Of a stretch of 64,000 bases of DNA, positions 1 to 64,000 are shown in pieces; within the stretch, counting starts at the first letter, position 1; the number at the start of each line of letters is the position of its first letter. Location of the stretch: NCBI GenBank assembly GCA_025594325.1, contig JANHCV010000001.1, positions 992,001 through 1,056,000 on the forward strand, given 5' to 3'. A model generated the notes under the pieces. That model worked only from the letters and a program-made list of their open reading frames with translations. It ran no database searches and was not told the DNA's origin. The position numbers and the translations under genes were made by a program. This DNA is from Blastocladiella emersonii ATCC 22665. Its lineage: Eukaryota > Fungi > Blastocladiomycota.

Positions 1-2220
1 GGCGGAGGGGACAGCGTGGGTGCTGCCTACCATGCGGGGCGCGACGACGGGCGCCGATACGGATACGACGGGGCGGCGGGTGACGTACCCGACCGCCGCC
101 GGCGCACCCGCGGCCGTCGCGGCCGCCGCCATGGCGGGGGCCACGGGCAAGGACGACGACGCGAGCGGGGCGGCCGAGCCGCCGCGCGTAAACGAGAGGG
201 CGGGCGTCGGGTGAGGCGAGCGTCGCGAAACCGACGAGGGCGAGGCCGACGCCGAGAAGGCCGTGGCTGGTCCTCCTCGCGGCGCCGCGGTCGCGGCAGC
301 CGGGGTGGCGGAGCTGCGGCACCAGGAACGGTGGCCGCGCTGCCACGACTCGGCCTGGCACTCGTTGGAGCAGTACCGGGCGATGCGGCACCGCGAGCAC
401 CGGTGGAACGCGTTGGCCGACGGCTCGGTGCGGTGGCAGCCCATGTTGGCGCACACGAACCGCTCGGTCGCCGACGCCGCGGCCGCGTTGGCCGGCGTGA
501 TCGTGTGGTGGTGGACATGGTGGTGATGGTGACCGTGCTCGGGATGAACCTGCGCCGCGGACATGGGGCAGGCCGAAGCGGCCGCATCCCAAGTTCGGGC
601 GGGCTCGGCGGTAGTAGTAGTGGTTGTAGTGGTGGTCGGGCACCAAGTTCGGGGCTGCGCGTTGGTCTGCCAGGAGCGCTTCTCGGCGGCCGGGGCCACG
701 GTAGCCGCGGCCTGGCCCATGATGGCGATAGCGAGCTCGCGGATGGGCGACGGCGGGGCGCGCGTGAGGGGCTCGACGAGCGCGTACGCGCAGGCGCCCG
801 CGGCGTCGGCGGGCTGGCGGAGGTAGGTGCGGACCGTGGGGTGCTCGCCGAGCGCGTAGATGATCTGGAGCGCGAGCGCCGCGTCCTGCGGGCGGATGGC
901 GGCGCCGAGGGCCGGGAGACGCTGCTGCGACTGCTGCTGCTGAACCTGCTGCGGCTGGGCGGGAGCCGGGGTAGCGACGACCGGAGCGACGGCACCGGCC
1001 GCCGCGCCCGAAATTGGACCGTGGGCCGGTAGGTCGAGGAGCATCGGGGCGGGTAGGCCGAGAGGTCGCGGAATTCGCAGCGACAGGTCGCCCGTGACCA
1101 GGGCGTTGCCCGCGGGGACCGCGGCGGCGGCCGAGGCGGCGCCGACCGCGGTGACGTCCATGACCGAGGCCGTGTGCATGCCGGCGCCGGCCGAGTGGGT
1201 GGCCGAGCCGGGGACGCGCGCCGTGACCTCGATCGAGCCGGGAGCGGCGGTACCGGCGGCCGCACCGGCCAGGGCCTCGTACAGGCTGTGGTGGTGGTGG
1301 TTGTGGTGGTGCTCGCCCGCGGCGGCCGCAGCAGCGGCTCCGGCCGAGCCAGGAGCTCGCAGCGACGCGGCAGCGAGGTGGGTCGCCTTGACCGAGTGGG
1401 GGGCGGGGACGGTGGCCGCCACCGAATTGGCGTTGTTGACACCATTACCATTGCGATTAACGCCAATGGCGGCGGCCACGTCGCCCGCCGTGGCGGTGCG
1501 CGAGACCTTGGCGAGGGGCGCCTCGGCGCGCTCGCGTTCATCTTCGTCGTCACGATCATCGTCGGTGGTATCCCCGGCGGCGAGCGAGCGGGCGCCGAGC
1601 GACGGCGTCATGGAGGCCGTGTCGGAGGCGACCGACGAGGTCGAGTCGACGCGCTTTCGTTTGGCCGAGGCGTGCAGGGCGCGCTCGATGGTGCGCAGGT
1701 AGCCGCGCAGGACGGCGACCGAGATGCCGACGGCGCCGCGGCGCGCGCACTCGCCGCGCACCCGCGAGTCGCCGCGGACGACCATGGTGGCGAGCGTCTG
1801 GAGCGCCGCGAGCCACAGGGTCGGCTCGAGCGCGGCCGAGTCACCCGTGGCTGTGGCCGAGGCGGGATCAGCCATGCCGAGCGCAGCGAGCGCGGCCGCG
1901 AGGGCCGAGGTGGCGGCGGCCGCACCGGCGGCGGGCGAGGGCGCGCCGGGCATGTAGAGGCGCAGGATCTCGACGGCGCGGTCGACGACGCCGTCGCAGG
2001 CGAGGTGCAGCAGCTGGGCCTGCGACGCGCCGCGCACCGTGTGGGCGAGGGCGAGGAAGGTGGCGAGCAGCGGGCGCACGGCGGTGGCGGCGAGCGCGCG
2101 GCGGTCGTAGCCGGCGGGGTTGGCGGCGGCGGCGGGCCCGTGGGCGGCGGCAGCGGCCGGGGTGGCGAGGGCGTGGACGGCCTTGCCCGAGAAGATGTTA
2201 CGATCGTTGTCGCGGCGCAT
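1..2220 (-). CDS. samB: MYND-type zinc-finger protein, SamB/Mub1 family (3' end runs off the window; absent from the ORF track)
   Basis: The frame from ATG 2220 was open in every segment I translated down to base 1. N-terminal YDRRALAATAVRPLL...LACDGVVDRAVEIL resembles the SamB YDRRALD...DGG(I/L)ERL box, and QDAALALQIIYALGEH is present. MYND finger CANMGC...FHRCSRCRIARYCSNECQAESWQRGHRSWC at ~330-450. Confidence 0.8.
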   Translation of the reverse strand, partial: MRRDNDRNIFSGKAVHALATPAAAAAHGPAAAANPAGYDRRALAATAVRPLLATFLALAHTVRGASQAQLLHLACDGVVDRAVEILRLYMPGAPSPAAGAAAATSALAAALAALGMADPASATATGDSAALEPTLWLAALQTLATMVVRGDSRVRGECARRGAVGISVAVLRGYLRTIERALHASAKRKRVDSTSSVASDTASMTPSLGARSLAAGDTTDDDRDDEDERERAEAPLAKVSRTATAGDVAAAIGVNRNGNGVNNANSVAATVPAPHSVKATHLAAASLRAPGSAGAAAAAAAGEHHHNHHHHSLYEALAGAAAGTAAPGSIEVTARVPGSATHSAGAGMHTASVMDVTAVGAASAAAAVPAGNALVTGDLSLRIPRPLGLPAPMLLDLPAHGPISGAAAGAVAPVVATPAPAQPQQVQQQQSQQRLPALGAAIRPQDAALALQIIYALGEHPTVRTYLRQPADAAGACAYALVEPLTRAPPSPIRELAIAIMGQAAATVAPAAEKRSWQTNAQPRTWCPTTTTTTTTTAEPARTWDAAASACPMSAAQVHPEHGHHHHHVHHHTITPANAAAASATERFVCANMGCHRTEPSANAFHRCSRCRIARYCSNECQAESWQRGHRSWCRSSATPAAATAAPRGGPATAFSASASPSSVSRRSPHPTPALSFTRGGSAAPLASSSLPVAPAMAAAATAAGAPAAVGYVTRRPVVSVSAPVVAPRMVGSTHAVPSA

Positions 2221-3004
2221 GGTTGGTGATGGGGCGGGGGTGGGGTGCGGTAGGGCGGGATGGGGTCGGCGAGGGTCCCGGAGCAGAGTGCAGCAAGTGG
2301 CGATGACGGCGTGCGGGGACGGGGCGTGATACTACTTGACGAGGGGGGAGGTGTGGGTCGGCGAGCGTCAGCCTATTTTGCGACCCCGTCGTTCGCCGTG
2401 TGGCTGCACCGCCGATTGGTGTGACGCGGTGACTCCGCTCGACTCGGCTCGGCGGATCTCCCGCCGAGTCACCGCGCACGCGCCGGCCCGCGTCTCAGCC
2501 CTCCCTGCTTCCAACTCACCCTCCGCGATGACGCAGTCGTTCACCGTACCTGACTGTGTAAGCGATCGACGTGGATGTGGCCTGGGCTGGGCGTCCGTTG
2601 ACGCGGACGAGCGCGCGGGCCTGTGGCCTTCTTAACCATCGCTGCGATGGACGCGGTGATGGGCCCTGAAACGGCAGCGAGCGACCCAGTCACGCCCGCG
2701 CCCGCGCCCAGCGTTAACGTCATCGTCAGGGTCACGGTGCTTCCCCGCACGCCCGCCTTGTTGTCTTCGTGGCGCGCACCAGCCGGGGCCGTGGATCAGC
2801 GTGGTGGCCAGGGACGCGCGACGCGTCGCCGCGCAGCGCGACTCACCGCGCCACGTGGTGCGCGGCCGTGTCGCCATCGCGTCTCAGGATGGCGGCCGCC
2901 TGACTGCCGCTGCATGACTGCTGCACGATCATGCGGACGGAGCTTGGAACAAGGCACGCGCGCATTTATTGATTGGTCGACGCGTCGCATCGTCACATCG
3001 CGTC

Positions 3005-6000
3005 TCACCGGTGCGGGGGAGGCGGCGCGCGGAACACGACGCCATACGCCGCCAGCTCGCTGACCAGCTGCGCGAACTCGCGCCGCGCCGCGAGCAGCGC
3101 GTCGTACTCGGCCAGCCACGCCTCCTTGCGCTCCAGCTCCGTCATGATCGACCGGTGCAGCAGGCCGTGGGCGCCGTATGCTTTCGACTCGGCTGATGGT
3201 CGCGGTGAGGTAGTCGCCCGTCGCTTGGGCGATGGCTCCTCGCCCTCCTCGGCCGAACGCTTGCGGCCCTTGCCCGGCGATGGCGGGTGACTTGGCTCTG
3301 GTGGGGATGGGCTAGGCGACGGTGCACGAGCGGGTTGCTCCACGGGCGGTGATGCGGCGACCGGCTCAACGCTTGGTGATGGTGAGCGAGCGGGCTCGGC
3401 CGTGAGCGGGGTCGCGGGGACAGGTGGCGGCGGAGTAGATGTGGGCGATGGCGGTGCTGGCTCGACGATGGGCTGCGACTGCGCCTGCGACTGTTTCTCC
3501 ACCTCCGACAGCTCGACCTGCGGTTGCGGCGACGGGGAGGCGGACGCCTGCTTCGGCGGAGATGCGAGCGCCTGCGGCGCCGACAACGAGCCGAGACTAG
3601 GCGATGGTGGCTCGACCGTGTCCTCGGCCGCTACACCACGCGAGCTCGGACCCGCACCGTCGCCGTCACCGCCGCCCATCGGTACCCGCGAAAGGATCAC
3701 AGGCGACCCCACCACCTCCGCCTCCCACACCGAGATCCCGACGGGCGGCGAGCGGCTGAACACCTTGCTGGGCGACAGCGGTGCGGCGGGCGAGATCGGG
3801 AACAGCATCTGGGACACGAGCATGGGCGACTCGATGAGCGGTGGCGGGAGCAGCGGCGGCGTCGCGCACGCGGACGACGAAAAGGTCGCAGTCGTCGACG
3901 ACGGCCGGTCGCGCGCCCGCACGAGCCCCGCCGGCGGAGTGCTGCACTGCGCCCCGATCACGGACGCGGTCGCTGTCGAGGCCGCGAGTGACGGGTCCGC
4001 GTGACCGAGGCTCGCGCGCAGCGAGCTGGGCGAGTCGGGCGAGTCGGGAGGTGGCAGCGGGTCGGCGGCCGGCGTTGGTGCGAACAGGTCGAGGGACTGG
4101 ACCAGCGCCATGTGCTGATCCACGTCCATCGCCTCCTCCTCGTCGTCCGACGACGAGAGCAGCTGCGAGTCAATCGTCCCACCACCGCCGCCGCACGCGA
4201 TGCTGAGCGGACTTTCGAGCGTCGCCTCGGACTCGGACTCGGAATCGCTGCTGCCGTTCACCACAGACCCAGACACGTGCACGACCTGCGCGGCACGCGC
4301 CGGCGAGGGCGACGGCGATCGCGACCACATCTCATCATCGTCGCCCGTGAGCGGGAGGAGCGGCGACGACGGTCCATCGTCGCGGGGCGGCGAGCGCGGA
4401 ACGTCGGCAAGCGGGCGCGAGCTCTCGTCGCTGCTCGACCCGCCGCAACCCCCGTCGACGCGCGGCTGCAGGTGTATCACCCTGCTCGGGCTCGATCCCG
4501 GCCCGCCGGGCGCGTCCGACGAGTTGTTGGGCGACAAGATCCACGCGACGCTGACGGGCCGCCGCGCGCGGAGCCCGACGAGCTCGATGTCGCTCCCGTC
4601 ATCGTCGTCGTCGCTGGCATCGGCGGGCGCACGCGCGGGAAACCGCGGTGGTGCAGCGGGAGCGGACGCGCGCGCGATATCGTCGTGCGAGCCGGCGGCA
4701 GCCAGCTGCGACGACAGCTCGGCGGCCGACGCGGACCCGTTGCTTAGCGGCAGGATCTCCTCGTCGTCAGTGTCCGAGACGTCCTCGCGCGGCTGCCCGT
4801 GGCCGAGCGCCGAGAGCCGCGTCGCGCGGTGTGGCGGGGGCGACACGCGCTGCGACGTCGGGACGCTCGGCGGGGTAGGCGAGACGGTCGCTGAGGAGGA
4901 TGACGGCAGCGGGTGCTGCGAGAGCCGCGGCGGGGTCGGGATGACGTGGAGGGGTTTGCGCAGGTTCGTCACGGGTGGCGGGACGGCCGGGCTGCGTGGC
5001 AGCGGCATCGCGGGAGGAGCAGCGGGCGCGGTTGCGGAAGGTTTTGCGACGAGTGGCGAATGTGGCAGCGGAGGTGGCGAGGTGAGCGTCGCGGGCTCGG
5101 ACGGGACGAGGTGCGCGCTCGCCCACCGCGCGCCGAACGCGTCGAGGATGAAGGACGGGTCCTACACGCGCCGTGCGTCCGACCACCGAGAGTTAACGAC
5201 CCGACGAGCGAGGTCCCTTCTACGAGTACACGTACGAATTTCTGCAGCGGGAGCGGCAACGGAACCGGCGGCGTGCGCTCGGCCTCGGCATACGCGTCGA
5301 GCGCCACGACAAAGTCGGCGACCGAGACGAACCCGATACTCAGCATCGACCGTGGCGGGACGAGGACGTCGAGCATGGACGCGTTGCGGACGCGGTGGGC
5401 AAAGTTGAAGTAGGCGGCCACGTCGCCGGGTGCGAGCACCGTCATGGACGGCTGCGCGGACATGGCCTCGATGAGCGGCACGTTGATGACGGCGGCCGCC
5501 GTGGTCGCGCGCGCCGACGACGTCAGCGCCGGCGGGGCCTCGTCCTCCTCCTCCTGCACCGCCGCCCACACGATCTCGAACGGGACCAGCACCGTGCGCG
5601 CGTCCGCGTCAAACAGCGCGACCACGCTGGTCTGCGTCGGCGACGCGTCGAGCGCGTACTGCACGAACTTGGGCGCCGGCTGCGGGACCGGAGGGTGCAT
5701 GATGAGCGACGCGGGCGCCCGCGCGCCGCCAGTCCCTCGTGCTGTGGCGGACGGCGACGCGTCGTTGTCGCCGTTGACTGCGGGCTGCACGGCGAACGCC
5801 GACGCGGGCGGGCCGGGGAGCAGGCTCACGCGCGCGACGAGGTCGGCCTCGGTGAGTTCCGGCGGCGCCCAGCGCATCGACTTGCGCCGGGGGCCCGCAG
5901 CCGTGTTGGCGCCATCATCCTCGTCGTCGTCGTCGGTGCTGGCGAAACTGCCACGGACACCCGAGGGCCGGAGGCCGGGACCGAGCTCCGCGACACCGTC

Positions 6001-6258
6001 GCGTGTGGGCGACGCGACCGTGGACAACGACGACGACGACGATGCGCTCAGAGACCGGCGCGGCCGGGACCCGCGGTCCGTGTAGTCCGACCGCCCGCTC
6101 CTGAGCCGTGTCAGAGCGCTCGGCGATGAGGCGGACGCGGGGACCGGCTGGGAGAAGGACGCCGGCACGACGGCGTGATGGTGGTCATGGTCGCTGCCGA
6201 GGGCAGTGCTGCCGAACGTCGGCTGCGACGCGGGAATGCGTCTTGACGCGAGATGCAT
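3005..6258 (-). CDS. Hypothetical Pro/Ser-rich protein, 2 exons, short C-terminal coiled coil
   Basis: ORFs 4969..6258 and 3005..5008 join through a GTACGT...GTGTAG intron (~5234-5162), reading QKF|DPSFILDAF. No recognisable domain. Confidence 0.55.
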
Positions 6259-6527
6259 GGAGTAGGGGTGTTCAGCTGGTCGAGTGCGTGCGCATGCGAA
6301 GAGCGGGTCAGCGATGAGGGAGAGAGAGGAAGCGGACAGCGGACAGGAGAGTTGTGCTCAGGCTCGGCTGAGGAGTCATTTCCAAGTGCTGCTACGACGC
6401 GGTGGCCGGCCGACTCGGATCGAGGGAGGAGCATGGGGAAGAAAGTACATTCTGTGACACAAAATTGAGATCATGGTGGGGGGAATCTATACGAGCACGT
6501 CCGTCCGTCCTTCACGCAGCGCGGCCA

Positions 6528-8630
6528 TCAGCGGCCGCCCTGGTAGTAGCCGCCGCCGTTACCGCCGCCGCCCGACTGCGCCTGGTAGTAACCACCGCCG
6601 CCGTTGGGCTTCTCGGGCTGGCCGTAGTACCCGGCCTGCGGCTGCTGCGGCTGCTGCTGGTAGTACCCGCCGCCGCCGCTCACGCTGCTGCCGCCGTACG
6701 CGTCCGAGTACCCCGTGTACTGGGGCTGGACGTACGGCGACGGCGCCTGCTGCTGCTGCTGGTAGTAGCTGGCGCCCGTGTACTGCGGCTGGATCGGGCC
6801 GGGCGCGCCGCCGTAACCGCCGCCCGTGTACTGGGTCTGGATGTTGCCGCCGCCGTACACGCCGCCGGTGCCACCAGCCGCGGACGAAGTGCCCGTGGTG
6901 TGGGCGTAGACGATGGTGGAGCCGGTGCCCGCGGCCGCGGCGGCCGCCGCGGCCTGCTGAACCGAAGTCGACTTCTTTCCGGGTCCCGCGTTCTCGTACT
7001 CGACGCGGGTGTGGTAGTCGGCGGCGGCCTGCTTGGCGATACGCTTCTCCTCCTTGCGTGCGGTCATGCGGCTGCGGAAGGTGGCGATGCCCGAGAAGAG
7101 CATGGCGAGGGCGAACGCGGCGCCGCCGCCGATGGCGACCCAGGTCCACACGGAGAGGCCGAGCGGGCCGCGCACCTCGGTGTCGACCTTGGGCGCGTAC
7201 GAGTCGACCCAGGTGAAGTTGAGGCCGTTGTTGTTGATCTCCTCGACCTTGAGGATGCGCAGGTACTTGCTGCCGACCTTGGCCGTGTCCACGTCCTTGG
7301 CCTCGCGGATCAGGCCGCCGACGAGGAAGATGTGGTCGTCGTGCATGAAGGCGGTGGGCGCGAAGATGGCGGTCGGGCCCTTGTCCTTGTTGCTGATGGG
7401 CGAGGCGGCGGGCCACGCGTTGCTGGCCGTGTCGTACCACTCGATGAGCTCGCCCTCGTTGGCCTTCTTGGACGCCTCGGTGCCGCCGAGGTGGATCACG
7501 TACCGGTTCTTGAACAGGAACGTCTGGAACAGCTGGCGGAACGACAGCATCTCCTTGGCGTCGGACCGGCGGCCCGTGGCGATCTCGACGTAGTGGCGCG
7601 TCTTGATACGTGCGGCCGCCGAGATGGCGTCGACGGTCCCGACGCCGCCGGCCCAGAACATGTGGGTGGCGTTGAACGGGATGAAGCTGCTGCCGAGTGC
7701 GGGCGGGAGCAGCGTGTCGCGGGCGGGGCGCACGCCCTCGTTGGTGAAGGGGAACACGCTCGACGTCAGCGTCGACCCGTCGGCCGTGTCGAGCCCGCCC
7801 GAAATGAGCATGAACTGGCCCTCGCTGCCGGGCGTGCACGTTGCGTGGAACCACGGCACCACGGCGGGCGACTTTTCCTGCTGCCACTTGTTGCCGTTGA
7901 GCGGCTCGTAGACGAACCAGGGAGGAGACAGCTGGTCCTTGGTCGACTCAAACTGCCCGCCCGCAATGTAGATGGCGTTGGACTTGACCACGGCGCACCC
8001 GTTGCCGAACCCCGTCGACATGTCGGGCAGCGCCACGGCGTTGAGGTCCATGGCCGACACCTTGCCGGCGAGGTCCATGGCAAACACCTTCTTGCGCGCG
8101 CCCGTGTTCGCGACGGCTACACGCACGAGGCGCAGGTGCGATGCGTCAGTGTGAGTGGCCTAGTCGTGGATCGCCTTCCACGAGCCAAGCCACCACCCGC
8201 CAAGCGCCAGCGCCAGCTGCACGGGTCGCAGCTTGTGGCGCCAGCGAGGGACGGTGCGGAAGCGAACAAGCAGCGACGTACGGTTGTCCATGCCGCCGAT
8301 AATGTACATGGTCTTGTTGACCATGGCCAGCGTGGCGTAGGGGATCCCGACGGCGGGCGGCAGGTTTTTGAGATCGCCGCCGCTGAGCTTGTCGGTGGCC
8401 TCGGCCACGTCCACGTCGGTGCCGTTCTTGCGCGGCTTGGGCGCATCGGTGTTGTCGTCGACGGCGGGCTTGGGCGACGCGTTGGCCGTACCGTTGCCTG
8501 CGGGCGCCGCCGGTGCTGGCGAGTTGCCGCCCTGCGCCTGCACAGGGGACGCGGCGAGCGCCAGGAGCGCCACAGCGACGGCGAGGGCGCCGACGACGAG
8601 GAGGCGCGAGCGCGGGCGCTTGGTCGTCAT
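6528..8630 (-). CDS. Type I membrane protein: signal peptide, kelch/galactose-oxidase-like beta-propeller, one TM helix, G/Y/Q-rich cytoplasmic tail
   Basis: ATG 8630 MTTKRPRSRLLVVGALAVAVALLALAASPVQA (signal peptide). Intron GTACGT(8282)...GTGTAG(~8117). Kelch GG motifs MYIIGGMD, IYIAGG, MLISGGLD, MFWAGG, IHLGG, IFLVGG. TM VWTWVAIGGGAAFALAMLFSGIATF. Confidence 0.75.
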
Positions 8631-9063
8631 GTAGTAGAAGAAGGGGGAGAAAGCGAAATCTATGGCCGGAGGCGAGCTCACGGGCCGTCTAGGGAGGGCG
8701 GGCTGGGGCGGGGAGGGAGGGCGCCGACGTCCGCCGAGGCAAGGGCGGAGCGGGTCGAAGGGGCGGGTAGGGTCACAGTGCGCCGAGTCCCACAGCTGCT
8801 CGCGTCGTGTCTGCGTTGCGTAGCGTTGCGTTGCGTGCCGAGAGCGTGGACGTCGGCGGAGCGGAGTTGGGCAAAGTCGGTGGCCAGGCCCGTTTCGAAA
8901 CCAGGGTGTGGCGCCGTGGCGCCGGCGTGTGGCGCTGCTGCGGCACGCGACCTGCCGGACCGCGCTGGAGTCGCGATCAGGGGTAGCGACGCGTTGGACG
9001 CGTCCAATCCAAGTCCCAAGGCCGCACCGCTCGCGCTCCCTCCACCGCGACCGCTCAACCACC

Positions 9064-10352
9064 ATGACAGAGACTCAGCTTCCCCGCGGCGAGTGGCTGG
9101 CAACGCTCCCCGGCTTCCCAGAGCGGTATGGCCCGCCCTCGCTGGTCATCGTGACCCTCCTGCGTGCGCTCGGGTGGGACCGCGATCGCGGGGAGGACAC
9201 CCTCAAGGCGGCGCATGCCCGTTTGTCTGCGCTCTGGCGCTACCTCGGCGAGCACCGGTCGGACGCTGTGCAGTCCGCGTCCACGCTGCCCGCAGGCGAG
9301 AGCGTTCGGCGGACACTGCAGGAGCTGTTCGTCTCGTCCTCGACCAAGTTCCTCGCCGACAAGGACATGCCCGAGGGAGCGCTCGATTTCTACTCGGCCT
9401 TTGTCCCGTCGGGCGCCGCCGACGATCCGCACGGCTACGCCATCCTGACCCCGGCCGGGTCGCAACTGCTCCTCGACCCCAACGTCGCCGTCGACCGCGT
9501 CTTTGACTTTCTGCGCGGCTACCGCCTGTTCGCCGTGCACATCCGCGACGACAACGGCCACCACGCGTCTGCCGTGGTCCATCGCGCGCAGGACGGCGCC
9601 ACGACTGTGTACTGGACCGACTCGCTCACGAGCGGGTACGACGCGCGGTACGAGCGGTTCCAGGTGAACTTCACGCGGTGCGCCAAGGCGCTGTGGGGAG
9701 CGGAGGCCGCCGTGGCCTTTCGCGACGAGATCCGCTACGACCAGCACGCGTCGCACAGCTCTATGTTCTACGCGGTCATTGGCGCCGAGGGCTATCTCGG
9801 CCAGTGTCTCGAGCAGCTCGGCGCGAGCGACGAGTTTGTCCGCGCCCGACTGCCCATGTTCGGCCTCAGCGCGGTTGCCGGGTACACTGGGCTCGATGAC
9901 CCGCTCGCGATCCGCCACGAGTTCTTTAACACGCTCTTCGTACGACACCCATTGTCCAGCCGACATACTGGCGGCGATCCGCTAAACCAGCTCCGTTCGT
10001 GTAGCGCACCATCAGCGCTCGCGTCACCGACGGCCGCCCGCCCGCCTCCCACCAGCACCGGCGCGCGCTGCACCGCTACATCGAGGCCGGCCGCGAGCCG
10101 CGCATCGCGTCGTTCTTTGACGGCGGCGCGCTGACCGTCGTGTACGGCCACACCAAGATCGGCGCCGTCGGCGCGTTCGAGTGCGAGCGAGCCGTCTTCG
10201 ACGAGCAGGGCGAGTTCCAGGGCTGGGGCGTCGAGCTTTGGCCGTTCGACCGCATCCCGGGTCACGTCAGCGACGCGGCGCGGCTCGACGCGTTCCGCCG
10301 CTTCGCCGCGCTGAACCCCAAGAAGCCCGTGCCGTCGTGGTTGCGCGAGTAG
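9064..10352 (+). CDS. Hypothetical protein, 2 exons, possible Ulp1/C48-like fold lacking the catalytic Cys
   Basis: ATG 9064. Intron GTACGA(9940)...GTGTAG(10004) puts exon 2 in frame with ORF 10140..10352. Motif order NGHHASAVV...VYWTDSL...QHASHSSMFY. Confidence 0.55.
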
Positions 10353-10483
10353 CTTTCCTCGTCGTCTTGTTGATTTGCTGTCAATTGATGTTTTCGTTGC
10401 CCACCTCATTGTGATGGATCGAGCGGGAGGGAGGGGTAATGCATGATTCTACTGCAGCTGGGAGCAAAACTATCACGACACGC

Positions 10484-12268
10484 TCACAAGATCTCGAGGT
10501 CGCAGTGCTTGACCTCGGGCACCGTCTTCTTGATCCGGATCTCGAGCCGGTCGACCTCTTCCGCGAGCTGGTCGACGACGCGCTCGCCGTGGGCGCGGAG
10601 GTACGCGTCGAGCTCGTCTTTCGACGCGATAGCGCGGACCGCGTCGAGCTCGCGGTCGAGGTCGAGTTCCCGGATCGCGCGCGACGCCACGAGCTGCCCG
10701 TCGAACTGCACCTCGGCCTTGAACCGCGCGCCGTCGATCCCGATCGCCGTCGACTTGACGTCGTGCACGCTCTTGACCACGGGGTCCGACAGCAGCGTCG
10801 TGATCACCAGGGTCTCGCGGTGCGGCGCCATGGACGTCTCGACCAGCATCGACATGTTGCGCCGGATCAGGAAGATGGCCGTGGTCCCGAGGATCGCGCC
10901 GATGCTGATGGACCCGATCGCGTCGTACATCGGGTTGCCCGTGTAGTAGCTCATGCCGAGGCAGGCTGACGCGACGCCGACGCCCGAGATGGCGGCTGCG
11001 TCCTCGAGCAGAATCTACGTTCGCGCAATGGTGTCAGTTGTGTGGATCAACCGCGCAAGGATCCGGTGTACCTGGACCGCAGTCGGATCAGCGCCCTTCT
11101 TGACTACATGCCCAAAATACCGAAGTCAGTTGTCACCGATGAACTTCCTCCTTCGCCATAAACGCGTACCATACTCGAGCACCGACATACCCGCCTCGCC
11201 CGCAGCCTTGCGCACCTGGCGGTACGCGACGAGCGCGGTCCCGCCCTCGAACAGCGTGGATCCCGCCAGCACCGCGAACGCGATGTGGAGGTCCTCGGCC
11301 ATGTGTGGATCGAGCAGGCCCGAGATGCCGTGGTACATGCTCACGCCGCCGCCGAGGAAGAAGATGCCGCACCCGCTCACCAGCGACCACGCGTACCGCT
11401 CGCGCGAGAAGCCGTACGGGTGCAGCGAGTCGGGTTTCCGCGAGGCACTAAACGTACGGATCGTGTGTCAGCCGCGAGGCAATGTGGGGAGGGTGCCGAG
11501 GGAGGGCGTACCGCATGACGCCGAAGAAGAGCAGGCACTCGTTGATGAGGTCGGCGCCCGAGTGGATGCCCTCGGCGAACATGGACGGCGAGTTGGTCGA
11601 GAAGGCGGCAAAGAACTTCATGGTCATGAGGCAGAGATTGCTACACGAGTGCCGAGGATCGTGAGCATTCCGTTGTGCGGGCGATCCTGTGAATGAACGC
11701 ACCTCGCCATGGCGGTGAGCACGACGCGCGTGCTGCCTTCAAGCAGGATGCTCTGCTTCTCAACCGTGTCGACTACATGCGAGGCGCGAATTCGGTCAAA
11801 TCTCACACGCTTCGGCGGCGCAGCGCACATCTGTACCCGTCACGGCATCATGCCGATCGTGTTTCTGTTTGGACTTGAAGGCACCGAGCTCCGAATCGCG
11901 CTCTACGTCCGGATCACGGGTGAGCCGCAGGCCACCTCACCCTCGCGGAGTAGGAACACACCGAGCTCCTCAATCGGCGCGGGATGTTCTCCCTCGTGCG
12001 AGCAGCGCTTGTAGAACTCGGAGTTGGAGAAGAACGAGAAGAGCGTGCGTCGGCCGACCACGCCACTGGCCGCCGGTCCGCACGGCGATCGCGGGCGCGC
12101 AGGCACACCAAACGCAGCAGGCAGCGTCGAGTGGAGCCTCGGGCCCTGCGCTAGCGCGGCTCGGAGTTGTGGGGCGTGCGCGGTCGACCGGGCGAGCAGG
12201 GAGGCGTTCCTGGACGACGCGAGGCTCGGGTGGCCGCGGCAGCGGGAGAGGGCGCGGATCATCATCAT
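10484..12268 (-). CDS. SLC30A9: Mitochondrial cation-efflux (CDF) zinc transporter, ZnT9/SLC30A9-like, multi-exon
   Basis: Arg/Ser-rich presequence; SMFAEGIHSGADLINECLL; PDSLHPYGFSRERYAWSLVSGCGIFFLGGGVSMYHG; VLLEDAAAISG; DAIGSISIG; C-terminal SVHDVK...RFKAEVQFDG...EVDRLE...PEVKHCDLEIL typical of ZnT9. Confidence 0.85.
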
Positions 12269-12538
12269 GTTGCACGCAGTGCAGCCCGCGAGTATAGCTT
12301 CGTGGTGGGGCTGTTGCGGTTTGTGTGGGAGGGAAGCGGAAGAGGGAAGCGGGCCCGCCACTCAAACCCGGCGGCGTGGTCGATCCTCTCACGTGTGGGG
12401 GCTGGTTCCGAGTTTCTCCGGTGTCTCGCATCTCGCGTCTCACTCGACCCATAGTGCGCGCCGCGAATGGATTTTTAGATGTATGCAATGCGCTAAGGGA
12501 GTGGTGTACAGTCGGCGGGTATAGGATGACGAGGTCGA

Positions 12539-13112
12539 TCAGGCGCTTGGACTCGACGGCACCGAGCCCGCGTCGCTGCTGGCCAGGTCGGCCGCGAGGG
12601 CCTCGGCGAGTCGCGAGCGCGTCGGCCGAGTCGCAGGGGCGGCAGTCGAGTGGTCGAGTACGTTCTGGATATCCTTAGTCTTGGAGCGCGAGAAGACGAG
12701 TCGGAGGTTGCCGACAGCGGGTCGCGACCTACCGTACACCAAGGGTCAGAGCCGTGGTTGCCACCCATCACGCAAACGAGCGCGAAGCGTACCGAGGCTC
12801 AGTGCGCAGCATGGCTGAGACGGGCGACATGAAGCGGTCGCTCGGGCTCGAGACGGCGCGGGCGGGATGCGCGGCGGCGAGGTGGCGGACGCGGACGGGC
12901 GACATGACCATGGACTTGGGGGCGGCGGGAGTGGGGTCGACCAGCGGGGCCACTCCACGCCGCGATGGTGTCGAGGCCGCCGAGCGAGCAGCGTCGAGAC
13001 CGAGGTGCGGACTGGGTGTCGCGAACACGGACGCTGGCGTTGTCGTCGCCGTCATGGTGCTGCGGCCGTGGTGGGCTTGCTTGGTCGGCGTGTGCGTGGT
13101 CGTCATGGTCAT
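12539..13112 (-). CDS. Spo12-family small protein, 2 exons
   Basis: SPSDRFMSPVSAML matches the Spo12 signature SP(S/T)DxxMSPxSxxL. A GTACGC...GGTAG intron joins ORF 12768..13127 to the 12539..12742 frame. Confidence 0.55.
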
Positions 13113-13476
13113 TTCGGCTTGATACATGGTTTACAGGAGAGCGCAAGGGTTTATGCGGCGCTAATTTCAACGGACGGCCGAACAAAGGGGGGAGGAAGAA
13201 GAAAAACGGACGCGACGCGTCGACCAAAAACGCGTGACCGGGGGTCGCGGTTGGCGGCGCCTGAGGTCACGCCGGGGCAGCTGATGCGCTCTCCCAGCCG
13301 CCAAGGTTGCCGCGCTCGCGACGCGCGGCTCAGGCGCACGCGGGCGACCGCCGGCCACGCACCGACGCGCCTTCCCTCCTCTCGAAGCCGCGATCGCGCC
13401 GACCAACGAAGCTTGCCACGCAGCACTCGCACTCGCCTCCGCCGATACTCCCTGCAACTTGCCCGCCGCCGCCACC

Positions 13477-14423
13477 ATGACCGAGCTCTGCCCCGGTATG
13501 CATTGCCGCGTCCCTGCCGGCCGGGCGGCGTGACCTCATGGAGCCCCGATCCCCGTCGGATGCGCGCGCGCGACCCGTGCACACGCGTCAGATCTCGGCC
13601 CACTGGTCGCCGCCGCCCTTGCGCCGTGCCCACCTCGCCTCGGACGCGTCGAGACTGACGTGTCGCCCGACCCGATCCGCTGCGTAGTCTACGCCCCCTT
13701 CTTCGGTGCCATGGGCTGCACCGCCGCCATCGTCTTCTCGTGTACGCGCTCGACCACCGCCACCACTGCCCCGTCGAGCACCTGCCAACCCCCTTTCAAC
13801 TTGGTGTAGGCTTTGGCGCCGCGTACGGCACGGCCAAGTCGGGCGTCGGTATCTCCGCCATGGGTGTCATGCGGCCCGAGGCCATCATGAAGTCGGTCAT
13901 CCCCGTCATCATGGCCGGTATCATCGGCATTTACGGTCTCGTCGTGTCGGTCCTCATCGCCGACGGATGTACGCGTTTCTCTCCCTGCTACGCCGTAGAT
14001 CGCCCGCGCTGACTCGACTCTGTTCCCCTCTATCTAGTGAAGCAGAAGATGGCCCTGTTCACGTACGTCTACTCTCTCTCGACCCGTGCGCGTCGATCGG
14101 TGACTAACCAGCTCCTCCTCGCCGCCAACAGGGGTTTCGTCCAGCTCGGTGCCGGTCTCGCTGTCGGTCTCTCGGGCCTCGCCGCTGGCTTCGCGGTCGG
14201 TATCGTCGGTGACGCTGGTGTCCGCGGCTCGGCGCAGCAGCCCCGTCTCTACGTCGGCATGATTCTCATTCTCATTTTCGCCGAAGTCCTGGGTCTCTAC
14301 GGTGCGTCGCCTGCTACTCCCCCTCCTATGGTTCAGAACTAACGGCTCTCTCCCTCCCTTGCAGGTCTCATTGTCGGCCTCATCATGAACACCAAGGCCA
14401 ACGCCGACGTGGTGTGCGCCTAA
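13477..14423 (+). CDS. VMA3: V-type H+-ATPase 16-kDa proteolipid subunit c, 6 exons including 19-nt and 25-nt micro-exons
   Basis: Spliced product [24 protein letters not shown]...[44 protein letters not shown]...[71 protein letters not shown]. Confidence 0.95.
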
Positions 14424-14739
14424 GCAACGTCCGCCACGGCATCGGCGGCGAGTTCCGCGTCCCGGCCTGGCGCCGTGGGCCGGCACCTCGTCGCCACCGA
14501 CCACCGATCACCACCCTCGCTCCTCCTCCACCTCCACCCCACCCCCTCAGTCGCGGATGTGTGATGACCATTTTTCGTTGTTCTTAATTCCCATTGTTTT
14601 CCTGCCGACCCTTCTCCCTGCTCTCGCGATTGTCATGCCGCTCCGCCACCACGTGGCGCGAGGCGCCGAGTGCGAGACAAGTTCCTCTCGCGATCATCGC
14701 TCTGTCTCCCCGCTGCTGCCCTGAAGCCCGCAGACCACA

Positions 14740-17102
14740 ATGTTGCGAGCCGCCGCTGGCCGCCTCACTTGCGGCAACGGGCCCGCTCCCCTGCAATGTA
14801 TCGCCGCGCGGCAACAACCATGGAAATCGAAGAACTCTCTTGCTCTTGTCGCCCGGGTCGCTGTCGTCAGTCGACCAAGGCGGGGCATGTCCACCGTCAA
14901 CGACCAGCCCGATGTGTGTACCTCTCAGTACTCGGCGCTACATTGATTGATTGAGCGAGATGGGCTGACCCTGCGGTACCGCGTAGCTCGCCAGCTACCC
15001 GCCTGAGCGGATTCGCAACTTTTCCATCATTGCCCACATCGGTGCGTCTTGCACGATCCCCTCGGTCGCTCGCCCTTGCGCTTACGACCGACTTTTTGCC
15101 GTTAGACCACGGCAAGAGCACCCTGGCCGACCGCCTGCTCGAGCTCACGGGGACCATCCGCAAGGACCGCGTCAACAAGCAGGTCCTCGACAAGCTCAAG
15201 GTCGAGCGCGAGCGCGGGATCACCGTCAAGGCGCAGGTACGGATAGCTGCTTTGGGGATCCGGTGGTCGTTTGCTGACGCTGCGCGTGGCGACACAGACC
15301 GTGACCATGTTCCACACGTACAAGGGCGAGCGATACATGCTCAACCTCATCGACACCCCCGGCCACGTCGACTTTTCGTACGAGGGTGCGTGCACACCGG
15401 ACCACCATCGCTGCCGCCCTCCATCCCTAACCTCCCCGCCCCGCGTCCAGTCTCGCGCTCGCTATCCGCGTGCCAGGGCGCGCTCCTCCTCGTCGACGTG
15501 TGCCAGGGCATCCAGGCGCAGACCGTCGCCAACTTCTATCTGGCGTTCGGCCAGGACCTCGAGATTGTGCCGGTGCTGAACAAGATCGACTTGCCCGCGG
15601 CGGACCCCGTGCGCATCAAGCAGCAGATCGAGACGGCCTTTGAGCTGCCCACCGACGACATTTTGCAGATCAGCGGCAAGACGGGTATCAACTGCGAGGC
15701 GGTGCTCGACGCGGTCGTCGAGAAGATCCCCGCACCGCCACCGGCCGAGGGCCAGGTGCCCGTCAAGGCGCTCCTGTTCGACAGCTGGTTCGACGTGTAC
15801 CGCGGCGTCATCTGCCTGTTCAAGGTGCTCGACGGGAAGATCACCAAGGGTACGATGTTGCGCTCGAGTCGTTGCTCCGCGCGCAAACTCACCGCCCCGC
15901 TCGTAGGCGACAAGCTCGTGTCGTGCCACTCGAACCGGCGGTACGACGTGGTCGACGTCGGGATCATGTACCCGGAGCAGACGTCGACGGGCGTGCTGTA
16001 CTCGGGCCAGGTCGGCTACGTGATCCTGGGGATGAAGAGCACGTCCGAGGCGCACGTCGGCGACACCTTCTACCTGCAGCACCACAAGGTGGAGCCCCTG
16101 CCGGGCTTCCAGCCCGCGAAACCCATGGTCTTCTCGGGCGTGTTCCCCGTGTCGGCCGACGAGTTCGGCAAGCTCGACGACGCCATCTCCAAGCTCGTCA
16201 TCAACGACGCGTCCGTGACGGTGCACAAGGAGACGTCGTCGTCGCTCGGCCAGGGGTTCCGGCTCGGGTTCCTCGGCACCCTGCACATGGACGTGTTCCG
16301 CCAGCGCCTCGAGGAGGAGTACCAGGCCAACGTCATCTGCACCGCGCCCACGGTCCCGTTCCGCATCGTGTACCGCGACCACTCCGTCCACGTTTTGCGG
16401 AATCCGAGCGAGTTCCCCGAGGGCGCCGAAATGGCCAAGGTCGCCAGCGTCGAGGAGCCCATGATCAACGCCACCATCATCACCCCCGACGAGTACATGG
16501 GCCGCATTCTCGAGCTGTGCAACGTACGTTCGAGTGCTCCGTGCCGCTCGCTGTGCGGAACTGACACCCGCCGTTTCTAGGAGCGCCGAGGGTACCAGCG
16601 CGAGGTGACGTACATTGACGACAAGCGGGTGATGCTCAAGTACTCGCTGCCGATGATGGAGGTGGTCAGCGACTTCTACGACCGCCTCAAGTCGCTGTCG
16701 TCGGGCTTCGCGAGTTTCGACTACGAGGAGGCCGGGTACGAGCCGGCGGACCTGGTCAAGCTCAACATCCTGCTGAACGGCAAGCCCGTGGACGCGCTGG
16801 CGTCGATCCGGCACCGCGCGTCGGTCGAGCAGGTGGCGCGCGAGACCACGGCCAAGCTCAAGGGCGTGCTCACGAAACAGCTGTACGAGATCGTGATCCA
16901 GGGCGCCGTTGGCGGCAAGATCTTCGCGCGCGAGTCCATCTCGGCCATGCGCAAGAACGTCACGGCCAAGTGCTACGGCGGCGACGCCACGCGCAAGATG
17001 AAGCTCCTCGCCAAGCAGAAGGAGGGCAAGAAGCGCATGAAAATGGTCGGCAACGTCGAGATCTCGCAGGAGGCGTTCCTCACCATGATGCGCAAGGGGT
17101 GA
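14740..17102 (+). CDS. GUF1: Mitochondrial translation factor GUF1 (EF-4/LepA), multi-exon
   Basis: Presequence; [10 protein letters not shown]|[12 protein letters not shown]; [17 protein letters not shown]; [15 protein letters not shown]; LNKID; [15 protein letters not shown]; [31 protein letters not shown]. Confidence 0.95.
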
Positions 17103-17171
17103 ACGAGGGATAGAGGTATGCGTGCTAGGAATGCAAATTACGATCATAGTTTTCATTGTACGTGTAACGCT

Positions 17172-20100
17172 TCAAGATACGGGCGTCAGCACGCCGATCC
17201 CGAGCCACACGGCGTGCGCGCCGAGCGGGTACAGGTGCGACGTGATGGCCAGCCCGAACGCGCACCCCGGCGCGCTGCATTCGACATATCCGCACTTGAC
17301 TATACACGCGCAGGGTTAGCATCGAGAAGATCATGGCCACGGTGACAGCGGCGACAAGCGTACCCAGGTGATGGAGGATGCTGATGGCCGGGACGCGGCC
17401 ATGGAACCGAATGAACCGGTAGTGCAGCGTGGTCTGTGCCGGGATCAGGTCGGCGGGCGGCGGGTCGAGGACGGGCTGCTGCGCGGTCTGCGCGCGCATG
17501 CGGTACACTTCGGCGCGCTGCACCTCGGCCAGCGTCGCCTGCAGCCACTTGGACAGCGGGCGGTGGAACATGGTGGTCATGAGCAGGTGGGTCTTGCGGT
17601 AGGCCTTGACGAGGTGCGCGACCTGGCGGAGCAGGTTGGCGTCGTTGAGGCCAAACGTCAGCGACACATCGTAGATGGCGGTCGGGATCGCGTAGAAGCT
17701 GCGCATCGTGTCAGCGAACTCGGCGACGTGCGACTGCGTGACGAACGGCAGCCACGCGGTGGCCGCGTTGAGGTCCCAGTTGAACGACGGGCGCACCACG
17801 CTGTCGGAGCTCTGCACGTTGAGCCACACGTTGCTCTGGTTGACGAGGCTGAAGAGCCGCTCGAACGAGAACCCAGCCTCGTGCGGCGACGACCAGCTGT
17901 TGCCCGACACCAGGTCCCAGTGCTTGACCTCGAGCTTGGCGTTCCCCGCCGTGATCTCGTCGAGCTTCCCGCGCCACAGGAACAGGTCGCGGTCGAGCCC
18001 GCCCGACGACGACATGCGGCGGACGTACAGCGGCGGTGGGACCGGGTCGTGTGCGGGCTCGCCCGGGTAGTGCGGCTGGCGGTCCATGGTCACGACCCAG
18101 ACGTGGTGTTTCCCCTGGGCGTTGCCGATGGCGACGAACGCGTCGGACCCCATGCCGAGGAACAGTGAGCACAGCAGGATCGCGTGGTCCATGAGACTGC
18201 CGAACCCGCGCGCCACGACCGTCGCGGGCGTCGCGATCTGCGTGAACCGCGACTCGGCGCAGATCACGGGCTCGAGGAACGCGTCCGACAGCGGCTGCGT
18301 CGAGTGGTGCAGCCGGTTCGCGATCGTCGTCGACAGCTTGGACAGCTGCCGGTGCGTCGCGTCCGAGAACCCCGTCCACGCCGAGTACAGCGGGATCCGC
18401 GACACGCAGTGCGCCAGCTCGTGCCGCGTGTACCGCGTCGACCCGAACTGGATCGGCATGATGAAGGATGTCAGTGGCCGGAACGTGTTGGTCTCGTCGA
18501 GCCCGAGAATCGCAAAGTCGCGCCGCGGGAACAGCTGAACCGTCGACTCGAGCATGGCCACGTAGTAGTTCCAGAAGTTGTTCTACATCATCAGAGGTTA
18601 GTGACAGCGGCGGGGGCAACGGGCCGAGGCGGAGCCGTACCATGGACGTTTGCTGCTCCATGGACCGCAGGTACTCCTTGATGTGGCCCTCCTCGTCCTC
18701 GTCGTCAATCTCCTCGTCTTCGTCGAGGTTATTGAGCGACGCGGGCTTGCGGCTCGCGGGCGCGGCCTAAAGGAACGCTCGTGAGCTCACAGCCCGCCAT
18801 GACCAAGGATCGAGCGTACCTGCTGCGGTGAGAGGTCCTTTTTCATCTTCTCGGGGAACTTGCGCAGCCAGACCTGCTCGGTGCGCGGGCAGACGTCGAG
18901 GACCTTGGCGAAGGCTCCGCGCTCCTGGGTGCGGTCAGTCGCGTGGAGATGGAGGATGACGCGGCGGTCGATCCCGTCGGTACACCGCATCGGGACAGCG
19001 AGCTCGAACGGCTTCTTGACCGTGAGCAGGACGCGCATCAACGGAATCCGCCCGCGCGCGAGCACCTCGCCGTGCGACAGCGTGCCCATGTTGTCAAAGT
19101 CGAGCAGCTCGATGGCAATGTCGTGGCACTCGACCCAGTGCACCACGTCATGGATCTCGCCCGGCGGGATCACCAGGTTGTAGACGAGTTCCTGGTCCCA
19201 CGCCGGGTTCAGCGTGCCCAAGATCGCGGTCGTCTGCTGCGTCATGCCGGCCAGCGTCACGCGCACGAACGGGTCGAGCGTCGCGTACTCGATGCCGCGG
19301 CCGGGGCGGAACTTGCACCGCGCGAGCGGCGCGAGCCCGCGCGCCTCGACGACGCGCACCGCGATGAGCCGCTGCAGGAACGCAAAGTCGGTGACGAGCC
19401 CCGAGTCGCTCATGCTGCGGACCATCGAGTCGTTGGGCGTCCACAGGCACTCGGGGTCGTCGAGGTTGAGGAAGGTCAGGAAGTCGGTCTCGGACTGCGC
19501 GCGCCGCAGCGCCGCGATGACGAACGACAGGTTGCTGTTGGTCTCGAGCTGGAACCCGAGCGAGGCGGCGAGCTCGCGGATCTGGTTCTGCTGCTGCGCG
19601 GTACCGTTGCTGTTGAGCATCACGGCGCGGAACGAGAAGAGCTTGCGCGCCGACTCACGCTTGAGCTCGAGCGTCACGTTGTAGTCGGCGAGGAACTCGA
19701 CAAAGTCGTCAAAGTCCATGGTCCCCGTGCACGACGAGTCGTAGCGGTACATGATGGAGCGCGTCACGTCGTTTGACAGTGGCGGGCCGAACCTTGGCTA
19801 GGAGGGGCTCAAGGGTTAGTGCTCGCGGGACCGCGGCATGATACCAAGCGAAAGTACTATGAGCGACTGCAGCTCGCGGACCGTGAGCCGGTAGTTGGCC
19901 TTGATGGCGGGATCGTCGGCGGGCGTGGTCTCGACGTTCTGGCGGATCGCCTGCTTGACCTGGGTCTGGAGCGAGAGGCCCGAGAGCGCGGATGGACTCG
20001 TGTTTGGCGGGAGCATCTGCTGCTGCTGTTGCCGCTGCGCCTGCGCCTCGTGGACCGAGCCGGACCCGGACACCTGCGATCGCTCGCTGACGACGGACCG

Positions 20101-20226
20101 CGACTGGCGGAGCACGGGCGTGCCGGCGGTCTGGTGCGCGCGCTCCGCCTCGACAATGGCGTCTTCTGCATGTTGCGCAAAGATGAAGCGGTAGCGGCGC
20201 AGCTGGTACTCCGTAAAGGACTCCAT
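17172..20226 (-). CDS. CEP76/CC2D2A-family centriole/transition-zone protein (EF-hand, C2, inactive transglutaminase-like and C-terminal domains), multi-exon
   Basis: EF-hand DSSCTGTMDFDDF. C2 VRVVEARGL...DPFVRVTLAG...TLNPAWDQEL. FPRRDFAILGLDETNTFRPLTSFI. GSLMDHAILLCSLFLGMGSDAFVAIG...HVWVVT. Last exon CAFGLAITSHLYPLGAHAVWLGIGVL, TGA at 17172. Confidence 0.7.
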
Positions 20227-20505
20227 GGTGGTGCGGGGTGCGCGGTTCTCAGCAATCAGAACTGCTGGTTCGTCGCGCGGTCGTCGTAAGCTTCATGAAG
20301 TCGTTATACAAACACGAGAGAGAGTTTGCAGCGACCCATTGCCCGAATCAGGCAGGGCCCGGCACGGCCAGACCGCGGCCGACGGCGGGCGCGCGCGCAA
20401 AACGCGTCTCGCGTCACGCCACATCAGGCCGCACGTGGTGTCTCGCACTTTCTTGCCGGCCGATCGCACTCGTCTCCGCCCCCTTTCACCTGGCCCCATG
20501 GAACA

Positions 20506-22411
20506 ATGCGCCTCACCGACCATGTAGACTACTTATCGCAAAAGCTTGGCTCGCCATGGTAATGCGGGACCCGCGACTTGGACAAGGTCAAAATGACTCA
20601 CCTCGCTTCCACCGTTGCAGGAGCTGGACGGTCGAGACGCTCGTACAGGTCCTCGGGCGCTACCCGCTCGTGACGGTGTCGATGCTCTACGCCGAGATTG
20701 ATGCCCAGTGGCACCGCGCCGTCACGGACACGTCCAAGGAGATGACGCTGCGGCAGGCCTTCACGCTCGGCTCGCGCGAGGACGCGAGCCCCGTGCTGCA
20801 CGCCATGACGCTGGCGTGGAACATGCACACGAGCGTCCTCACCATCCAGCAGGACGAGGTGACGTGCCCGCTGTTCACGCTGCCGCACCAGCAGTTTGCG
20901 ATCAACGCGCTCGAGTCCAACGTACGGGGTTACCGCGAGAGCTGGTTGAAACATCGTGGGACTGACGCTCTACTGTGTAGCTCTACGGCATCTCGTTTGT
21001 CCCGAGCGAAGCATCGCACCTCCCGCAGTACCTGTTCCCGACCACGTTCCTGCTCTTCCACGCCCGCAGCTGCCCGGAAACGCTGACGGCGCACATGAAA
21101 TGGGTCGCCGTCGAGAAGGTCGAGGTCGACTCGCGCCGCGCCACGCTGTACGTGCGGCCCGTGGTCAAGGGCGCGCACTCGATCCAAAAGATCACGCTGC
21201 GGCAAGAGTACGCCCAGTGGCGCAAATTGCTGCAGCCGGTACACGAGCATCCCTCTTCAATCCCGCCACATCAGCTCACTTAGCGAGACCGTGTAGGGCA
21301 AACGCTACGGCATCTTCGCCCTCCGCGAATCGCGGGGCTCGAACGACGAGCCGCTGCACGAGTTTGGGCCCGACACCATGTGCTTCTACACGGAGCCGCT
21401 GCCGAGCACCGTGACCATGGGCCGGTCGAACCGCGCGTCCATGAAGCTCGCGATGCGCACCGGGGCCGAGGGCCGCATGACGATCGGCCAGCTCGCGGCC
21501 GAGATGCGCAACGTCACGCTGCTCGCGACCATCTTTGCGCGGTCCGGCAACGTATGGCATCGGATACGAATCCTGCGCACGAAATCACTCACCGAACCCG
21601 ATCGACGTGTAGCGGCCGCAACTCACCATGGGCAAGCTCGAGCACCGCGTCGCGCTGCGGGTACTCGACCACGTCGGCGGGACCATTGACATCACCGTGT
21701 GGGGCGATGTGGCCAAGCGCGCGCTCGGGCTCAACGCCGGCCAGATGGTCCTGTTCACGAACCTGACGTGCACGGGGCCCAAGAACGGGAAGCCCTTCTT
21801 CGTCAACGCATCGCCCTCGAACGGCGCCGATTTCGTTGTGGTGTTCACGCTCCCGGCCATCCTGCGGTCCGTGTGCCTGCACCCGACGGCGCCCGTCACG
21901 CTCGGCACCCTCGCGAGTCCCGGGATCAACGTGGTGCTCCGGGTCCAGATCGCGGGCGCGGCGGGGGCGCCGTTTGTCCAGCTCTCGCGTACATACGCGC
22001 TTTCCCCTCACCTCTCGCGCGCGAGCGCCGCACTCACTCGCCCTCGTACTTGTAGACCGGCTGTGCGGCAACCCGATCCAGCGGCGCGAGACGTGGGACT
22101 GCGAGCACTGCCAGTCGCGCGACATTGCGGGCGACCCCAAGGCCGCCGCCAACATGTACACGATCCAGTGGACGCTGACGGATGCGACGGGCCAGCGGCT
22201 CGAGTGCACGGCCGTCGACGCGGCGGCTACCGACATCGTCGGCATGTCGGGCAACGAGTTTGGCCGCATGTCCGAGGCGCGGCGGCAGATGCACCTCGAG
22301 TCGCTGCATGGCACCGAGTTCGCCGTCGTCCTCGTGCCCGTCCGCCGCGGCACCGAGGAGCGGTTCCGGATCGATCTCGCGGTGCGGAGGAGCGAGAATC
22401 TCGGGTTCTGA
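20506..22411 (+). CDS. Multi-OB-fold ssDNA-binding protein with an RPA70C-like Zn ribbon, resembling the CDC24_OB1-3 family
   Basis: OB strands LRVLDHVGGTIDITVWGDVAKRALGLNAGQMVLFTNL. C-terminal RLCGNP...WDCEHC...WTLTDATGQ...DIVGMSGNEF...ESLHGTEFAVVL. Several GT-AG introns. Confidence 0.6.
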
Positions 22412-22634
22412 TTGTGATTGCGTGTGTACATGTACTCTTCGGTTGCGTGCGTCCTCGAGTGATGGGGTCGGTGATCGGCGAGGGAGGCGGCGGAGAACGC
22501 GCCCGAACTTGTGGCGCGGAGCGCACGTGAAGCTTGCAGCGCCGCTGAGTTGGGCGTTCGACCTCGCCGGCCTCGCTGCTTGCAATGGAGCTGCTGCCTC
22601 TCCCTCTCGAGCTTGAACCACGAACAACCCAACC

Positions 22635-24036
22635 ATGCTCTCAGACTCTGCAATGCACCCCGCGGCTCCCGGCAAGCCCGCGCCCGCGAAGCCGCCCGCC
22701 GATCCCGCGCGCCCGCGCGACGTCGAGGCCCCCATTGCCTCTCTCGGCGAGGCTCTGCACGCGAGCTGGCGTCCCGAAACTGCGTCAATCGGGGACATTG
22801 ACTCAGTTCTCTGCGACGTCGAGGCGCAGTACACCGCCATCGTATCCGCCGCCGCGGCGGTGCGCATCCCCGGCGACCGGATCCGCTGGGTGCGCCCGGG
22901 CGACCGCGACTACGCCGCGACCCCGCTCGCGCTGTCGCTGCAGTCGGAGAAGGCTAAGGGGTCGCACCTTGCGCTGCTGGATGCGTGGGACCAGGGGATC
23001 GGCGTCGAGGACGAGGAGAGTGGTAGTGCTGAGCCATCGGTCGGCGGGCACGAGCGCGCGCTCGCGGCCATCCGCACGCTCCCGGTCCTCCGCGCCGAGG
23101 CGTGGCCGTGGCTCATGGCTGTGATTCGTCGCGCTGAGCGCGCGATCGCACGGGGTGTCGGTACGCTCGCTGCGTTGGAGTTGGGCAGGACCGCGGCTGA
23201 CCCGCATTACGCTCGTGTAGACCAAGGCCTCGACGAGGACGACCCGGTGATGCAGCAGTGGGACGAAAACACAACGCGCGTGTCGCACCTCGTCGCCAAC
23301 CTGTCAGGCCCCGCGTCGGCGGGCGACCTCGACCGCCAGTGGCAGTTTGACCACCTCCGCATCACGACCCACGAGACGTCGCTCGCGGCCGCGGATCTCG
23401 GCGGTACCTCGTGGGGCGCCGGTATCGTTCTCGCGTCGTACGTTCTCGATTCGCCGAGGGATGCGGCCTGTACTGACCCTCCGGAACGGTAGCCTCATTG
23501 ACCGCCAGCTCCTCGCCATCCCCGATGCCGCGACGTCGATCCTCGAGCTGGGCTCCGGTACCGGCCTCGGCGGGCTCGCCGCGTCGATGCAGTACCTGGG
23601 CCGCACCGTGACGCTGACCGACTACCACCCGGGCGTGCTGGCGACGCTGGGCGCGAACGCGGCGCTCAACGGGTGCACGAACGTGGTTCTGCGGCAGCTC
23701 GACTGGCGGTGGTTCATTGAGCCCGAAGTCCCCGCGGACGCCGCGACGCCGGTCCTTCCGCGCGCCGAGCTGGTCGCGGCGTTCCACGCGCCCGACGTGC
23801 TGATCGCGGCCGACGTCGTGTACGAGACGCGGTCCGTCGAGTACCTCGCGGCGACGCTCGCTGCCGTCGCGGCGAAACGGGTCTACATCGTGCTCCCGAT
23901 GCGCCCGCGGTACCACGGCGACGTGACCCTGTTCGAGACCCACGTCGCGCCGCGGTTCTGCCCGCACCAGCGCGTCATCGAGTACCGCGGCGCTTACTAC
24001 AAGCTGTACGCGAGCCACGGCGAGATGGGGGCATAG
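22635..24036 (+). CDS. Protein-lysine N-methyltransferase, Methyltransf_16 family (Efm2/METTL21-like), 2 exons
   Basis: DLGGTSWGAGIVLA; ILELGSGTGLGGL; TLTDYHPGVLATLGANAALN; LDW; DVLIAADVVYE. Confidence 0.85.
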
Positions 24037-24092
24037 CAGAGGGGAGTGTGCAATGTAGTACGATTTTGATTGATGCAAAGAGTGGGATGGGG

Positions 24093-25746
24093 TTATGAGA
24101 TGGTCTGGCGCCGGTTCTCGGGGACCTTGATGGACGGCGGGCCCGCCGCGCTCGACCGCGCGTGGTCGACGAGCATCGCGTCCTCGGGGATGCCAGGGAG
24201 CCGAGCCGAGTCGCTCGCTGTGGTGGGCTGACAGGCGCGAGCGCGGCCGATGGCGACCATGGCCTCGATCCCGCCCCACGTCTGCCGGCGGCGCGCCTCG
24301 GTGACCTCCTCGGCCGCACCACCACCACCCGCCGCCGCAGTTGCACCCGTTGCAGCGCTCGCACCAGCGCCCGCCTCGGCCCCAATCACAGCAGCACCGC
24401 CGAACTTGGCGCCGGCCTGGTACCACTTGAGCAGCGCCTCGGCCGACTCGGCGCGTCGGCGCCACTGCCCGGTGGCCTTCTGCGCAATGAGCGTCTTGGC
24501 GACGGCGGCGCGCACGCCGCGGCGGCACTCGGCCTCCATGACGGCGATGGTCTCCTCGAGCAGCGCGCGCCACTCGGCGTCGGCGGCGCGGATCCGCGTG
24601 TCGGCGGCGGCCTCGAGCCCGCGCTCGCGCTCGGCCGCCGCGACGGAAGACGTCTCGAGCTCGGCGCGCAAAAGCGCGATGTCGCGCGCGGTGCGCAGGC
24701 GCAGGTCGCGTTCGGCGGCGAGCGCGGTTTCGAGGGCGAGCAGGGCGGTGGTGGACGGTGAATCGGCGGTGGTGGGGTCGGTGAGCGTGTCGAATGCAAT
24801 GGGGAGCGGGGGCTCCCACTGGACGGCCTGGTCGATGCGCGATGAAGTGAAGCGCGCGGGGGCAGCGCGACGCGTTGCGGCGAGCTCGGAGCGCACGGCG
24901 CCGAGCTGGGCCTGCAGGTTGCCGATGGTGGCGCGCAGGCTGGCCTCGGCGATCTGGTGCGCGAGCGGGGTGGGCGGGAGGAGGCACGGCGAGTTGGCAA
25001 TGGCCGAGGCCTCGGCAGCAGGTGGAAGCGGGGTCGAGAGGACGGTGGTGTTGCTGCCGAGTGTGCGCGCGGGAGTGGGCTTGGAGACGCGCGAGGGTGG
25101 ACGGGAGGTAGTTGGACGAGACTTTGTCGCGGAGGAGGAGGGTCGGGCGAGCGTCGAGGAGGACCGAGAGGATACCGGTGCCGTTTTGGGCTGGACGAGG
25201 CGGCTGGACGGGGTCGCGGCCTGCTTGATGGCCTTGGCCGCCGTCGCCGAGGTCGCGACCTTCTTTGGTGGAGCCAGCTTGCGGATCGTGTTGGGCGACT
25301 ACGCGGGTTGAGTGTGAGGTGAGCGAAGTCACGGACCGGGATGCGCTGGACGCGTACCTGGACCCTGCGCAGCGACTGCGCCGTCCCGATGGTCGAACCG
25401 GCAGGTCTCTTCATGCCGAGCGACGAACCGAACGGTGGCCGCGTCGTAGACCCCGCGGCCTTGGCTTTGGGCCGGTCCGGGATGAGGGCGGGCGATGGCG
25501 GCTAGACCCGAGCTGAGATTAGTGCTCAGCATGGCTCATACGAATAGCTAGCCTGCAGCCACACACCCGGTTGGTGGTCACCTTGGCCTGGACGTGGCTG
25601 TAGAGCTTGGACTTGACGGCAGCCTTGGTGGCCGGCCGCGGCCGCGATGGAGGCGCAGCGGGCGCCTTGCCGGCCGATCGCAGCGACACGGCGCGCCGCG
25701 GCGGGCCCGCCGCGTTCTCTTTCAGTTTTGCAGGTGGTAGTTTCAT
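24093..25746 (-). CDS. Hypothetical protein with basic low-complexity N-terminus and coiled coils, 3 exons
   Basis: ATG 25746 MKLPPAKLKENAAG. Introns GTGTGT...CTCAG and GTACGC...GCGTAG join it to the frame of ORF 24093..24896. Heptad-like AERDLRLRTARDIALLRAELE. Confidence 0.55.
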
Positions 25747-26107
25747 GGAAGTCGGTCTGGTTGGCTGTCACGGCGTGCATGCATCGAGTTGCGCGGCCAT
25801 GGCCGCCGCCGCTGCCGCCGCCGACGCGTCTGTGCGAGCGGGAAAGCCGCGGTGATGGGTGTGGCAGGTGCCCCTCAGAGCGGGCGCCGGTCCTCGGTTG
25901 AGTCTTTGTGGGCCGAGCCTCTCGCCTCGCTCCGCCATCCACCGCCCCGCCCATGCATCTCTGAATCGAGTCAACCGGCCCCCGAGTCCCCGCAACGCAA
26001 CGAGTGATGCACCATGCCGCGCCGCCGCTCCGACTCGTCAAAGTCGGCCGACCGCCCGCTCGACTTGGGTGCGGCTCCTCCCCTCTCCGAATCCTGCCAC
26101 TGCCACC

Positions 26108-28610
26108 ATGGCCCGCGTCCTCGTCCTCGTCGCACCCTCGCCCATGGCTCACCAGCCGCAGATGGATCGTACAGAGCTCGCGCAGCAGCGGAACCCGCGC
26201 GCCGGCCGCGCCTCGCGCCCGTCGCCCGCTAACGGCAAGGGCATCGCCGCCCCGCTGTTCGCCTTCCTCGACCTGCCCATGGACCTGCAGATCCGCGTCC
26301 TGTGCTTCCTGACCCCCGAGGAGATCCACACGTGCGGCCGGTACGCTGATGCTGCTCGCGCGCTCGACCTCGGATCAGCCATTGGCTGACACCCGCCCGT
26401 GCGCATCACCCGCTGTCAGTGCCAACAAGTACACCTGGAACCTCATCACCAGCGACTGGCCATGGCGCGACAAGTTCTTCCGCGACTTTCGCGGCTCGCC
26501 CGTCGTGTACGCCGCCGCCCGGATCGTTTCCCGCCCCACCGCCCGCGGCGCGCTCACATCACCCCGAACCTCTAGAACCATGGGCCGCTCGTGGTGCTCC
26601 GAGTACACGCGCCGCTTCGACCTGTGGGAGAAGCTCGCCGGCCACATCCTGCAGCCCTACACCACGCGCGTCCGCGCCGTCGCCTCCATGTTCGTCGACG
26701 CCGCGCACGAGCTCGTCCTGTCCGACGCCGCCCAGGGACTCGTGCTGCGCTACCAGCTCGCCAACGGCCGCGTCACCCAGGTCGGCCGCCACGCCTCGCG
26801 CATCGGCGACACCCTGTGCATGGACGCCGACCCGCTGCGCACCGCCTTTGCCTCGCACCGCCGCGTCTGCTTCCTCATGGGCAACCGCGGCGGCGCTTCG
26901 TACCGCCAGGTCGACCGTAACCTCGACGTCCCGCCCGTCATCGTCAAGTGGGCCGCGGACCCGGCCCGCCCGCGTGCGTGTGTCGTCGCGCTCGCGTCGA
27001 CCCAGCTCGAGTACTTTGACATGGACGCGAACCCGATTGTACAGTTGCAGTCCCCGCGCCTCGCCAACACCTCGATCCCGGGCGTCTCGGCGCTGTGCGT
27101 CACACAGGCACACTGCACGCTCGCCGCCGTCCGCGACTCGGTCTTCATTCTCGACACGCCGGGCGGGCCAAACCCGGAGTGGGGCGCGCCGCGTGTGTGG
27201 CACTCGCCTGCCGCCGCCGCAGCAGCAGCCGTCGACGGCGAGCCGGCCGGCTACATGGGGACCGAGGAGCCCGTCGGCGACATTGACGCGGTCATGTACA
27301 ACTGCCAGCTCCACCCGCACGCCTTTGTCCGTCTCCGCAGCCAGCCCAACCTCGTCTTTGTCGTCAACGTCGTGGACGCAGAAACCGTCTGCACCCTCGA
27401 GCACGACGCTGCCGTTACGTCGTGGACCTGGCACGCGGGGCCGGGGGTCAACACGCTCGCTGCGCCCGCCCCCACCGCGGATGAGGTGCCGCCAGCCGAG
27501 TCGGCCGAACCAGTACCAGAATCTTCGTTGGACCCGTCCCCGCCACTACCACCGGCAGCAGCAGACCCAGAACGACCACCAGCTACACCACCCCGAACCA
27601 AACCCACGAACGGCCGCCGCTCGCCCGCCCCGCCGCGGCCACCCGTCGCGCCCGAGGACATGCTCGCGGTCCTCGTGACCGGCGACGCCGACGGGAGCGT
27701 GCGCATGTGGTCGGCCGCCTCAACCTCGCCGCGCGGCACCCTGCTCCGGCACCTGCGCAGCCAGCAGGGCTCCGTCGCCGCCCTCTACGCCGACGCCGGG
27801 TGCGTGCTCTCGGCCACGCCCGCGGGCTGGGTGCTCGTGTGGGACCCCGTCTCGGGCGAGTGCCGCCGCCGCATCCAGGCCCGCGCGCGCGACAACGAGG
27901 AGCCCGTCGCCTTCATCGCCAAGGGGTCGCGCCAGACGGACCACCGCATCTACCTCGGGTTCCGCTCGGGCGCTGTCAAGGTCATCGAGCCGCGCACGCG
28001 GCGGACGCGGCGGAAGCATTTCCGCGCGGCCCAGGCTGAGGCGGCGGCGAACGGTGGCCGGAGTAGCGGGAACGGGAGCGGGAGCCGGATCAATAGCTCG
28101 ACCAATATCTGTACGTTTCCCGCGCTCGCTTCCTTCGCGACCTCGCTAACCTGACGACGTTCGCACGTAGACGCCGACATCGAGGACGAGCTCACCGACC
28201 TGTCGCACCGCCAGGTCGAGCTCGACCGGCTGCAGACGCACGCCAAGCGCATCAACGGCACCGCCGAGCTGACCGAGGCTGAGATGCTGCAGCTCGCGCT
28301 GTCGCTGTCGCACGACGCGGACTGGGAGCCGTGGCCGGGCGACGTGGACGTCGACGTGGACGTCGACGTGGACGCGTCGTTTGTCTCGTCCTCGAGCGGC
28401 GCTGCTGGCCACGAAGACGAGGATGCGTCGCTCGCCGCCGCGCTCGCCCTCATCGAGCGCGACAACTTGCCGCCCGCCATCACGCCCGTCCGGCCGCCGA
28501 CCCCGCCGCCCGCGCCGCTCTCGGGCGCCGTCGTCGAGGAGTGGAATCTTGGGATCTCCGAAGAGGAGGCGCTGCGTTTTGCTCTCGAGCAGAGCCTCCT
28601 AGATCAGTGA
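26108..28610 (+). CDS. F-box/WD40-repeat protein with C-terminal UIM-like motifs, ~4 exons
   Basis: Kozak-like CCACCATGG at 26108. F-box FLDLPMDLQIRVLCFLTPEEI. WD motifs LVTGDADGSVRMWS and GWVLVWDP. UIM-like TEAEMLQLALSLS and SEEEALRFALEQSL. Confidence 0.75.
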
Positions 28611-28774
28611 ACTGTGTGGCGCGATAATACAAAATCAAACTGTCTCGCATCGACCTGAAACTGTCTCGCGTCTCCCACGTGATTTCGCGTCGCGTCCAAT
28701 TTGATGTCGCGGGGACCGATCAGAAGCTTCCCACAAGCTCTCAACATGCAGCGTATGGATGCAGACGTAACAAC

Positions 28775-30649
28775 ATGAACTTTGCCTGGATCAAGCTCCC
28801 CTTTCTGCGGTCGCTGGCAGTGATCCTGGTCGCGTCCGTCGCGTCGGCCGGTCTTGGCGTTGGCATGTCATATGCGGTTGGGATGATTCCGTACGACATG
28901 TACCCGGACCGAGACGACTTTTACACCCGGTTCGACGCGCTCCGCGCGCTATGGGGCATTAGCTTGACGATCTTCTGGGTCCCGTTGGTCTACGTCCTCG
29001 CCAAACACTTTGCAATCATCTTTCCCGAGCTCGCCATACGGGATCCTGTCTCGCGCAAGTGGAATTGGCCCGTGGTCTTACTCTTTGCTGCAGCTTCGGC
29101 GATTCTCGTCTTCCGTCTCGTCTATGGGCCGCTGATCATCGCTCAAGTAGTCGGTGCCTACGTCGACATGAACCCACTCGACTACGTGCTTGGTGCGTTC
29201 TCTACTTTTTCAGCGCCAATTCCACTTTAGTTGAACACCGCCGCATCCAGAACAGACGACCTTCGCGCTGGTGTGCGGGCTCGCCCCAATCCTTCTGCGT
29301 ATCCAAGCGAGACGGCTGCTTCCCGAACACGAAAAGCACCGCGCGTCGTTCCGCTCACCGACGCCCGTCTTTGTCCTCATGGCCGTCGTCGGCTGGATCC
29401 TGACCATGGAGGGCTACCGCATCGGCTTCCCAATCACCATCCTCGGCGTCGCGCTCAGCGTAGTGTACACGTTCGCCTGGGTGTATTACCACAAGCGCAA
29501 GGGTCGCACGGACCGGATCCGCGGACACTTTGATCTCGCTGTGTCGTACTTTCTCGGCTACTTTCTGCTGCGCGTCGTCAGCTTCGCGGGCCAGCGGCTG
29601 CCCGCGCTCATCGAGGAGCTGCTGGACACGGACGCGTTTGAGCTGTATGAGCTCGTCTCGCCGGTGCTGTGGGCGGGGATCATGATGGCCAACACGCTTC
29701 TTATGGAGAAGACGGTGCCGCTTGTGTACCACACGCCGGACTCCTGGATGGTTTTCGTCTATCGCGTGCGTAATGCTCACGCCTCCTCGTTTACGGCTCT
29801 AATCAAATGAACCGCCTGTAGTACGCACAGGATCTCTTTAGCATCGCTGGTGCCCTTCTCTCGCTCACAACCCGCCGGGCGACCCTTGCGTACACTGGCC
29901 TCCTGGTGCTATCGATCCTGGTCCTTGACGCTGGCTTCGTCGACGACCTTTTACTCACGATCTCCCGGAAAACGTGGCGATTGTACAGCACATCACAAAT
30001 CACCCCCGTCCGGCGTGACGCTTCAGGCCTGGAAGCAGGGTCAGCCTCGGCCGCTCGCACGACTCAACTCCAGCTGCTCGCCGCCAAATCCGAGGTCAAG
30101 CTCCCGCAAACGCCGATTCAGGTACTCCCTTGGTACGACTGTCCGTCGGGCCGCTTGCTCACTTTTCGCGTCAAACAGGAGGCCACGTTACAATCGAGCC
30201 CGTGCTCAATTGCCGAATCGCCCACAGTGCTTTTGACCTCACATCAATCGCAATCAAGATCATCGAGGTCAACATGGACATTGCGAGACCACGTCCACCG
30301 CCAGATCGACCGAGCGCAGCACTACTTGATCGCGCGATGTGCATCGCTGGCCTCGTTCGGGCTCGCCGTTGGTGTTGGCCCCGTCCCGATCCTGACCCTG
30401 AGTCCCACAAACTCGGCCATCGCGCCAACGACCGTCATAGCGTACTTTTGCGTGGGCTCACTTGCCGCGTGGATCGTCGCGATCCAGATTCTTCAGTTCA
30501 AGGTCAGACGCGCGAACAAGCACTGCGCGAACGGCGCGTTGCCGCTCGCGATGTGGCAGGTCTCGTTGCGCGACTGCCTCTCGCCATCGCTCGTGGTCGC
30601 GCAGGTCTTGGTCACGAGCCTGATGCAGTTCTCGCCACTCGATTTATAG
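28775..30649 (+). CDS. Orphan multi-pass (~12 TM) membrane protein, paralog A, 3 exons
   Basis: Many hydrophobic segments. Introns ~29192-29250 and ~29767-29821. Shares PFLRSL, HFAxxxPxL, IxGHFDL, WMxFVxR, RxxxRAQ and WQVxxxxxLS motifs with paralog B. Confidence 0.7.
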
Positions 30650-30825
30650 CAAGTAACGCCACGCGCGTCATTGAACTGGGAACCTGCGAAAGTGGAAGAT
30701 CAGAGGATCCATCAGAAGGCATCAGGTGCTCGCCCTGAACGCTAACGGCTTGTATCCATGCATGCATGCATGCACGCCAGACCTCACAATATCGTCTCTT
30801 TCTACGTTCTCAACACAAGCCAAGA

Positions 30826-31560
30826 TGCAGCTCAATGAATTACAGTGGACACGCGAACGAAGTGCTGGCCAAGACATAGGCGACTGGTTTGCCGCCGTTG
30901 GGGCGTATGACTGTCTCAAGCTTGGACAGCTTGAGCATTCGAATGTTGATCCTGCCACGGCCCAGGTATTACTGGGCCCAAGTACGAACAAGCGATCGCT
31001 TGCGCGGCGATTTGGGCACGGTCGGCACCAGAGTGTTGAAAAGATCGCCGAGCGGATCTCCTCCAACGTCTTCTTCGCGTCAAAACGACTCAAGCACATG
31101 GCTCGGACGTTCAAGGCCAACGCCCAGCGATTCGTCGAAAAGGCCGGAGCGCTGGAAGCTATCAATGGAGGAACATAAATCCCGCGAGCGTACTTCGAGG
31201 AGATAGTTCTTGGCTTTCGCATCCATAAGATCCGGCTCAAGGACATGATGGACAAGGTTGAATAGTCTCCGCGCGATTGGACAAAATTCGTGTTCAGAAA
31301 GGTTGTGCGACGTGGACAAAGGGCTACAAAGCAACATTGAAGCAACATCTCAAGCTTGAACGTGAACTCGATCTACTCGAGCAAGAAATTGACTAGGTCT
31401 CGAAGCCCTGCAGCAAGCTGCAAACTCAATTCGACTCGTTGGTGATCTGGTTGTTCCACCCAGCCGTGCGACCCTTTTTATTTCAATATTAATAAACGCT
31501 AATCTTTCTAGACGTTCATGCTGAGTAAAGGTGGTTATGGAGCTCGGCAAACTCGAGCAA
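30826..31560. other. Lower-GC decayed coding-like segment of unknown origin (possible transposon remnant)
   Basis: On + the frame from 30826 continues through in-frame stops. Composition differs from flanking genes. No confident family motif. Confidence 0.3.
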
Positions 31561-31599
31561 TAACCTTCAGGGAATGAGAATCAATTCCCCCGGATGTCT

Positions 31600-32055
31600 C
31601 GTTGGCCTCGTTTGGGCTCTCTGTCCGAGTGTGTCCCGCCCCGATACTGACTTTGAGTCCCTCCAACTCGGCCATCGCGCCATCGACCGTCATCGCGTAG
31701 GTTTGCGTGGGATCGCTCGTTGCGTGGATCGTGGCGGTTCAGATTCTTCAGCTTTGGGTCAGACGTTCGAACAAGCACCGCGCGCACGGCGCTCGCGATG
31801 TGGCAGGTCTCGTTGCGCGACTGCCTCTCGCCGTCACTCGTGGTCGCGCAGGTCTTGGTCACGAACCTGATGCAGTTCTCGCCACTCGATATACAGCAAG
31901 AGAATACATGCGAAGGCCATATTTCTCCGGTGTGCTTGGCGTGGTGCGACTTCTGGATGCCGTCGCATTGACATCATCACGTCGACCGAGCTCAGCACTA
32001 CTTGATTGTACGATGTGCCCCGCTGGCCTCGTTCGAGCTCGCCGTTAGAGTGGGC
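31600..32055 (+). pseudogene. Two shuffled, disabled copies of the 3' part of membrane paralog A
   Basis: 31600-31890 aligns with ~30345-30645 but has TAC>TAG and a deletion before GCTCGCGATGTGG. 31983-32050 aligns with ~30306-30378, the segment upstream of it in A, so the order is reversed. Confidence 0.8.
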
Positions 32056-32315
32056 GCCGTCTAATTTTTTGTGAAGTACACGCTGAACGTTAAGGGAGGA
32101 CAAAATGCTTTGTACCGACATGACCCTCGACGTCGGTCGCGGGCTGGGTCTCGAGGCGACAAAGTTCCAAAGCTCGAAGTGTGGCGCAGCGCGTCTCGCA
32201 CCTGTCAAGTGATGTGAGACACGCGGTTTGCTCACCCGATCGTGAGTGTTCCGTGTTGAAACGCCCTGTGTAACTTGATTAAACTTGATGTCTAAGCAAA
32301 TGAACTTGCTGCAAG

Positions 32316-34957
32316 ATGATCCGGCTTATTCTCTCGCGGATCGCTCAAAAGTGGCGGTCGGGTAATCCATTTCTGCGGTCACTCACGGTCGCTGTCGGCG
32401 TTGGTGTGCTCGCGATGGCGCTTTGGGCCAGCATCGACATGTGGGTCACCTATTACGGCCTCGATTGGGGCCCCGAGTGGGCCGCGGTCGAGCCACTCGC
32501 GGTTCACTTCGCCGTTACCCTTCAGGAACTCTTCATGGTGCTGTACTGGGCACTCGTCGCTGTCTTCACCCAGCAGCACTTTGCAGTCGTCTATCCAGAT
32601 TTGCTTTCCCTGCGACCAATACCTCGTCGGCCACATTCGTCCGATTTACCGCCGCCGCATCACGACGGAGTCCGTGGATGGAAACCCAGCTCAAACTCCA
32701 CGGTCGCAAACGAGACGCATCGAAGGCGGTTTCCAATTATCAAAGTCTGGTCCACGATCGTTACCCTTGCGCTCCTTATTCGCCTTGGCCTCAGTATCGC
32801 CGCTTTGGCCATCGTCGCCTCGCTCATCAAGCAAGGAAGCGGGGAGGTCAGTCCTTCATTGACCTTTTGGAATCCCGTCGCGCATCAAAAGGCCTTCGAG
32901 CGCACATTCTTTTTCTTCTTCTGTGTTGTCACGCCTCTCATCTTTCGTATCTATCTCTGGTATTGCGCCCGGGGCACGCCGACGCGAGAGACGTACTTCT
33001 CGCCGCTCGGGCCACTGATTGCTGCGACCACAATCACTGCCCGCCTCTACACCGACTTCAAGGAGCTGGGCGTAGTGTTCATCGTGCTTTTGGTCAGCAC
33101 GCTGCTCTGCTCCTTCTTGTACATCAACTTGAACGTGTGGCGCCGCACGATTGCCAACATCCAGGGCCACTTTGACCTGGTGTACCTGTTCTACGCTTGT
33201 ACGAACGTCAGCACTGGTTGAGCTTGCGCTCGTCCTGACAGCCCGCTTCCGTGTAGCCTATTTCATCACCCAAGGCCTGAACCTCGCCTCACCCGCGATC
33301 CCGGCGCTCCTAAAGCACATGCTCCCGAAACTCTCGTCGTCCGCGCTCGCCGTGCTCGCTCCGATGCTGTACCGCATGCTCATGAGCGCGAGCGTGATCG
33401 TGGCCGATGCGGCGATCCCGCACGTCTTCTCGCGTTCCGACCAGTGGATGGGATTCGTGTTTCGGGTATGTCCCATCTCGCCCAGTGGCGCGGCCGTGTC
33501 ACTCACCAATCCCTCGACTTGCGCGCTAGCTGTCCAAGGAACTCGCGGTCACGGGCATGGCGATGATCACGCTGTACCACTCGGACGCGGTCCCCTCGTA
33601 CGTCGGCCTCAACTTCTTCTTCATCGTGGTCAGCGACGCGGGTCTCGTCCAGGACTTGCTCTTCTGCGCGTGGAACCGGACGTGGCCATGGCACCTGTAC
33701 CACGCCAAACACTTTGACTTGGCCGCGGCTGCCGCGACTGAGAAGCCGGCTGCTGCCCCGACCATTGGACGAGGCTCTCTTGGCGTCAAGACCGTGCGAA
33801 CAAACGAGTTCACGTCCTCTGCCCTCTTGCCCATCATCGAGGATGCGCAATGGTCACGATCATCTGTCGCACTTGAGCCTATCGACGTGGCCTCTTCATC
33901 GGCCAGCGCACTGCCCTCAAATCCGCACTTGATACCGCCTGGTCGCAAAGCACCACCTCCCCGGCTGGCCATCTCGACCATCGCACGCTCGCCTTCAGCC
34001 GACTCACTCGCCATGTCCCCTGTCGAGTACGAGCTCACGACGCCTCCCTCATCTCCCGTCCGGCTCGGCCCGCTCGACAACCGCACCAGCATCATCACTT
34101 CGGACGGCACCCGTCCGCCCGCACCAACCCGCCCGATCGCGCTTCCGCTCCCGTTCCGCGTCCACCTGCTCGTGACGCGTGAGGTGGAGCGCGCACAGCT
34201 GTCCTTCATCTCGCGCATCGCGAGTATCGCGTGCTTCTTCTTCTACTCGCTGACGCCGGCCCAGGCGTACGAGCTGCCCGCCGACTACTACGTGTGGGCG
34301 TACTCGACGCTCGCGCATATCACGTCGTCGACGCTGATCCCGTGGATCGTCGTGTTCCCGGTGCTCAAGTGGAAGATGCGCCGTGTCCAGGGCCATGCGG
34401 CCGTGGTGGGTGCAAGTCCTCCGCAGTCGCATGGCTCGGGGCTGCTTGAGATGCAGCCCGCCGCGTCTAGCAGCAGCTCGCCGAGCCCTGTACCTGGCAC
34501 CCTGGCGCGCGACGGCGACGCGGGTCCGGGCAGCGGCGAGCTTGACGCAGACTCCCCGGCCGTCGACTCGCCGGCCGTCGCCACACCGATCCGCCCGCTG
34601 CGCAGCGGGTCAACGTCGCGGCCAGCCCGACCGTCGACGACCTCGACGCTGCCGCACCAGCGCTCGTCGGTGACCAGCGGTACTCTCGGCCGGCTGATGG
34701 CTACGCTGGGCCGCGGCGGTACCTCGCTCGCGCGCGGGTCGGTCCACTTCCCGTGGTCGACGGCCGGCCGCACGGTCGAGGAGCGCGAGGCGATCCATCG
34801 CGCGGCCACGAGTCCCGGCCGGTGGGGTCCGCGGCTGCAGCTGTGGCAGGTCGACTTTGACGCGACGCTATCGCGCACGCTGGTGTTGACGCTGCTCGTA
34901 TTCAGCTGCGCGGTGCGGTTTGGCCCGCTGCAGGCGATCTCTATCCCTGCGCCGTGA
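32316..34957 (+). CDS. Orphan multi-pass (~12 TM) membrane protein, paralog B, 3 exons, with long Ser/Pro-rich loops
   Basis: ORFs 32316..33221, 33151..33717 and 33557..34957 join through GTACGA...GTGTAG and GTATGT...CTAG introns. Motifs collinear with paralog A. Confidence 0.75.
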
Positions 34958-35025
34958 TTGTTCGAGGCGTGATTATAAAGACTGTATGTACACCGTCAGC
35001 GCGTCTAGAACTACAACTACTACTG

Positions 35026-36453
35026 CTACTGGCAGAACACGTCGATCTTGTTCTCGTCGGGCGCCAGGCTCCGTGCGAGGAGAAAGTCGTCGTCGTCGGT
35101 CATGGTGACGAGCTCGCCGTCCTCGTCGCGGAACAGGATGCGGAACTTGTTGGCGTTGAACTTTTCCGCGATCTTGTCGTACAGCTCGTCGAACGACGCG
35201 TCGCCCGGCAGCAGGATCATGCGCTTGTCGCCGAAATCGACCTTGACGCGGAGCTTGCCCTGGATGATACTCCCCTGCGAGCTCATGTAGTCGGCTCCGC
35301 CCCCGCCACGGCCACCGCCCCCGCCGCCGTTGCCGTAGTCGGGCTCGCCACCGCGGCCGCCCGTGTACGGACTCCGTGGCGGGTTGGGCGGTGGCGTCAT
35401 GTCGTCGCGGCGGCGGCCCATGGACCCGGGGTTCCGCGAGCTTCCGGCGGGCGACGACGGGTACCCGCCGCGGTCGGCCACGTCGCCGGGGTACGCGCGG
35501 TCGATGCGCGGGGCCTCGTCGACGGGCGACCGGCGCGACAGCGTCGGCGCAGACGGACGTCGTGGTGGCCCGCGCGACGCCGTGTCGACGCGCATCGGTT
35601 CCGCCGGCAGCGAGCGTTTCCGCTCCAGCGTGCGGATGGGTTTGATCTCGGGCTCGGGTTCCTACGCGGGATGAGGTTAGCACACGAGCTGAAAAGGGGG
35701 GCGGGGGCAGCGTACGATGAGGTTCATGCCGCGTGCGCCCTTGAACTCGATGAAATTGTCGTTGGGGTCGGTGGCGGCGACGACCTTGCTGCGGCCGAGG
35801 TAGTCGACCTTGCCGGCGTTGGCGATCTTGTGCTTGGCGGGCTTGTAGAGGAGGTTGGCGGGGACCTGGAACAGCTGGCAGCCGTCGCCGCGGTACTGCA
35901 TGGCCTCGTTGATGATGTCGTGGTCGGGGATGTGCTTGGCCTTGGCGGCCTGGGCGAGCAGCTGCAGGGCGGCGCCCTCGTCGCCGAGCTGGAACAGGAC
36001 CAGGGCGCGGTTGTACATGACCTCGCACGCGTACAGCTTGTACTCGAGGCCGAGCTGCGTGTAGTCGATGGCGTGGGTGCCGCGGAAGTAGATGAGCGCG
36101 TCCTCGAACACGGCGTCGGCCTGCTCGAAGCTGCCGAGAATGTACAGCGACACGCCCTGCTGGAAGTAGGCCACGGACAGGAAGTTGTCGCAGCCAATCG
36201 AGTCGCCGAACGCCATGATCTAGGGACGAGGCGCGGCGTCAGCCGGGTTGCGCTCAGGGACCATGACGAGAGCGGAGGGGAACCGTACCGCGTCCTCGTG
36301 CTGGCCGAGCGACTGGTAAATCATGCCGAGGTTGTAGTGAATCTTGGACGAGTCGGCAATGGGCTGGAACAGGTCGAGGGCCGCCTCGTAGTCGCCCGAC
36401 TCGTACGCCTTGACGGCCTCGTCCCACTGCACGAGCTCCTGCTTGAGCGACAT
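35026..36453 (-). CDS. noxR: NADPH oxidase regulator NoxR (p67phox-like: TPR repeats and PB1), 3 exons
   Basis: MSLKQELVQWDEAVKAY...ADSSKIHYNLG; FLSVAYFQQGV; FRGTHAIDYTQLGLEYKLYACEVMYNRAL; DYLGRSKVVAA; PB1 KLRVKVDFGD...FRDEDGELVTMTDDDD. Confidence 0.92.
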
Positions 36454-37061
36454 GGTTCACGGACTCGGTGGTGGCAGCGGTAGCGGCGCGGCGGCGTAGT
36501 AGTGCGAGGCCGAGGTCGGTAGCGCGGGCTCAGTCCTTCGACGAAGAGCTAACTTCGAGAATGCGGGTGGGTCGGCGGAGCGAGAGAGTGCCGATGGCGG
36601 TAGCCGCGCGTTGCGAGTTCCGCACTTCCGTTAGCTTCGTGGGGTAGTTGTTTCGTAAGGGCGCCGGCGCGGTGGGTTGCTCGACCCGTGCGGGGAGAGA
36701 GCGGCAACTTCTGCAGCAGCCCGCCGGCCGGCCGTCCGTCCACCCGGGCACACACACACGCTTGCGTGCACCACGGACGGGTGGCGCAGGCGCAGGCGCA
36801 GTTCATTTCATGACGTGTGCGTAGACAAGTGGGGGAGCGCGAGCGGCGCGTGGCTTGGCCGCGAGGCGCGGGCCGTTTCGTCGCGCACGTGGCCATGACC
36901 GCGGTCCGACGCGTCGCGCGTCACCCTCCTTCGTGCTGCGCCACCTCTCCTTCCGCGCCACACTGCTCCTCTGCCCCGCGCTGAACCGGTGCATAGCTTC
37001 ATGAAACGGACCTGAACACACTGGGGCACCTTCTGGAATCACCCAGCCACCACCACTACCC

Positions 37062-39021
37062 ATGAACGTCGACACGTTTCTGACCCGGCGGCGGTGCGGC
37101 GCACGCACCGCCCTCCGCGCCGTCGACCACGACGCGATCCTGCAAGTCATTGCCGGGCGGAGGTCGGCGCTCGAGCGGACCACTGAGAAGGTTCGGCCCC
37201 ACCAGCCTCGCGTGCTTCCGCGCGTGCACCAGATGGGGATGCTTACACTTCGTCGCCATGATCTCGGCGGTTCTAGATCGAGCGCGTCTCGACGACCGCC
37301 GTCGAGCAGCGCAAGAACGCCGACACGCACGCACACCAGGAGGTCTGGCGCGCGTACTGGCGCCGGCTCGAGAAGAAGCGGTGCGTCCGCTCCGACGCTC
37401 AAGTGGTGTCCGCCGCTGACATTCGTCCCATACTCAGAGTCGCGCTTGAGCACGATGTCATCAACACCATGGGCTCGATCTGCACCAGCCCCGACTTCCC
37501 CGTCGAAGCCGCCGAGGACATGCTCGAGCTCCTCGAGGCGACCAAGCGGAGCCGCCGCGAGACAGCCGCCGCGCGCGCCGCCCTCGCTGACCACCTGTCG
37601 CGGATCCAGTCGCTGCGGCAGCACGGGAAACTGAAACCCGCCGACCTCGTCGCGGCCAAGTCGCTGATCCTCGCGGGGCTCGGCGGCGGGATGTCCGACA
37701 CGCTCGAGGATCCGATGGATGTAGTCCACCCAATCGCCATCGACGACGCGGCCGCCGCCGCCTCGTACCTCGTCACGCACGACGGCATCACACAAGATAT
37801 TCGCGACGTCCCGCTCGCCGCGCCGTGGCGCCCACACCTCCTCGCCGAGCTCGAGCGCCTGGCCGCAGCGGAGCGCGACGAGATGCTGCGCCTGCTCCAC
37901 GACACTTCTTCCCCCACATCCGCGCTCCCGCCCGTCGCGCGCATGTGCGCCGCGAAACTCGCCGACGAGTACGCGCACGTCGCGTGCCACCGGCACTCGA
38001 TGCTGCGCGCACGCCTCGCGCTCGAGTGCCCGGGTCTCCCGACCGACCAGCTCCTCGACTCGGCCGCCGCCGCACGCCGCCGTGCCGCCGCCCTGCGCAC
38101 CGCGGTCCCCGCGTTCGCCGCCACACACCAGTCGCGCGTCGCCTCGGCCCTTGCCGCGCTGCGCGACCATGCTGCTGCGGTGGCCGCTGCCGAACGCTCG
38201 ACCGCCGCGCTCGCCGACGCCGTCGCGGCAGCCGAGGGCGCACACGCCGTGATCCGCGAGTGGCGCGCGCGGGTCCTCGCCGACTCGGAGGCAAGGGCCG
38301 CCGAGGACGCCGCGAAACGCGCGGCCGACGCGAAACGGCACGAGCGCGAGCTGGCAAGGCGGGACCGCGAGCGCGCCGAGATCATGCGCGAGGGCGAGAC
38401 GCGCCGGACCGCGGCGGCCGCGGTGCGAGCGCAGGAGGAGGCCAAAGTGCGCGCGCTCGCCGAGGTCGCGGCACGCGAGCGGCGCGAGGCCATGGAGGTG
38501 GCCAAGGTGCGTGTCGCGGAGCGGAACGCGGCCATGGATGAGGCGCGGGCGAGGGCCAGGAGGGAGCGCGAGACGGCGGAACGGGATGCTGAGGCGGCGC
38601 TCGCGGAACGGCTCGAGCGGTTGCGCGACGTCGTGCGCGAGCGGATCAGCGTCGAGCGGTACGTTCACTCTATGACCTTCGCGACGAACCAGCTAACTTC
38701 AGTCGTTCGCGTAGCGACCCGGCGCGAGTCGAGCAACTGACCAAGGCCCGCAAGGCGGCCATCCTCAACGAGCCGCCGGTCCACGGCGTTCCGGGCGGAC
38801 CGACGGTCCACGGGTACAACGAGACGGCCGTGTTCCGCGACCCGCGCGCACGGCTCATGGAGCTGCTCCCGGCCAGCTCGGGCAGCGGCAGCGGCGGCGG
38901 CCTCGCGCGGTCGACGCAGCAGTACGTGGCCCAGATGATGCGCGACCTGCGGCCCGCGCGCGGCTTCGCGCCCGAGTGGCAGAGCCAGATCAAGTTCGCC
39001 GACGACCGAGACCAAGGGTAG
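37062..39021 (+). CDS. CCDC148-like coiled-coil ciliary protein, ~4 exons
   Basis: Long charged coiled coil. Last exon DPARVEQLTKA...VHGYNETAVFRDPRARL...GLARSTQQYVAQMM resembles the CCDC148 C-terminal DP...YNE...DPRLR...GL motif. Confidence 0.65.
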
Positions 39022-39274
39022 GGTAGGATAGATAATAGTAAACCATTACGAAGGAGCAAACTGACAAAGTACACGGCCCCCGCGCGCCCACGCATCGACG
39101 GCGACACGCAGCACCCATGCGTGGCGGCGAGCGAGAGGGAACGAGCGAGGGCCCTAGTGAGAAAGGGGACAATACGCAACAAGGGAAACACGACTAGCGG
39201 CGCGACTAGGGTGGCACCGCGAAAGCAAAGAGGCAAGAACGAGGGAGGAAGAGTCAGAGGCCGAGCACACCGAC

Positions 39275-42200
39275 TTACTTGAGCGGCGGGAACGCGACGC
39301 GGTCGTCGAGCACCGACACGACGGGCGTGGTGATGACGGGCGGGTTGGACGGGCGGCGGAGCGCGCGCGTCGACGCCGCGGCGCGGGCAGCGGCGGCAGC
39401 CGACTTGGCGGGCGCAGGCGCCGCCGTCGTCGGGACACTCGCGGCAGCGGGAGCCGCAGCGGCAGCGGGCGCCGGGGAGCTGCTCTTGGCGGGAGCGGCG
39501 CCCTCGGACTTGGCCGCCTGGGCGGCGGCGGCGGGGCTCTTGCCCTTACCGTGGTGGTGGCCCTTGGCGTGGTTACCGGCCTGGCGCTGCTTCTTGCGCT
39601 GGATCGCGACCGACTCGGCGGCGTACTTCTTGAAGTCGGCGATGGTCTGGAACTTGGCAAGGGCGGCCGAGAGCTCGGGGCGGACCGTGACGGGGTTCTC
39701 CTCCTTGTCCTTGCGGTAGTAGAGGTAGGCCCAGAACTTCTCGAGGCCGTACAGGAGCTCGTGGGCGCGGTCGTCGGCGTCGGCGGCGCGGCGCTGCTCG
39801 TGGGCGGCGTAGTCGGCGAAGGTGAGGTCCGCGAAGTCGCGGAACACCTCGGCGCGGAACTTGTTCTCGAGCCCGTAGCTGTAGAAGCGGTACAGGCACT
39901 CGGTGCCGTACCGGTACCCCTGCTCGGCGTCCTCGAGCGCGAGCTTGCGGAACTCGGCGTACATCTTGCGGTTGAAGTGGTCGCGCAGGAAGTGCGACCA
40001 GAACCGGTACAGCGTGTTCATCTCGGCGCACCCGACCCCGTGCCGCTTGCGCTCCTTGAGCGCCTTGGAGTGGTACTTGAAGTACTTGTGCTGGATGAAC
40101 CCGTTCTCGCGCAGCAGCTCGTGGCTCGGGTGCTCGTGCCCGATCGCCAGCGTCAGCTCCTGCGCGAGGTCGGCCGCGTCAGCCGACTTGCTGAGGCGGT
40201 CCGCGTCGGCGGGGTTGGACGTCGACAGGAGCGCCGCCGCGGCCGCCGCCGCCGTCGCCGTGGCGTTGGCGGCGTCAGCAAAGGTGGCGTGCGTGGGCGA
40301 CGTCGCGGGCGAGAAGACGTAGCCGACCGACTCGGCGGCCGACGGGAAGTAGTTGCGGGTGTCGGGCTTCTCGGCCTCGGCGTCGGCGGGCGCGCCGCTG
40401 ACGGGGAAGAAGCGCGACTTCTTGTTGTTGCCGGCGGCGGCGTCCTTCTTCTTGTTGCTGGCGGCGACCTGCTGGATGAGCGGCGTGGGCTTCTTGGACG
40501 GCTTGACGGGCTCGATGGTGGTGCTGGGGGTCGCGTCGCGGCTGGCGACGGTCGTCACCTTCTGGTTGTCGGAGGCGGCGGCGGACCGCGCGGACCGGCG
40601 CAGGGCCACCTCGTACTGGTACAGGCCCTCGTTGATGGCGTCGTTGAAGTCGTCGCCGACCGACTTGCGGTCGAACCCGATGTTGTACCCCTTGTCCTTG
40701 CCGTCGTGCTTCTTGACGCGCTGCGTCACGATCACGAGCGTCGACAGCATGTCGTCGGGCAGCTCGTCGTCGGACCAGCCCTCGACCCACTCGTCCGCGT
40801 CGTAGTCCGAGTCGACGTCGCCCTCGCCGCGCAGCACGCGGTGGCGCAGCTCCTCGTCGAGCTGGAACATCTCCTCGTCGTCCTCCTCGGCCGCCACCTC
40901 AGCGGGAGCGGGGACCGCGGTCACGGCGTTGCGCGATGTCTGCGACGAGGTCTCGGCGACAGCGGGCACGGCGGCCGCGGGGAGCGGAGCGGGACTCGGC
41001 GTGGCGCGGTGCTCCGACGACGGCGTCGCGGCGAGCGCGGGCGAGCGCGGCGAACTGGTGCCGCTGCCGCGCGTCGACAGCTTGCGCGTGCGCGCCGCGT
41101 TCGAGATCTTGCGAGTGCGGACGACCTGGGTCCAGCCCTCCTCCTCGGTGGCTTCGGCGGCAGCCGGCGAAGCGGGGGCGGGGGCGGCAGCAGCGGGAGC
41201 GGCGGTCACCTCCTCGGCGACCTTGGCGGGCTCGACGGTCTCGGTGGCCGTGGGGGCGGCGACCTCGGCCTCGGGCTCGGGCTTCTTCTCCTCGACGGCG
41301 GCGGCGGGCTCGGCGGCCTTGGGCTCCTCGACGGTGGCGACGAGCGCGGGGACGACGGGGGCCACGACAACGGGCGTGTTGACGTACTAGATCAGGGAGC
41401 GAGAGTCAAGTCAGCAACTGCGAGTTCAAGACGGCGGATCGGGTTGACGCTGGATCCGAGGGCAAGGAATGACGAGTCCTGGTCGCTCACAAGTGTTCCT
41501 GACGACTTAACTGACGGGCACGCCGCCCGCGACCCATCTCCTCGCCGCCATCCGCACCAGCAAACGCCCGCTCAGCATCGAGCAACCGACCGACCGAGAC
41601 GCAGTGGGACCGAGCCGCGGTCGTGATCGAGCTGCCGCGTGCGCGCCGCGAACTCGATCACGGCAGCGTCGATGAGCTGCGCCCGCGGCAACGGTCGGTC
41701 GGTCAGTGGTCGATGCTCGAGTCTCGAGCTGGCATGGCACTGGTAGTTGCGGGGACGGCGGCGAGGGAGCGGGTGGCAGAGCGGGTACGCAGAAGGAGAG
41801 AAGGTAGGAAGAACAGATTTGGTTGCACAACAAAAACGGGATAATGATGGAGGGAGTGAAGGGAGCAAAAACGAGTGGACGAGAGATCACCCATCTAAGG
41901 CCCACCGGGACGACAAGGCAGCGAGGCGGACCGAGTGTCGACGAGAGGAGCGAGGGTGAGGGAGGCACGGGTCGGGCGAGGGAGTGATGGTTGGGGAGAT
42001 GGGGCCGCCCCGGCCGAGTCGTACCAGAGTGCCATGCCGTCGGACTGCGTGAGTGAGCTGGGCGAGCGAGACGAGTGCTGGTGCTGCGGATGGCGGCGAG
42101 TCGAAAAGGCCGCGTGCGCGGCGACGCCGTGCAGCGACAGGTCGACGGGAACACGGCGAGTGGTCGATGCGCGCGAGGACCAGGACGCCAGGATGAGCCG

Positions 42201-44232
42201 AACGGAGGGGTGGGGGAAGAGAGGTAGTGGAAGCGGGGAGAGGAGCAGCGATAGAATGGAAACTAGTGTAAGGGAAAGGAACGAACGAGAGCGGAAAAGT
42301 AGCAAACGGGAAGGAAGGGAGAGAGAGGATGCTACGTGGTAACAGATGGGAGGACGAGGGCAGGTAGGGAGGGAGGAGGATGGGATCCGAGCGTCAACGA
42401 GAGGAGGAAGATCAGGCACTCACCGCTGGCGGGGTGTAGGTCGACTTGGGCTTGAGCGACTCGGCGACCTCGGGGGCGAGGGGCCACGTCTGCCAGTTGG
42501 TCTTGCAGCGGACCAGGGTGCGGTCGGCCGAGAGCTCGACCTTGTCCGAGTTGGCGAGCGAGTCGGTGATGAGCTCGAGGCTGTCGGTGAGGATGCGGAC
42601 GCGGTTGAACTTGGCGAGGAAGGCGAGCTGGACCCAGCCCTCGGCGAGGTCCATGTTCTGGCGCAGGTACAGGTCCTTGCACAGGTTCTCGACCGAGAAG
42701 TAGTACTCGATCTGCTGCTGCACAATCGACTTGAGCTGCGTCGTGTCGACCGTGAACCGCGTCGACGCGGCCGAGTGCGACTGCGAGTACATGGGCTGCT
42801 GCGCCGACGCGTACCCGGCGTGCGAGTACTGGCCGTGGTGGTGGTGGCGGTGCTGGCGGCGGGGGCCGTTCTGCTGGTAGCCGTAGCCGTTGAGCGACAA
42901 GTACTGGCCGTTGGCGCCGGCCTGCTGGTTGTTGCGGTTGTTGCGCGGGCGCGGCGAGCGGGCTGGGGTGCCCTCGGCGGCGGCCGTCGGGAGGACGGCG
43001 GGCGTGGTGGGCTTGGGCGGGAGGGGCAGCTTGGAGCCGGTCGAGGCCGCAGCGGCATCGGCAGCGGCGGGCTCAGCAGCACCGTTTTCGGTGTTGGCCG
43101 AGGCATCAGCGGCATCAGCGGAGGCGGGGGCAGCCTGCTGCTTGTCGGCGTCGGCCTTGTTGCGGTTGTTGCGCTTGGCCTTGGGCGCGCGCGGGGTGCC
43201 GTCGGCGTTGACAGCGGGGGCGCGGGTGCCCTCCTTGCCGTTGTTGTCGCGGGAGCGCGGCGAGTTGGCGGAGCGGGTCGACTTGGGGACGATCTCGATC
43301 TGGACGGCGGTCCAGGCGGCCTTCTTGCCCTTGCGCGGGGTGCCCGAGGCGGACGACTCCTTGGGCGAGGGCGCGACCGAGTCGGACGCAGCAGCGGCAA
43401 CAGTGTCGACGACGGGGGCAGCGGCGCGCTTGGCCTCGGCCTGGACGGGGGTCGCCGAGCGGGTGGCGGCGGGCGACGAGGTGGCCGAAGCCGGGACCTT
43501 GGCCTGGTCGAGCGACGGCCACTTGTTCTCGGCGGAGGCGGCAACGGGCGCATCGACTACGGAGTGCGGATCGGAGTGTGAGTGGCGGGTCGAGCGAAGG
43601 TGAATGCAGCAGATCCGCGACGAACCTGCTGGAGCAGCGAGCGACACGGCGAGCGCGGCAGGGACCTTGCCCCAGGCGCTCACTGCAGGGATCGGGGCGG
43701 GGACGTAGACGACGGGCTTGGCCGGAGCAGCAGCGGCCTCCTCGGCGGGGGCAGCCGACGACTCGGCATCGGCAGCCGCCTCAGCGGAGGCAGTCTCGGC
43801 CTCGGTGGCGGCAGCCGGCGCATCCTTGGCGGCGGCGGGCGAGCCAGTCGACGACGAGCGCGGGGCGCGGGGCGCGCGCGGGCCGGCCGACCTGGCGGGG
43901 CGGGCGGCCTCCTCGCGGGCGCGCTGCTTGGCCTGCTGCTTGCGGGCGTGCTTGCGGACGACGGGCGCAAAGTCGTCGTCGTCGCCGCCAGCGGTGGCGG
44001 CCGCGGGGGCGGGAGCGGGGGCAGCAGGGGCGGCGGCGGGAGCAGCCGACGACGAGGCCGCGGGCTCGGCAATCGTCACGGGCGCGGCGGCGGCCGACGC
44101 GGCGGGCTTCTTGTGCTGCAGCTCGGCGACGAGCGAGGCGGGCTTCGGGGCCGGGATGGCGTTCCACGGCGACTTGATGGGGGCCGGGGCGGGCGCCGCC
44201 GGGGTCGGGGCTGGGGCGTCCTCGTGCGACAT
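39275..44232 (-). CDS. LARP1: La-related protein 1 (La motif plus DM15 repeats), 3 exons with one 1037-nt intron
   Basis: La motif [42 protein letters not shown] (~42480-42730). DM15 [12 protein letters not shown]...[33 protein letters not shown]...[17 protein letters not shown]...[11 protein letters not shown]. Phase-0 intron GTGAGT(42423)...CTAG(41387) joins the two long ORFs in frame. Probable short in-frame intron at ~43560-43628. Confidence 0.9.
41387..42423 (-). other. Long spliceosomal intron of LARP1 with nested inverted repeats (predicted large RNA stem)
   Basis: Complementary pairs: 41443-41457/42383-42398, 41476-41484/42178-42186, 41493-41499/42148-42154, 41521-41526/42118-42123, 41541-41562/42076-42100, 41731-41745/42022-42038. 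Internal pairs 41575-41596/41692-41716 and 41622-41631/41653-41662. Confidence 0.75.
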
Positions 44233-45027
44233 GGTGGAAGGTCGAGGGGATATATCGAGGAGGGGAGGGAGGGGAGGGAGGGGAGCACGAGTGATGCGGA
44301 TCACTGGTGGTGCGGCTGGGTCGGCAGAGGGCGAATGCAGCAGACGGCGAGTCGGCGGCAGGGCGGCAACGGCGGCGACAGCGAGATGACCTTCAGGGCG
44401 CGGTGCTGGGTGGCGAGCAGCGGCGGCGTGCACTGGGTGAGTGCTGCTGAAGGGAGGGACGGGAGGGGGAGGCGAGGGTGTGCGCGTGGAGGACCGGGGA
44501 CGCTGGCAACGGGGCGGCGAGCTCGTTCTTTCTCCAGTGCAGGGAGTCTTGCGCGGGACAGGGGACCTGCGCGCGGATACGGGTGGCGGGCAGAGAGGAC
44601 GCAGGGGAGAAGGAAAGGTCGGCGAGCGAGCACGCAGGGCCAACCTGGCTTCGCTGCGCCCTCGCCTCATTTCAACTCGGAAAACAGGGACGCTGCGCTC
44701 TAACCTCGGCATATTCGTTCTGCCGCTCACGGCCATGCTGGCGGGGAGCCGATCGGCTGCGCGCTGTGGCCATGGCCACCGTCGCTAGCCCGGCGATCGC
44801 GGCCGCGGGGTCGCTCCACGGCCACGGCCACGGCCATCTCCCCGCTCGTCACCTCCCCGACGATTAGCCACCACGCACGACGTGTGCACCACGCCGGCTT
44901 CACCACGGTGTGGTCTGCTTCACGATCCACGCATGAATTTTCGCGAGTGTGTTGATCTCGGCGGCGGCCGGGTGGGTCAGGTGGGCGCACTTGACCCGTT
45001 GCGAGGCGCGTTTTTCCGCTCGAAATG

Positions 45028-45149
45028 CAGGGGACCCGCACTCGAGGTCGGGCCACGTGACTACCCTAGTTGATTGCTGTGGCAGGCGCTCTGACGCACA
45101 CGCGCGCCGCTGGAGCAGCCGTGGCCGCGGCCACCGCCACCGTCGGCGA
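45028..45149 (+). repeat. Left terminal inverted repeat
   Basis: Reverse complement of 47835-47950 apart from 4 substitutions and one 6-bp indel (GCCACC). Confidence 0.9.
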
Positions 45150-45569
45150 CCGCTCCTCTCCTCGCTCGCTCGTCTGCGCACTCCACCAATACCCCAAATG
45201 CTAGTAAACATGTATCTGAGTCACGGCAACTCGCTCACCGGCCACCGCTTTGCTGATCCTGCGCCCGACCGCCTGGCGCGACTCCTCGCGCTTCCGCCCA
45301 CCTATTGGTCGCTGCCATCGCCGGCGAGGGCACGGCTATGCTTCCCGTCACCGTGACCGACTGAGGTTGGGCCGACCTGCTGCTCGACGGCTATTCTACG
45401 GCACCGGTGCCGACCTCGCTGGCCGAGTCCTGCCGCACCTTCACCATGGCCAACCTGTCGGTCCTCGCCGCCGTCCTGCCCATCGACATCGATGACCGCC
45501 GCCGTGTGTTCAAGCCGCACTCGCTTCTTCGCTGCTGTGGCTTCCCGGGCTGCTTCCCGTCCCACGCAG

Positions 45570-47400
45570 TCGCTCCGCAAACATCTCCTCCTCGTCGCCA
45601 TGCCCCACCCGCCGCTGCAGCGCGTGCTCGAGAAGATTGAAGGCGTGCAGCTCACCAAGCTCATCGTCGTGTTCATCAAGTACGTCCTGCTGTGCGTCCT
45701 GCTTGAGCAGCCCGGCCCGTGGGAGGACCCGATCCGCGCGCTGCTGCAGTCGATCCCGGGCGCCGCCGCCAAGGAGCGCACCTCGCTCAACCTCGCCGTC
45801 GAGCTGTGCCTGCACCGCCATACCGAGGGCCTCCTGGCCGTCGATCCTCCTCTCCGCTGCGCGCACACCCGCCATCCTCGATGTCGGTACACCGACAACG
45901 GCGCTGCTCGACCTCCTCTTCTCGCGCGCCACGCCCGAGGTCCTCGAGGACGCGCCCGACCTGCACGCGCACCCGGTCCTCGCGCCGCTCCAGGCGCGCA
46001 TCGACGCGGCGAAATCGGCGACGCCCTCGCTGCAGGACCGCCTCGCCCGCGTGTGTGCGCGCATCGTGTCGCCCGACCTCGTCGTCGCCGAGGCCTCGCT
46101 CGACGAAGCCCTCGCGCTACTCACGCAGATCCACGCGTCGTCGGCCGACGCCATGGTCCGCAACCTGCACGTCGTGGTCGACGCCCTCCTCAACGTCGCC
46201 GAGTACCACCCGACGCCCGCCGTACGCGCCACCGTGTGTCTCGGGCAGCTCGGGGCCGTCTATTTCGGCGATTTATTGGGCGCCGCGGCCGCCGCGATGC
46301 GCGGCGAGGCCACCGTCTCCGACAAGGACGGCGGGCTCAAGACGGGCGTCGTCGCGCACCAGGAGATCCCCGTGCTGTGCGCCGAGGTGCTCAAGTCGTG
46401 CCTGATCCCCTTCTTCCGGTCCGGCGCGTCCCATTTCGCGCAGACCATCGTCGCGCACGCGATCCATCGGCTGCTCAAGCTGCACCGCAAGACGTGCCTC
46501 GACGCGCTCGACGATTTTGACCAGTCGACGGTGCGCCACCTGCAGGACAGCAAGTACCGCGTCGACGAGCCCATGCTCGTGGCCGAGGCCGACGCGGCCG
46601 CCGCCATGTTCCAGCCCGGCGCCGTGTCCTTCTCCGCGTAGACGTGCTGGTTCTGCCTCCGCCTCGCCGCCCGCTGCGCCGACTCGGCGCTCGTCGCCGT
46701 CTTCCGCGCCCTGCACCCGCTGCTCGCGCAGACCCAGCACCACGAGGTCGCCACCGTGCGCTCCCCTTCATCGTCCTACACCTGTGCCTTGTCGCGAGCC
46801 CCGCGCTCGACTCGGTCGTGTCCGAGTTCATTCACGCCCTGCAGCACGTGGCCGGCGGCGACCTTGCGATGCAGTCGTTCGCGCTCGCCATTTTCGACGC
46901 CAGGAGCGCGCCAAGTTCGCCGAAAAGCGCAGCCGCCGCTCCACGCCGAGTGCATTGGGCGCGCCGAGCCCGCGCCGTACGACCTCGAGGCGTCGGTCCA
47001 CCCTGCCGCCCGCGCCGGTCGACCTTGGACCTCGGACAGCTCTTCCTCGACGTGTTCCTCGACGTGTACCGCCGCCTGCGCAACGAGGGCGTCGACTAGG
47101 CGCTCGGCGCGTCGCACCTGTTCCAGCAGCAGCAGCCGGTGGGCGGCGGCGGTGCCGACACGGTCCAGGACCCGCGACACCTCGCGCTGCAGCACGAGGT
47201 CCGCGTGCTCGCCGTCTACCACGCTGCGTCCGTTCGCGGCAGCAGCAGCGGGAGCGTTCCGACACCCCCGACGCGGCTCAGCGCGTACCAGGCGTGGCGT
47301 GAGCTCGGGTCCTTTGACCTCCTCGCCGAGCAGCGCACGGGCGCCATCACGGCACACCGAGACGCACCCCGAGTGGAGCGCCGACCTCGCGCCGACCCGG
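45570..47400 (+). pseudogene. ATR: Internal fragment of ATR/Mec1/Rad3 PIKK kinase (HEAT region into FAT), disabled
   Basis: VCLGQLGAV resembles ATR CLGELGAI. AQTIVAHAIHRLL resembles AQDSAAYAIQELL. SFSA*TCWFCLRL resembles NFAEWSASWAGYL. ALPFIVLH; DLAMQSFALAIFD...HWARR resembles DLCQLSTQTVFSMLDHLTQWARH. In-frame TAG at 46639-46641 and 47097-47099; frameshifts at ~45843 and ~46757. No kinase domain. Confidence 0.75.
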
Positions 47401-47834
47401 TTACCCCCACACCGATCCAGTCGCCGCCACCCCGAGCGTCGGGTACGCTCCTCAACGACCCCGCCCACGCGCGCAAGCTCGAGCTCGACGCGCGCGCCCG
47501 CGCACGGTCCAGGCCGACGTGTTCCGCGAGCAAAGGCTCAGCTGCGCCTGTGCGACCATCGTCGACCGCCACCGATTCGCCGACCTCTTCACGTTCCACG
47601 ACACGGCGCTGCTCGAGACCCGCACCGCCAAACCCACCAACGTTGAGGCCATCGTCAACGCGCGCTACTAGCGGGTTGGGACGCGGCGGGATTGCGCGCA
47701 CGCGCGGTTCTCAGCGCGCGAGGAACCGTACCGAGCGCGCTGGTCGCGGCCGCGGTCGCGCTCATTCGAAACTTTTAATACATTCCGTTACATTGATCAT
47801 ATGTGTGTTTGAGCCGGCGGGATGCGCGAGGTGA

Positions 47835-47950
47835 TCGCCGACGGTGGCTGCGGCCACGGCTGCTGCAGCGGCGCGCGTCTGCGGCAGAGCGCCTGCCACA
47901 GCAATCAACTAGGGTAGTCACGTGGCCCGACCTCGAGTGCGGGTCCCCTG
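47835..47950 (-). repeat. Right terminal inverted repeat
   Basis: Reverse complement of the left TIR, followed by the second copy of the 9-bp TSD. Confidence 0.9.
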
Positions 47951-48218
47951 CTCGAATTGCCAGTACCTCCACCACTCACTCCGTTCGGGTGTCAACTGTG
48001 CGGGGCTTTGCCCAACTGCCCTCTCGCCCGCGATCACTTAGCGCAACGGACGCGTTGTGGACGCGTGATTCAAGTAACTGCATGATTTATGAAGTGGAAC
48101 ACACGGAACTCGCTTCAGGTGCAGCAGCGCTGACTGAGACCGTGCTTCGGATCCGCGTTACATGGAGGGACACGAGAGAAAGGGTCGCGACGCGTCAGTA
48201 TCGCGCGTTGGAGCTGTC

Positions 48219-48254
48219 CCGACACGCCTATTTCTCGAGAAATAGGCGTGTCGG
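48219..48254. repeat. Perfect 36-bp spacerless palindrome
   Basis: CCGACACGCCTATTTCTC|GAGAAATAGGCGTGTCGG. Confidence 0.95.
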
Positions 48255-48437
48255 CTTGCGGTGAACATCGCTCCACCGCACCGATTTTTATCGGTCCGCC
48301 CCTCCCCGCTGAAAACGCATCCTTGCATAGCATCTTCAAGCACTCCAAACCCCTGGATGAAAATCAGAGCTCCCTCACTCGATAGAAACGCAGTCTGTGG
48401 ATACATAAAAATCGATTCTGCGGTCCCCTGAAGAGCG

Positions 48438-48469
48438 AAAAAAAAAGCGCTGGGCGCGTCGCCCAGCGC
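48438..48469. repeat. 10-bp GC hairpin with 3-nt loop next to an A9 run
   Basis: A9 then GCGCTGGGCG-CGT-CGCCCAGCGC. On the minus strand this reads as a hairpin followed by T9. Confidence 0.8.
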
Positions 48470-49495
48470 GCGATTTGATTTCCAGTGAACTCAGTGTATT
48501 GTGAAGAAACACGCTCAAAACGGGTAGTCACTCACGCGCCGACGTGTTACCAGGAGCCGAATGCGCCAGCGCCTTAGTGTCTCGAGTTCCAGATTGGGTG
48601 AGTGATGGCGCGCGAGTCAGGAGGGCGAAACTGGAGCGGGTGTGTTGAGGCCTCTGTCAGCAGATCGTACTGAGCGTTGTTGGGCGGGAGCAAGAAAAAC
48701 GTACAGGGTGAGAAACCTCTAGGCCATGACGAAGCGGGCGCACTGAGTACTTGACTGAGCGGAGCCCATGGCCTACTGAGTTAGTGCGAGACGTACCGTA
48801 TTCCAACGCGTGGTCACTGCTTGAGCTTGGGCTGAAACGAGAGCATACGAGTTTCGGGCGAAGCTGTCAGGGACGTTGTTTACTCGAATCCGGACTGGAT
48901 GAGGCATGAAGTCGGTGAGAGCGGGGCAGCGACGTGCGCGACGGGTGGCGACGGCGGAGTGCGGGGCTGCGGCAGGCGGTGGACGGCGATGGCGGAGTGC
49001 GAGGCAGTGGGGTGTGAGATGCAGCGGGGAGTGCAAGGCAGCGACGGGCGGCGGGTGGCGATGGCGGTGCACGAGGGAGCGTCGGGCGGCGAGTGGCGAC
49101 AGCGCAGGTCGAGGCAGTACCGGTCGGACGGCAGATAGTCGGAGGCGCCAGCGGGGTGTGAGCGAACGGGAGCGAGGGCGAGTGGCGGGGGGCGAGGCGC
49201 ATTTGTAGCGGGGGCAAGCCACACGGGGCTGATCGAGCTCTGATGGCGAGCTGCAGCGCGCACGCGCGCGACCTGTCAAGCCCGTCACGGCCCCACCGCG
49301 CGTCCTTTGCGTTTCGCACGCGTGAGGTCGGCGTCGGTTGGGCGCGCCCCACTTCAAGCACACCCGCTCTCTCCTGTGAACACTCCCTGCACACACAAAA
49401 TATACCATGAAACGTTATACTGGATCAAATGAAATTCAAGTCTGCTGCACGGTGCCGCTCTGCGAATCGTGAGGACCAGGCGGTCAGCGCCATGA

Positions 49496-52400
49496 TCACC
49501 GCCCGCTCACCGTCCGCTTGCTCCGACGGAGAGGCTGCTTGGGCGGCGCGGGCTGCTCGGGCTCGGCGTCCTCCATCTCTTGGTCCTCCTCCTCGGCCGG
49601 GACCGTGCGACGGGCAGCGGCGCTCTTCTTGCTGCCGCTCGACTTCCCGCCGCCCTGCTTGCCGCCACCCGTGCTGCTGCGACCCGTCGAGCCAGCGTAC
49701 TCGGTAGCCGACGCGCCGGCGCGGCCATGCTTCCCGCCGGTCACGCTTGAGCGGGCACCCCCGCCCCGCACCTGGCTCTCGTCGCTGTCGCTGTCGCTGT
49801 TGCTGTCGCTGTCGCTGCTCGACTTGGCAATCTCGCTGTCGCTGTCGGACTCGGCAATCTCGGACGCGCGAGCGCCTGCTGCCGTGTGACGACGCTTGCG
49901 CGGTGGCTGCGCCTGCTCCTCGTCGTCGCCCTCGTCGTCGTCGCGGCCCTGCTCGACCTCCTCGTCATCCACATCTTCGTCGTCGCCGCGGGCCAGCTCG
50001 CTGCTGCTGCCACGACGACTCGGTGACGACGCGAACAGGCGACGCGTCGTCCCGGTCGTAGCGGGCGGCGGCAGCGGAGGGTGAGACGCCGCGAGTTGAG
50101 CCAAACGACGTGGCGAGAGCACGCCGTGCCCCATGACACGCGGAACCGCTGCGGCCGCCGCTTCCTGCGACACACCACGAGCCGACCGCGAATCACCGGC
50201 CGTGCGCGGGTTGCTGGGCGCCTGGGTGGTGGCTGGTTGAGTGGTGGTCACACGCTCGATCCGCTGCGCGAGCCACGAATTCGCGCCGCCTAAAAGTTGA
50301 GCGAGGGCGACCGAAGCGTCAGAATCTGGAACAATCGCGCCGCGTACATGCACAGCCACGAACGCACCCGCGCCAACACGTGTAGCTGTCCCACGCGCCG
50401 TCGATCCCGTACGCGCTGATCCCGCGCTGGACTGCGACTCGCCGCATGCACCACGGTCCGTCCCGTCGCTGCGCGGGCTGGCCGTCGGACGGGTTGTGGC
50501 TGGCAACGGCCTCGCGCGTCACGCGTGGGTCGCGCGGGTCGGCGTTCGTGTGCACAGGTGGCGGTGGTGGTGGAGAAGCTGCTGCGCACGACGCGGCACC
50601 CTTCTTGTCCTGCTTCTTCCCCTTACCCGAGGTGTTGGCCTTGACGAGGCACGTACGGCAGCGGTAGGCGCCGGTGAGCGAGGCGAGACTCGCAACCATG
50701 GCGAGCTTGGGCGCGTCACCCAGGACGTAGCCACAGCGGCCCACGAGCACGACCTTCTTGCCCTGCGGGTCGACGGCGAGGATGCCGCGCTCGACCTTGT
50801 CCTTGAAGTCGGCGATGATCTTCTGGGCGAGGTGCAGCGGCTCGACGCCCTTGGCCGCCGCGATGAACACACACGAGTCGGGGCAGTAGTTGATGGATGC
50901 GGGCACGTTGCCGAGGTGATACTGAGCGACCTCGAACTTGTTGTTGCGCTTCGACGTGTTGCCCATCGTCTCGTCGGCCCATTTGCCGATCACGATGGGC
51001 AGGACGGGGATACCGCCGTTCTCCATGGACAGCCGCCGCGCGTGATGGACCGCGTTTTCCTGGCGCTGGCGCTCCTGCAAGTAGACATTTTCCGAGCCAT
51101 GAACGTCGGGATCCCATTCTCCATACACGCGAGCACCCTGAACAAGTACGACGCGAGTGGAGTGAGTATTTAGGAGTTCGCGCGGCAAGCGAGCGTCGGC
51201 GCGTACTCGAACCACAAAGTCGAGCTCGTCGCCGTCGACCGTCGCATCAGGACGCGGATGCGGTTCATGCAGCCCGCACGGCGGGACGACGCGCTGATAC
51301 ACGAGCCAGAAGCGGTTGGCGTCCATGAGATCGCGCGGATCGAATTCCCCAGCGTCGCTGCGCAGCGCCTCGATCTGCTGTCGCTGCTGCCGCTGCCGCG
51401 GTTTCCCACGGCCACGCTTCTGCCGCTTCGGGCTCGGCGGGCGCTCGTCCTTGCGGAACTCGGTCACGATGTCGCACCGTCGCAAAAGCACGCGAACACG
51501 GGTCGGGTCGCCCTTGACGCGCTCGAGCGCGACGATACGGCCGAGGCGGCCCGAGAGACCAGGTACAGGCGCGCGCAGCATGACCACGTCGCCCACGAAG
51601 TAGGTGATGCCGCCGATCGACGTGTTGGCGGCCTTGTACCCGTAGAACAGCTCCTTGGCGCGCGGCGTGTCCATGAAGTTCTCGATCACGTCGGGGTCGG
51701 CGGAGGGCAGGAACTGGAGCTTCTCAAAGACGCCCGGGGTGGTGGCGACGAACGGCAGCGGCTCGCTGATTGGGATGATCGAGAACTCGCGTGCGCCGCG
51801 CATCGGGGCCGGGAAGTGCGCGAGACGCGGGCCAAATTCGACCTTGCGCAGCTTCTCCACCGAGTCCAGCGCTGGAACCGCGCTGCCGAGCTCGACAAGC
51901 TGCTTCGCGGTCCAGAGCGTCTTGCGTCGCAGCAGCCGGGTCATCGACGGATCAAGGTTCATAAGCCAATGCAAGAGAACGAGTTGCATGGTGACGAAGG
52001 GGAACCTGCGCTTGGGCTCCTGCACATTGCTAGAAGTCGGGGATGAGGAGGGCGGCGCCGTGGCAGTGGGGGTGGCGCCGCGATCTGCGCGCGCCAAACC
52101 GCGACGCGTGCGCGTGTCGGTCAGCTGATATTCCGACGCGTCTCACGCGTCTCGCAGCATGAACGCGTACGCACCTGCTTCACCCGGCACCGGCAGTTCG
52201 GAGGTAGACTCGGAAGAGGAGGAATCACACAGGCCGGAAAAGGTGTCGCTATTTCACTGCGCGTGTCGTTGAACGTCTCGCCGCCCGCGTTGCTGCTCGA
52301 CTCGTTGTGCGAGCCACTGTCCGAATGCGATACCATTTGAGCGGCGGGCACCGCATCCAAGGGGTGCGTGATGTCAAACTGCGTCGCATCAAGCTGTTCA

Positions 52401-52910
52401 TACAGGTTGGGTAGAGCTGGCACAAAAACCGCAGGAACTGCAAGTGGCGACGCGGGCACGTCAGGCTCGAAGCCTACGCCATGCGGGGACGGACGAGCTG
52501 GCACAGGGATCGTCACCGCCGAGCCACCGTTGGCCAAGTAGGCGTTGTTGACCTTGGTCGAGTAAGTCGTGATCGTCTCAGAGGCCTCGTAGGTGATCAT
52601 CTACGCGGCGGTAGTCAGTTTTCATCATCATAATGGATTCGTTGTTGCGCGCTCGAACCCATTCCGCTGGGATGTCATAGTGGCTGTGTTCCTCGCGGAG
52701 GATCCGCGCTTCCTCCGACGCAGTGAAATCTTCATGCCATTCGTCATCGTGCAGCACTTGAACAGCAGCAACATCGTCAACGACGCGGCCTGCTTCCAGC
52801 TCGCGCTGGACGTGCAGCACGAAGTTTTCAGAGTGCTTTACCGACCTCCGATGTCGACCGAGTGCACTTGGGCTCTCAAAGGTCCTTCCATCGCATACGA
52901 TGCACTGGAA
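49496..52910 (-). mobile_element. Degenerate CMC/CACTA-like (Plavaka/Transposase_21-related) transposase gene: C2H2 finger, BAH-like region, truncated catalytic core, acidic tail
   Basis: FQCIVCDGRTFESPSALGRHRRSVKH at ~52830-52910. TYFVGDVVML...LGRIVALE. Core PIVIGKWADETMGNTSKRNNKFEVAQYHLGNVP...GILAVDP...VLGDAPK...GAYRCRTC, similar to the fungal D(D/E)xxGNxSKxxNK...GDxP...CRxC family. Frames break at ~52600, ~52100 and ~50350. Confidence 0.7.
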
Positions 52911-53399
52911 CTGTAGGATTAGGTGGTATCCACGTCAGCTACGCTGGCACTCGAGTTTGCATGTAGTCAACGCAACCGTTTTCTTCATGGTAATGTGATC
53001 CAGTATCTGCCAGGGAGCGTTGCTCGAACAAGAAAAATGATTTATTCTGACATTTTATTCAAGTGGGAGACCTGGTGTGTTAGTTTTATGTGGGCTGTGG
53101 GAGACAGGTTGGGTGAACATCGGTCAAGCGGAGAGGTGAAAATCGGCCAAGCCCCTCGGGTCGATTTTCACCCCAAGCCCATCCGCAGGCGTGTCTCGTT
53201 TTTGCTCGCCTTCCTGCTGTTGAGCTGGATTAAGTCGACTACGGACGTGGCGGAGATAGCTGAAGGTCGCTGAACGGATCGTTGTTCAAGTTGCGGGAGC
53301 GACTCCTTGTGCAGCGAGTTGAGATCAAGCGCGCACAAACACGAACTGGCTCGAGTGATGGTGGCTTTGATCGAGCGCTAGCGCGACTTGATTATGGGC

Positions 53400-54700
53400 G
53401 CCGATTACTCTCAACATCGCCTCAATGCAGCATACGCGCACGTAGCGCGTAGTTCCAGCGCGCTCAAGGCAACCGAGGTAGAATTTGTGACAGACGCGTC
53501 AAGGCGAGCCACTCGCTCATAACAGCATGCTGGTGTTCTGAATGAGCCAAAAATAAAGCAGTCGGCGATCGTGAACTAATAACAGAATGTATCATGCACA
53601 ACGAATGCACGCGAAGACTCGATCTCGACTAAACGCGTCGATTTTCTGCTAAGAACGCGACCAACGATGATTCCGTTCGCGTCGCACGCTATGAGCCAGC
53701 TCGAGACCTCGCGTGAGCTCGCCTCCTTGGGCACGGAACAACAGAGCTCGGATGAAGCGGATCTATGGTGGAAGGATCGCGAAAGGTCGACGCGAGTTAC
53801 GGTGCCACGGGATGTCGTTGACAGCGACACGAGACACTCTAGTAGCGCAGATGGATGGATATCGTGTACGTCTTGATGCGCGCATGAGCGGAGCGCTTTG
53901 TCTCGCTCTTGTTCGCCTGATGAAAGTTGCTGATGGAGCGATCCTCATCGTCGTGCGAAACCCCGGAGAACGTGAGGATTGTCAAAATTGTACTGACGCA
54001 CGCCCGTCGGTGGAAAGCTAGCATCAACGGTTCCAACCGCGGTCGCGACGGTTTGCTCAGCCGACTTTCTCTCGCCTCCAGTTGCTCGGCAGACCTCGAC
54101 AAGGAGTTTTTAGTGAATCGATAACACGTTTCGCCGCTGTGCAGGTAGCAGGGGTCGAGGTAAGAAGCGGCCAGCAGCGCAGCAGATGAGCCGCGCGTGA
54201 TTGCGCTGGAGCAAAGCCAGATGTGCGCTTCGCTCGTGATGAAATTCGCATCCCACGCCACCGAAACAGAGATACCGCGTAACCGCTCTTCGCGAGGGTC
54301 TAAGCGACTTCGTTGCACAACCCTCGCTTGGCACGACGTCCCTTGGCAAGTGAACAGGACGCGAGGGGTCGCCGGGCGGGCACAACGGCGGTATAGTGGC
54401 AGCAACGGCGGTCAAGAAAAACGAGTTTTTCGACACAAGGGGAAGAACTAGAACACAAATAGCGTATCCTTTAAGCGTGCGTCACCACGGGAAACAAGGC
54501 ACTGAAAGGCCCAGGTACCGTGAAAGCGTCCCACAACACGCTGCTCCACTCGGCGAGCTCGCCTCAGCAGCACTTGTGCAGTAGCAAGAGCAGAGTGCAA
54601 AAGCGGTGCCAGCGGAACACTCAAGTCAACGGCCGAGTCGAGCACAGCACGTCGCCGTGCGAGCGCCACCCAAAGGCGCCGAGGTGGGACAGGACCGGCG
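53400..54700 (-). mobile_element. Lower-GC decayed coding-like segment, possibly a hAT transposase remnant
   Basis: The only hint is AALLAASYLDPCYL (cf. hAT AxxxLDPRY) in ORF 53839..54405. Many stops. Confidence 0.25.
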
Positions 54701-54894
54701 TGTTGTCGATTTCATAATTTATGGAATCCATTGCATAGAGTAAATGAGCTTCATTGAAGAAGGAGAGCAAACGGGAGGGGAGCGGAGCGGAAGCGAGAGC
54801 CGAAGCGAAGTGGCGCAGCGCGACACGGGGAGTGATGTCATTGAGAAAAGTGTGACTGGAACGTGACGAGCGTCAAAACGAAATCGCAGCGCCT

Positions 54895-54937
54895 ATAGCT
54901 TGGGCAAAGCCCCGCATAGCTTGGGCAAAGCCCCGCA
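54895..54937 (+). repeat. Tandem 21-bp duplication containing a 17-bp motif that is inverted at 47999-48015
   Basis: ATAGCTTGGGCAAAGCCCCGC x2. TTGGGCAAAGCCCCGCA is the reverse complement of TGCGGGGCTTTGCCCAA at 47999-48015. Confidence 0.85.
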
Positions 54938-55076
54938 ATGGCAAGTCGGGCCTCCCGACATCGTGTCTCCCATCCCGCACGAGAATGCAATGAAGCACTT
55001 GAATACATTCCTTTCGTCTTCGTGTAACCGCTTTCTGGCCTCCTGATCTGCCGCTTCAGGGGAGCCCCGCCCCGCC

Positions 55077-57539
55077 ATGCCCGAGTCGACCAACATGGAC
55101 GCACAACCACCGCCGCCGCCGAGAGACCCGCTGCCCGATCCGCACGATGAAGACGGTGATGATGATGGATCCATGTCGGCGTCACATGAGTCCCTGCGCG
55201 ACGCGCTCTACGGCGCCGCGTCCAAATCGCCGACCTCGTGCAACGTGCGCGCGGCGTACGAGGACCTGATCCAGCAGTACTACGCGCTAGTCACGCGCGG
55301 GTGCGCGCGGCGGCACGACCGCGACGCCGTGGACCACTCGCCGCTGTGCGGCATGTACCTCAACCGGTACCAGCACGGCCGCGACGAGATCAACCTGCCC
55401 GTGACCTCGCGGCTCTCGGTCGTACTGGCGACGCTCGGCCCGCGCCACCTGTGTCCCGTCCCGGGGTCGCCGAGGGACGACGCGGCGGGCCCCGCGTGCC
55501 GCAACCCGCTCCACGAGCACGCGTGGTCGGGCGACGACCTCCCGCCGTCGTACCGCCGCGGGTGGGACCATTTCGGTGACGCCGAGGTCGCCGCGCTCGT
55601 CAACGGGTATCTCGCGCAGCTGCGGTCGCCGGCCCCGTCGCCCGTCGCCGTGTCCGACGGCGCGCCGTTTGACTGGGACGCGTTCCTCTCGATGAAGAGC
55701 TTACGCGCCCTTCTCATCCCCGCGGCGTCCACCACCTCCAACGACGCGATCCCGGGCTTTGATCTCGAGCACCTGCACCGCCTCGCCCTGCGGTGGGGCG
55801 ATTCGCGTCCCTCGCTGGTGGGCGCGTGGACCAACACGCTGGGCCTGTTCCAGCTGGGCCTCGAGTCGCTGCGCGCCGAGTCGGTTCCGGTGCTGCTCGC
55901 CTTTTTCTTCACGTGGACCGCGATGCCGCTGACGGCGAGCTCGACGGCGCTGGCGACCGAGCACCCGCCGGCGCCGAGCCACTTGACGGCGACCGCGTGC
56001 GACATTCTGCACCGCGCGCCGCCGTCGCTGTACCCGGTGATCGCGAAGTGGCTGATCCACTGCGGCGGCGTGCCGCACCGCGCGCAGGGCCGGGCGGCGC
56101 TCGAGCGGATGCTGACGCTGCTGCACGACGCGATCGCCGACTGGATCACAGACCTGTGCGAGGCGGTCGAGCCCGAGGCGGCCTTCTGCATCAAGACGCT
56201 CAAGATCCTCGACACGGTCAACCGGAAGTACGACCTGGTCCCGCTCTCGGCCTTCTACCACCCGGAGATCAACGACTACCTGTCGGTGCGCGACGACTAC
56301 CTGCGGTGGAAGTCGCCGGCGTCGGGCGACCTCGCCATGGCCAAGTACCCGTTCCTCCTGACGCCCGCGACGAAAGCCGAGGTGCTGCGCGTCGAGTCGA
56401 CGGTGCACATGCGGCACGAGCTGCAGGCGACTTTCTTCCGGTCCATGTTCGTCGGCGTGCAGTCGCCGTACCTGGACCTGACCGTGAGCCGCGGCTCGGC
56501 GCTGCGCGACACGCTGGTGCAGCTCGCCGCGGTCCCCTCGGCGCGCGACCTGCGCAAGCAGCTGCGGGTGCGGTTCGTCGGCGAGCCGGGCGTCGACGAG
56601 GGCGGCGTGCAGCGCGAGCTGCTGCAGCTGGTGACGCGCGACCTGTTTGCGCCCGAGTACGGCATGTTCGTGACGCACGATGCGGGCGCCGCGCGCGGCG
56701 TGGTGTGGTTCCGGTGGGCGCCCGAGTACGACGCGGCGGCGCTCGACGAGTACGAGCTGGTGGGCAAGCTGGTCGGGATCGCCCTGTACAACTCGATCCC
56801 GCTGCCCGTGCGGTTCCCGCTCGCCGTGTACAAGAAGCTGGTCGGCGAGCCGCTCGCGCTGCGCGACCTGGCCGAGGTCGACCCAGACCTCGCGCGCGGG
56901 CTCGAGACGCTGGCCGCGTTCGAGGGTGACGTCGCCGACGCGTACTGCCGCGCGTTCACGGTCGACCTCGAGGCGCTCGGCGTGGCGCGGACGTTCGACT
57001 TGGTACCCGGCGGCGCGCAGGTCGAGCTGACCAACGCGAACCGGCTCGAGTACATTGCGCGGGCCGTCGACTTTTACCTGAACCGGGCCGTCGAGTCGCC
57101 GTTCGCCGCGTTCCGGCGCGGGTTCGACACGGTGACGGGCGAGTCGTCGGTGCGGCACCTGTTCCGCGGCGAGGAGCTGATGCAGGTGGTGGCGGGGACG
57201 CCCGACCTCGATTTCGACGCCCTCGAGGCGCAGACCGTGTACGACGGGTACGCCGACGATGCGCCCGTGGTCGGGCACTTTTGGCGCGTGGTGCGCGGCA
57301 TGACGCCGGCCGAGCAGCGCCGGCTCCTCTTCTTCGCGACGGGGTCGGACCGCGCGCCCGCGGGCGGGCTCGGCCGCCTCCACTTTGTCATCATGCGCCA
57401 GGGCAGCGACGCCGACCGGCTCCCCTCGGCCCACACGTGCTTCAACGTCCTGATGCTGCCCGAGTACGCGTCCGAGGCGGCGCTCGCGGAGAAGCTCCGG
57501 CTCGCGATTGCCAACGCCGAGGGGTTTGGGCTCATGTAA
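55077..57539 (+). CDS. HECT E3 ubiquitin ligase (UBE3A/HECTD2/Hul4-like), single exon, 820 aa
   Basis: KYPFLLTPATKAEVL; YLDLTVSRGSAL; DLRKQLRVRFVGEPGVDEGGVQRELLQL; ELVGKLVGIALYN; catalytic RLPSAHTCFNVLMLPEY...AIANAEGFGLM. Confidence 0.93.
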   Translation: MPESTNMDAQPPPPPRDPLPDPHDEDGDDDGSMSASHESLRDALYGAASKSPTSCNVRAAYEDLIQQYYALVTRGCARRHDRDAVDHSPLCGMYLNRYQHGRDEINLPVTSRLSVVLATLGPRHLCPVPGSPRDDAAGPACRNPLHEHAWSGDDLPPSYRRGWDHFGDAEVAALVNGYLAQLRSPAPSPVAVSDGAPFDWDAFLSMKSLRALLIPAASTTSNDAIPGFDLEHLHRLALRWGDSRPSLVGAWTNTLGLFQLGLESLRAESVPVLLAFFFTWTAMPLTASSTALATEHPPAPSHLTATACDILHRAPPSLYPVIAKWLIHCGGVPHRAQGRAALERMLTLLHDAIADWITDLCEAVEPEAAFCIKTLKILDTVNRKYDLVPLSAFYHPEINDYLSVRDDYLRWKSPASGDLAMAKYPFLLTPATKAEVLRVESTVHMRHELQATFFRSMFVGVQSPYLDLTVSRGSALRDTLVQLAAVPSARDLRKQLRVRFVGEPGVDEGGVQRELLQLVTRDLFAPEYGMFVTHDAGAARGVVWFRWAPEYDAAALDEYELVGKLVGIALYNSIPLPVRFPLAVYKKLVGEPLALRDLAEVDPDLARGLETLAAFEGDVADAYCRAFTVDLEALGVARTFDLVPGGAQVELTNANRLEYIARAVDFYLNRAVESPFAAFRRGFDTVTGESSVRHLFRGEELMQVVAGTPDLDFDALEAQTVYDGYADDAPVVGHFWRVVRGMTPAEQRRLLFFATGSDRAPAGGLGRLHFVIMRQGSDADRLPSAHTCFNVLMLPEYASEAALAEKLRLAIANAEGFGLM

Positions 57540-57916
57540 ATATGATACACGGTGTGAGACAAATGTGCGAGACACGGTCACGCGAAAGTCACGCGGGTGG
57601 CGCTGCGACGCGTTTGGGGCGGGCCGATCGCGTGCCGATCGCGGTGCTGCGCAAGGATCAGCGTGAGACCGCCGCCGCCGCCGCCGCCGGCTGCGCAAGG
57701 AGCCTTGCGGCCGCATAGGGAAGGTGTTCGAACGGCGCGGCGCGGTGCGGTCTCAGGCAGGGAGGGGGTTCCACGCCTTCCGCTTCCATCGGCCGTGGCC
57801 ACGAGCGGTCTCGAGCGGCTCGCTCGGTCCCTTCTCTCTCCTCGTGCTTGCCCTCGCTCGCAACGAATCAAAAACTCTGCAACAGCACCGACCACACACA
57901 CACGAATACACACACC

Positions 57917-59085
57917 ATGCTCCGCGCCACCGAGATCCAGCGCGAGCCGACGCTCGAGGCGACGACGCCGCTCGGCGCGATCCCCGGCACGTCGCCGCAG
58001 CGCGGCTCGACCATCGACCCGACCATCTCGTCGTACGCGACGGCCATGTCGGGCAGCAGCCCTGGGGGGTCGAGCATCCTGCCGCCGTCGTCGGTCGTGA
58101 CGAACCCGCTGCCCGTGGTCGACATGGTTCCCGCGGGCGCACTGCCCATCCACGCGACCAAGACGGTCTCGACGGGGTCCGACCTCGGCCCTGGCGGCAC
58201 CGCCAGCAGCTACGGCGAGACGATCCAGTCGCCGCACCGCCACCACTCGGTCCATCATCACCACGCGCATCACGGCGCCGACCCGGCGGGGATCCTCGCG
58301 CCGTCGGTCGAGGCCATGACGCTCGAGGAGCGCCGCGCCGCGGCCGAGGCGGGCGCCGTGGTCACGGACCGGACGACGACGGTCGTCGAGACCACCACGG
58401 CCACCACGGCCGAGGGCGGCGGCGGCGGGATGATGGCGGCCACGGCGCCGATCCCCATTGAGGGCGCGCCGGCCGCCGCGGGCATCGAGTCGCACGCGCG
58501 CACGCTGACGGGCGCCGAGCTCGCGAACCGCCTCGGCCGCCGCCTGATCGTGCTCGCCATGGACGACAGCACCGCGTCGCAGGTGGCGCTCGCGTGGACG
58601 CTCAAGCAGGTACGCTCGCACTCCCTTACTGTGACCATTAACCGACTCGGACACTCACACACTACCCCCAACCGTAGATGATCCACCCGGAGCGCGACCA
58701 CATGGTGATCGTGACGGTCGGGTCGTACAAGACGGCGGGCCTGCTGACGACCAACGAGGAGAAGACGGCCAAGCGCGAGATCAAGGCCGAGTCGCGCGCG
58801 CAGCGCATCGTCGACTACGCCGCCGCGCACGTGGCCGAGTTTGTGCGCACCATGGGCGTGCCGCTGTCGTTCGAGCTCGTGACGCTCAAGGCCGCCGACG
58901 GCGACGTGCGCGACGTGCTTTTGGACTACGTGCGTGACATTGGCGCGAATTTGCTCGTCCTTGGTGCCCATTCCACGGGCGCTGTCAAGCGCGCCATCTT
59001 GGGTTCCACGAGCGGCTATTGCCTGCACCACGCGTCCGTTCCGGTGATCATCGTCAAGGAGGACGGCGGCGTCAAGGCCGCGTGA
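57917..59085 (+). CDS. Universal stress protein (USP) domain protein with a long low-complexity N-terminus, 2 exons
   Basis: RLIVLAMDDSTASQVALAWTLKQ|MIHPERDHMVIVTV...GDVRDVLLDYV...LLVLGAHSTGAVKRAILGSTSGYCLHHASVPVIIVK. Intron GTACGC...CCGTAG(58677). Confidence 0.88.
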
Positions 59086-59358
59086 GCGCGTCCGCGTCGT
59101 CGCTGTGACGCGGTTGTCGCGCGAGAGAGTCCAGTTGTATCATCTACGTTGTTGTGCCCTTCCCATCGTTTGTTCATCCCATGCATGCAGTTCTCAATCG
59201 ACCACGAAGACGCGATGCGTGACGCGCGACGCGAAGCGTGGTGGCGCAAGCGGCTGCGAGGTGAGGCGAAGCGCGTGTCCTCAAGGCTCCCGCTCTCCAC
59301 CGCCAACCCCGCTTCCATGAATCTTGCTCAGTGAGGCCTCTCCCAGCTTGCTGCAACC

Positions 59359-60464
59359 ATGACAACGCTCTCATTCATCGGCAACGCGCTGATTGCGTTC
59401 GGCCCGGCCGTGGTCGTGTTCCTCGCCTACTTTGCGCGGCGCCCGTCGCTCGGCCTGCTCGTTCTCGCCAGGTCCGGCTTGCTGCCACCACCGCACACCC
59501 TCTCCCTCACCGGCCACCTCGCGCAAATAGCTCCTTCTTCGGCCTCGTCGCGCTGCTCATCACGTCGTCCATCTGGCTTCTCCTCCCGGGCCGCGCCGAG
59601 ATGCGGAGCCTCGACCCGACGAAATCGAGCTCGAGCGCGGCCGCGACGGGGGCTACGCTGACGCTCGTCGTCTCGGTCGTGGTGCAGGAGCTGGTGCGGT
59701 TCGGCAGCTGGCACCTGATCCGGATCGCCGAGGGCGGGATCATCCTGGCGTCCGAGAACCCGCGGTCCAAGCTGCACCGCGTCGGGGTCGCGGGTGCGTG
59801 CGGGTACGGGTTTGGGCTCGTCGTCGCCCTCGTCACGCACGTCCAGGCGCTCGCCGAGTCCGCGGGACCGGGCGTCCGGCCGAGCGCGACGTGTCCTGCT
59901 ATGCCCGCTGTGTTTCTCGGGAGTACGTTTCGCGGTTGCGTTGGGAGAGCGGAGCGCTGACCCGCCCGCGTGTAGGCATCCAGGTGATGCTCGGATTCTT
60001 CCACCAGCTGGCATGGACGATGCTGCTGTTCCACGCGCTGTTCCAGGGCGTCCCGGTGCCGGGGAGCAGCTCTCACGCCGGCGCGCGGGTCGCCGCGTCG
60101 CCGCCCAACAGCAACGGTGGCGTGTCGAACGCGTCGTCCTCGTCCGTCTCCTCGGCGAGCCCGGCGCTACAGCCCGTGCTCGGCGCGCCAGTCCCGACCG
60201 CGGGCGGGCCCGTGGTGCTCCGGCGGCCGGTCCTCGTCGCGTACGTCGTCGTGTCGCACTTTGTGGTCTCGCTCACGGTACGTTTCCCTCGCGCCACTCG
60301 ACGCGGGAACGTCACTCATATGAACACGATTGTAGTCGCTGCTGCAATCACCAAGCGTGGCCGCGAGCTGCGCCGCGCCGCCAGCCATCTCGGCCGCGAT
60401 CCTCGCGGTCTCGGCGGGGCTCGTGTGGACGTCGGTGCGGGCCACGGTTAAGAAGGTCGAGTAG
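59359..60464 (+). CDS. APH1: Gamma-secretase subunit APH-1 homolog, 4 exons
   Basis: FIGNALIAFGPAVVVF (cf. FGCTFVAFGPA); ASSFFGLVALLITSSIW; VSVVVQELVRF; GYGFGLVVALV (GxxxG); LAESAGPG; FFHQLAWTMLLF (His of TM5); VVSHFVVSL (His of TM6). Confidence 0.85.
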
Positions 60465-60572
60465 TGAGAGTGGGTGGAATGGATCTATCTAGCTGCAGAA
60501 CGCGACTGGGAGAGAGAGGGAGGAGCTGTACAAAGGAGACGGGTTGCGGGGGGAGGGAGGGATGGAAAGGTA

Positions 60573-61568
60573 TCACAATCTCGGCGGCGACGGCGCAGGC
60601 GACCGAGGTTCCGCTGGCGGCGGGGACGGCGCCGCCGGTCCGGCCCCGTCGCTCTCTTCCTCGTCCGTAGATGGTGGTGGTGGCCGCGACTCAGGCGCCG
60701 CAGCCGCAACCGCAGACGACGGCCCCGCAACATCGCTATCCGAATCAAACCCGCCCGACAACCGCGGCAGCGGCGGCGGCGCGACGGCGGTCCCGATGTC
60801 GTATCGGGGCAGCCCGTCCTCGATCCCGACAATCGCCTCGCCCTCGCGCGGCGGCTCGACGACGAGGACCACGAACCCCTTGCGCGTGGCCTGCTGCCAC
60901 GAGATGCGGCGCAGGTCCTCGTGCGACAGGACGTCGACGGCCGTCGCGGGCGACTGCGGCGACCCGGGCATCCCCGGCATCGGCGGGACCGCCGAGTGGC
61001 GCGCGCGGTGGAGCGCCGGCGACGAGCGCGGCGTCAGCGTCGACGACGCCGAGTCGCCTGAAGACACGCTGTCCGCGTCCGGCGACGCGGTGCGCGCGAG
61101 ACGGGCGGACGATGCAGACGCGGCCGCCATGCGCTGTGCGGCGGTCGGCGGCAGCGCGCCCGGCCCGTGGCGCAGGCGTAGCCACCACGACTGGACCTCG
61201 GCGACGAGCGACCGCGTGCAGAACCGCAGCCACACCATGGCGAAGACGGCCATGACGATGAGCACGAAGCCGCCGTAGATGAGGATGGCGACGGTTGATG
61301 TCGCGGTCCCGCTGCCGCTTCCGCCAGAAGATGGTGATGGCGCCGCGCCGTCGGTCGTGCTGCTGGGAATCTTGGGGTTGGGCGGCGCGCCCGTGCTGGT
61401 TGCGGGGAGCGGCGTAGCGTTACCGTTGTTGCTACTGTTGTTATCCATGTTGCTGGTCCATGGCGAGGAGGTCGGGGTAGCGGCAATGGGCGAGGCGAGA
61501 GCGTCGGTTGGCGTCGGCGCGCTCGCCGGGATCCCCTGCGCTGCGCCGGCCGTGTCGCGGAACGACAT
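60573..61568 (-). CDS. Single-TM protein with Ser/Thr-rich ectodomain and a cytoplasmic LPxY motif
   Basis: TM VAILIYGGFVLIVMAVFAMVWL followed by a basic stretch. EDGLPRYDI near the C-terminus. Single ORF of 331 aa. Confidence 0.6.
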   Translation of the reverse strand: MSFRDTAGAAQGIPASAPTPTDALASPIAATPTSSPWTSNMDNNSSNNGNATPLPATSTGAPPNPKIPSSTTDGAAPSPSSGGSGSGTATSTVAILIYGGFVLIVMAVFAMVWLRFCTRSLVAEVQSWWLRLRHGPGALPPTAAQRMAAASASSARLARTASPDADSVSSGDSASSTLTPRSSPALHRARHSAVPPMPGMPGSPQSPATAVDVLSHEDLRRISWQQATRKGFVVLVVEPPREGEAIVGIEDGLPRYDIGTAVAPPPLPRLSGGFDSDSDVAGPSSAVAAAAPESRPPPPSTDEEESDGAGPAAPSPPPAEPRSPAPSPPRL

Positions 61569-62370
61569 GGTCGGTGGTCGTGTGGTCGGCTACGCGTCGC
61601 TGAGCGTGGCGCAAGGTTTGACGGTGATGGCCGGCGATGAAGAGATGAGGCTGGAGGGGCGCGGCGCGCGCGACCAAGGGTGAGCGAGAGTGACGCGCTT
61701 CGCGCTGGCGGGTCCGGCCGCTCGGGACGGGTTGGTCGGGTAGTCGTGGGTGAAGGGTGGGCGACGTCGGTCGGTGATGGCCGCGTCGTCGTCAAGCTGG
61801 GCGTGGCGAAGCCCGGGTGATGAAGGTCGTGATCCAAGGAGAGAGGACCCGTCGGTCGCCCTTCCTCCTCTCCCCTCCCTCGTCCCCGCACCTTGGGCGG
61901 CGGCGGCGTCGCCCTGTGCGCAGCGTGCAGGGTCCGATGATGCGATGCGGGTGCAGGTTCCGCCGTGGTCCGTGCCGTGATTCATCGGCCCGCCCGCTGT
62001 GCCACACCTCAACCTTGTCCTCCACTCGACTCCTCACCTCACCGCAGTCAAGTGCGGTTAATCCCTGACGCTACCCGCGCCGCCCGCGATGCTTCGGATC
62101 CGCTCATCTGGAGGTCGCCGGGACGAACAAGGGAGCAGAGCACGCCATCGCGCGTGAAGTGCCGGCCATGGCCGCGGTCGCTGACCGCCGACGACGGCGG
62201 CGCCGCCGCCCAAGTGTGGCACAGCGCCCAACGCCGACCTTATCGATAACCGCTCCTCCTCTGTGCTTTCTCGCGACCCTTTTCGCTCGCGTGCCGCGTT
62301 TTCTCATTGGTCGAGCACCACATGATCGCGACGCAAGGGCTATATTTGGCGACTACGCGTGCTTCGCGGC

Positions 62371-63981
62371 TCAGTCGCGCGACGACACGGCGCGGTCGAC
62401 GCGGGCGCGGTCCCACGGGCAGAGGCCACGCGCCTCGAGGCGCGACCAGCACGCGGTGCAGATCTCGTGTCCGCACGGCTCGAGGACTACGGCAGAGCTC
62501 GTTGGTTAGTTGGTGGATGACGGCGAGGTGGTGGGATGAGGAGGCGTACCGAGATTTGGCGCGACGGCGCAGCAGATAGTGCACTTCTCGGGCGAAGCGG
62601 GCGGTGCTGGCGCCGGCGCTGGCGGCGGTGGAGCCGACGGGGATGCAGGCACGACGGTGGTGGTGGAGGTGGTCGACGCCAGACGCGTGTACCGCTCGCG
62701 AATCTCCTTGAGCTTGGCCTCGTACTCGGCCGTCGCCGCCGCGAGCTCCGCCATCATGGCCTCGGCCAGGTTTGCTGCTGGTGTCGCGGCTGGCTCGATC
62801 TGGGTGACGGCGGGGGTCGCGGGCTCGACGGGTAGGTTCACGGGCGCGGTATCCTCTTCGGCTCCGGTTGGCACCGCTTCGGGCGGCGGAGCCACTTGTA
62901 CAACAGCTGCTGGCCGAGGCGCGCTCTGGATCGCCTCCGCCAGCACATCGAGCGCGCTTGCGACGTCGCTGCCGCCATCCTCATTGACCCGCGACGGCAC
63001 CAGCTGCAGAAACACGGTCTCGGCGACGCAGAACGCGAGGAAACACGGCTCGTCGACGGGGTACTTGCGCCGCACGTCCGTCACGTCGGCGACCGAGAAC
63101 CGCCACGCGGCGGGCTGCGAGTCAAGGACCGAGGTGCCCGCGTACTCCAGGTGGCCGGTCTCGGTCACGGCAATCGAGCCCGCCGACGCGATGGGCGTGT
63201 GGCTGAAGCAAAGCGTCCACGCGATGCCGTCAGCTGCTGACAGTGGTGGTGCCGCGTCCTCGACGGCGACGCGGTACGCCGCGAGGCGCGCGAGCATTCG
63301 CTCCAGCGATTCCTCGGGCGTCTTTGAGTCGTCCTCAACCGTCTTCGGGTTGCCCTCGCGCAGGCTGCGCTCCTACGGTACGCCGTAGGTCAGCATCCAA
63401 TGGTCTCGCTTACGGCGACGCGAAGAAGGGAACCGTACAATGGCCTCGTCTAACTCGCACGCCTCCTCGATGGCCCGCGCGGGATCGTACCCGGACGGGT
63501 CCGCGTTGCGTCGTCGGGATGGAGTCGACGATGAAGCCTCGGTCGAAGACGACGAACCCCCAAAGATCCGCGCGAGGAACGCTTTCGCCTCCTCGTCGCT
63601 ATCCCGATCGCTGTCGCTGTCGCTGTCATACAGGTTGGTTGAAGCAGCGTTCGGTGCAGGATTGAGCGGCCACGTGCGTAATGGCAACGGCGGCAGCTGC
63701 GGGGATCCTTGTGAACTGTCGTCGCCCCCGTTGGCCCCGACCCGCCGCCGTTTCGCAGGAGAGGGCCCAGAAGCAGCCGACGCGGCCGCAGCGGATGCGG
63801 CAGCAACAGCAGCAACAGCAACGTCAACTGCAGCAGAAGTAGCAGCAGCAGCCGCGGCTACGGAAGGCGAGGCCCAGACGTTCCCCACGCCGTCGCGGTC
63901 ACCCTCGGCCACGCTCGACCACAGCCGCGCCCGCGAGCGCGTCGGCGTTGCCGTGACGGATTTGGGCGTCGATTGCTTCAT
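62371..63981 (-). CDS. RING-type E3 ligase candidate: UIM-like motif, PH-like middle region, coiled coil, C-terminal RING (C3HC3D); 3 exons, 5' end may extend beyond the window
   Basis: Spliced RING CTICCAVAPNL|VLEPCGHEICTACWSRLEARGLCPWDR, TGA at 62371. Intron GTACGG...CCGTAG(~63374) joins EACELDEAI|ERSLRE. Confidence 0.7.
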
Positions 63982-64000
63982 GTCATGCGTTGCATAGAGT

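What the first reader, a model, noticed from the sequence alone, without database searches (positions are those of the whole stretch)
41387..42423. A 1-kb LARP1 intron folded by nested long-range helices into a normal-length intron
Seen: this intron is 1037 nt, while the others I modelled are roughly 45-190 nt. In the pre-mRNA, GUUGACGCU-C-GGAUCC (42398-42383, 25 nt after the donor) is complementary to GGAUCC-AGCGUCAAC (41457-41443, ~28 nt before the branch-like GCUGAC at 41415-41410). Pairing leaves ~80 nt unlooped, like a typical intron here. Further helices nest inside: 9 bp 41476/42186; 7 bp 41493/42154; 6 bp 41521/42123; 16+6 bp 41541/42100; 5+5 bp 41565/42064; 10+5 bp 41731/42038. A side domain (41575-41716) contains a 10-bp hairpin. 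A 7-bp helix (41599-41605/42043-42049) would cross it as a pseudoknot or alternative fold. Established: intronic stems that shorten donor-to-branch distance aid splicing in yeast (e.g. RPS17B). Inference: a structured regulatory RNA or an intron-hosted ncRNA, placed between the La and DM15 halves of the gene.
Basis: partly seen in the sequence, partly recalled or inferred. Interest (0 to 1): 0.75.

Follow-up and report, generated by a model that had tools for sequence, protein, structure and literature searches.

The report
Conserved folded long intron in LARP1
The LARP1 gene of the water fungus Blastocladiella emersonii has an intron about 15 times the usual length; its RNA folds far more tightly than chance allows, and it holds a short helix whose sequence is identical in two other fungi of the same order, so it is probably a functional RNA structure and not junk or a transposon.

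Summary
The intron is 42423..41387 on the minus strand: 1037 nt, phase 0, GTGAGT...CTGAC...TAG.

The sense strand folds far better than shuffled copies (z -6.8). The antisense strand does not (z -1.3), and 16 other window segments average -0.3.

It is not a young multi-copy MITE. It is single-copy in the genomic contigs, and an intron of 0.8-1.1 kb sits at the same position in Catenaria, B. britannica and Paraphysoderma.

Be, Bb and Ca share only two non-trivial words: CGGCAUGGCAC and its complement UGCCAUGCC. These form a 9-bp invariant helix core (11-15 bp in each species). The surrounding stems differ in sequence but build the same three-way junction, and the excess stability is sense-strand-specific in all three.

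Two corrections. Shuffled sequences also bring donor and branch point close together, so "collapse to normal length" is not diagnostic. The 15-bp end-closing stem is found only in B. emersonii.

No RNA data could be obtained, and function is inferred: most likely a cis-acting splicing or regulatory structure. An internal promoter is the main rival.

Other first readers of this scan noted stem-closed long introns elsewhere in this genome. Those notes are unchecked.

The parts
41387..42423 (-). LARP1 long intron: 1037 nt, phase 0, GTGAGT...GCTGAC...TAG
   Evidence: the frame joins the La-module exon to the DM15 exon. Homologous introns are present in Catenaria (annotated model P0018 spans it), B. 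britannica and Paraphysoderma.
42424..44232 (-). Upstream coding region with the La motif (probable start MSHEDAP...). It contains a normal 69-nt intron at 43625-43557.
   Evidence: (PF05383 relatives).
39275..41386 (-). Downstream exon with the LARP1 DM15/HEAT-like domain. There is no in-frame ATG for about 165 codons.
   Evidence: (PF21071 relatives; 68% identity to Catenaria).
42383..42398 (-). 5' strand of the terminal (zipper-like) helix, 19 nt after the GUGAGU donor
   Evidence: P 0.98-1.0; 2 of 500 shuffles as good.
41443..41457 (-). 3' strand of the terminal helix, 27 nt before GCUGAC
42191..42382 (-). C/U-rich spacer, 78-88% pyrimidine and largely unpaired. Pyrimidine-rich 5' parts are also present in the Bb and Ca introns.
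42064..42190 (-). P1 outer long-range stem, 5' strand (13 helical segments, 82 bp in total with its partner)
   Evidence: segments of 5 bp or more: P 0.96-1.0.
41470..41573 (-). P1 outer long-range stem, 3' strand (G-rich)
42028..42038 (-). P2 conserved helix, 5' strand GGCAUGGCACU (invariant word CGGCAUGGCAC begins at 42039)
41731..41741 (-). P2 conserved helix, 3' strand AGUGCCAUGCC (invariant word UGCCAUGCC)
41742..42027 (-). 286-nt loop of P2, pyrimidine-rich, not conserved in sequence. A donor-like GGUACGA lies directly after the 5' strand.
41574..41717 (-). P3 side hairpin, flush with the 3' strand of P1 (0-nt junction)
   Evidence: segments of 5 bp or more: P 0.92-0.99.
41410..41415 (-). 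Branch-point-like GCUGAC. The branch A is 24 nt from the 3' splice site.

Best explanation
This is an ancestrally long spliceosomal intron of the LARP1 gene whose transcript carries a selected, sense-strand RNA structure.

The core is a three-way junction:
- P1: an outer long-range stem.
- P2: a hairpin closed by a helix whose sequence, GGCAUGGCA / UGCCAUGCC, is invariant across Blastocladiella emersonii, B. britannica and Catenaria anguillulae.
- P3: an adjacent long hairpin.

In B. emersonii a further 15-bp stem joins the region just after the donor to the region just before the branch point.

Most likely mode of action (inferred). The structure acts in cis on the pre-mRNA. It compacts and organises a 1-kb intron in an organism whose introns are mostly 60-79 nt, so that donor and branch point can be paired. 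Because the P2 duplex is conserved in sequence and not only in pairing, it is probably also read by a trans-acting factor that sets how efficiently the intron is removed.

Shown: the helices, their statistical excess, their strand specificity, the conservation of P2, and the conserved position and length of the intron.

Inferred: that the intron is spliced as modelled in B. emersonii, that the structure forms in vivo, and every functional consequence.
For: 1. Excess stability on the sense strand only, in three species. Block-shuffle z values are: Be -6.8, Ca -5.6, Bb -2.9 on the sense strand, against -1.3, -0.3, -0.7 on the antisense strand. The window background is -0.3 +/- 1.3.

2. Shared words. 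The only non-low-complexity words of 8 nt or more shared by the three otherwise unalignable introns are CGGCATGGCAC and its complement TGCCATGCC, in the same order. In 2000 shuffles, none gave a shared 11-mer and none gave a complementary pair of shared 8-mers. The word occurs nowhere else in the 64-kb window or in the 18-kb and 15-kb ortholog loci.

3. Species-specific extension of the helix. The helix is lengthened by different complementary bases in each species: 15 bp in Bb with one G-U that would be C-A on the other strand, and 11 bp in Be and in Ca, extended at different ends.

4. Same junction topology with different sequences. The P3/P1 junction is 0-1 nt in Be, Ca and Bb, and the P2/P3 junction is 0-13 nt.

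5. Conserved long intron. Its position and phase are conserved in four Blastocladiomycota at 829-1131 nt. Known B. emersonii introns are 55-333 nt, mostly 60-79 (PMC2773782), and the same gene has a 69-nt intron.

6. Zipper geometry. The terminal stem has P about 1.0 and linkers of 19 + 27 nt. This lies inside the 42-85 nt window that defines yeast zipper stems (PMC12350175).

7. Splicing is needed. The DM15 exon of Be and Ca has no ATG before or near the conserved GWxQVVRTRK block, so splicing is needed to translate it.
Against: - No RNA-seq or EST data could be reached for B. emersonii. All four runs are genomic contigs, so neither splicing nor folding is observed.
- The terminal stem is not conserved.
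- Donor-to-branch proximity in the MFE is no better than in shuffles.
- P2 shows no covariation within its 9-bp core, so a DNA-level reading of the same inverted repeat cannot be excluded.
- The Paraphysoderma intron is equally long yet unstructured (z +0.6) and lacks the motif, so length can be tolerated without this structure.
- With only three species, the shared topology is descriptive and was not tested statistically.
Confidence: 0.5

Rival explanations
1. DNA-level element. The long 'intron' houses an internal promoter or enhancer for a transcript that encodes only the DM15 half. The two inverted copies of GGCATGGCAC are binding sites for a transcription factor, and the RNA folding is secondary.
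For: - A Paraphysoderma RNA-derived contig (L007) has its four short downstream introns spliced out, but its 5' end lies about 260 nt inside the long intron. Its ORF starts at an ATG just upstream of the acceptor.
- The B. britannica and Paraphysoderma annotations call the La and DM15 halves as separate genes.
- The motif pair lies 345-750 bp upstream of exon 2 in all three species.
- The 9-bp core shows no covariation.
Against: - In Be and Ca the DM15 exon has no usable ATG. An in-frame stop lies immediately upstream in Be, and the first Met in Ca is inside DM15.
- Excess folding is specific to the sense strand in three species, which a DNA element does not predict.
- Flanks of the motif are complementary in a species-specific way, including a G-U.
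- Paraphysoderma, the only species with the transcript evidence, lacks the motif.
- L007 may simply be a retained-intron fragment.
Confidence: 0.17
2. Intron-hosted non-coding RNA. The P2-P3 domain is excised from the spliced intron and acts in trans as a stable RNA.
For: - A compact junction with flush helices and an invariant basal helix resembles the terminal stem of processed intronic RNAs.
- The intron length is conserved, which would suit a cargo.
Against: - There is no Rfam match at E <= 1 in any of the three loci.
- TGATGA is absent from all three introns. CTGA is absent in Bb and Ca (it occurs in Be). There is no telomerase-template-like repeat.
- Loops and P3 share no sequence between species, so there is no conserved guide or functional single-stranded element.
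- No small-RNA data are available.
Confidence: 0.1
3. Neutral leftover: a fold-back transposon/MITE, or an inverted duplication that landed in an intron and has no function.
For: - The P1 arms align as a degenerate inverted repeat: 114 Watson-Crick columns, only 3 G-U, and 40 gap positions.
- The 15-bp terminal helix looks like terminal inverted repeats.
- Transposons lie nearby in the window.
Against: - The intron is single-copy in the genome contigs at 95% identity or more. Depth over the intron is at baseline, with one 29-nt stray match.
- There is no second copy in the 64-kb window.
- There is no target-site duplication at the helix ends.
- Orthologous introns are equally long, so there was no recent insertion.
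- The inner helix is conserved across species.
Confidence: 0.04
4. Not one intron. The region is either an intergenic spacer between separate La-only and DM15-only genes, or it contains unrecognised internal exons.
For: - Gene calls are split in two relatives.
- A stop codon lies 2-4 codons into the intron in all five species, so an unspliced message would give a La-only protein.
- Donor-like GGUACGA follows P2 in Be.
Against: - The phase-0 junction is conserved.
- LARP1 proteins with La plus DM15 in one chain are the rule in fungi and beyond.
- The Catenaria model spans the intron.
- tblastx finds no conserved ORF inside the introns.
- The candidate micro-exon around P2 is not conserved: there is no acceptor in Ca.
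- The DM15 half lacks a start codon in Be and Ca.
Confidence: 0.05

Closest known systems
Zipper stems of Saccharomyces cerevisiae introns (RPS17B and others; PMC2536676, PMC12350175)
   Same: Complementary segments lie shortly after the donor and shortly before the branch point of an unusually long intron. The linker total (about 46 nt) falls within the 42-85 nt definition. The stem is longer than 6 bp and more stable than shuffled controls.
   Different: - The intron is 1 kb, against 400-500 nt in yeast.
- The stem is only the outermost of a nested set of about 100 bp.
- It is not conserved in the two relatives that share the inner structure.
- The organism is a zoosporic fungus of another phylum.
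- The conserved element is an internal helix far from both splice signals.
Autoregulatory pre-mRNA structures in genes for RNA-binding and ribosomal proteins (for example yeast RPL30 and RPS14; cited in PMC12350175 as structures bound by their own protein products; details recalled from general knowledge)
   Same: A gene-specific RNA structure conserved in sequence sits inside the pre-mRNA of an RNA-binding protein. Pyrimidine-rich single-stranded tracts, the kind of sequence LARP1 is known to bind, are displayed next to it.
   Different: There is no evidence here that LARP1 or any other protein binds it. The element is in the middle of a 1-kb intron and does not overlap a splice site.
Introner-like elements and MITE-derived introns of fungi
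   Same: An intron longer than normal with unusually stable predicted folding and inverted-repeat character.
   Different: Those are multi-copy and lineage-specific insertions. This one is single-copy and sits at an orthologous position in four species.
Intron-encoded snoRNAs and other Rfam families
   Same: A structured RNA inside an intron, closed by a terminal helix.
   Different: There is no box motif and no Rfam hit. The only sequence conservation is in the closing helix.

Membership tests
Spliceosomal intron (GT-AG) | Canonical donor, branch site and acceptor that restore the reading frame of a conserved protein | tested here: met
   GTGAGT, GCTGAC 24 nt upstream of TAG, phase 0. It joins the La and DM15 halves, as in LARP1 relatives. 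Catenaria model P0018 spans the homologous intron.
Spliceosomal intron (GT-AG) | Spliced junction seen in RNA | not testable with these tools
   The look-up of sequencing runs returned only genomic DNA contigs, and no RNA run is served.
Yeast-type zipper stem (definition of PMC12350175) | Stem of at least 6 bp between donor and branch point, with 42-85 nt of linker in total | tested here: met
   9+6 bp, with linkers of 19 nt (donor hexamer to stem) plus 27 nt (stem to GCUGAC), about 46 nt in total. Pairing probability is 0.98-1.0.
Yeast-type zipper stem (definition of PMC12350175) | More stable than in shuffled controls | tested here: met
   The end-to-end duplex is -41.9 kcal/mol, against -29.9 +/- 4.0 for shuffles; 2 of 500 shuffles are as good.
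Yeast-type zipper stem (definition of PMC12350175) | Shortens the donor-to-branch path more than expected | tested here: not met
   The MFE path is 15 steps. Shuffles have a median of 22-30, and 14-15 of 40 shuffles are equal or shorter.
Yeast-type zipper stem (definition of PMC12350175) | Equivalent stem in orthologous introns | tested here: not met
   There is no significant end-to-end duplex in B. britannica or Catenaria (z -0.6 to +0.9).
Yeast-type zipper stem (definition of PMC12350175) | Disruption lowers splicing efficiency and compensation restores it | not testable with these tools
   Needs an experiment.
Fold-back element / MITE | Multiple copies in the genome | tested here: not met
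   Depth over the intron is at single-copy baseline in whole-genome contigs, with only a 29-nt stray match. There is no other copy in the window. Diverged copies below 95% identity in the rest of the genome could not be searched.
Fold-back element / MITE | Terminal inverted repeats flanked by a target-site duplication, with an empty site in relatives | tested here: not met
   The flanks of the 15-bp helix differ (..CCTCTC / CCGATC..). Relatives have equally long introns and share the inner helix.
Conserved structured RNA element | Sequence or structure conserved beyond neutral expectation | tested here: met
   The 11-mer and its complementary 9-mer are shared by three introns. No shared 11-mer and no complementary pair of shared 8-mers arose in any of 2000 shuffles. 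The excess stability is sense-specific in all three species.
Conserved structured RNA element | Compensatory base changes (covariation) in aligned helices | tested here: inconclusive
   The 9-bp core is invariant. Only the species-specific extensions (6 bp in Bb, 1-2 bp in Be and Ca) differ while staying paired. P1 and P3 cannot be aligned. Three sequences are too few for R-scape-type statistics.
Any Rfam family / box C/D snoRNA | Match to a covariance model; C and D boxes | tested here: not met
   There is no hit at E <= 1 in the window at 40500-43500 or in the L001 and L002 introns. TGATGA is absent from all three introns, and CTGA is absent in Bb and Ca.

The most novel reading that the evidence does not exclude
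The intron is a regulated switch specific to LARP1. The invariant GGCAUGGCA/UGCCAUGCC duplex, displayed on a three-way junction beside long pyrimidine tracts, would be the docking site of a trans-acting factor, possibly LARP1 itself. That factor would decide between splicing and retention.

Retention would end translation 2-4 codons into the intron in all five species examined, giving a La-module-only protein. In some lineages, transcripts that start inside the intron would give a DM15-only protein. The element would then toggle the cell between fused and split forms of a central regulator of translation.
Probability: 0.12. Interest if true: 0.8.

Novelty: new variant of a known kind. Interest (0 to 1): 0.6.

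Why it matters
Structured introns that aid or tune splicing are documented almost only in budding yeast. This candidate comes from an early-diverging flagellated fungus. It is an intron about 15 times the modal length that has been retained at one position across a phylum, with a gene-specific helix held invariant across an order while everything around it has been rewritten.

If the structure proves functional, it would show two things:
- Long-range RNA pairing is an old and general answer to the problem of long introns in organisms with short introns.
- LARP1, a key regulator of ribosomal-protein mRNA translation, carries a cis-regulatory RNA in its own gene.

It also has a practical use. 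Two public annotations (B. britannica and Paraphysoderma) appear to have split LARP1 into two genes at this intron.

Tried and rejected
- **Rfam.** Scans of the window region and of both ortholog loci found nothing relevant.
- **RNA evidence.** The only runs holding the stretch are genomic contigs. They gave copy-number information but no splice junctions.
- **Global alignment.** MAFFT on the three introns gave nothing meaningful outside the two arms.
- **Conserved ORFs.** tblastx between the introns gave only low-complexity noise.
- **G-U versus A-C asymmetry.** Counted in the B. emersonii inverted repeat as a strand test. There were too few non-Watson-Crick columns (3 against 2) to say anything. 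Strand-specific z-scores were used instead.
- **Allomyces macrogynus.** The scaffold is scrambled and full of N gaps, so the intron region is missing.
- **More Blastocladiales.** The exhaustive protein search found no closer relatives than Catenaria, B. britannica, Paraphysoderma and the Allomyces fragment. The metagenome scan gave 13 loci, all 43% identity or less overall (up to 67% in the best local segment), none with the motif.
- **Micro-exon around P2.** An acceptor and donor flank it in Be, but there is no acceptor in Catenaria, so the idea was rejected.
- **Telomerase-template and box C/D motifs.** No telomerase-template repeat and no TGATGA C box in any of the three introns. CTGA is absent in Bb and Ca but occurs in Be.
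- **Possible second motif.** A colinear motif UUCGACUCGC lies 43-105 nt upstream of P2. It is at the edge of chance and is not claimed.
- **One run failed.** A background z-score run timed out and was repeated at smaller size.
- **Not run on tool alignments.** A formal pair count needs a typed dot-bracket string of several hundred characters, so the equivalent counts were made in scripts.

Full report
**The object.** The window comes from Blastocladiella emersonii. An earlier scan note says so, and the nearest protein relatives being Catenaria and B. britannica agree.

On the minus strand, an ORF with a La motif (PF05383 relatives) ends at ...TYTPPA. It is followed by GTGAGT at 42423. After GCTGAC (41415-41410) and TAG (41389-41387), the frame resumes with YVNTPVV... 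and runs into a DM15/LARP1-HEAT domain (PF21071 relatives). The intron is therefore 1037 nt and phase 0.

The same gene holds an ordinary 69-nt intron at 43625-43557. Published B. emersonii introns span 55-333 nt, most of them 60-79 nt (PMC2773782). I searched the two exons separately by reference.

- The terminal helix is 9+6 bp with one bulged C (42398-42383 / 41457-41443).
- Inside it, thirteen helical segments (82 bp) form an outer stem, P1: 42190-42064 with 41573-41470.
- P1 encloses a hairpin closed by an 11-bp helix, P2: 42038-42028 / 41741-41731, with a 286-nt loop.
- Next to P2 lies a 144-nt side hairpin, P3: 41717-41574.

The fold is far from chance:

| Test | Result |
|---|---|
| Sense MFE vs dinucleotide shuffles | -372.9 vs -317.8 +/- 8.0, z -6.9 |
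| Sense vs block-wise shuffles (local composition kept) | z -6.8 |
| 16 other 1037-nt window segments | mean z -0.31, sd 1.34, minimum -2.74 |
| Antisense strand | z -0.8 to -1.3 |

**What it is not.** It is not a young multi-copy fold-back element.

- In whole-genome contigs of the same organism, the intron bins sit at single-copy depth. Only a 29-nt GC-rich stray match occurs elsewhere.
- blastn finds no second copy in the window.
- The helix ends carry no target-site duplication.
- Rfam gives nothing at E <= 1.

**Orthologues.** The word-based and exhaustive protein searches give these as nearest relatives:

- Catenaria anguillulae (P0018, 68% identity over the conserved part)
- B. britannica (P0019)
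- Paraphysoderma sedebokerense (P0138, named)
- a fragmentary Allomyces model
- an unidentified metagenome eukaryote (P0020)

Their loci, mapped with the two B. emersonii exons, all show an intron at the same place and in phase 0:

| Species | Locus coordinates | Length | Notes |
|---|---|---|---|
| Catenaria | L002:6436-7566 | 1131 nt | spanned by the deposited gene model |
| B. britannica | L001:7160-7988 | 829 nt | deposited annotation splits the gene in two |
| Paraphysoderma | L005:6182-7295 | 1114 nt | deposited annotation also splits the gene |
| Metagenome relative | L004:5571-5991 | 421 nt | |

The Allomyces scaffold is scrambled and gapped, so it is unusable. A long intron here is therefore ancestral to the phylum and not a B. 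emersonii accident.

**The conserved helix.** The three Blastocladiales introns cannot be aligned globally. They still share exactly two non-trivial words: CGGCATGGCAC, and further downstream its complement TGCCATGCC.

- In 2000 composition-preserving shuffles of the three introns, no shared 11-mer arose and no complementary pair of shared 8-mers arose.
- The word occurs nowhere else in the 64-kb window or in the 18-kb and 15-kb ortholog loci.
- It is absent from the Paraphysoderma and metagenome introns and from 13 further LARP1 loci fetched from metagenomes.

The two words pair in the predicted fold of each species, with probabilities 0.95 (Be), 0.99 (Ca) and 0.67 (Bb). The helix is lengthened by different bases in each species:

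- Be: GGCAUGGCACU / AGUGCCAUGCC
- Ca: CGGCAUGGCAC / GUGCCAUGCCG
- Bb: GGUGGCGGCAUGGCA / UGCCAUGCCGUCACC, which includes one G-U

The loops (142-286 nt) are not conserved.

**Conserved architecture and strand.** In Catenaria, an outer long-range stem (314-363 / 915-955) encloses the conserved hairpin (384-581). A second long hairpin (582-913) starts on the very next nucleotide and ends one nucleotide before the outer stem resumes.

In B. emersonii the same three elements are arranged the same way, with a 0-nt P3/P1 junction. In B. britannica the conserved hairpin (141-312) is followed five nucleotides later by a long domain (318-769), and a weak outer stem resumes one nucleotide after it.

Excess stability is present on the sense strand in all three species and absent on the antisense strand:

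| Species | Sense z (block shuffles) | Antisense z |
|---|---|---|
| B. emersonii | -6.8 | -1.3 |
| Catenaria | -5.6 | -0.3 |
| B. britannica | -2.9 | -0.7 |

The Paraphysoderma and metagenome introns show no excess (z +0.6 and +0.3). All three structured introns have a pyrimidine-rich 5' part and a G-rich 3' part that pairs back onto it. I take this as good evidence for selection on the RNA of the transcribed strand. The shared topology is described, not statistically tested.

The attractive claim is that the stems reduce a 1-kb intron to about 80 unlooped nucleotides. The arithmetic is correct, but the claim is not diagnostic. In shuffled versions of the intron, with donor and branch regions held fixed, the MFE also brings donor and branch point within a median of 22-30 graph steps. 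In 14-15 of 40 shuffles it reaches the native 15 or fewer. This is the known tendency of the ends of any long RNA to lie close; I recall that from the literature, but it is shown here directly.

What is unusual is the strength of the closing stem. It has probability about 1.0, and only 2 of 500 shuffles give as good an end-to-end duplex. Its geometry (19 + 27 nt of linker) fits the 42-85 nt window that defines yeast zipper stems (PMC12350175). However, Catenaria and B. britannica have no comparable stem near their splice signals. So the zipper is a lineage-specific addition, and the conserved part of the structure lies deep inside the intron.

**Mechanism.** I commit to a cis-acting pre-mRNA structure. 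The P1-P2-P3 junction compacts and organises an intron that is ancestrally long, in organisms whose spliceosome normally deals with 60-80-nt introns. B. emersonii has added a terminal zipper.

The core of P2 has stayed identical on both strands while every other intron position has turned over. Pairing alone does not explain this. Some factor probably reads that duplex or one of its strands. Since the host gene encodes an RNA-binding protein with a preference for pyrimidine-rich RNA, feedback is the obvious speculation. All of this is inference, and no binding or splicing data exist.

**Main rival.** The main rival is a DNA-level reading. A Paraphysoderma RNA-derived contig has its four short downstream introns removed, yet it begins about 260 nt inside the long intron and opens with an ATG just before the acceptor. 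It could be a transcript from an internal promoter or merely a retained-intron fragment.

Against extending this to B. emersonii and Catenaria: their DM15 exons have no start codon near the front, the folding excess is strand-specific, and Paraphysoderma lacks the motif.

**Stop codons after the donor.** In all five species a stop codon lies 2-4 codons into the intron. Retention would therefore give a La-only product. This is what makes the switch reading in the novel case conceivable.

**Relation to other scan notes.** First readers of other windows of this genome reported several long introns closed by end-joining stems: RPS10, RPL28, YPT1, CCT7, succinyl-CoA ligase, and a 'recurrent intron-collapsing system'. 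None had been followed up, and I could not read those windows. Given, such notes need shuffled controls before they count. If they hold, the terminal stem here would be one instance of a genome-wide habit, while the conserved P2 helix would remain specific to LARP1.

**Verdict.** The new finding is a sequence-invariant helix and a shared junction architecture across three species. Function is unproven. Novelty: a new variant of a known kind (structured introns and zipper stems), with no described family matching it.

Noticed in passing
L005:7033-7295 with L007:1-260: A Paraphysoderma sedebokerense RNA-derived contig (Logan, SRR8832428) has four short downstream introns spliced out but starts about 260 nt inside the long LARP1 intron. 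Its ORF begins at an ATG 12 nt before the acceptor. This is either an internal transcription start giving a DM15-only protein or a retained-intron fragment.
   Followed up: partly
L001:6797-10118 and L005:5582-9310: The deposited annotations of B. britannica and Paraphysoderma call the La half and the DM15 half of LARP1 as two separate genes on either side of the long intron. The frames and the Catenaria model suggest these are one gene that was split by the gene callers.
   Followed up: partly
window 42412-42423; L001:7160-7165; L002:6436-6441; L004:5571-5579; L005:6182-6190: In all five species an in-frame stop codon lies 2-4 codons after the donor of this intron. In two of them it sits inside the GTATGA donor itself. 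An unspliced message would therefore encode a La-module-only protein.
   Followed up: no
window 43557-43625 (minus strand): An ordinary 69-nt intron (GTTCGT...CTCAC...TAG) lies inside the upstream LARP1 coding region. Its length is a multiple of three with no stop, so the raw ORF reads through it.
   Followed up: partly
window 42095-42105; L001:7262-7271; L002:6712-6722: A possible second colinear motif, UUCGACUCGC, is identical as a 10-mer in B. emersonii and B. britannica and has one mismatch over 9 nt in Catenaria. It lies 43-105 nt upstream of the conserved helix. Statistically marginal.
   Followed up: partly
L005:7171-7295: In the Paraphysoderma intron the only good branch-like CTGAC lies about 115 nt before the acceptor, with no AG in between. 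This recalls the far-branch introns noted elsewhere in this scan.
   Followed up: no
L003:5000-8770: The Allomyces macrogynus LARP1 scaffold is a mosaic of mis-ordered pieces separated by runs of N. The La motif appears downstream of the DM15 piece, so the deposited 527-aa model is unreliable.
   Followed up: partly
window 42418-42423 with 41420-41425: The donor hexamer GUGAGU is predicted to pair with ACUCGC just upstream of the branch site (probability 0.8). If real, this would mask the donor. It was not examined further.
   Followed up: no

Follow-up and report, generated by a model that had tools for sequence, protein, structure and literature searches.

A TIR transposon upstream of LARP1

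The window analyzed is a 64,000-nucleotide stretch of contig JANHCV010000001.1 from Blastocladiella emersonii ATCC 22665, a water mould-like fungus. At 45028-47950 it contains a non-autonomous transposon of ~2.9 kb with terminal inverted repeats (TIRs). It lies upstream of LARP1, with 796 bp between its left end and the annotated start codon region of that gene (window 44232), close to the ~800 bp given by a preceding sequence-only reading of this DNA. The left TIR (45028-45149, plus strand) and the right TIR (47829-47950, minus strand) form arms of ~110-122 bp that are 96% alike. A repeat search returned arms at 45027-45136 and 47842-47951 (110 nt, 96% complementary) and a further 35-nt stretch at 80%; alignment of the arms revealed 66 identical nucleotides from the tip, followed by four substitutions and one 6-bp indel. 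The alignment agrees with the initial description. The 34-nt tip has two exact occurrences in the window, with none expected; on the left it reads 5'-CAGGGGACCCGC, and the TIR end sequence of the element begins CAGGGGACC... Tip look-alikes at 44559 and 48420 were dismissed as chance level, 25 of 100 shuffles reaching the observed count.

The TIRs are directly flanked by the 9-bp target-site duplication (TSD) already noticed in the sequence, with CTCGAAATG at 45019-45027 and CTCGAATTG at 47951-47959 matching at 8 of 9 positions; a duplication was sought in other registers and none was found. Between the arms lie a left subterminal region (45150-45339, plus strand), the cargo (45340-47746, plus strand) and a right subterminal region (47747-47828, plus strand). 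Neither subterminal region derives from ATR; the left one is 85% identical to its counterpart in a second copy (three-way alignment), the right one 99% (sequence comparison). The reported absence of a transposase was borne out by a Pfam search of all element ORFs on both strands, which gave no match; neither tRNAs nor Rfam families turned up in scans of 44000-49000.

The second copy (copy 2; sequence L003, 5393-8677) measures 3285 bp and resides on another contig, also upstream of a gene start, at a distance of 147 bp. Its homology to the window begins and ends exactly at the TIR tips and the flanks are unrelated. Its TIRs (125 nt) are again 96% alike and it has its own 9-bp TSD, TGATCCAGC/TGATCCAAC, with 8 of 9 positions matching. 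No register fits an 8-bp duplication in either copy. Over the element, contigs reach 2-8 times the single-copy depth, a sum that takes in both copies, the ATR gene and the inverted arms, and is compatible with ~2-4 copies of the element; judged by the depth over the TIRs, no more than a few additional TIR copies of at least 80% likeness could exist. The empty site that the sequence-only reading had proposed to look for did not turn up, as no joint skipping the element occurred in four DNA runs, all from one sample.

The ATR-derived cargo

A phmmer search of the cargo among 1.84 billion proteins returned a 2149-aa protein (E=3.5e-142, 88% identity) with all ATR domains (M-HEAT_ATR, FAT, HEAT_ATR, PI3_PI4_kinase and FATC in Pfam), in line with the ATR origin first suggested. 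The cargo ORFs themselves had no matches in Pfam or among PDB sequences, and the ESM Atlas returned generic HEAT/TPR neighbours without identifying ATR; their ATR identity was established only by the exhaustive phmmer search. The cargo comes from ATR, and the intact ATR gene lies elsewhere, on the same contig (JANHCV010000001.1) at ~3.37 Mb, 2.3 Mb from the element. The fragment had been put at ~1.8 kb; it actually comprises ~2.4 kb and corresponds to 2.9 kb of the ATR-locus sequence (L001 4516/4526-7422), all of it within one large exon (L001 4050-9791), as deduced from blastn in three blocks and the exon map. It spans ATR residues ~391-1360, about 45% of the gene, reaches through N-HEAT and M-HEAT into the beginning of FAT and lacks the kinase domain. 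Since the captured stretch contains no intron and lies in a single exon, introns cannot discriminate between capture at the DNA and the RNA level.

The cargo has decayed as a pseudogene. It carries 16 indels, 13 of them frameshifting, and several stops. A functional ATR/Mec1 paralogue with FAT, kinase and FATC domains was rejected because the cargo ends at about residue 1360, bears these frameshifts and stops and has no Pfam match. Near its right end, the stretch 47480-47720 still encodes an ATR-like peptide and aligns to L001 ~7150-7422 with 72-73% identity, and a separate cargo of non-ATR origin at this place was accordingly rejected. A 296-bp deletion with its junction at 45834-45836 (plus strand) is peculiar to the copy in the window (copy 1); the deleted stretch is kept in copy 2 and ATR, and loose contig ends at 45834/45836 continue into ATR/copy-2 sequence. 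No RIP or CpG-methylation signature was detected, with 42 of 77 C>T/G>A changes at CpG versus a background of ~48%. The genes annotated on the two copies, H9P43_000357 and H9P43_005473, are models that switch frames (2, 3, 1, 3, 2), hopping between them to bridge the lesions; they are transposon-borne pseudogenes annotated as 'hypothetical protein'.

The cargo boundaries are the same in both copies and at least 11 indels relative to ATR are common to both, which indicates a single capture, followed by decay and then by transposition. The whole unit has moved at least once after decay, so that two unlinked sites now hold a copy, each bordered by its own 9-bp duplication. The element has diverged very unevenly along its length (chi-square P ~1e-20 versus ATR and likewise between the copies): the copies differ by 10-15% on the left side and are 98-100% identical in other parts. 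A plain sequence of one capture and one split does not account for this pattern unless conversion events are added. Between the copies, the outermost 60 nt of the TIRs differ by 20-22%; within a copy, its two arms vary together.

The central cargo segment (45836-46641, plus strand; ATR residues 676-945) keeps the ATR frame, as seen from the ORF, phmmer, the indel map and dN/dS, up to a stop TAG at 46639 that both copies have in common. It is the sole part of the cargo without indels, with 0 in 925 bp (copy 1) and 0 in 1158 bp (copy 2) compared to 16 in the other 1.7 kb. Its dN/dS is 0.27-0.29 versus ATR and 0.42 between the copies, as opposed to 0.8-1.4 elsewhere. Such a segment of 0.9-1.2 kb is unexpected for purely dead cargo. 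Later gene conversion from ATR was rejected as the source of its low divergence, because its dS of 0.18 is close to that of the neighbouring zones; most of the low divergence is hence accounted for by low dN rather than by youth. On the copy-specific branches, 22 non-synonymous and 18 synonymous changes were counted where ~30% synonymous changes are expected (binomial estimate, P ~0.03). Together, these patterns weakly hint at constraint on the central ORF.

It is unlikely that the segment (window ~45836-46638; 347 codons in copy 2) is alive, with selection in both copies preserving a polypeptide of HEAT repeats, as has been described for some cargoes of rice Pack-MULEs. The missing indels, the lowered dN/dS and the excess of synonymous changes speak for such selection, but the numbers are small, the signal versus ATR may come from constraint in the ATR lineage alone (synonymous fraction 0.53 observed, at most 0.44 expected; estimated P ~0.08), and many outer indels may be as old as the capture. 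In the ATR frame of the segment no start codon is evident, and the stop that ends it is common to both copies.

Superfamily and relation to known systems

TSDs of Mutator elements measure 8-11 bp, typically 9 bp, and their TIRs are long, often at least 100 bp; two 9-bp duplications combined with TIRs of more than 100 bp are the classic Mutator combination. Both copies in B. emersonii have 9-bp TSDs and TIRs of 110-122 nt (copy 1) and 125 nt (copy 2). As expected of a Pack-MULE, the element holds a host gene fragment and no transposase domain, and the parental gene is found elsewhere. MULEs are mobilised by a MURA/MULE-type DDE transposase, and their TIRs are homologous to those of the autonomous MULE. 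A scan of long ORFs in the rest of the window found no MULE domain, and no autonomous partner or Mutator-type transposase was linked to the element ends in these sequences. Of the earlier description as Pack-MULE-like, the mobile, transposase-less TIR element with a host ATR fragment stands, and Mutator membership, judged by TSD and TIR length, is most likely. A single-copy TIR, an 8-bp or missing TSD, or a sole ATR locus had been named as counting against it; found instead were a second copy, which has identical cargo limits and a 9-bp TSD different from that of copy 1, and a separate intact ATR gene.

hAT elements are characterised by short TIRs of 10-25 bp and by 8-bp TSDs. With CAGGG, the tip is similar to hAT ends and fits the hAT-like YARNG pattern, but neither copy has an 8-bp register and the TIRs exceed 100 bp, so that hAT membership as such was rejected. 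It is conceivable, though less likely, that the same kind of gene-fragment-carrying non-autonomous transposon belongs to a non-Mutator superfamily that makes 9-bp duplications (P-like, KDZ/Zisupton-like, hAT-like or undescribed). This would suit the lack of a linked transposase, the YARNG-type tip and a transposase-like ORF without Pfam family 2.4 kb away (50319-52097); the neighbouring block, however, has unrelated ends, and the two independent 9-bp duplications with long TIRs argue for Mutator. Very little weight can be given to the alternative that an ATR pseudogene, lying by chance between inverted repeats, was copied by segmental duplication instead of transposition. Only two copies are verified and they are nearly identical in parts, yet on either side the homology ends right at the TIR tip, the sequences beyond are unrelated and each copy has a different 9-bp duplication.

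In plants, there is ample documentation of cut-and-paste transposons that capture gene fragments. Plant Pack-MULEs (Jiang et al., 2004, Nature 431:569, cited in PMC4522978; Ferguson et al., 2013, cited in PMC8647823) are likewise non-autonomous, have long TIRs and a 9-bp TSD, contain a host gene fragment instead of a transposase, were amplified after capture, are inserted upstream of genes and have cargo annotated as genes. Plant cargoes are typically short and often chimeric, whereas the B. emersonii element carries one long cargo from 2.9 kb of a single exon, its family is very small (~2-4 copies) and its host is a blastocladiomycete fungus. The definition of Pack-MULEs includes TIR relatedness to an autonomous MULE; the B. 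emersonii element is Pack-MULE-like by TSD, TIR length and cargo only.

Among fungi, hAT elements of Dothideomycetes transduplicated histone H3 (PMC6710886; PMC3538342) and are also DNA transposons that carry and multiply host gene sequence. They are autonomous, ~9.5 kb long, with 8-bp TSDs, tens to hundreds of copies, often RIP-mutated, and a whole coding sequence taken from a transcript (PMC6710886; PMC3538342). The B. emersonii element differs in having no transposase, a 9-bp TSD, a partial gene and no RIP-like or CpG signature. Maize Mu classes share TIRs around unrelated internal sequences (PMC3276141). Like Mu, the present element has long TIRs, arms that are more alike within one element than between elements, and internal DNA of host origin (PMC3276141); unlike Mu, it has no known MuDR-like partner, its tip sequence is unrelated, and its two copies have the same cargo in spite of the divergence of their outer TIRs. 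In the fungal literature found, such capture is described only for hAT elements in ascomycetes, and the paper on the B. emersonii genome says nothing about transposons.

History and significance

Taken together, we are fairly confident that a non-autonomous cut-and-paste TIR transposon, most likely of the Mutator type, took up ~2.9 kb of the large ATR exon between its ends. Capture may have occurred at the DNA level, through template switching during repair, and a Mutator-type enzyme acting in trans would have moved the element. The right 1.6 kb of the copies was probably made nearly identical by later gene conversion, and the two ends of each copy seem to evolve in concert. Active capture, as proposed from the sequence, is not what the data point to. 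The imperfect TSDs, the left-side difference, the 13 frameshifts and the lesions common to both copies show that both are old, and with only ~2-4 copies and neither an empty site nor a partner seen, the element is a genuine instance of gene-fragment capture that is old and probably inactive; its copies would now be fossils. The influence on the LARP1 promoter and the small RNAs against ATR that the sequence-only reading put forward are conjectural. A working Pack-type capture outside plants is quite unlikely; there, purifying selection would maintain the central HEAT part in both copies, where it would be expressed and act as a decoy or as a regulatory polypeptide or RNA, the TIRs would be homogenised by intra-element conversion, and the cargo would exchange with other copies, perhaps with the essential ATR gene.

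To a transposon specialist, an ATR-carrying element that looks inactive will be unsurprising. With two copies and clear boundaries, it is an example from an early-diverging fungus that forms zoospores, from which it follows that gene-fragment capture by cut-and-paste transposons is not confined to plants, and it shows two genes annotated as 'hypothetical protein' to be models built on pseudogenes that a transposon carries. Two features, the co-variation of the TIRs within copies and the unevenness with which the cargo has decayed, could serve as small test cases of how long TIRs stay matched and of whether captured fragments can come under selection.

Termini, target sites and ATR-derived cargo

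The element, at window 45028-47950, is confirmed as a real, old, low-copy transposon with terminal inverted repeats (TIRs) that carries a gene fragment. A repeat search recovered its inverted arms at 45027-45136 and 47842-47951 (110 nt, 96% complementary), and an adjoining 35-nt stretch at 80% lengthens them across a 6-bp indel. When the arms were aligned, their first 66 nt were identical. The 64 kb contain two exact occurrences of the 34-nt tip CAGGGGACCCGCACTCGAGGTCGGGCCACGTGAC, one per strand, where 100 shuffles gave none. The target-site duplication (TSD) reads CTCGAAATG before the left tip and CTCGAATTG after the right tip, with 8 of 9 positions matching; registers of 8, 10 and 11 bp were tried at these flanks and none fits. 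A Pfam search of the element's ORFs on both strands matched no family. Direct reading, repeat search and Pfam search hence reproduced the sightings of the sequence-only reading (TIRs, 9-bp flank, no transposase), and the distance of about 800 bp from the LARP1 start codon proved to be 796 bp upstream of the annotated start.

The cargo was not named by Pfam, a PDB sequence search or the ESM Atlas. The 334-aa ORF at 45637-46638, used as query in an exhaustive phmmer search, matched seven proteins, the best of which is P0001, a protein of 2149 aa (E=3.5e-142, 88% identity; query residues 65-334 aligned to residues 676-945). P0001 carries M-HEAT_ATR, FAT, HEAT_ATR, PI3_PI4_kinase and FATC domains and is therefore a genuine ATR/Mec1 orthologue. 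In assembly GCA_025594325.1 of Blastocladiella emersonii ATCC 22665, its gene lies at ~3.37 Mb of JANHCV010000001.1, the same contig as the window (from ~0.99 Mb). Comparison by blastn gave three collinear blocks, element positions 313-2720 corresponding to 4526-7422 of the ATR locus L001, so that the cargo represents ATR residues ~391-1360; window 47480-47720 is likewise ATR sequence. The ATR origin proposed earlier is borne out by both searches, and the intact parent gene is separate from the element. In the ATR gene model, three small introns lie close to the 5' end, and L001 4050-9791 is one exon; because the cargo source lies within this single exon, introns are uninformative on capture from DNA or RNA.

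The neighbouring LARP1 homologue (39275-44736, minus strand; La domain and LARP1 HEAT region) is annotated with 1283 aa and a start at 44232. The sequence CAGGGGACCTGCGCGCG (44559-44575), which lies within the 5' region of LARP1 and 470 bp to the left of the element, shares its first 12 bases with the TIR tip of the second copy. It was rejected as a TIR end: it has no partner arm and its match count was reached by 25 of 100 shuffles, which is chance level.

On the right, a short repeat at 47955-48054 (fading to ~48236) shows a contig depth ~50-100 times that of the flank. It has no second copy within the window, and tRNA and Rfam searches gave no match. Since the repeat begins within the right TSD (47955/47956) and is preceded by many different sequences in other contigs, the element appears to have inserted at its very edge. 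A 17-20-nt inverted motif, found at 47996-48015 and again at 54900-54937, delimits a ~7-kb block (47996-54937) whose ends are unrelated to those of the element. This block contains an ORF of 592 aa (50319-52097, minus strand; a gene of 676 aa in the annotation) that, judged by eye, resembles a transposase in its C-terminal part but matched no Pfam family. A perfect 36-bp palindrome without spacer, CCGACACGCCTATTTCTC/GAGAAATAGGCGTGTCGG, lies at 48219-48254.

A second copy and a shared history

A related element was found at 5393-8677 of locus L003 on contig JANHCV010000006.1. The blastn similarity runs from window 45028 (L003 5393) to window 47950 (L003 8677), and its limits are exactly the TIR tips, with unrelated flanks. 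This second copy measures 3285 bp and has TIRs of 125 nt at 96% and a 9-bp TSD with one mismatch, TGATCCAGC/TGATCCAAC. Because the homology runs exactly from tip to tip and each copy has its own TSD, a segmental duplication of the two loci is excluded. Directly after the second copy, its right flank (L003 8678-8702) holds a near-tandem target repeat, TGATCCAACCAG then TGATCCAACCGAG. The gene next to this copy is 147 bp away, and both copies lie upstream of gene starts.

The limits of the cargo agree in the two copies, which also have at least 11 indels against ATR in common: deleted stretches of 13, 1, 28, 70, 15, 50 and 3 bp, and inserted ones of 1, 19/31, 10, 1 and 2 bp. This common record indicates that a single capture of an ATR fragment was followed by cargo decay and then by at least one transposition. 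A 296-bp deletion at 45834/45836 is present in the first copy and absent from the second, and contig loose ends at this site continue into ATR/copy-2 sequence.

Divergence along the element

Divergence between the copies is strongly heterogeneous (P about 7e-20). It amounts to 14.5% and 10.4% for the zones of the left cargo, falls to 2.8% and 2.1% for those on the right and to 1.2% for the right subterminal region, and climbs back to 20% in the outer part of the right TIR. We infer a putative inter-copy gene-conversion tract of ~1.6 kb. The outer 60 nt of the TIRs differ by 20-22% between copies and are identical (first copy) or nearly identical (second copy) within a copy. Comparison of all four arms gave 15 sites at which the copies differ but left and right agree within each, and a single side-specific site. 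The arms of an element thus undergo concerted evolution, likely by arm-to-arm conversion or joint replacement of both ends.

Measured against ATR, the cargo is most divergent towards its ends (28% and 18.5%) and much closer in the middle (8-10%; P about 4e-20). Purifying constraint on the central HEAT-repeat ORF might contribute to this pattern. The dS of the middle against ATR (0.18) is not much under that of neighbouring zones (0.15-0.26), whereas dN is far lower. The resulting dN/dS values are 0.27-0.29 (against ATR) and 0.42 (between copies), versus 0.8-1.4 elsewhere; constraint on the ATR lineage, however, accounts for a large part of what is seen against ATR. The middle is also without indels over 925 bp (first copy) or 1158 bp (second copy), compared to 16 indels in the other 1.7 kb, although the outer indels may stem from the capture event itself. 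Of the changes on the copy-specific branches, 22 are non-synonymous and 18 synonymous, an excess over the ~30% synonymous expected in a spectrum-aware count (P about 0.03 by our own combined binomial estimate); yet the central segment stops at a TAG (46639) common to both copies. Together these patterns give a weak hint of constraint, which is not our main reading; that reading is of a decayed cargo. Copy-specific changes are skewed from GC to AT (38:14 and 34:17) and, because they lack CpG enrichment, bear no RIP-like signature.

Abundance, classification and annotation

Contigs from four DNA runs of one sample (one strain) were matched to 44400-48600 with a likeness of at least 80%. In the left part, where the copies differ, contigs specific to the first copy, the second copy and ATR each have about single-copy depth (110, 128-134 and 141 in run X2, compared to 123 for unique flank). 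On the right, where the copies hardly differ, depth rises to 2.5-3.5 times the single-copy value, and at the right TIR to ~8 times, a sum that takes in both arms of both copies. Such depths agree with a family of 2, perhaps up to 4, copies and not with an abundant one. An empty-site joint skipping the first copy was not seen in these runs, which carries little weight as all are from one strain. With mismatches in both TSDs, 10-15% divergence on the left side and ~2-4 copies, the element is old and probably inactive, and the active gene-fragment capture proposed earlier is unsupported.

TSDs of 9 bp together with TIRs longer than 100 bp are the signature of Mutator/Mutator-like elements (MULEs). 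Both features recur across the two copies and uphold this part of the original assignment; a MULE domain was not matched among the long window ORFs scanned. Judged by its termini, the element is provisionally placed in Mutator, a membership we consider somewhat better than evenly probable.

Pack-MULEs are known from plants. In fungi, hAT-mediated transduplication of histone H3 has been described in Dothideomycetes (PMC6710886, PMC3538342) and, in Rhizophagus, MULEs that neighbour expanded gene families (PMC8647823). Transposons are not mentioned in the paper on the B. emersonii genome (PMC9730499). Our literature search found no Pack-MULE-type element described for early-diverging fungi. With plant Pack-MULEs and fungal hAT transduplication on record, the element therefore belongs to an already known kind.

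Both copies bear gene models annotated in GenBank as "hypothetical protein". H9P43_000357 (P0002, 521 aa) spans window 45446-47668; a word-index protein search with P0002 added one protein, H9P43_005473 (P0008; L003 6001-8387, 94% identity), on the second copy. Their frames switch in the order 2, 3, 1, 3, 2 and their "introns" sit on lesions. They are best read as annotation artefacts built on decayed ATR cargo, and deserve to be flagged as transposon-borne pseudogenes.
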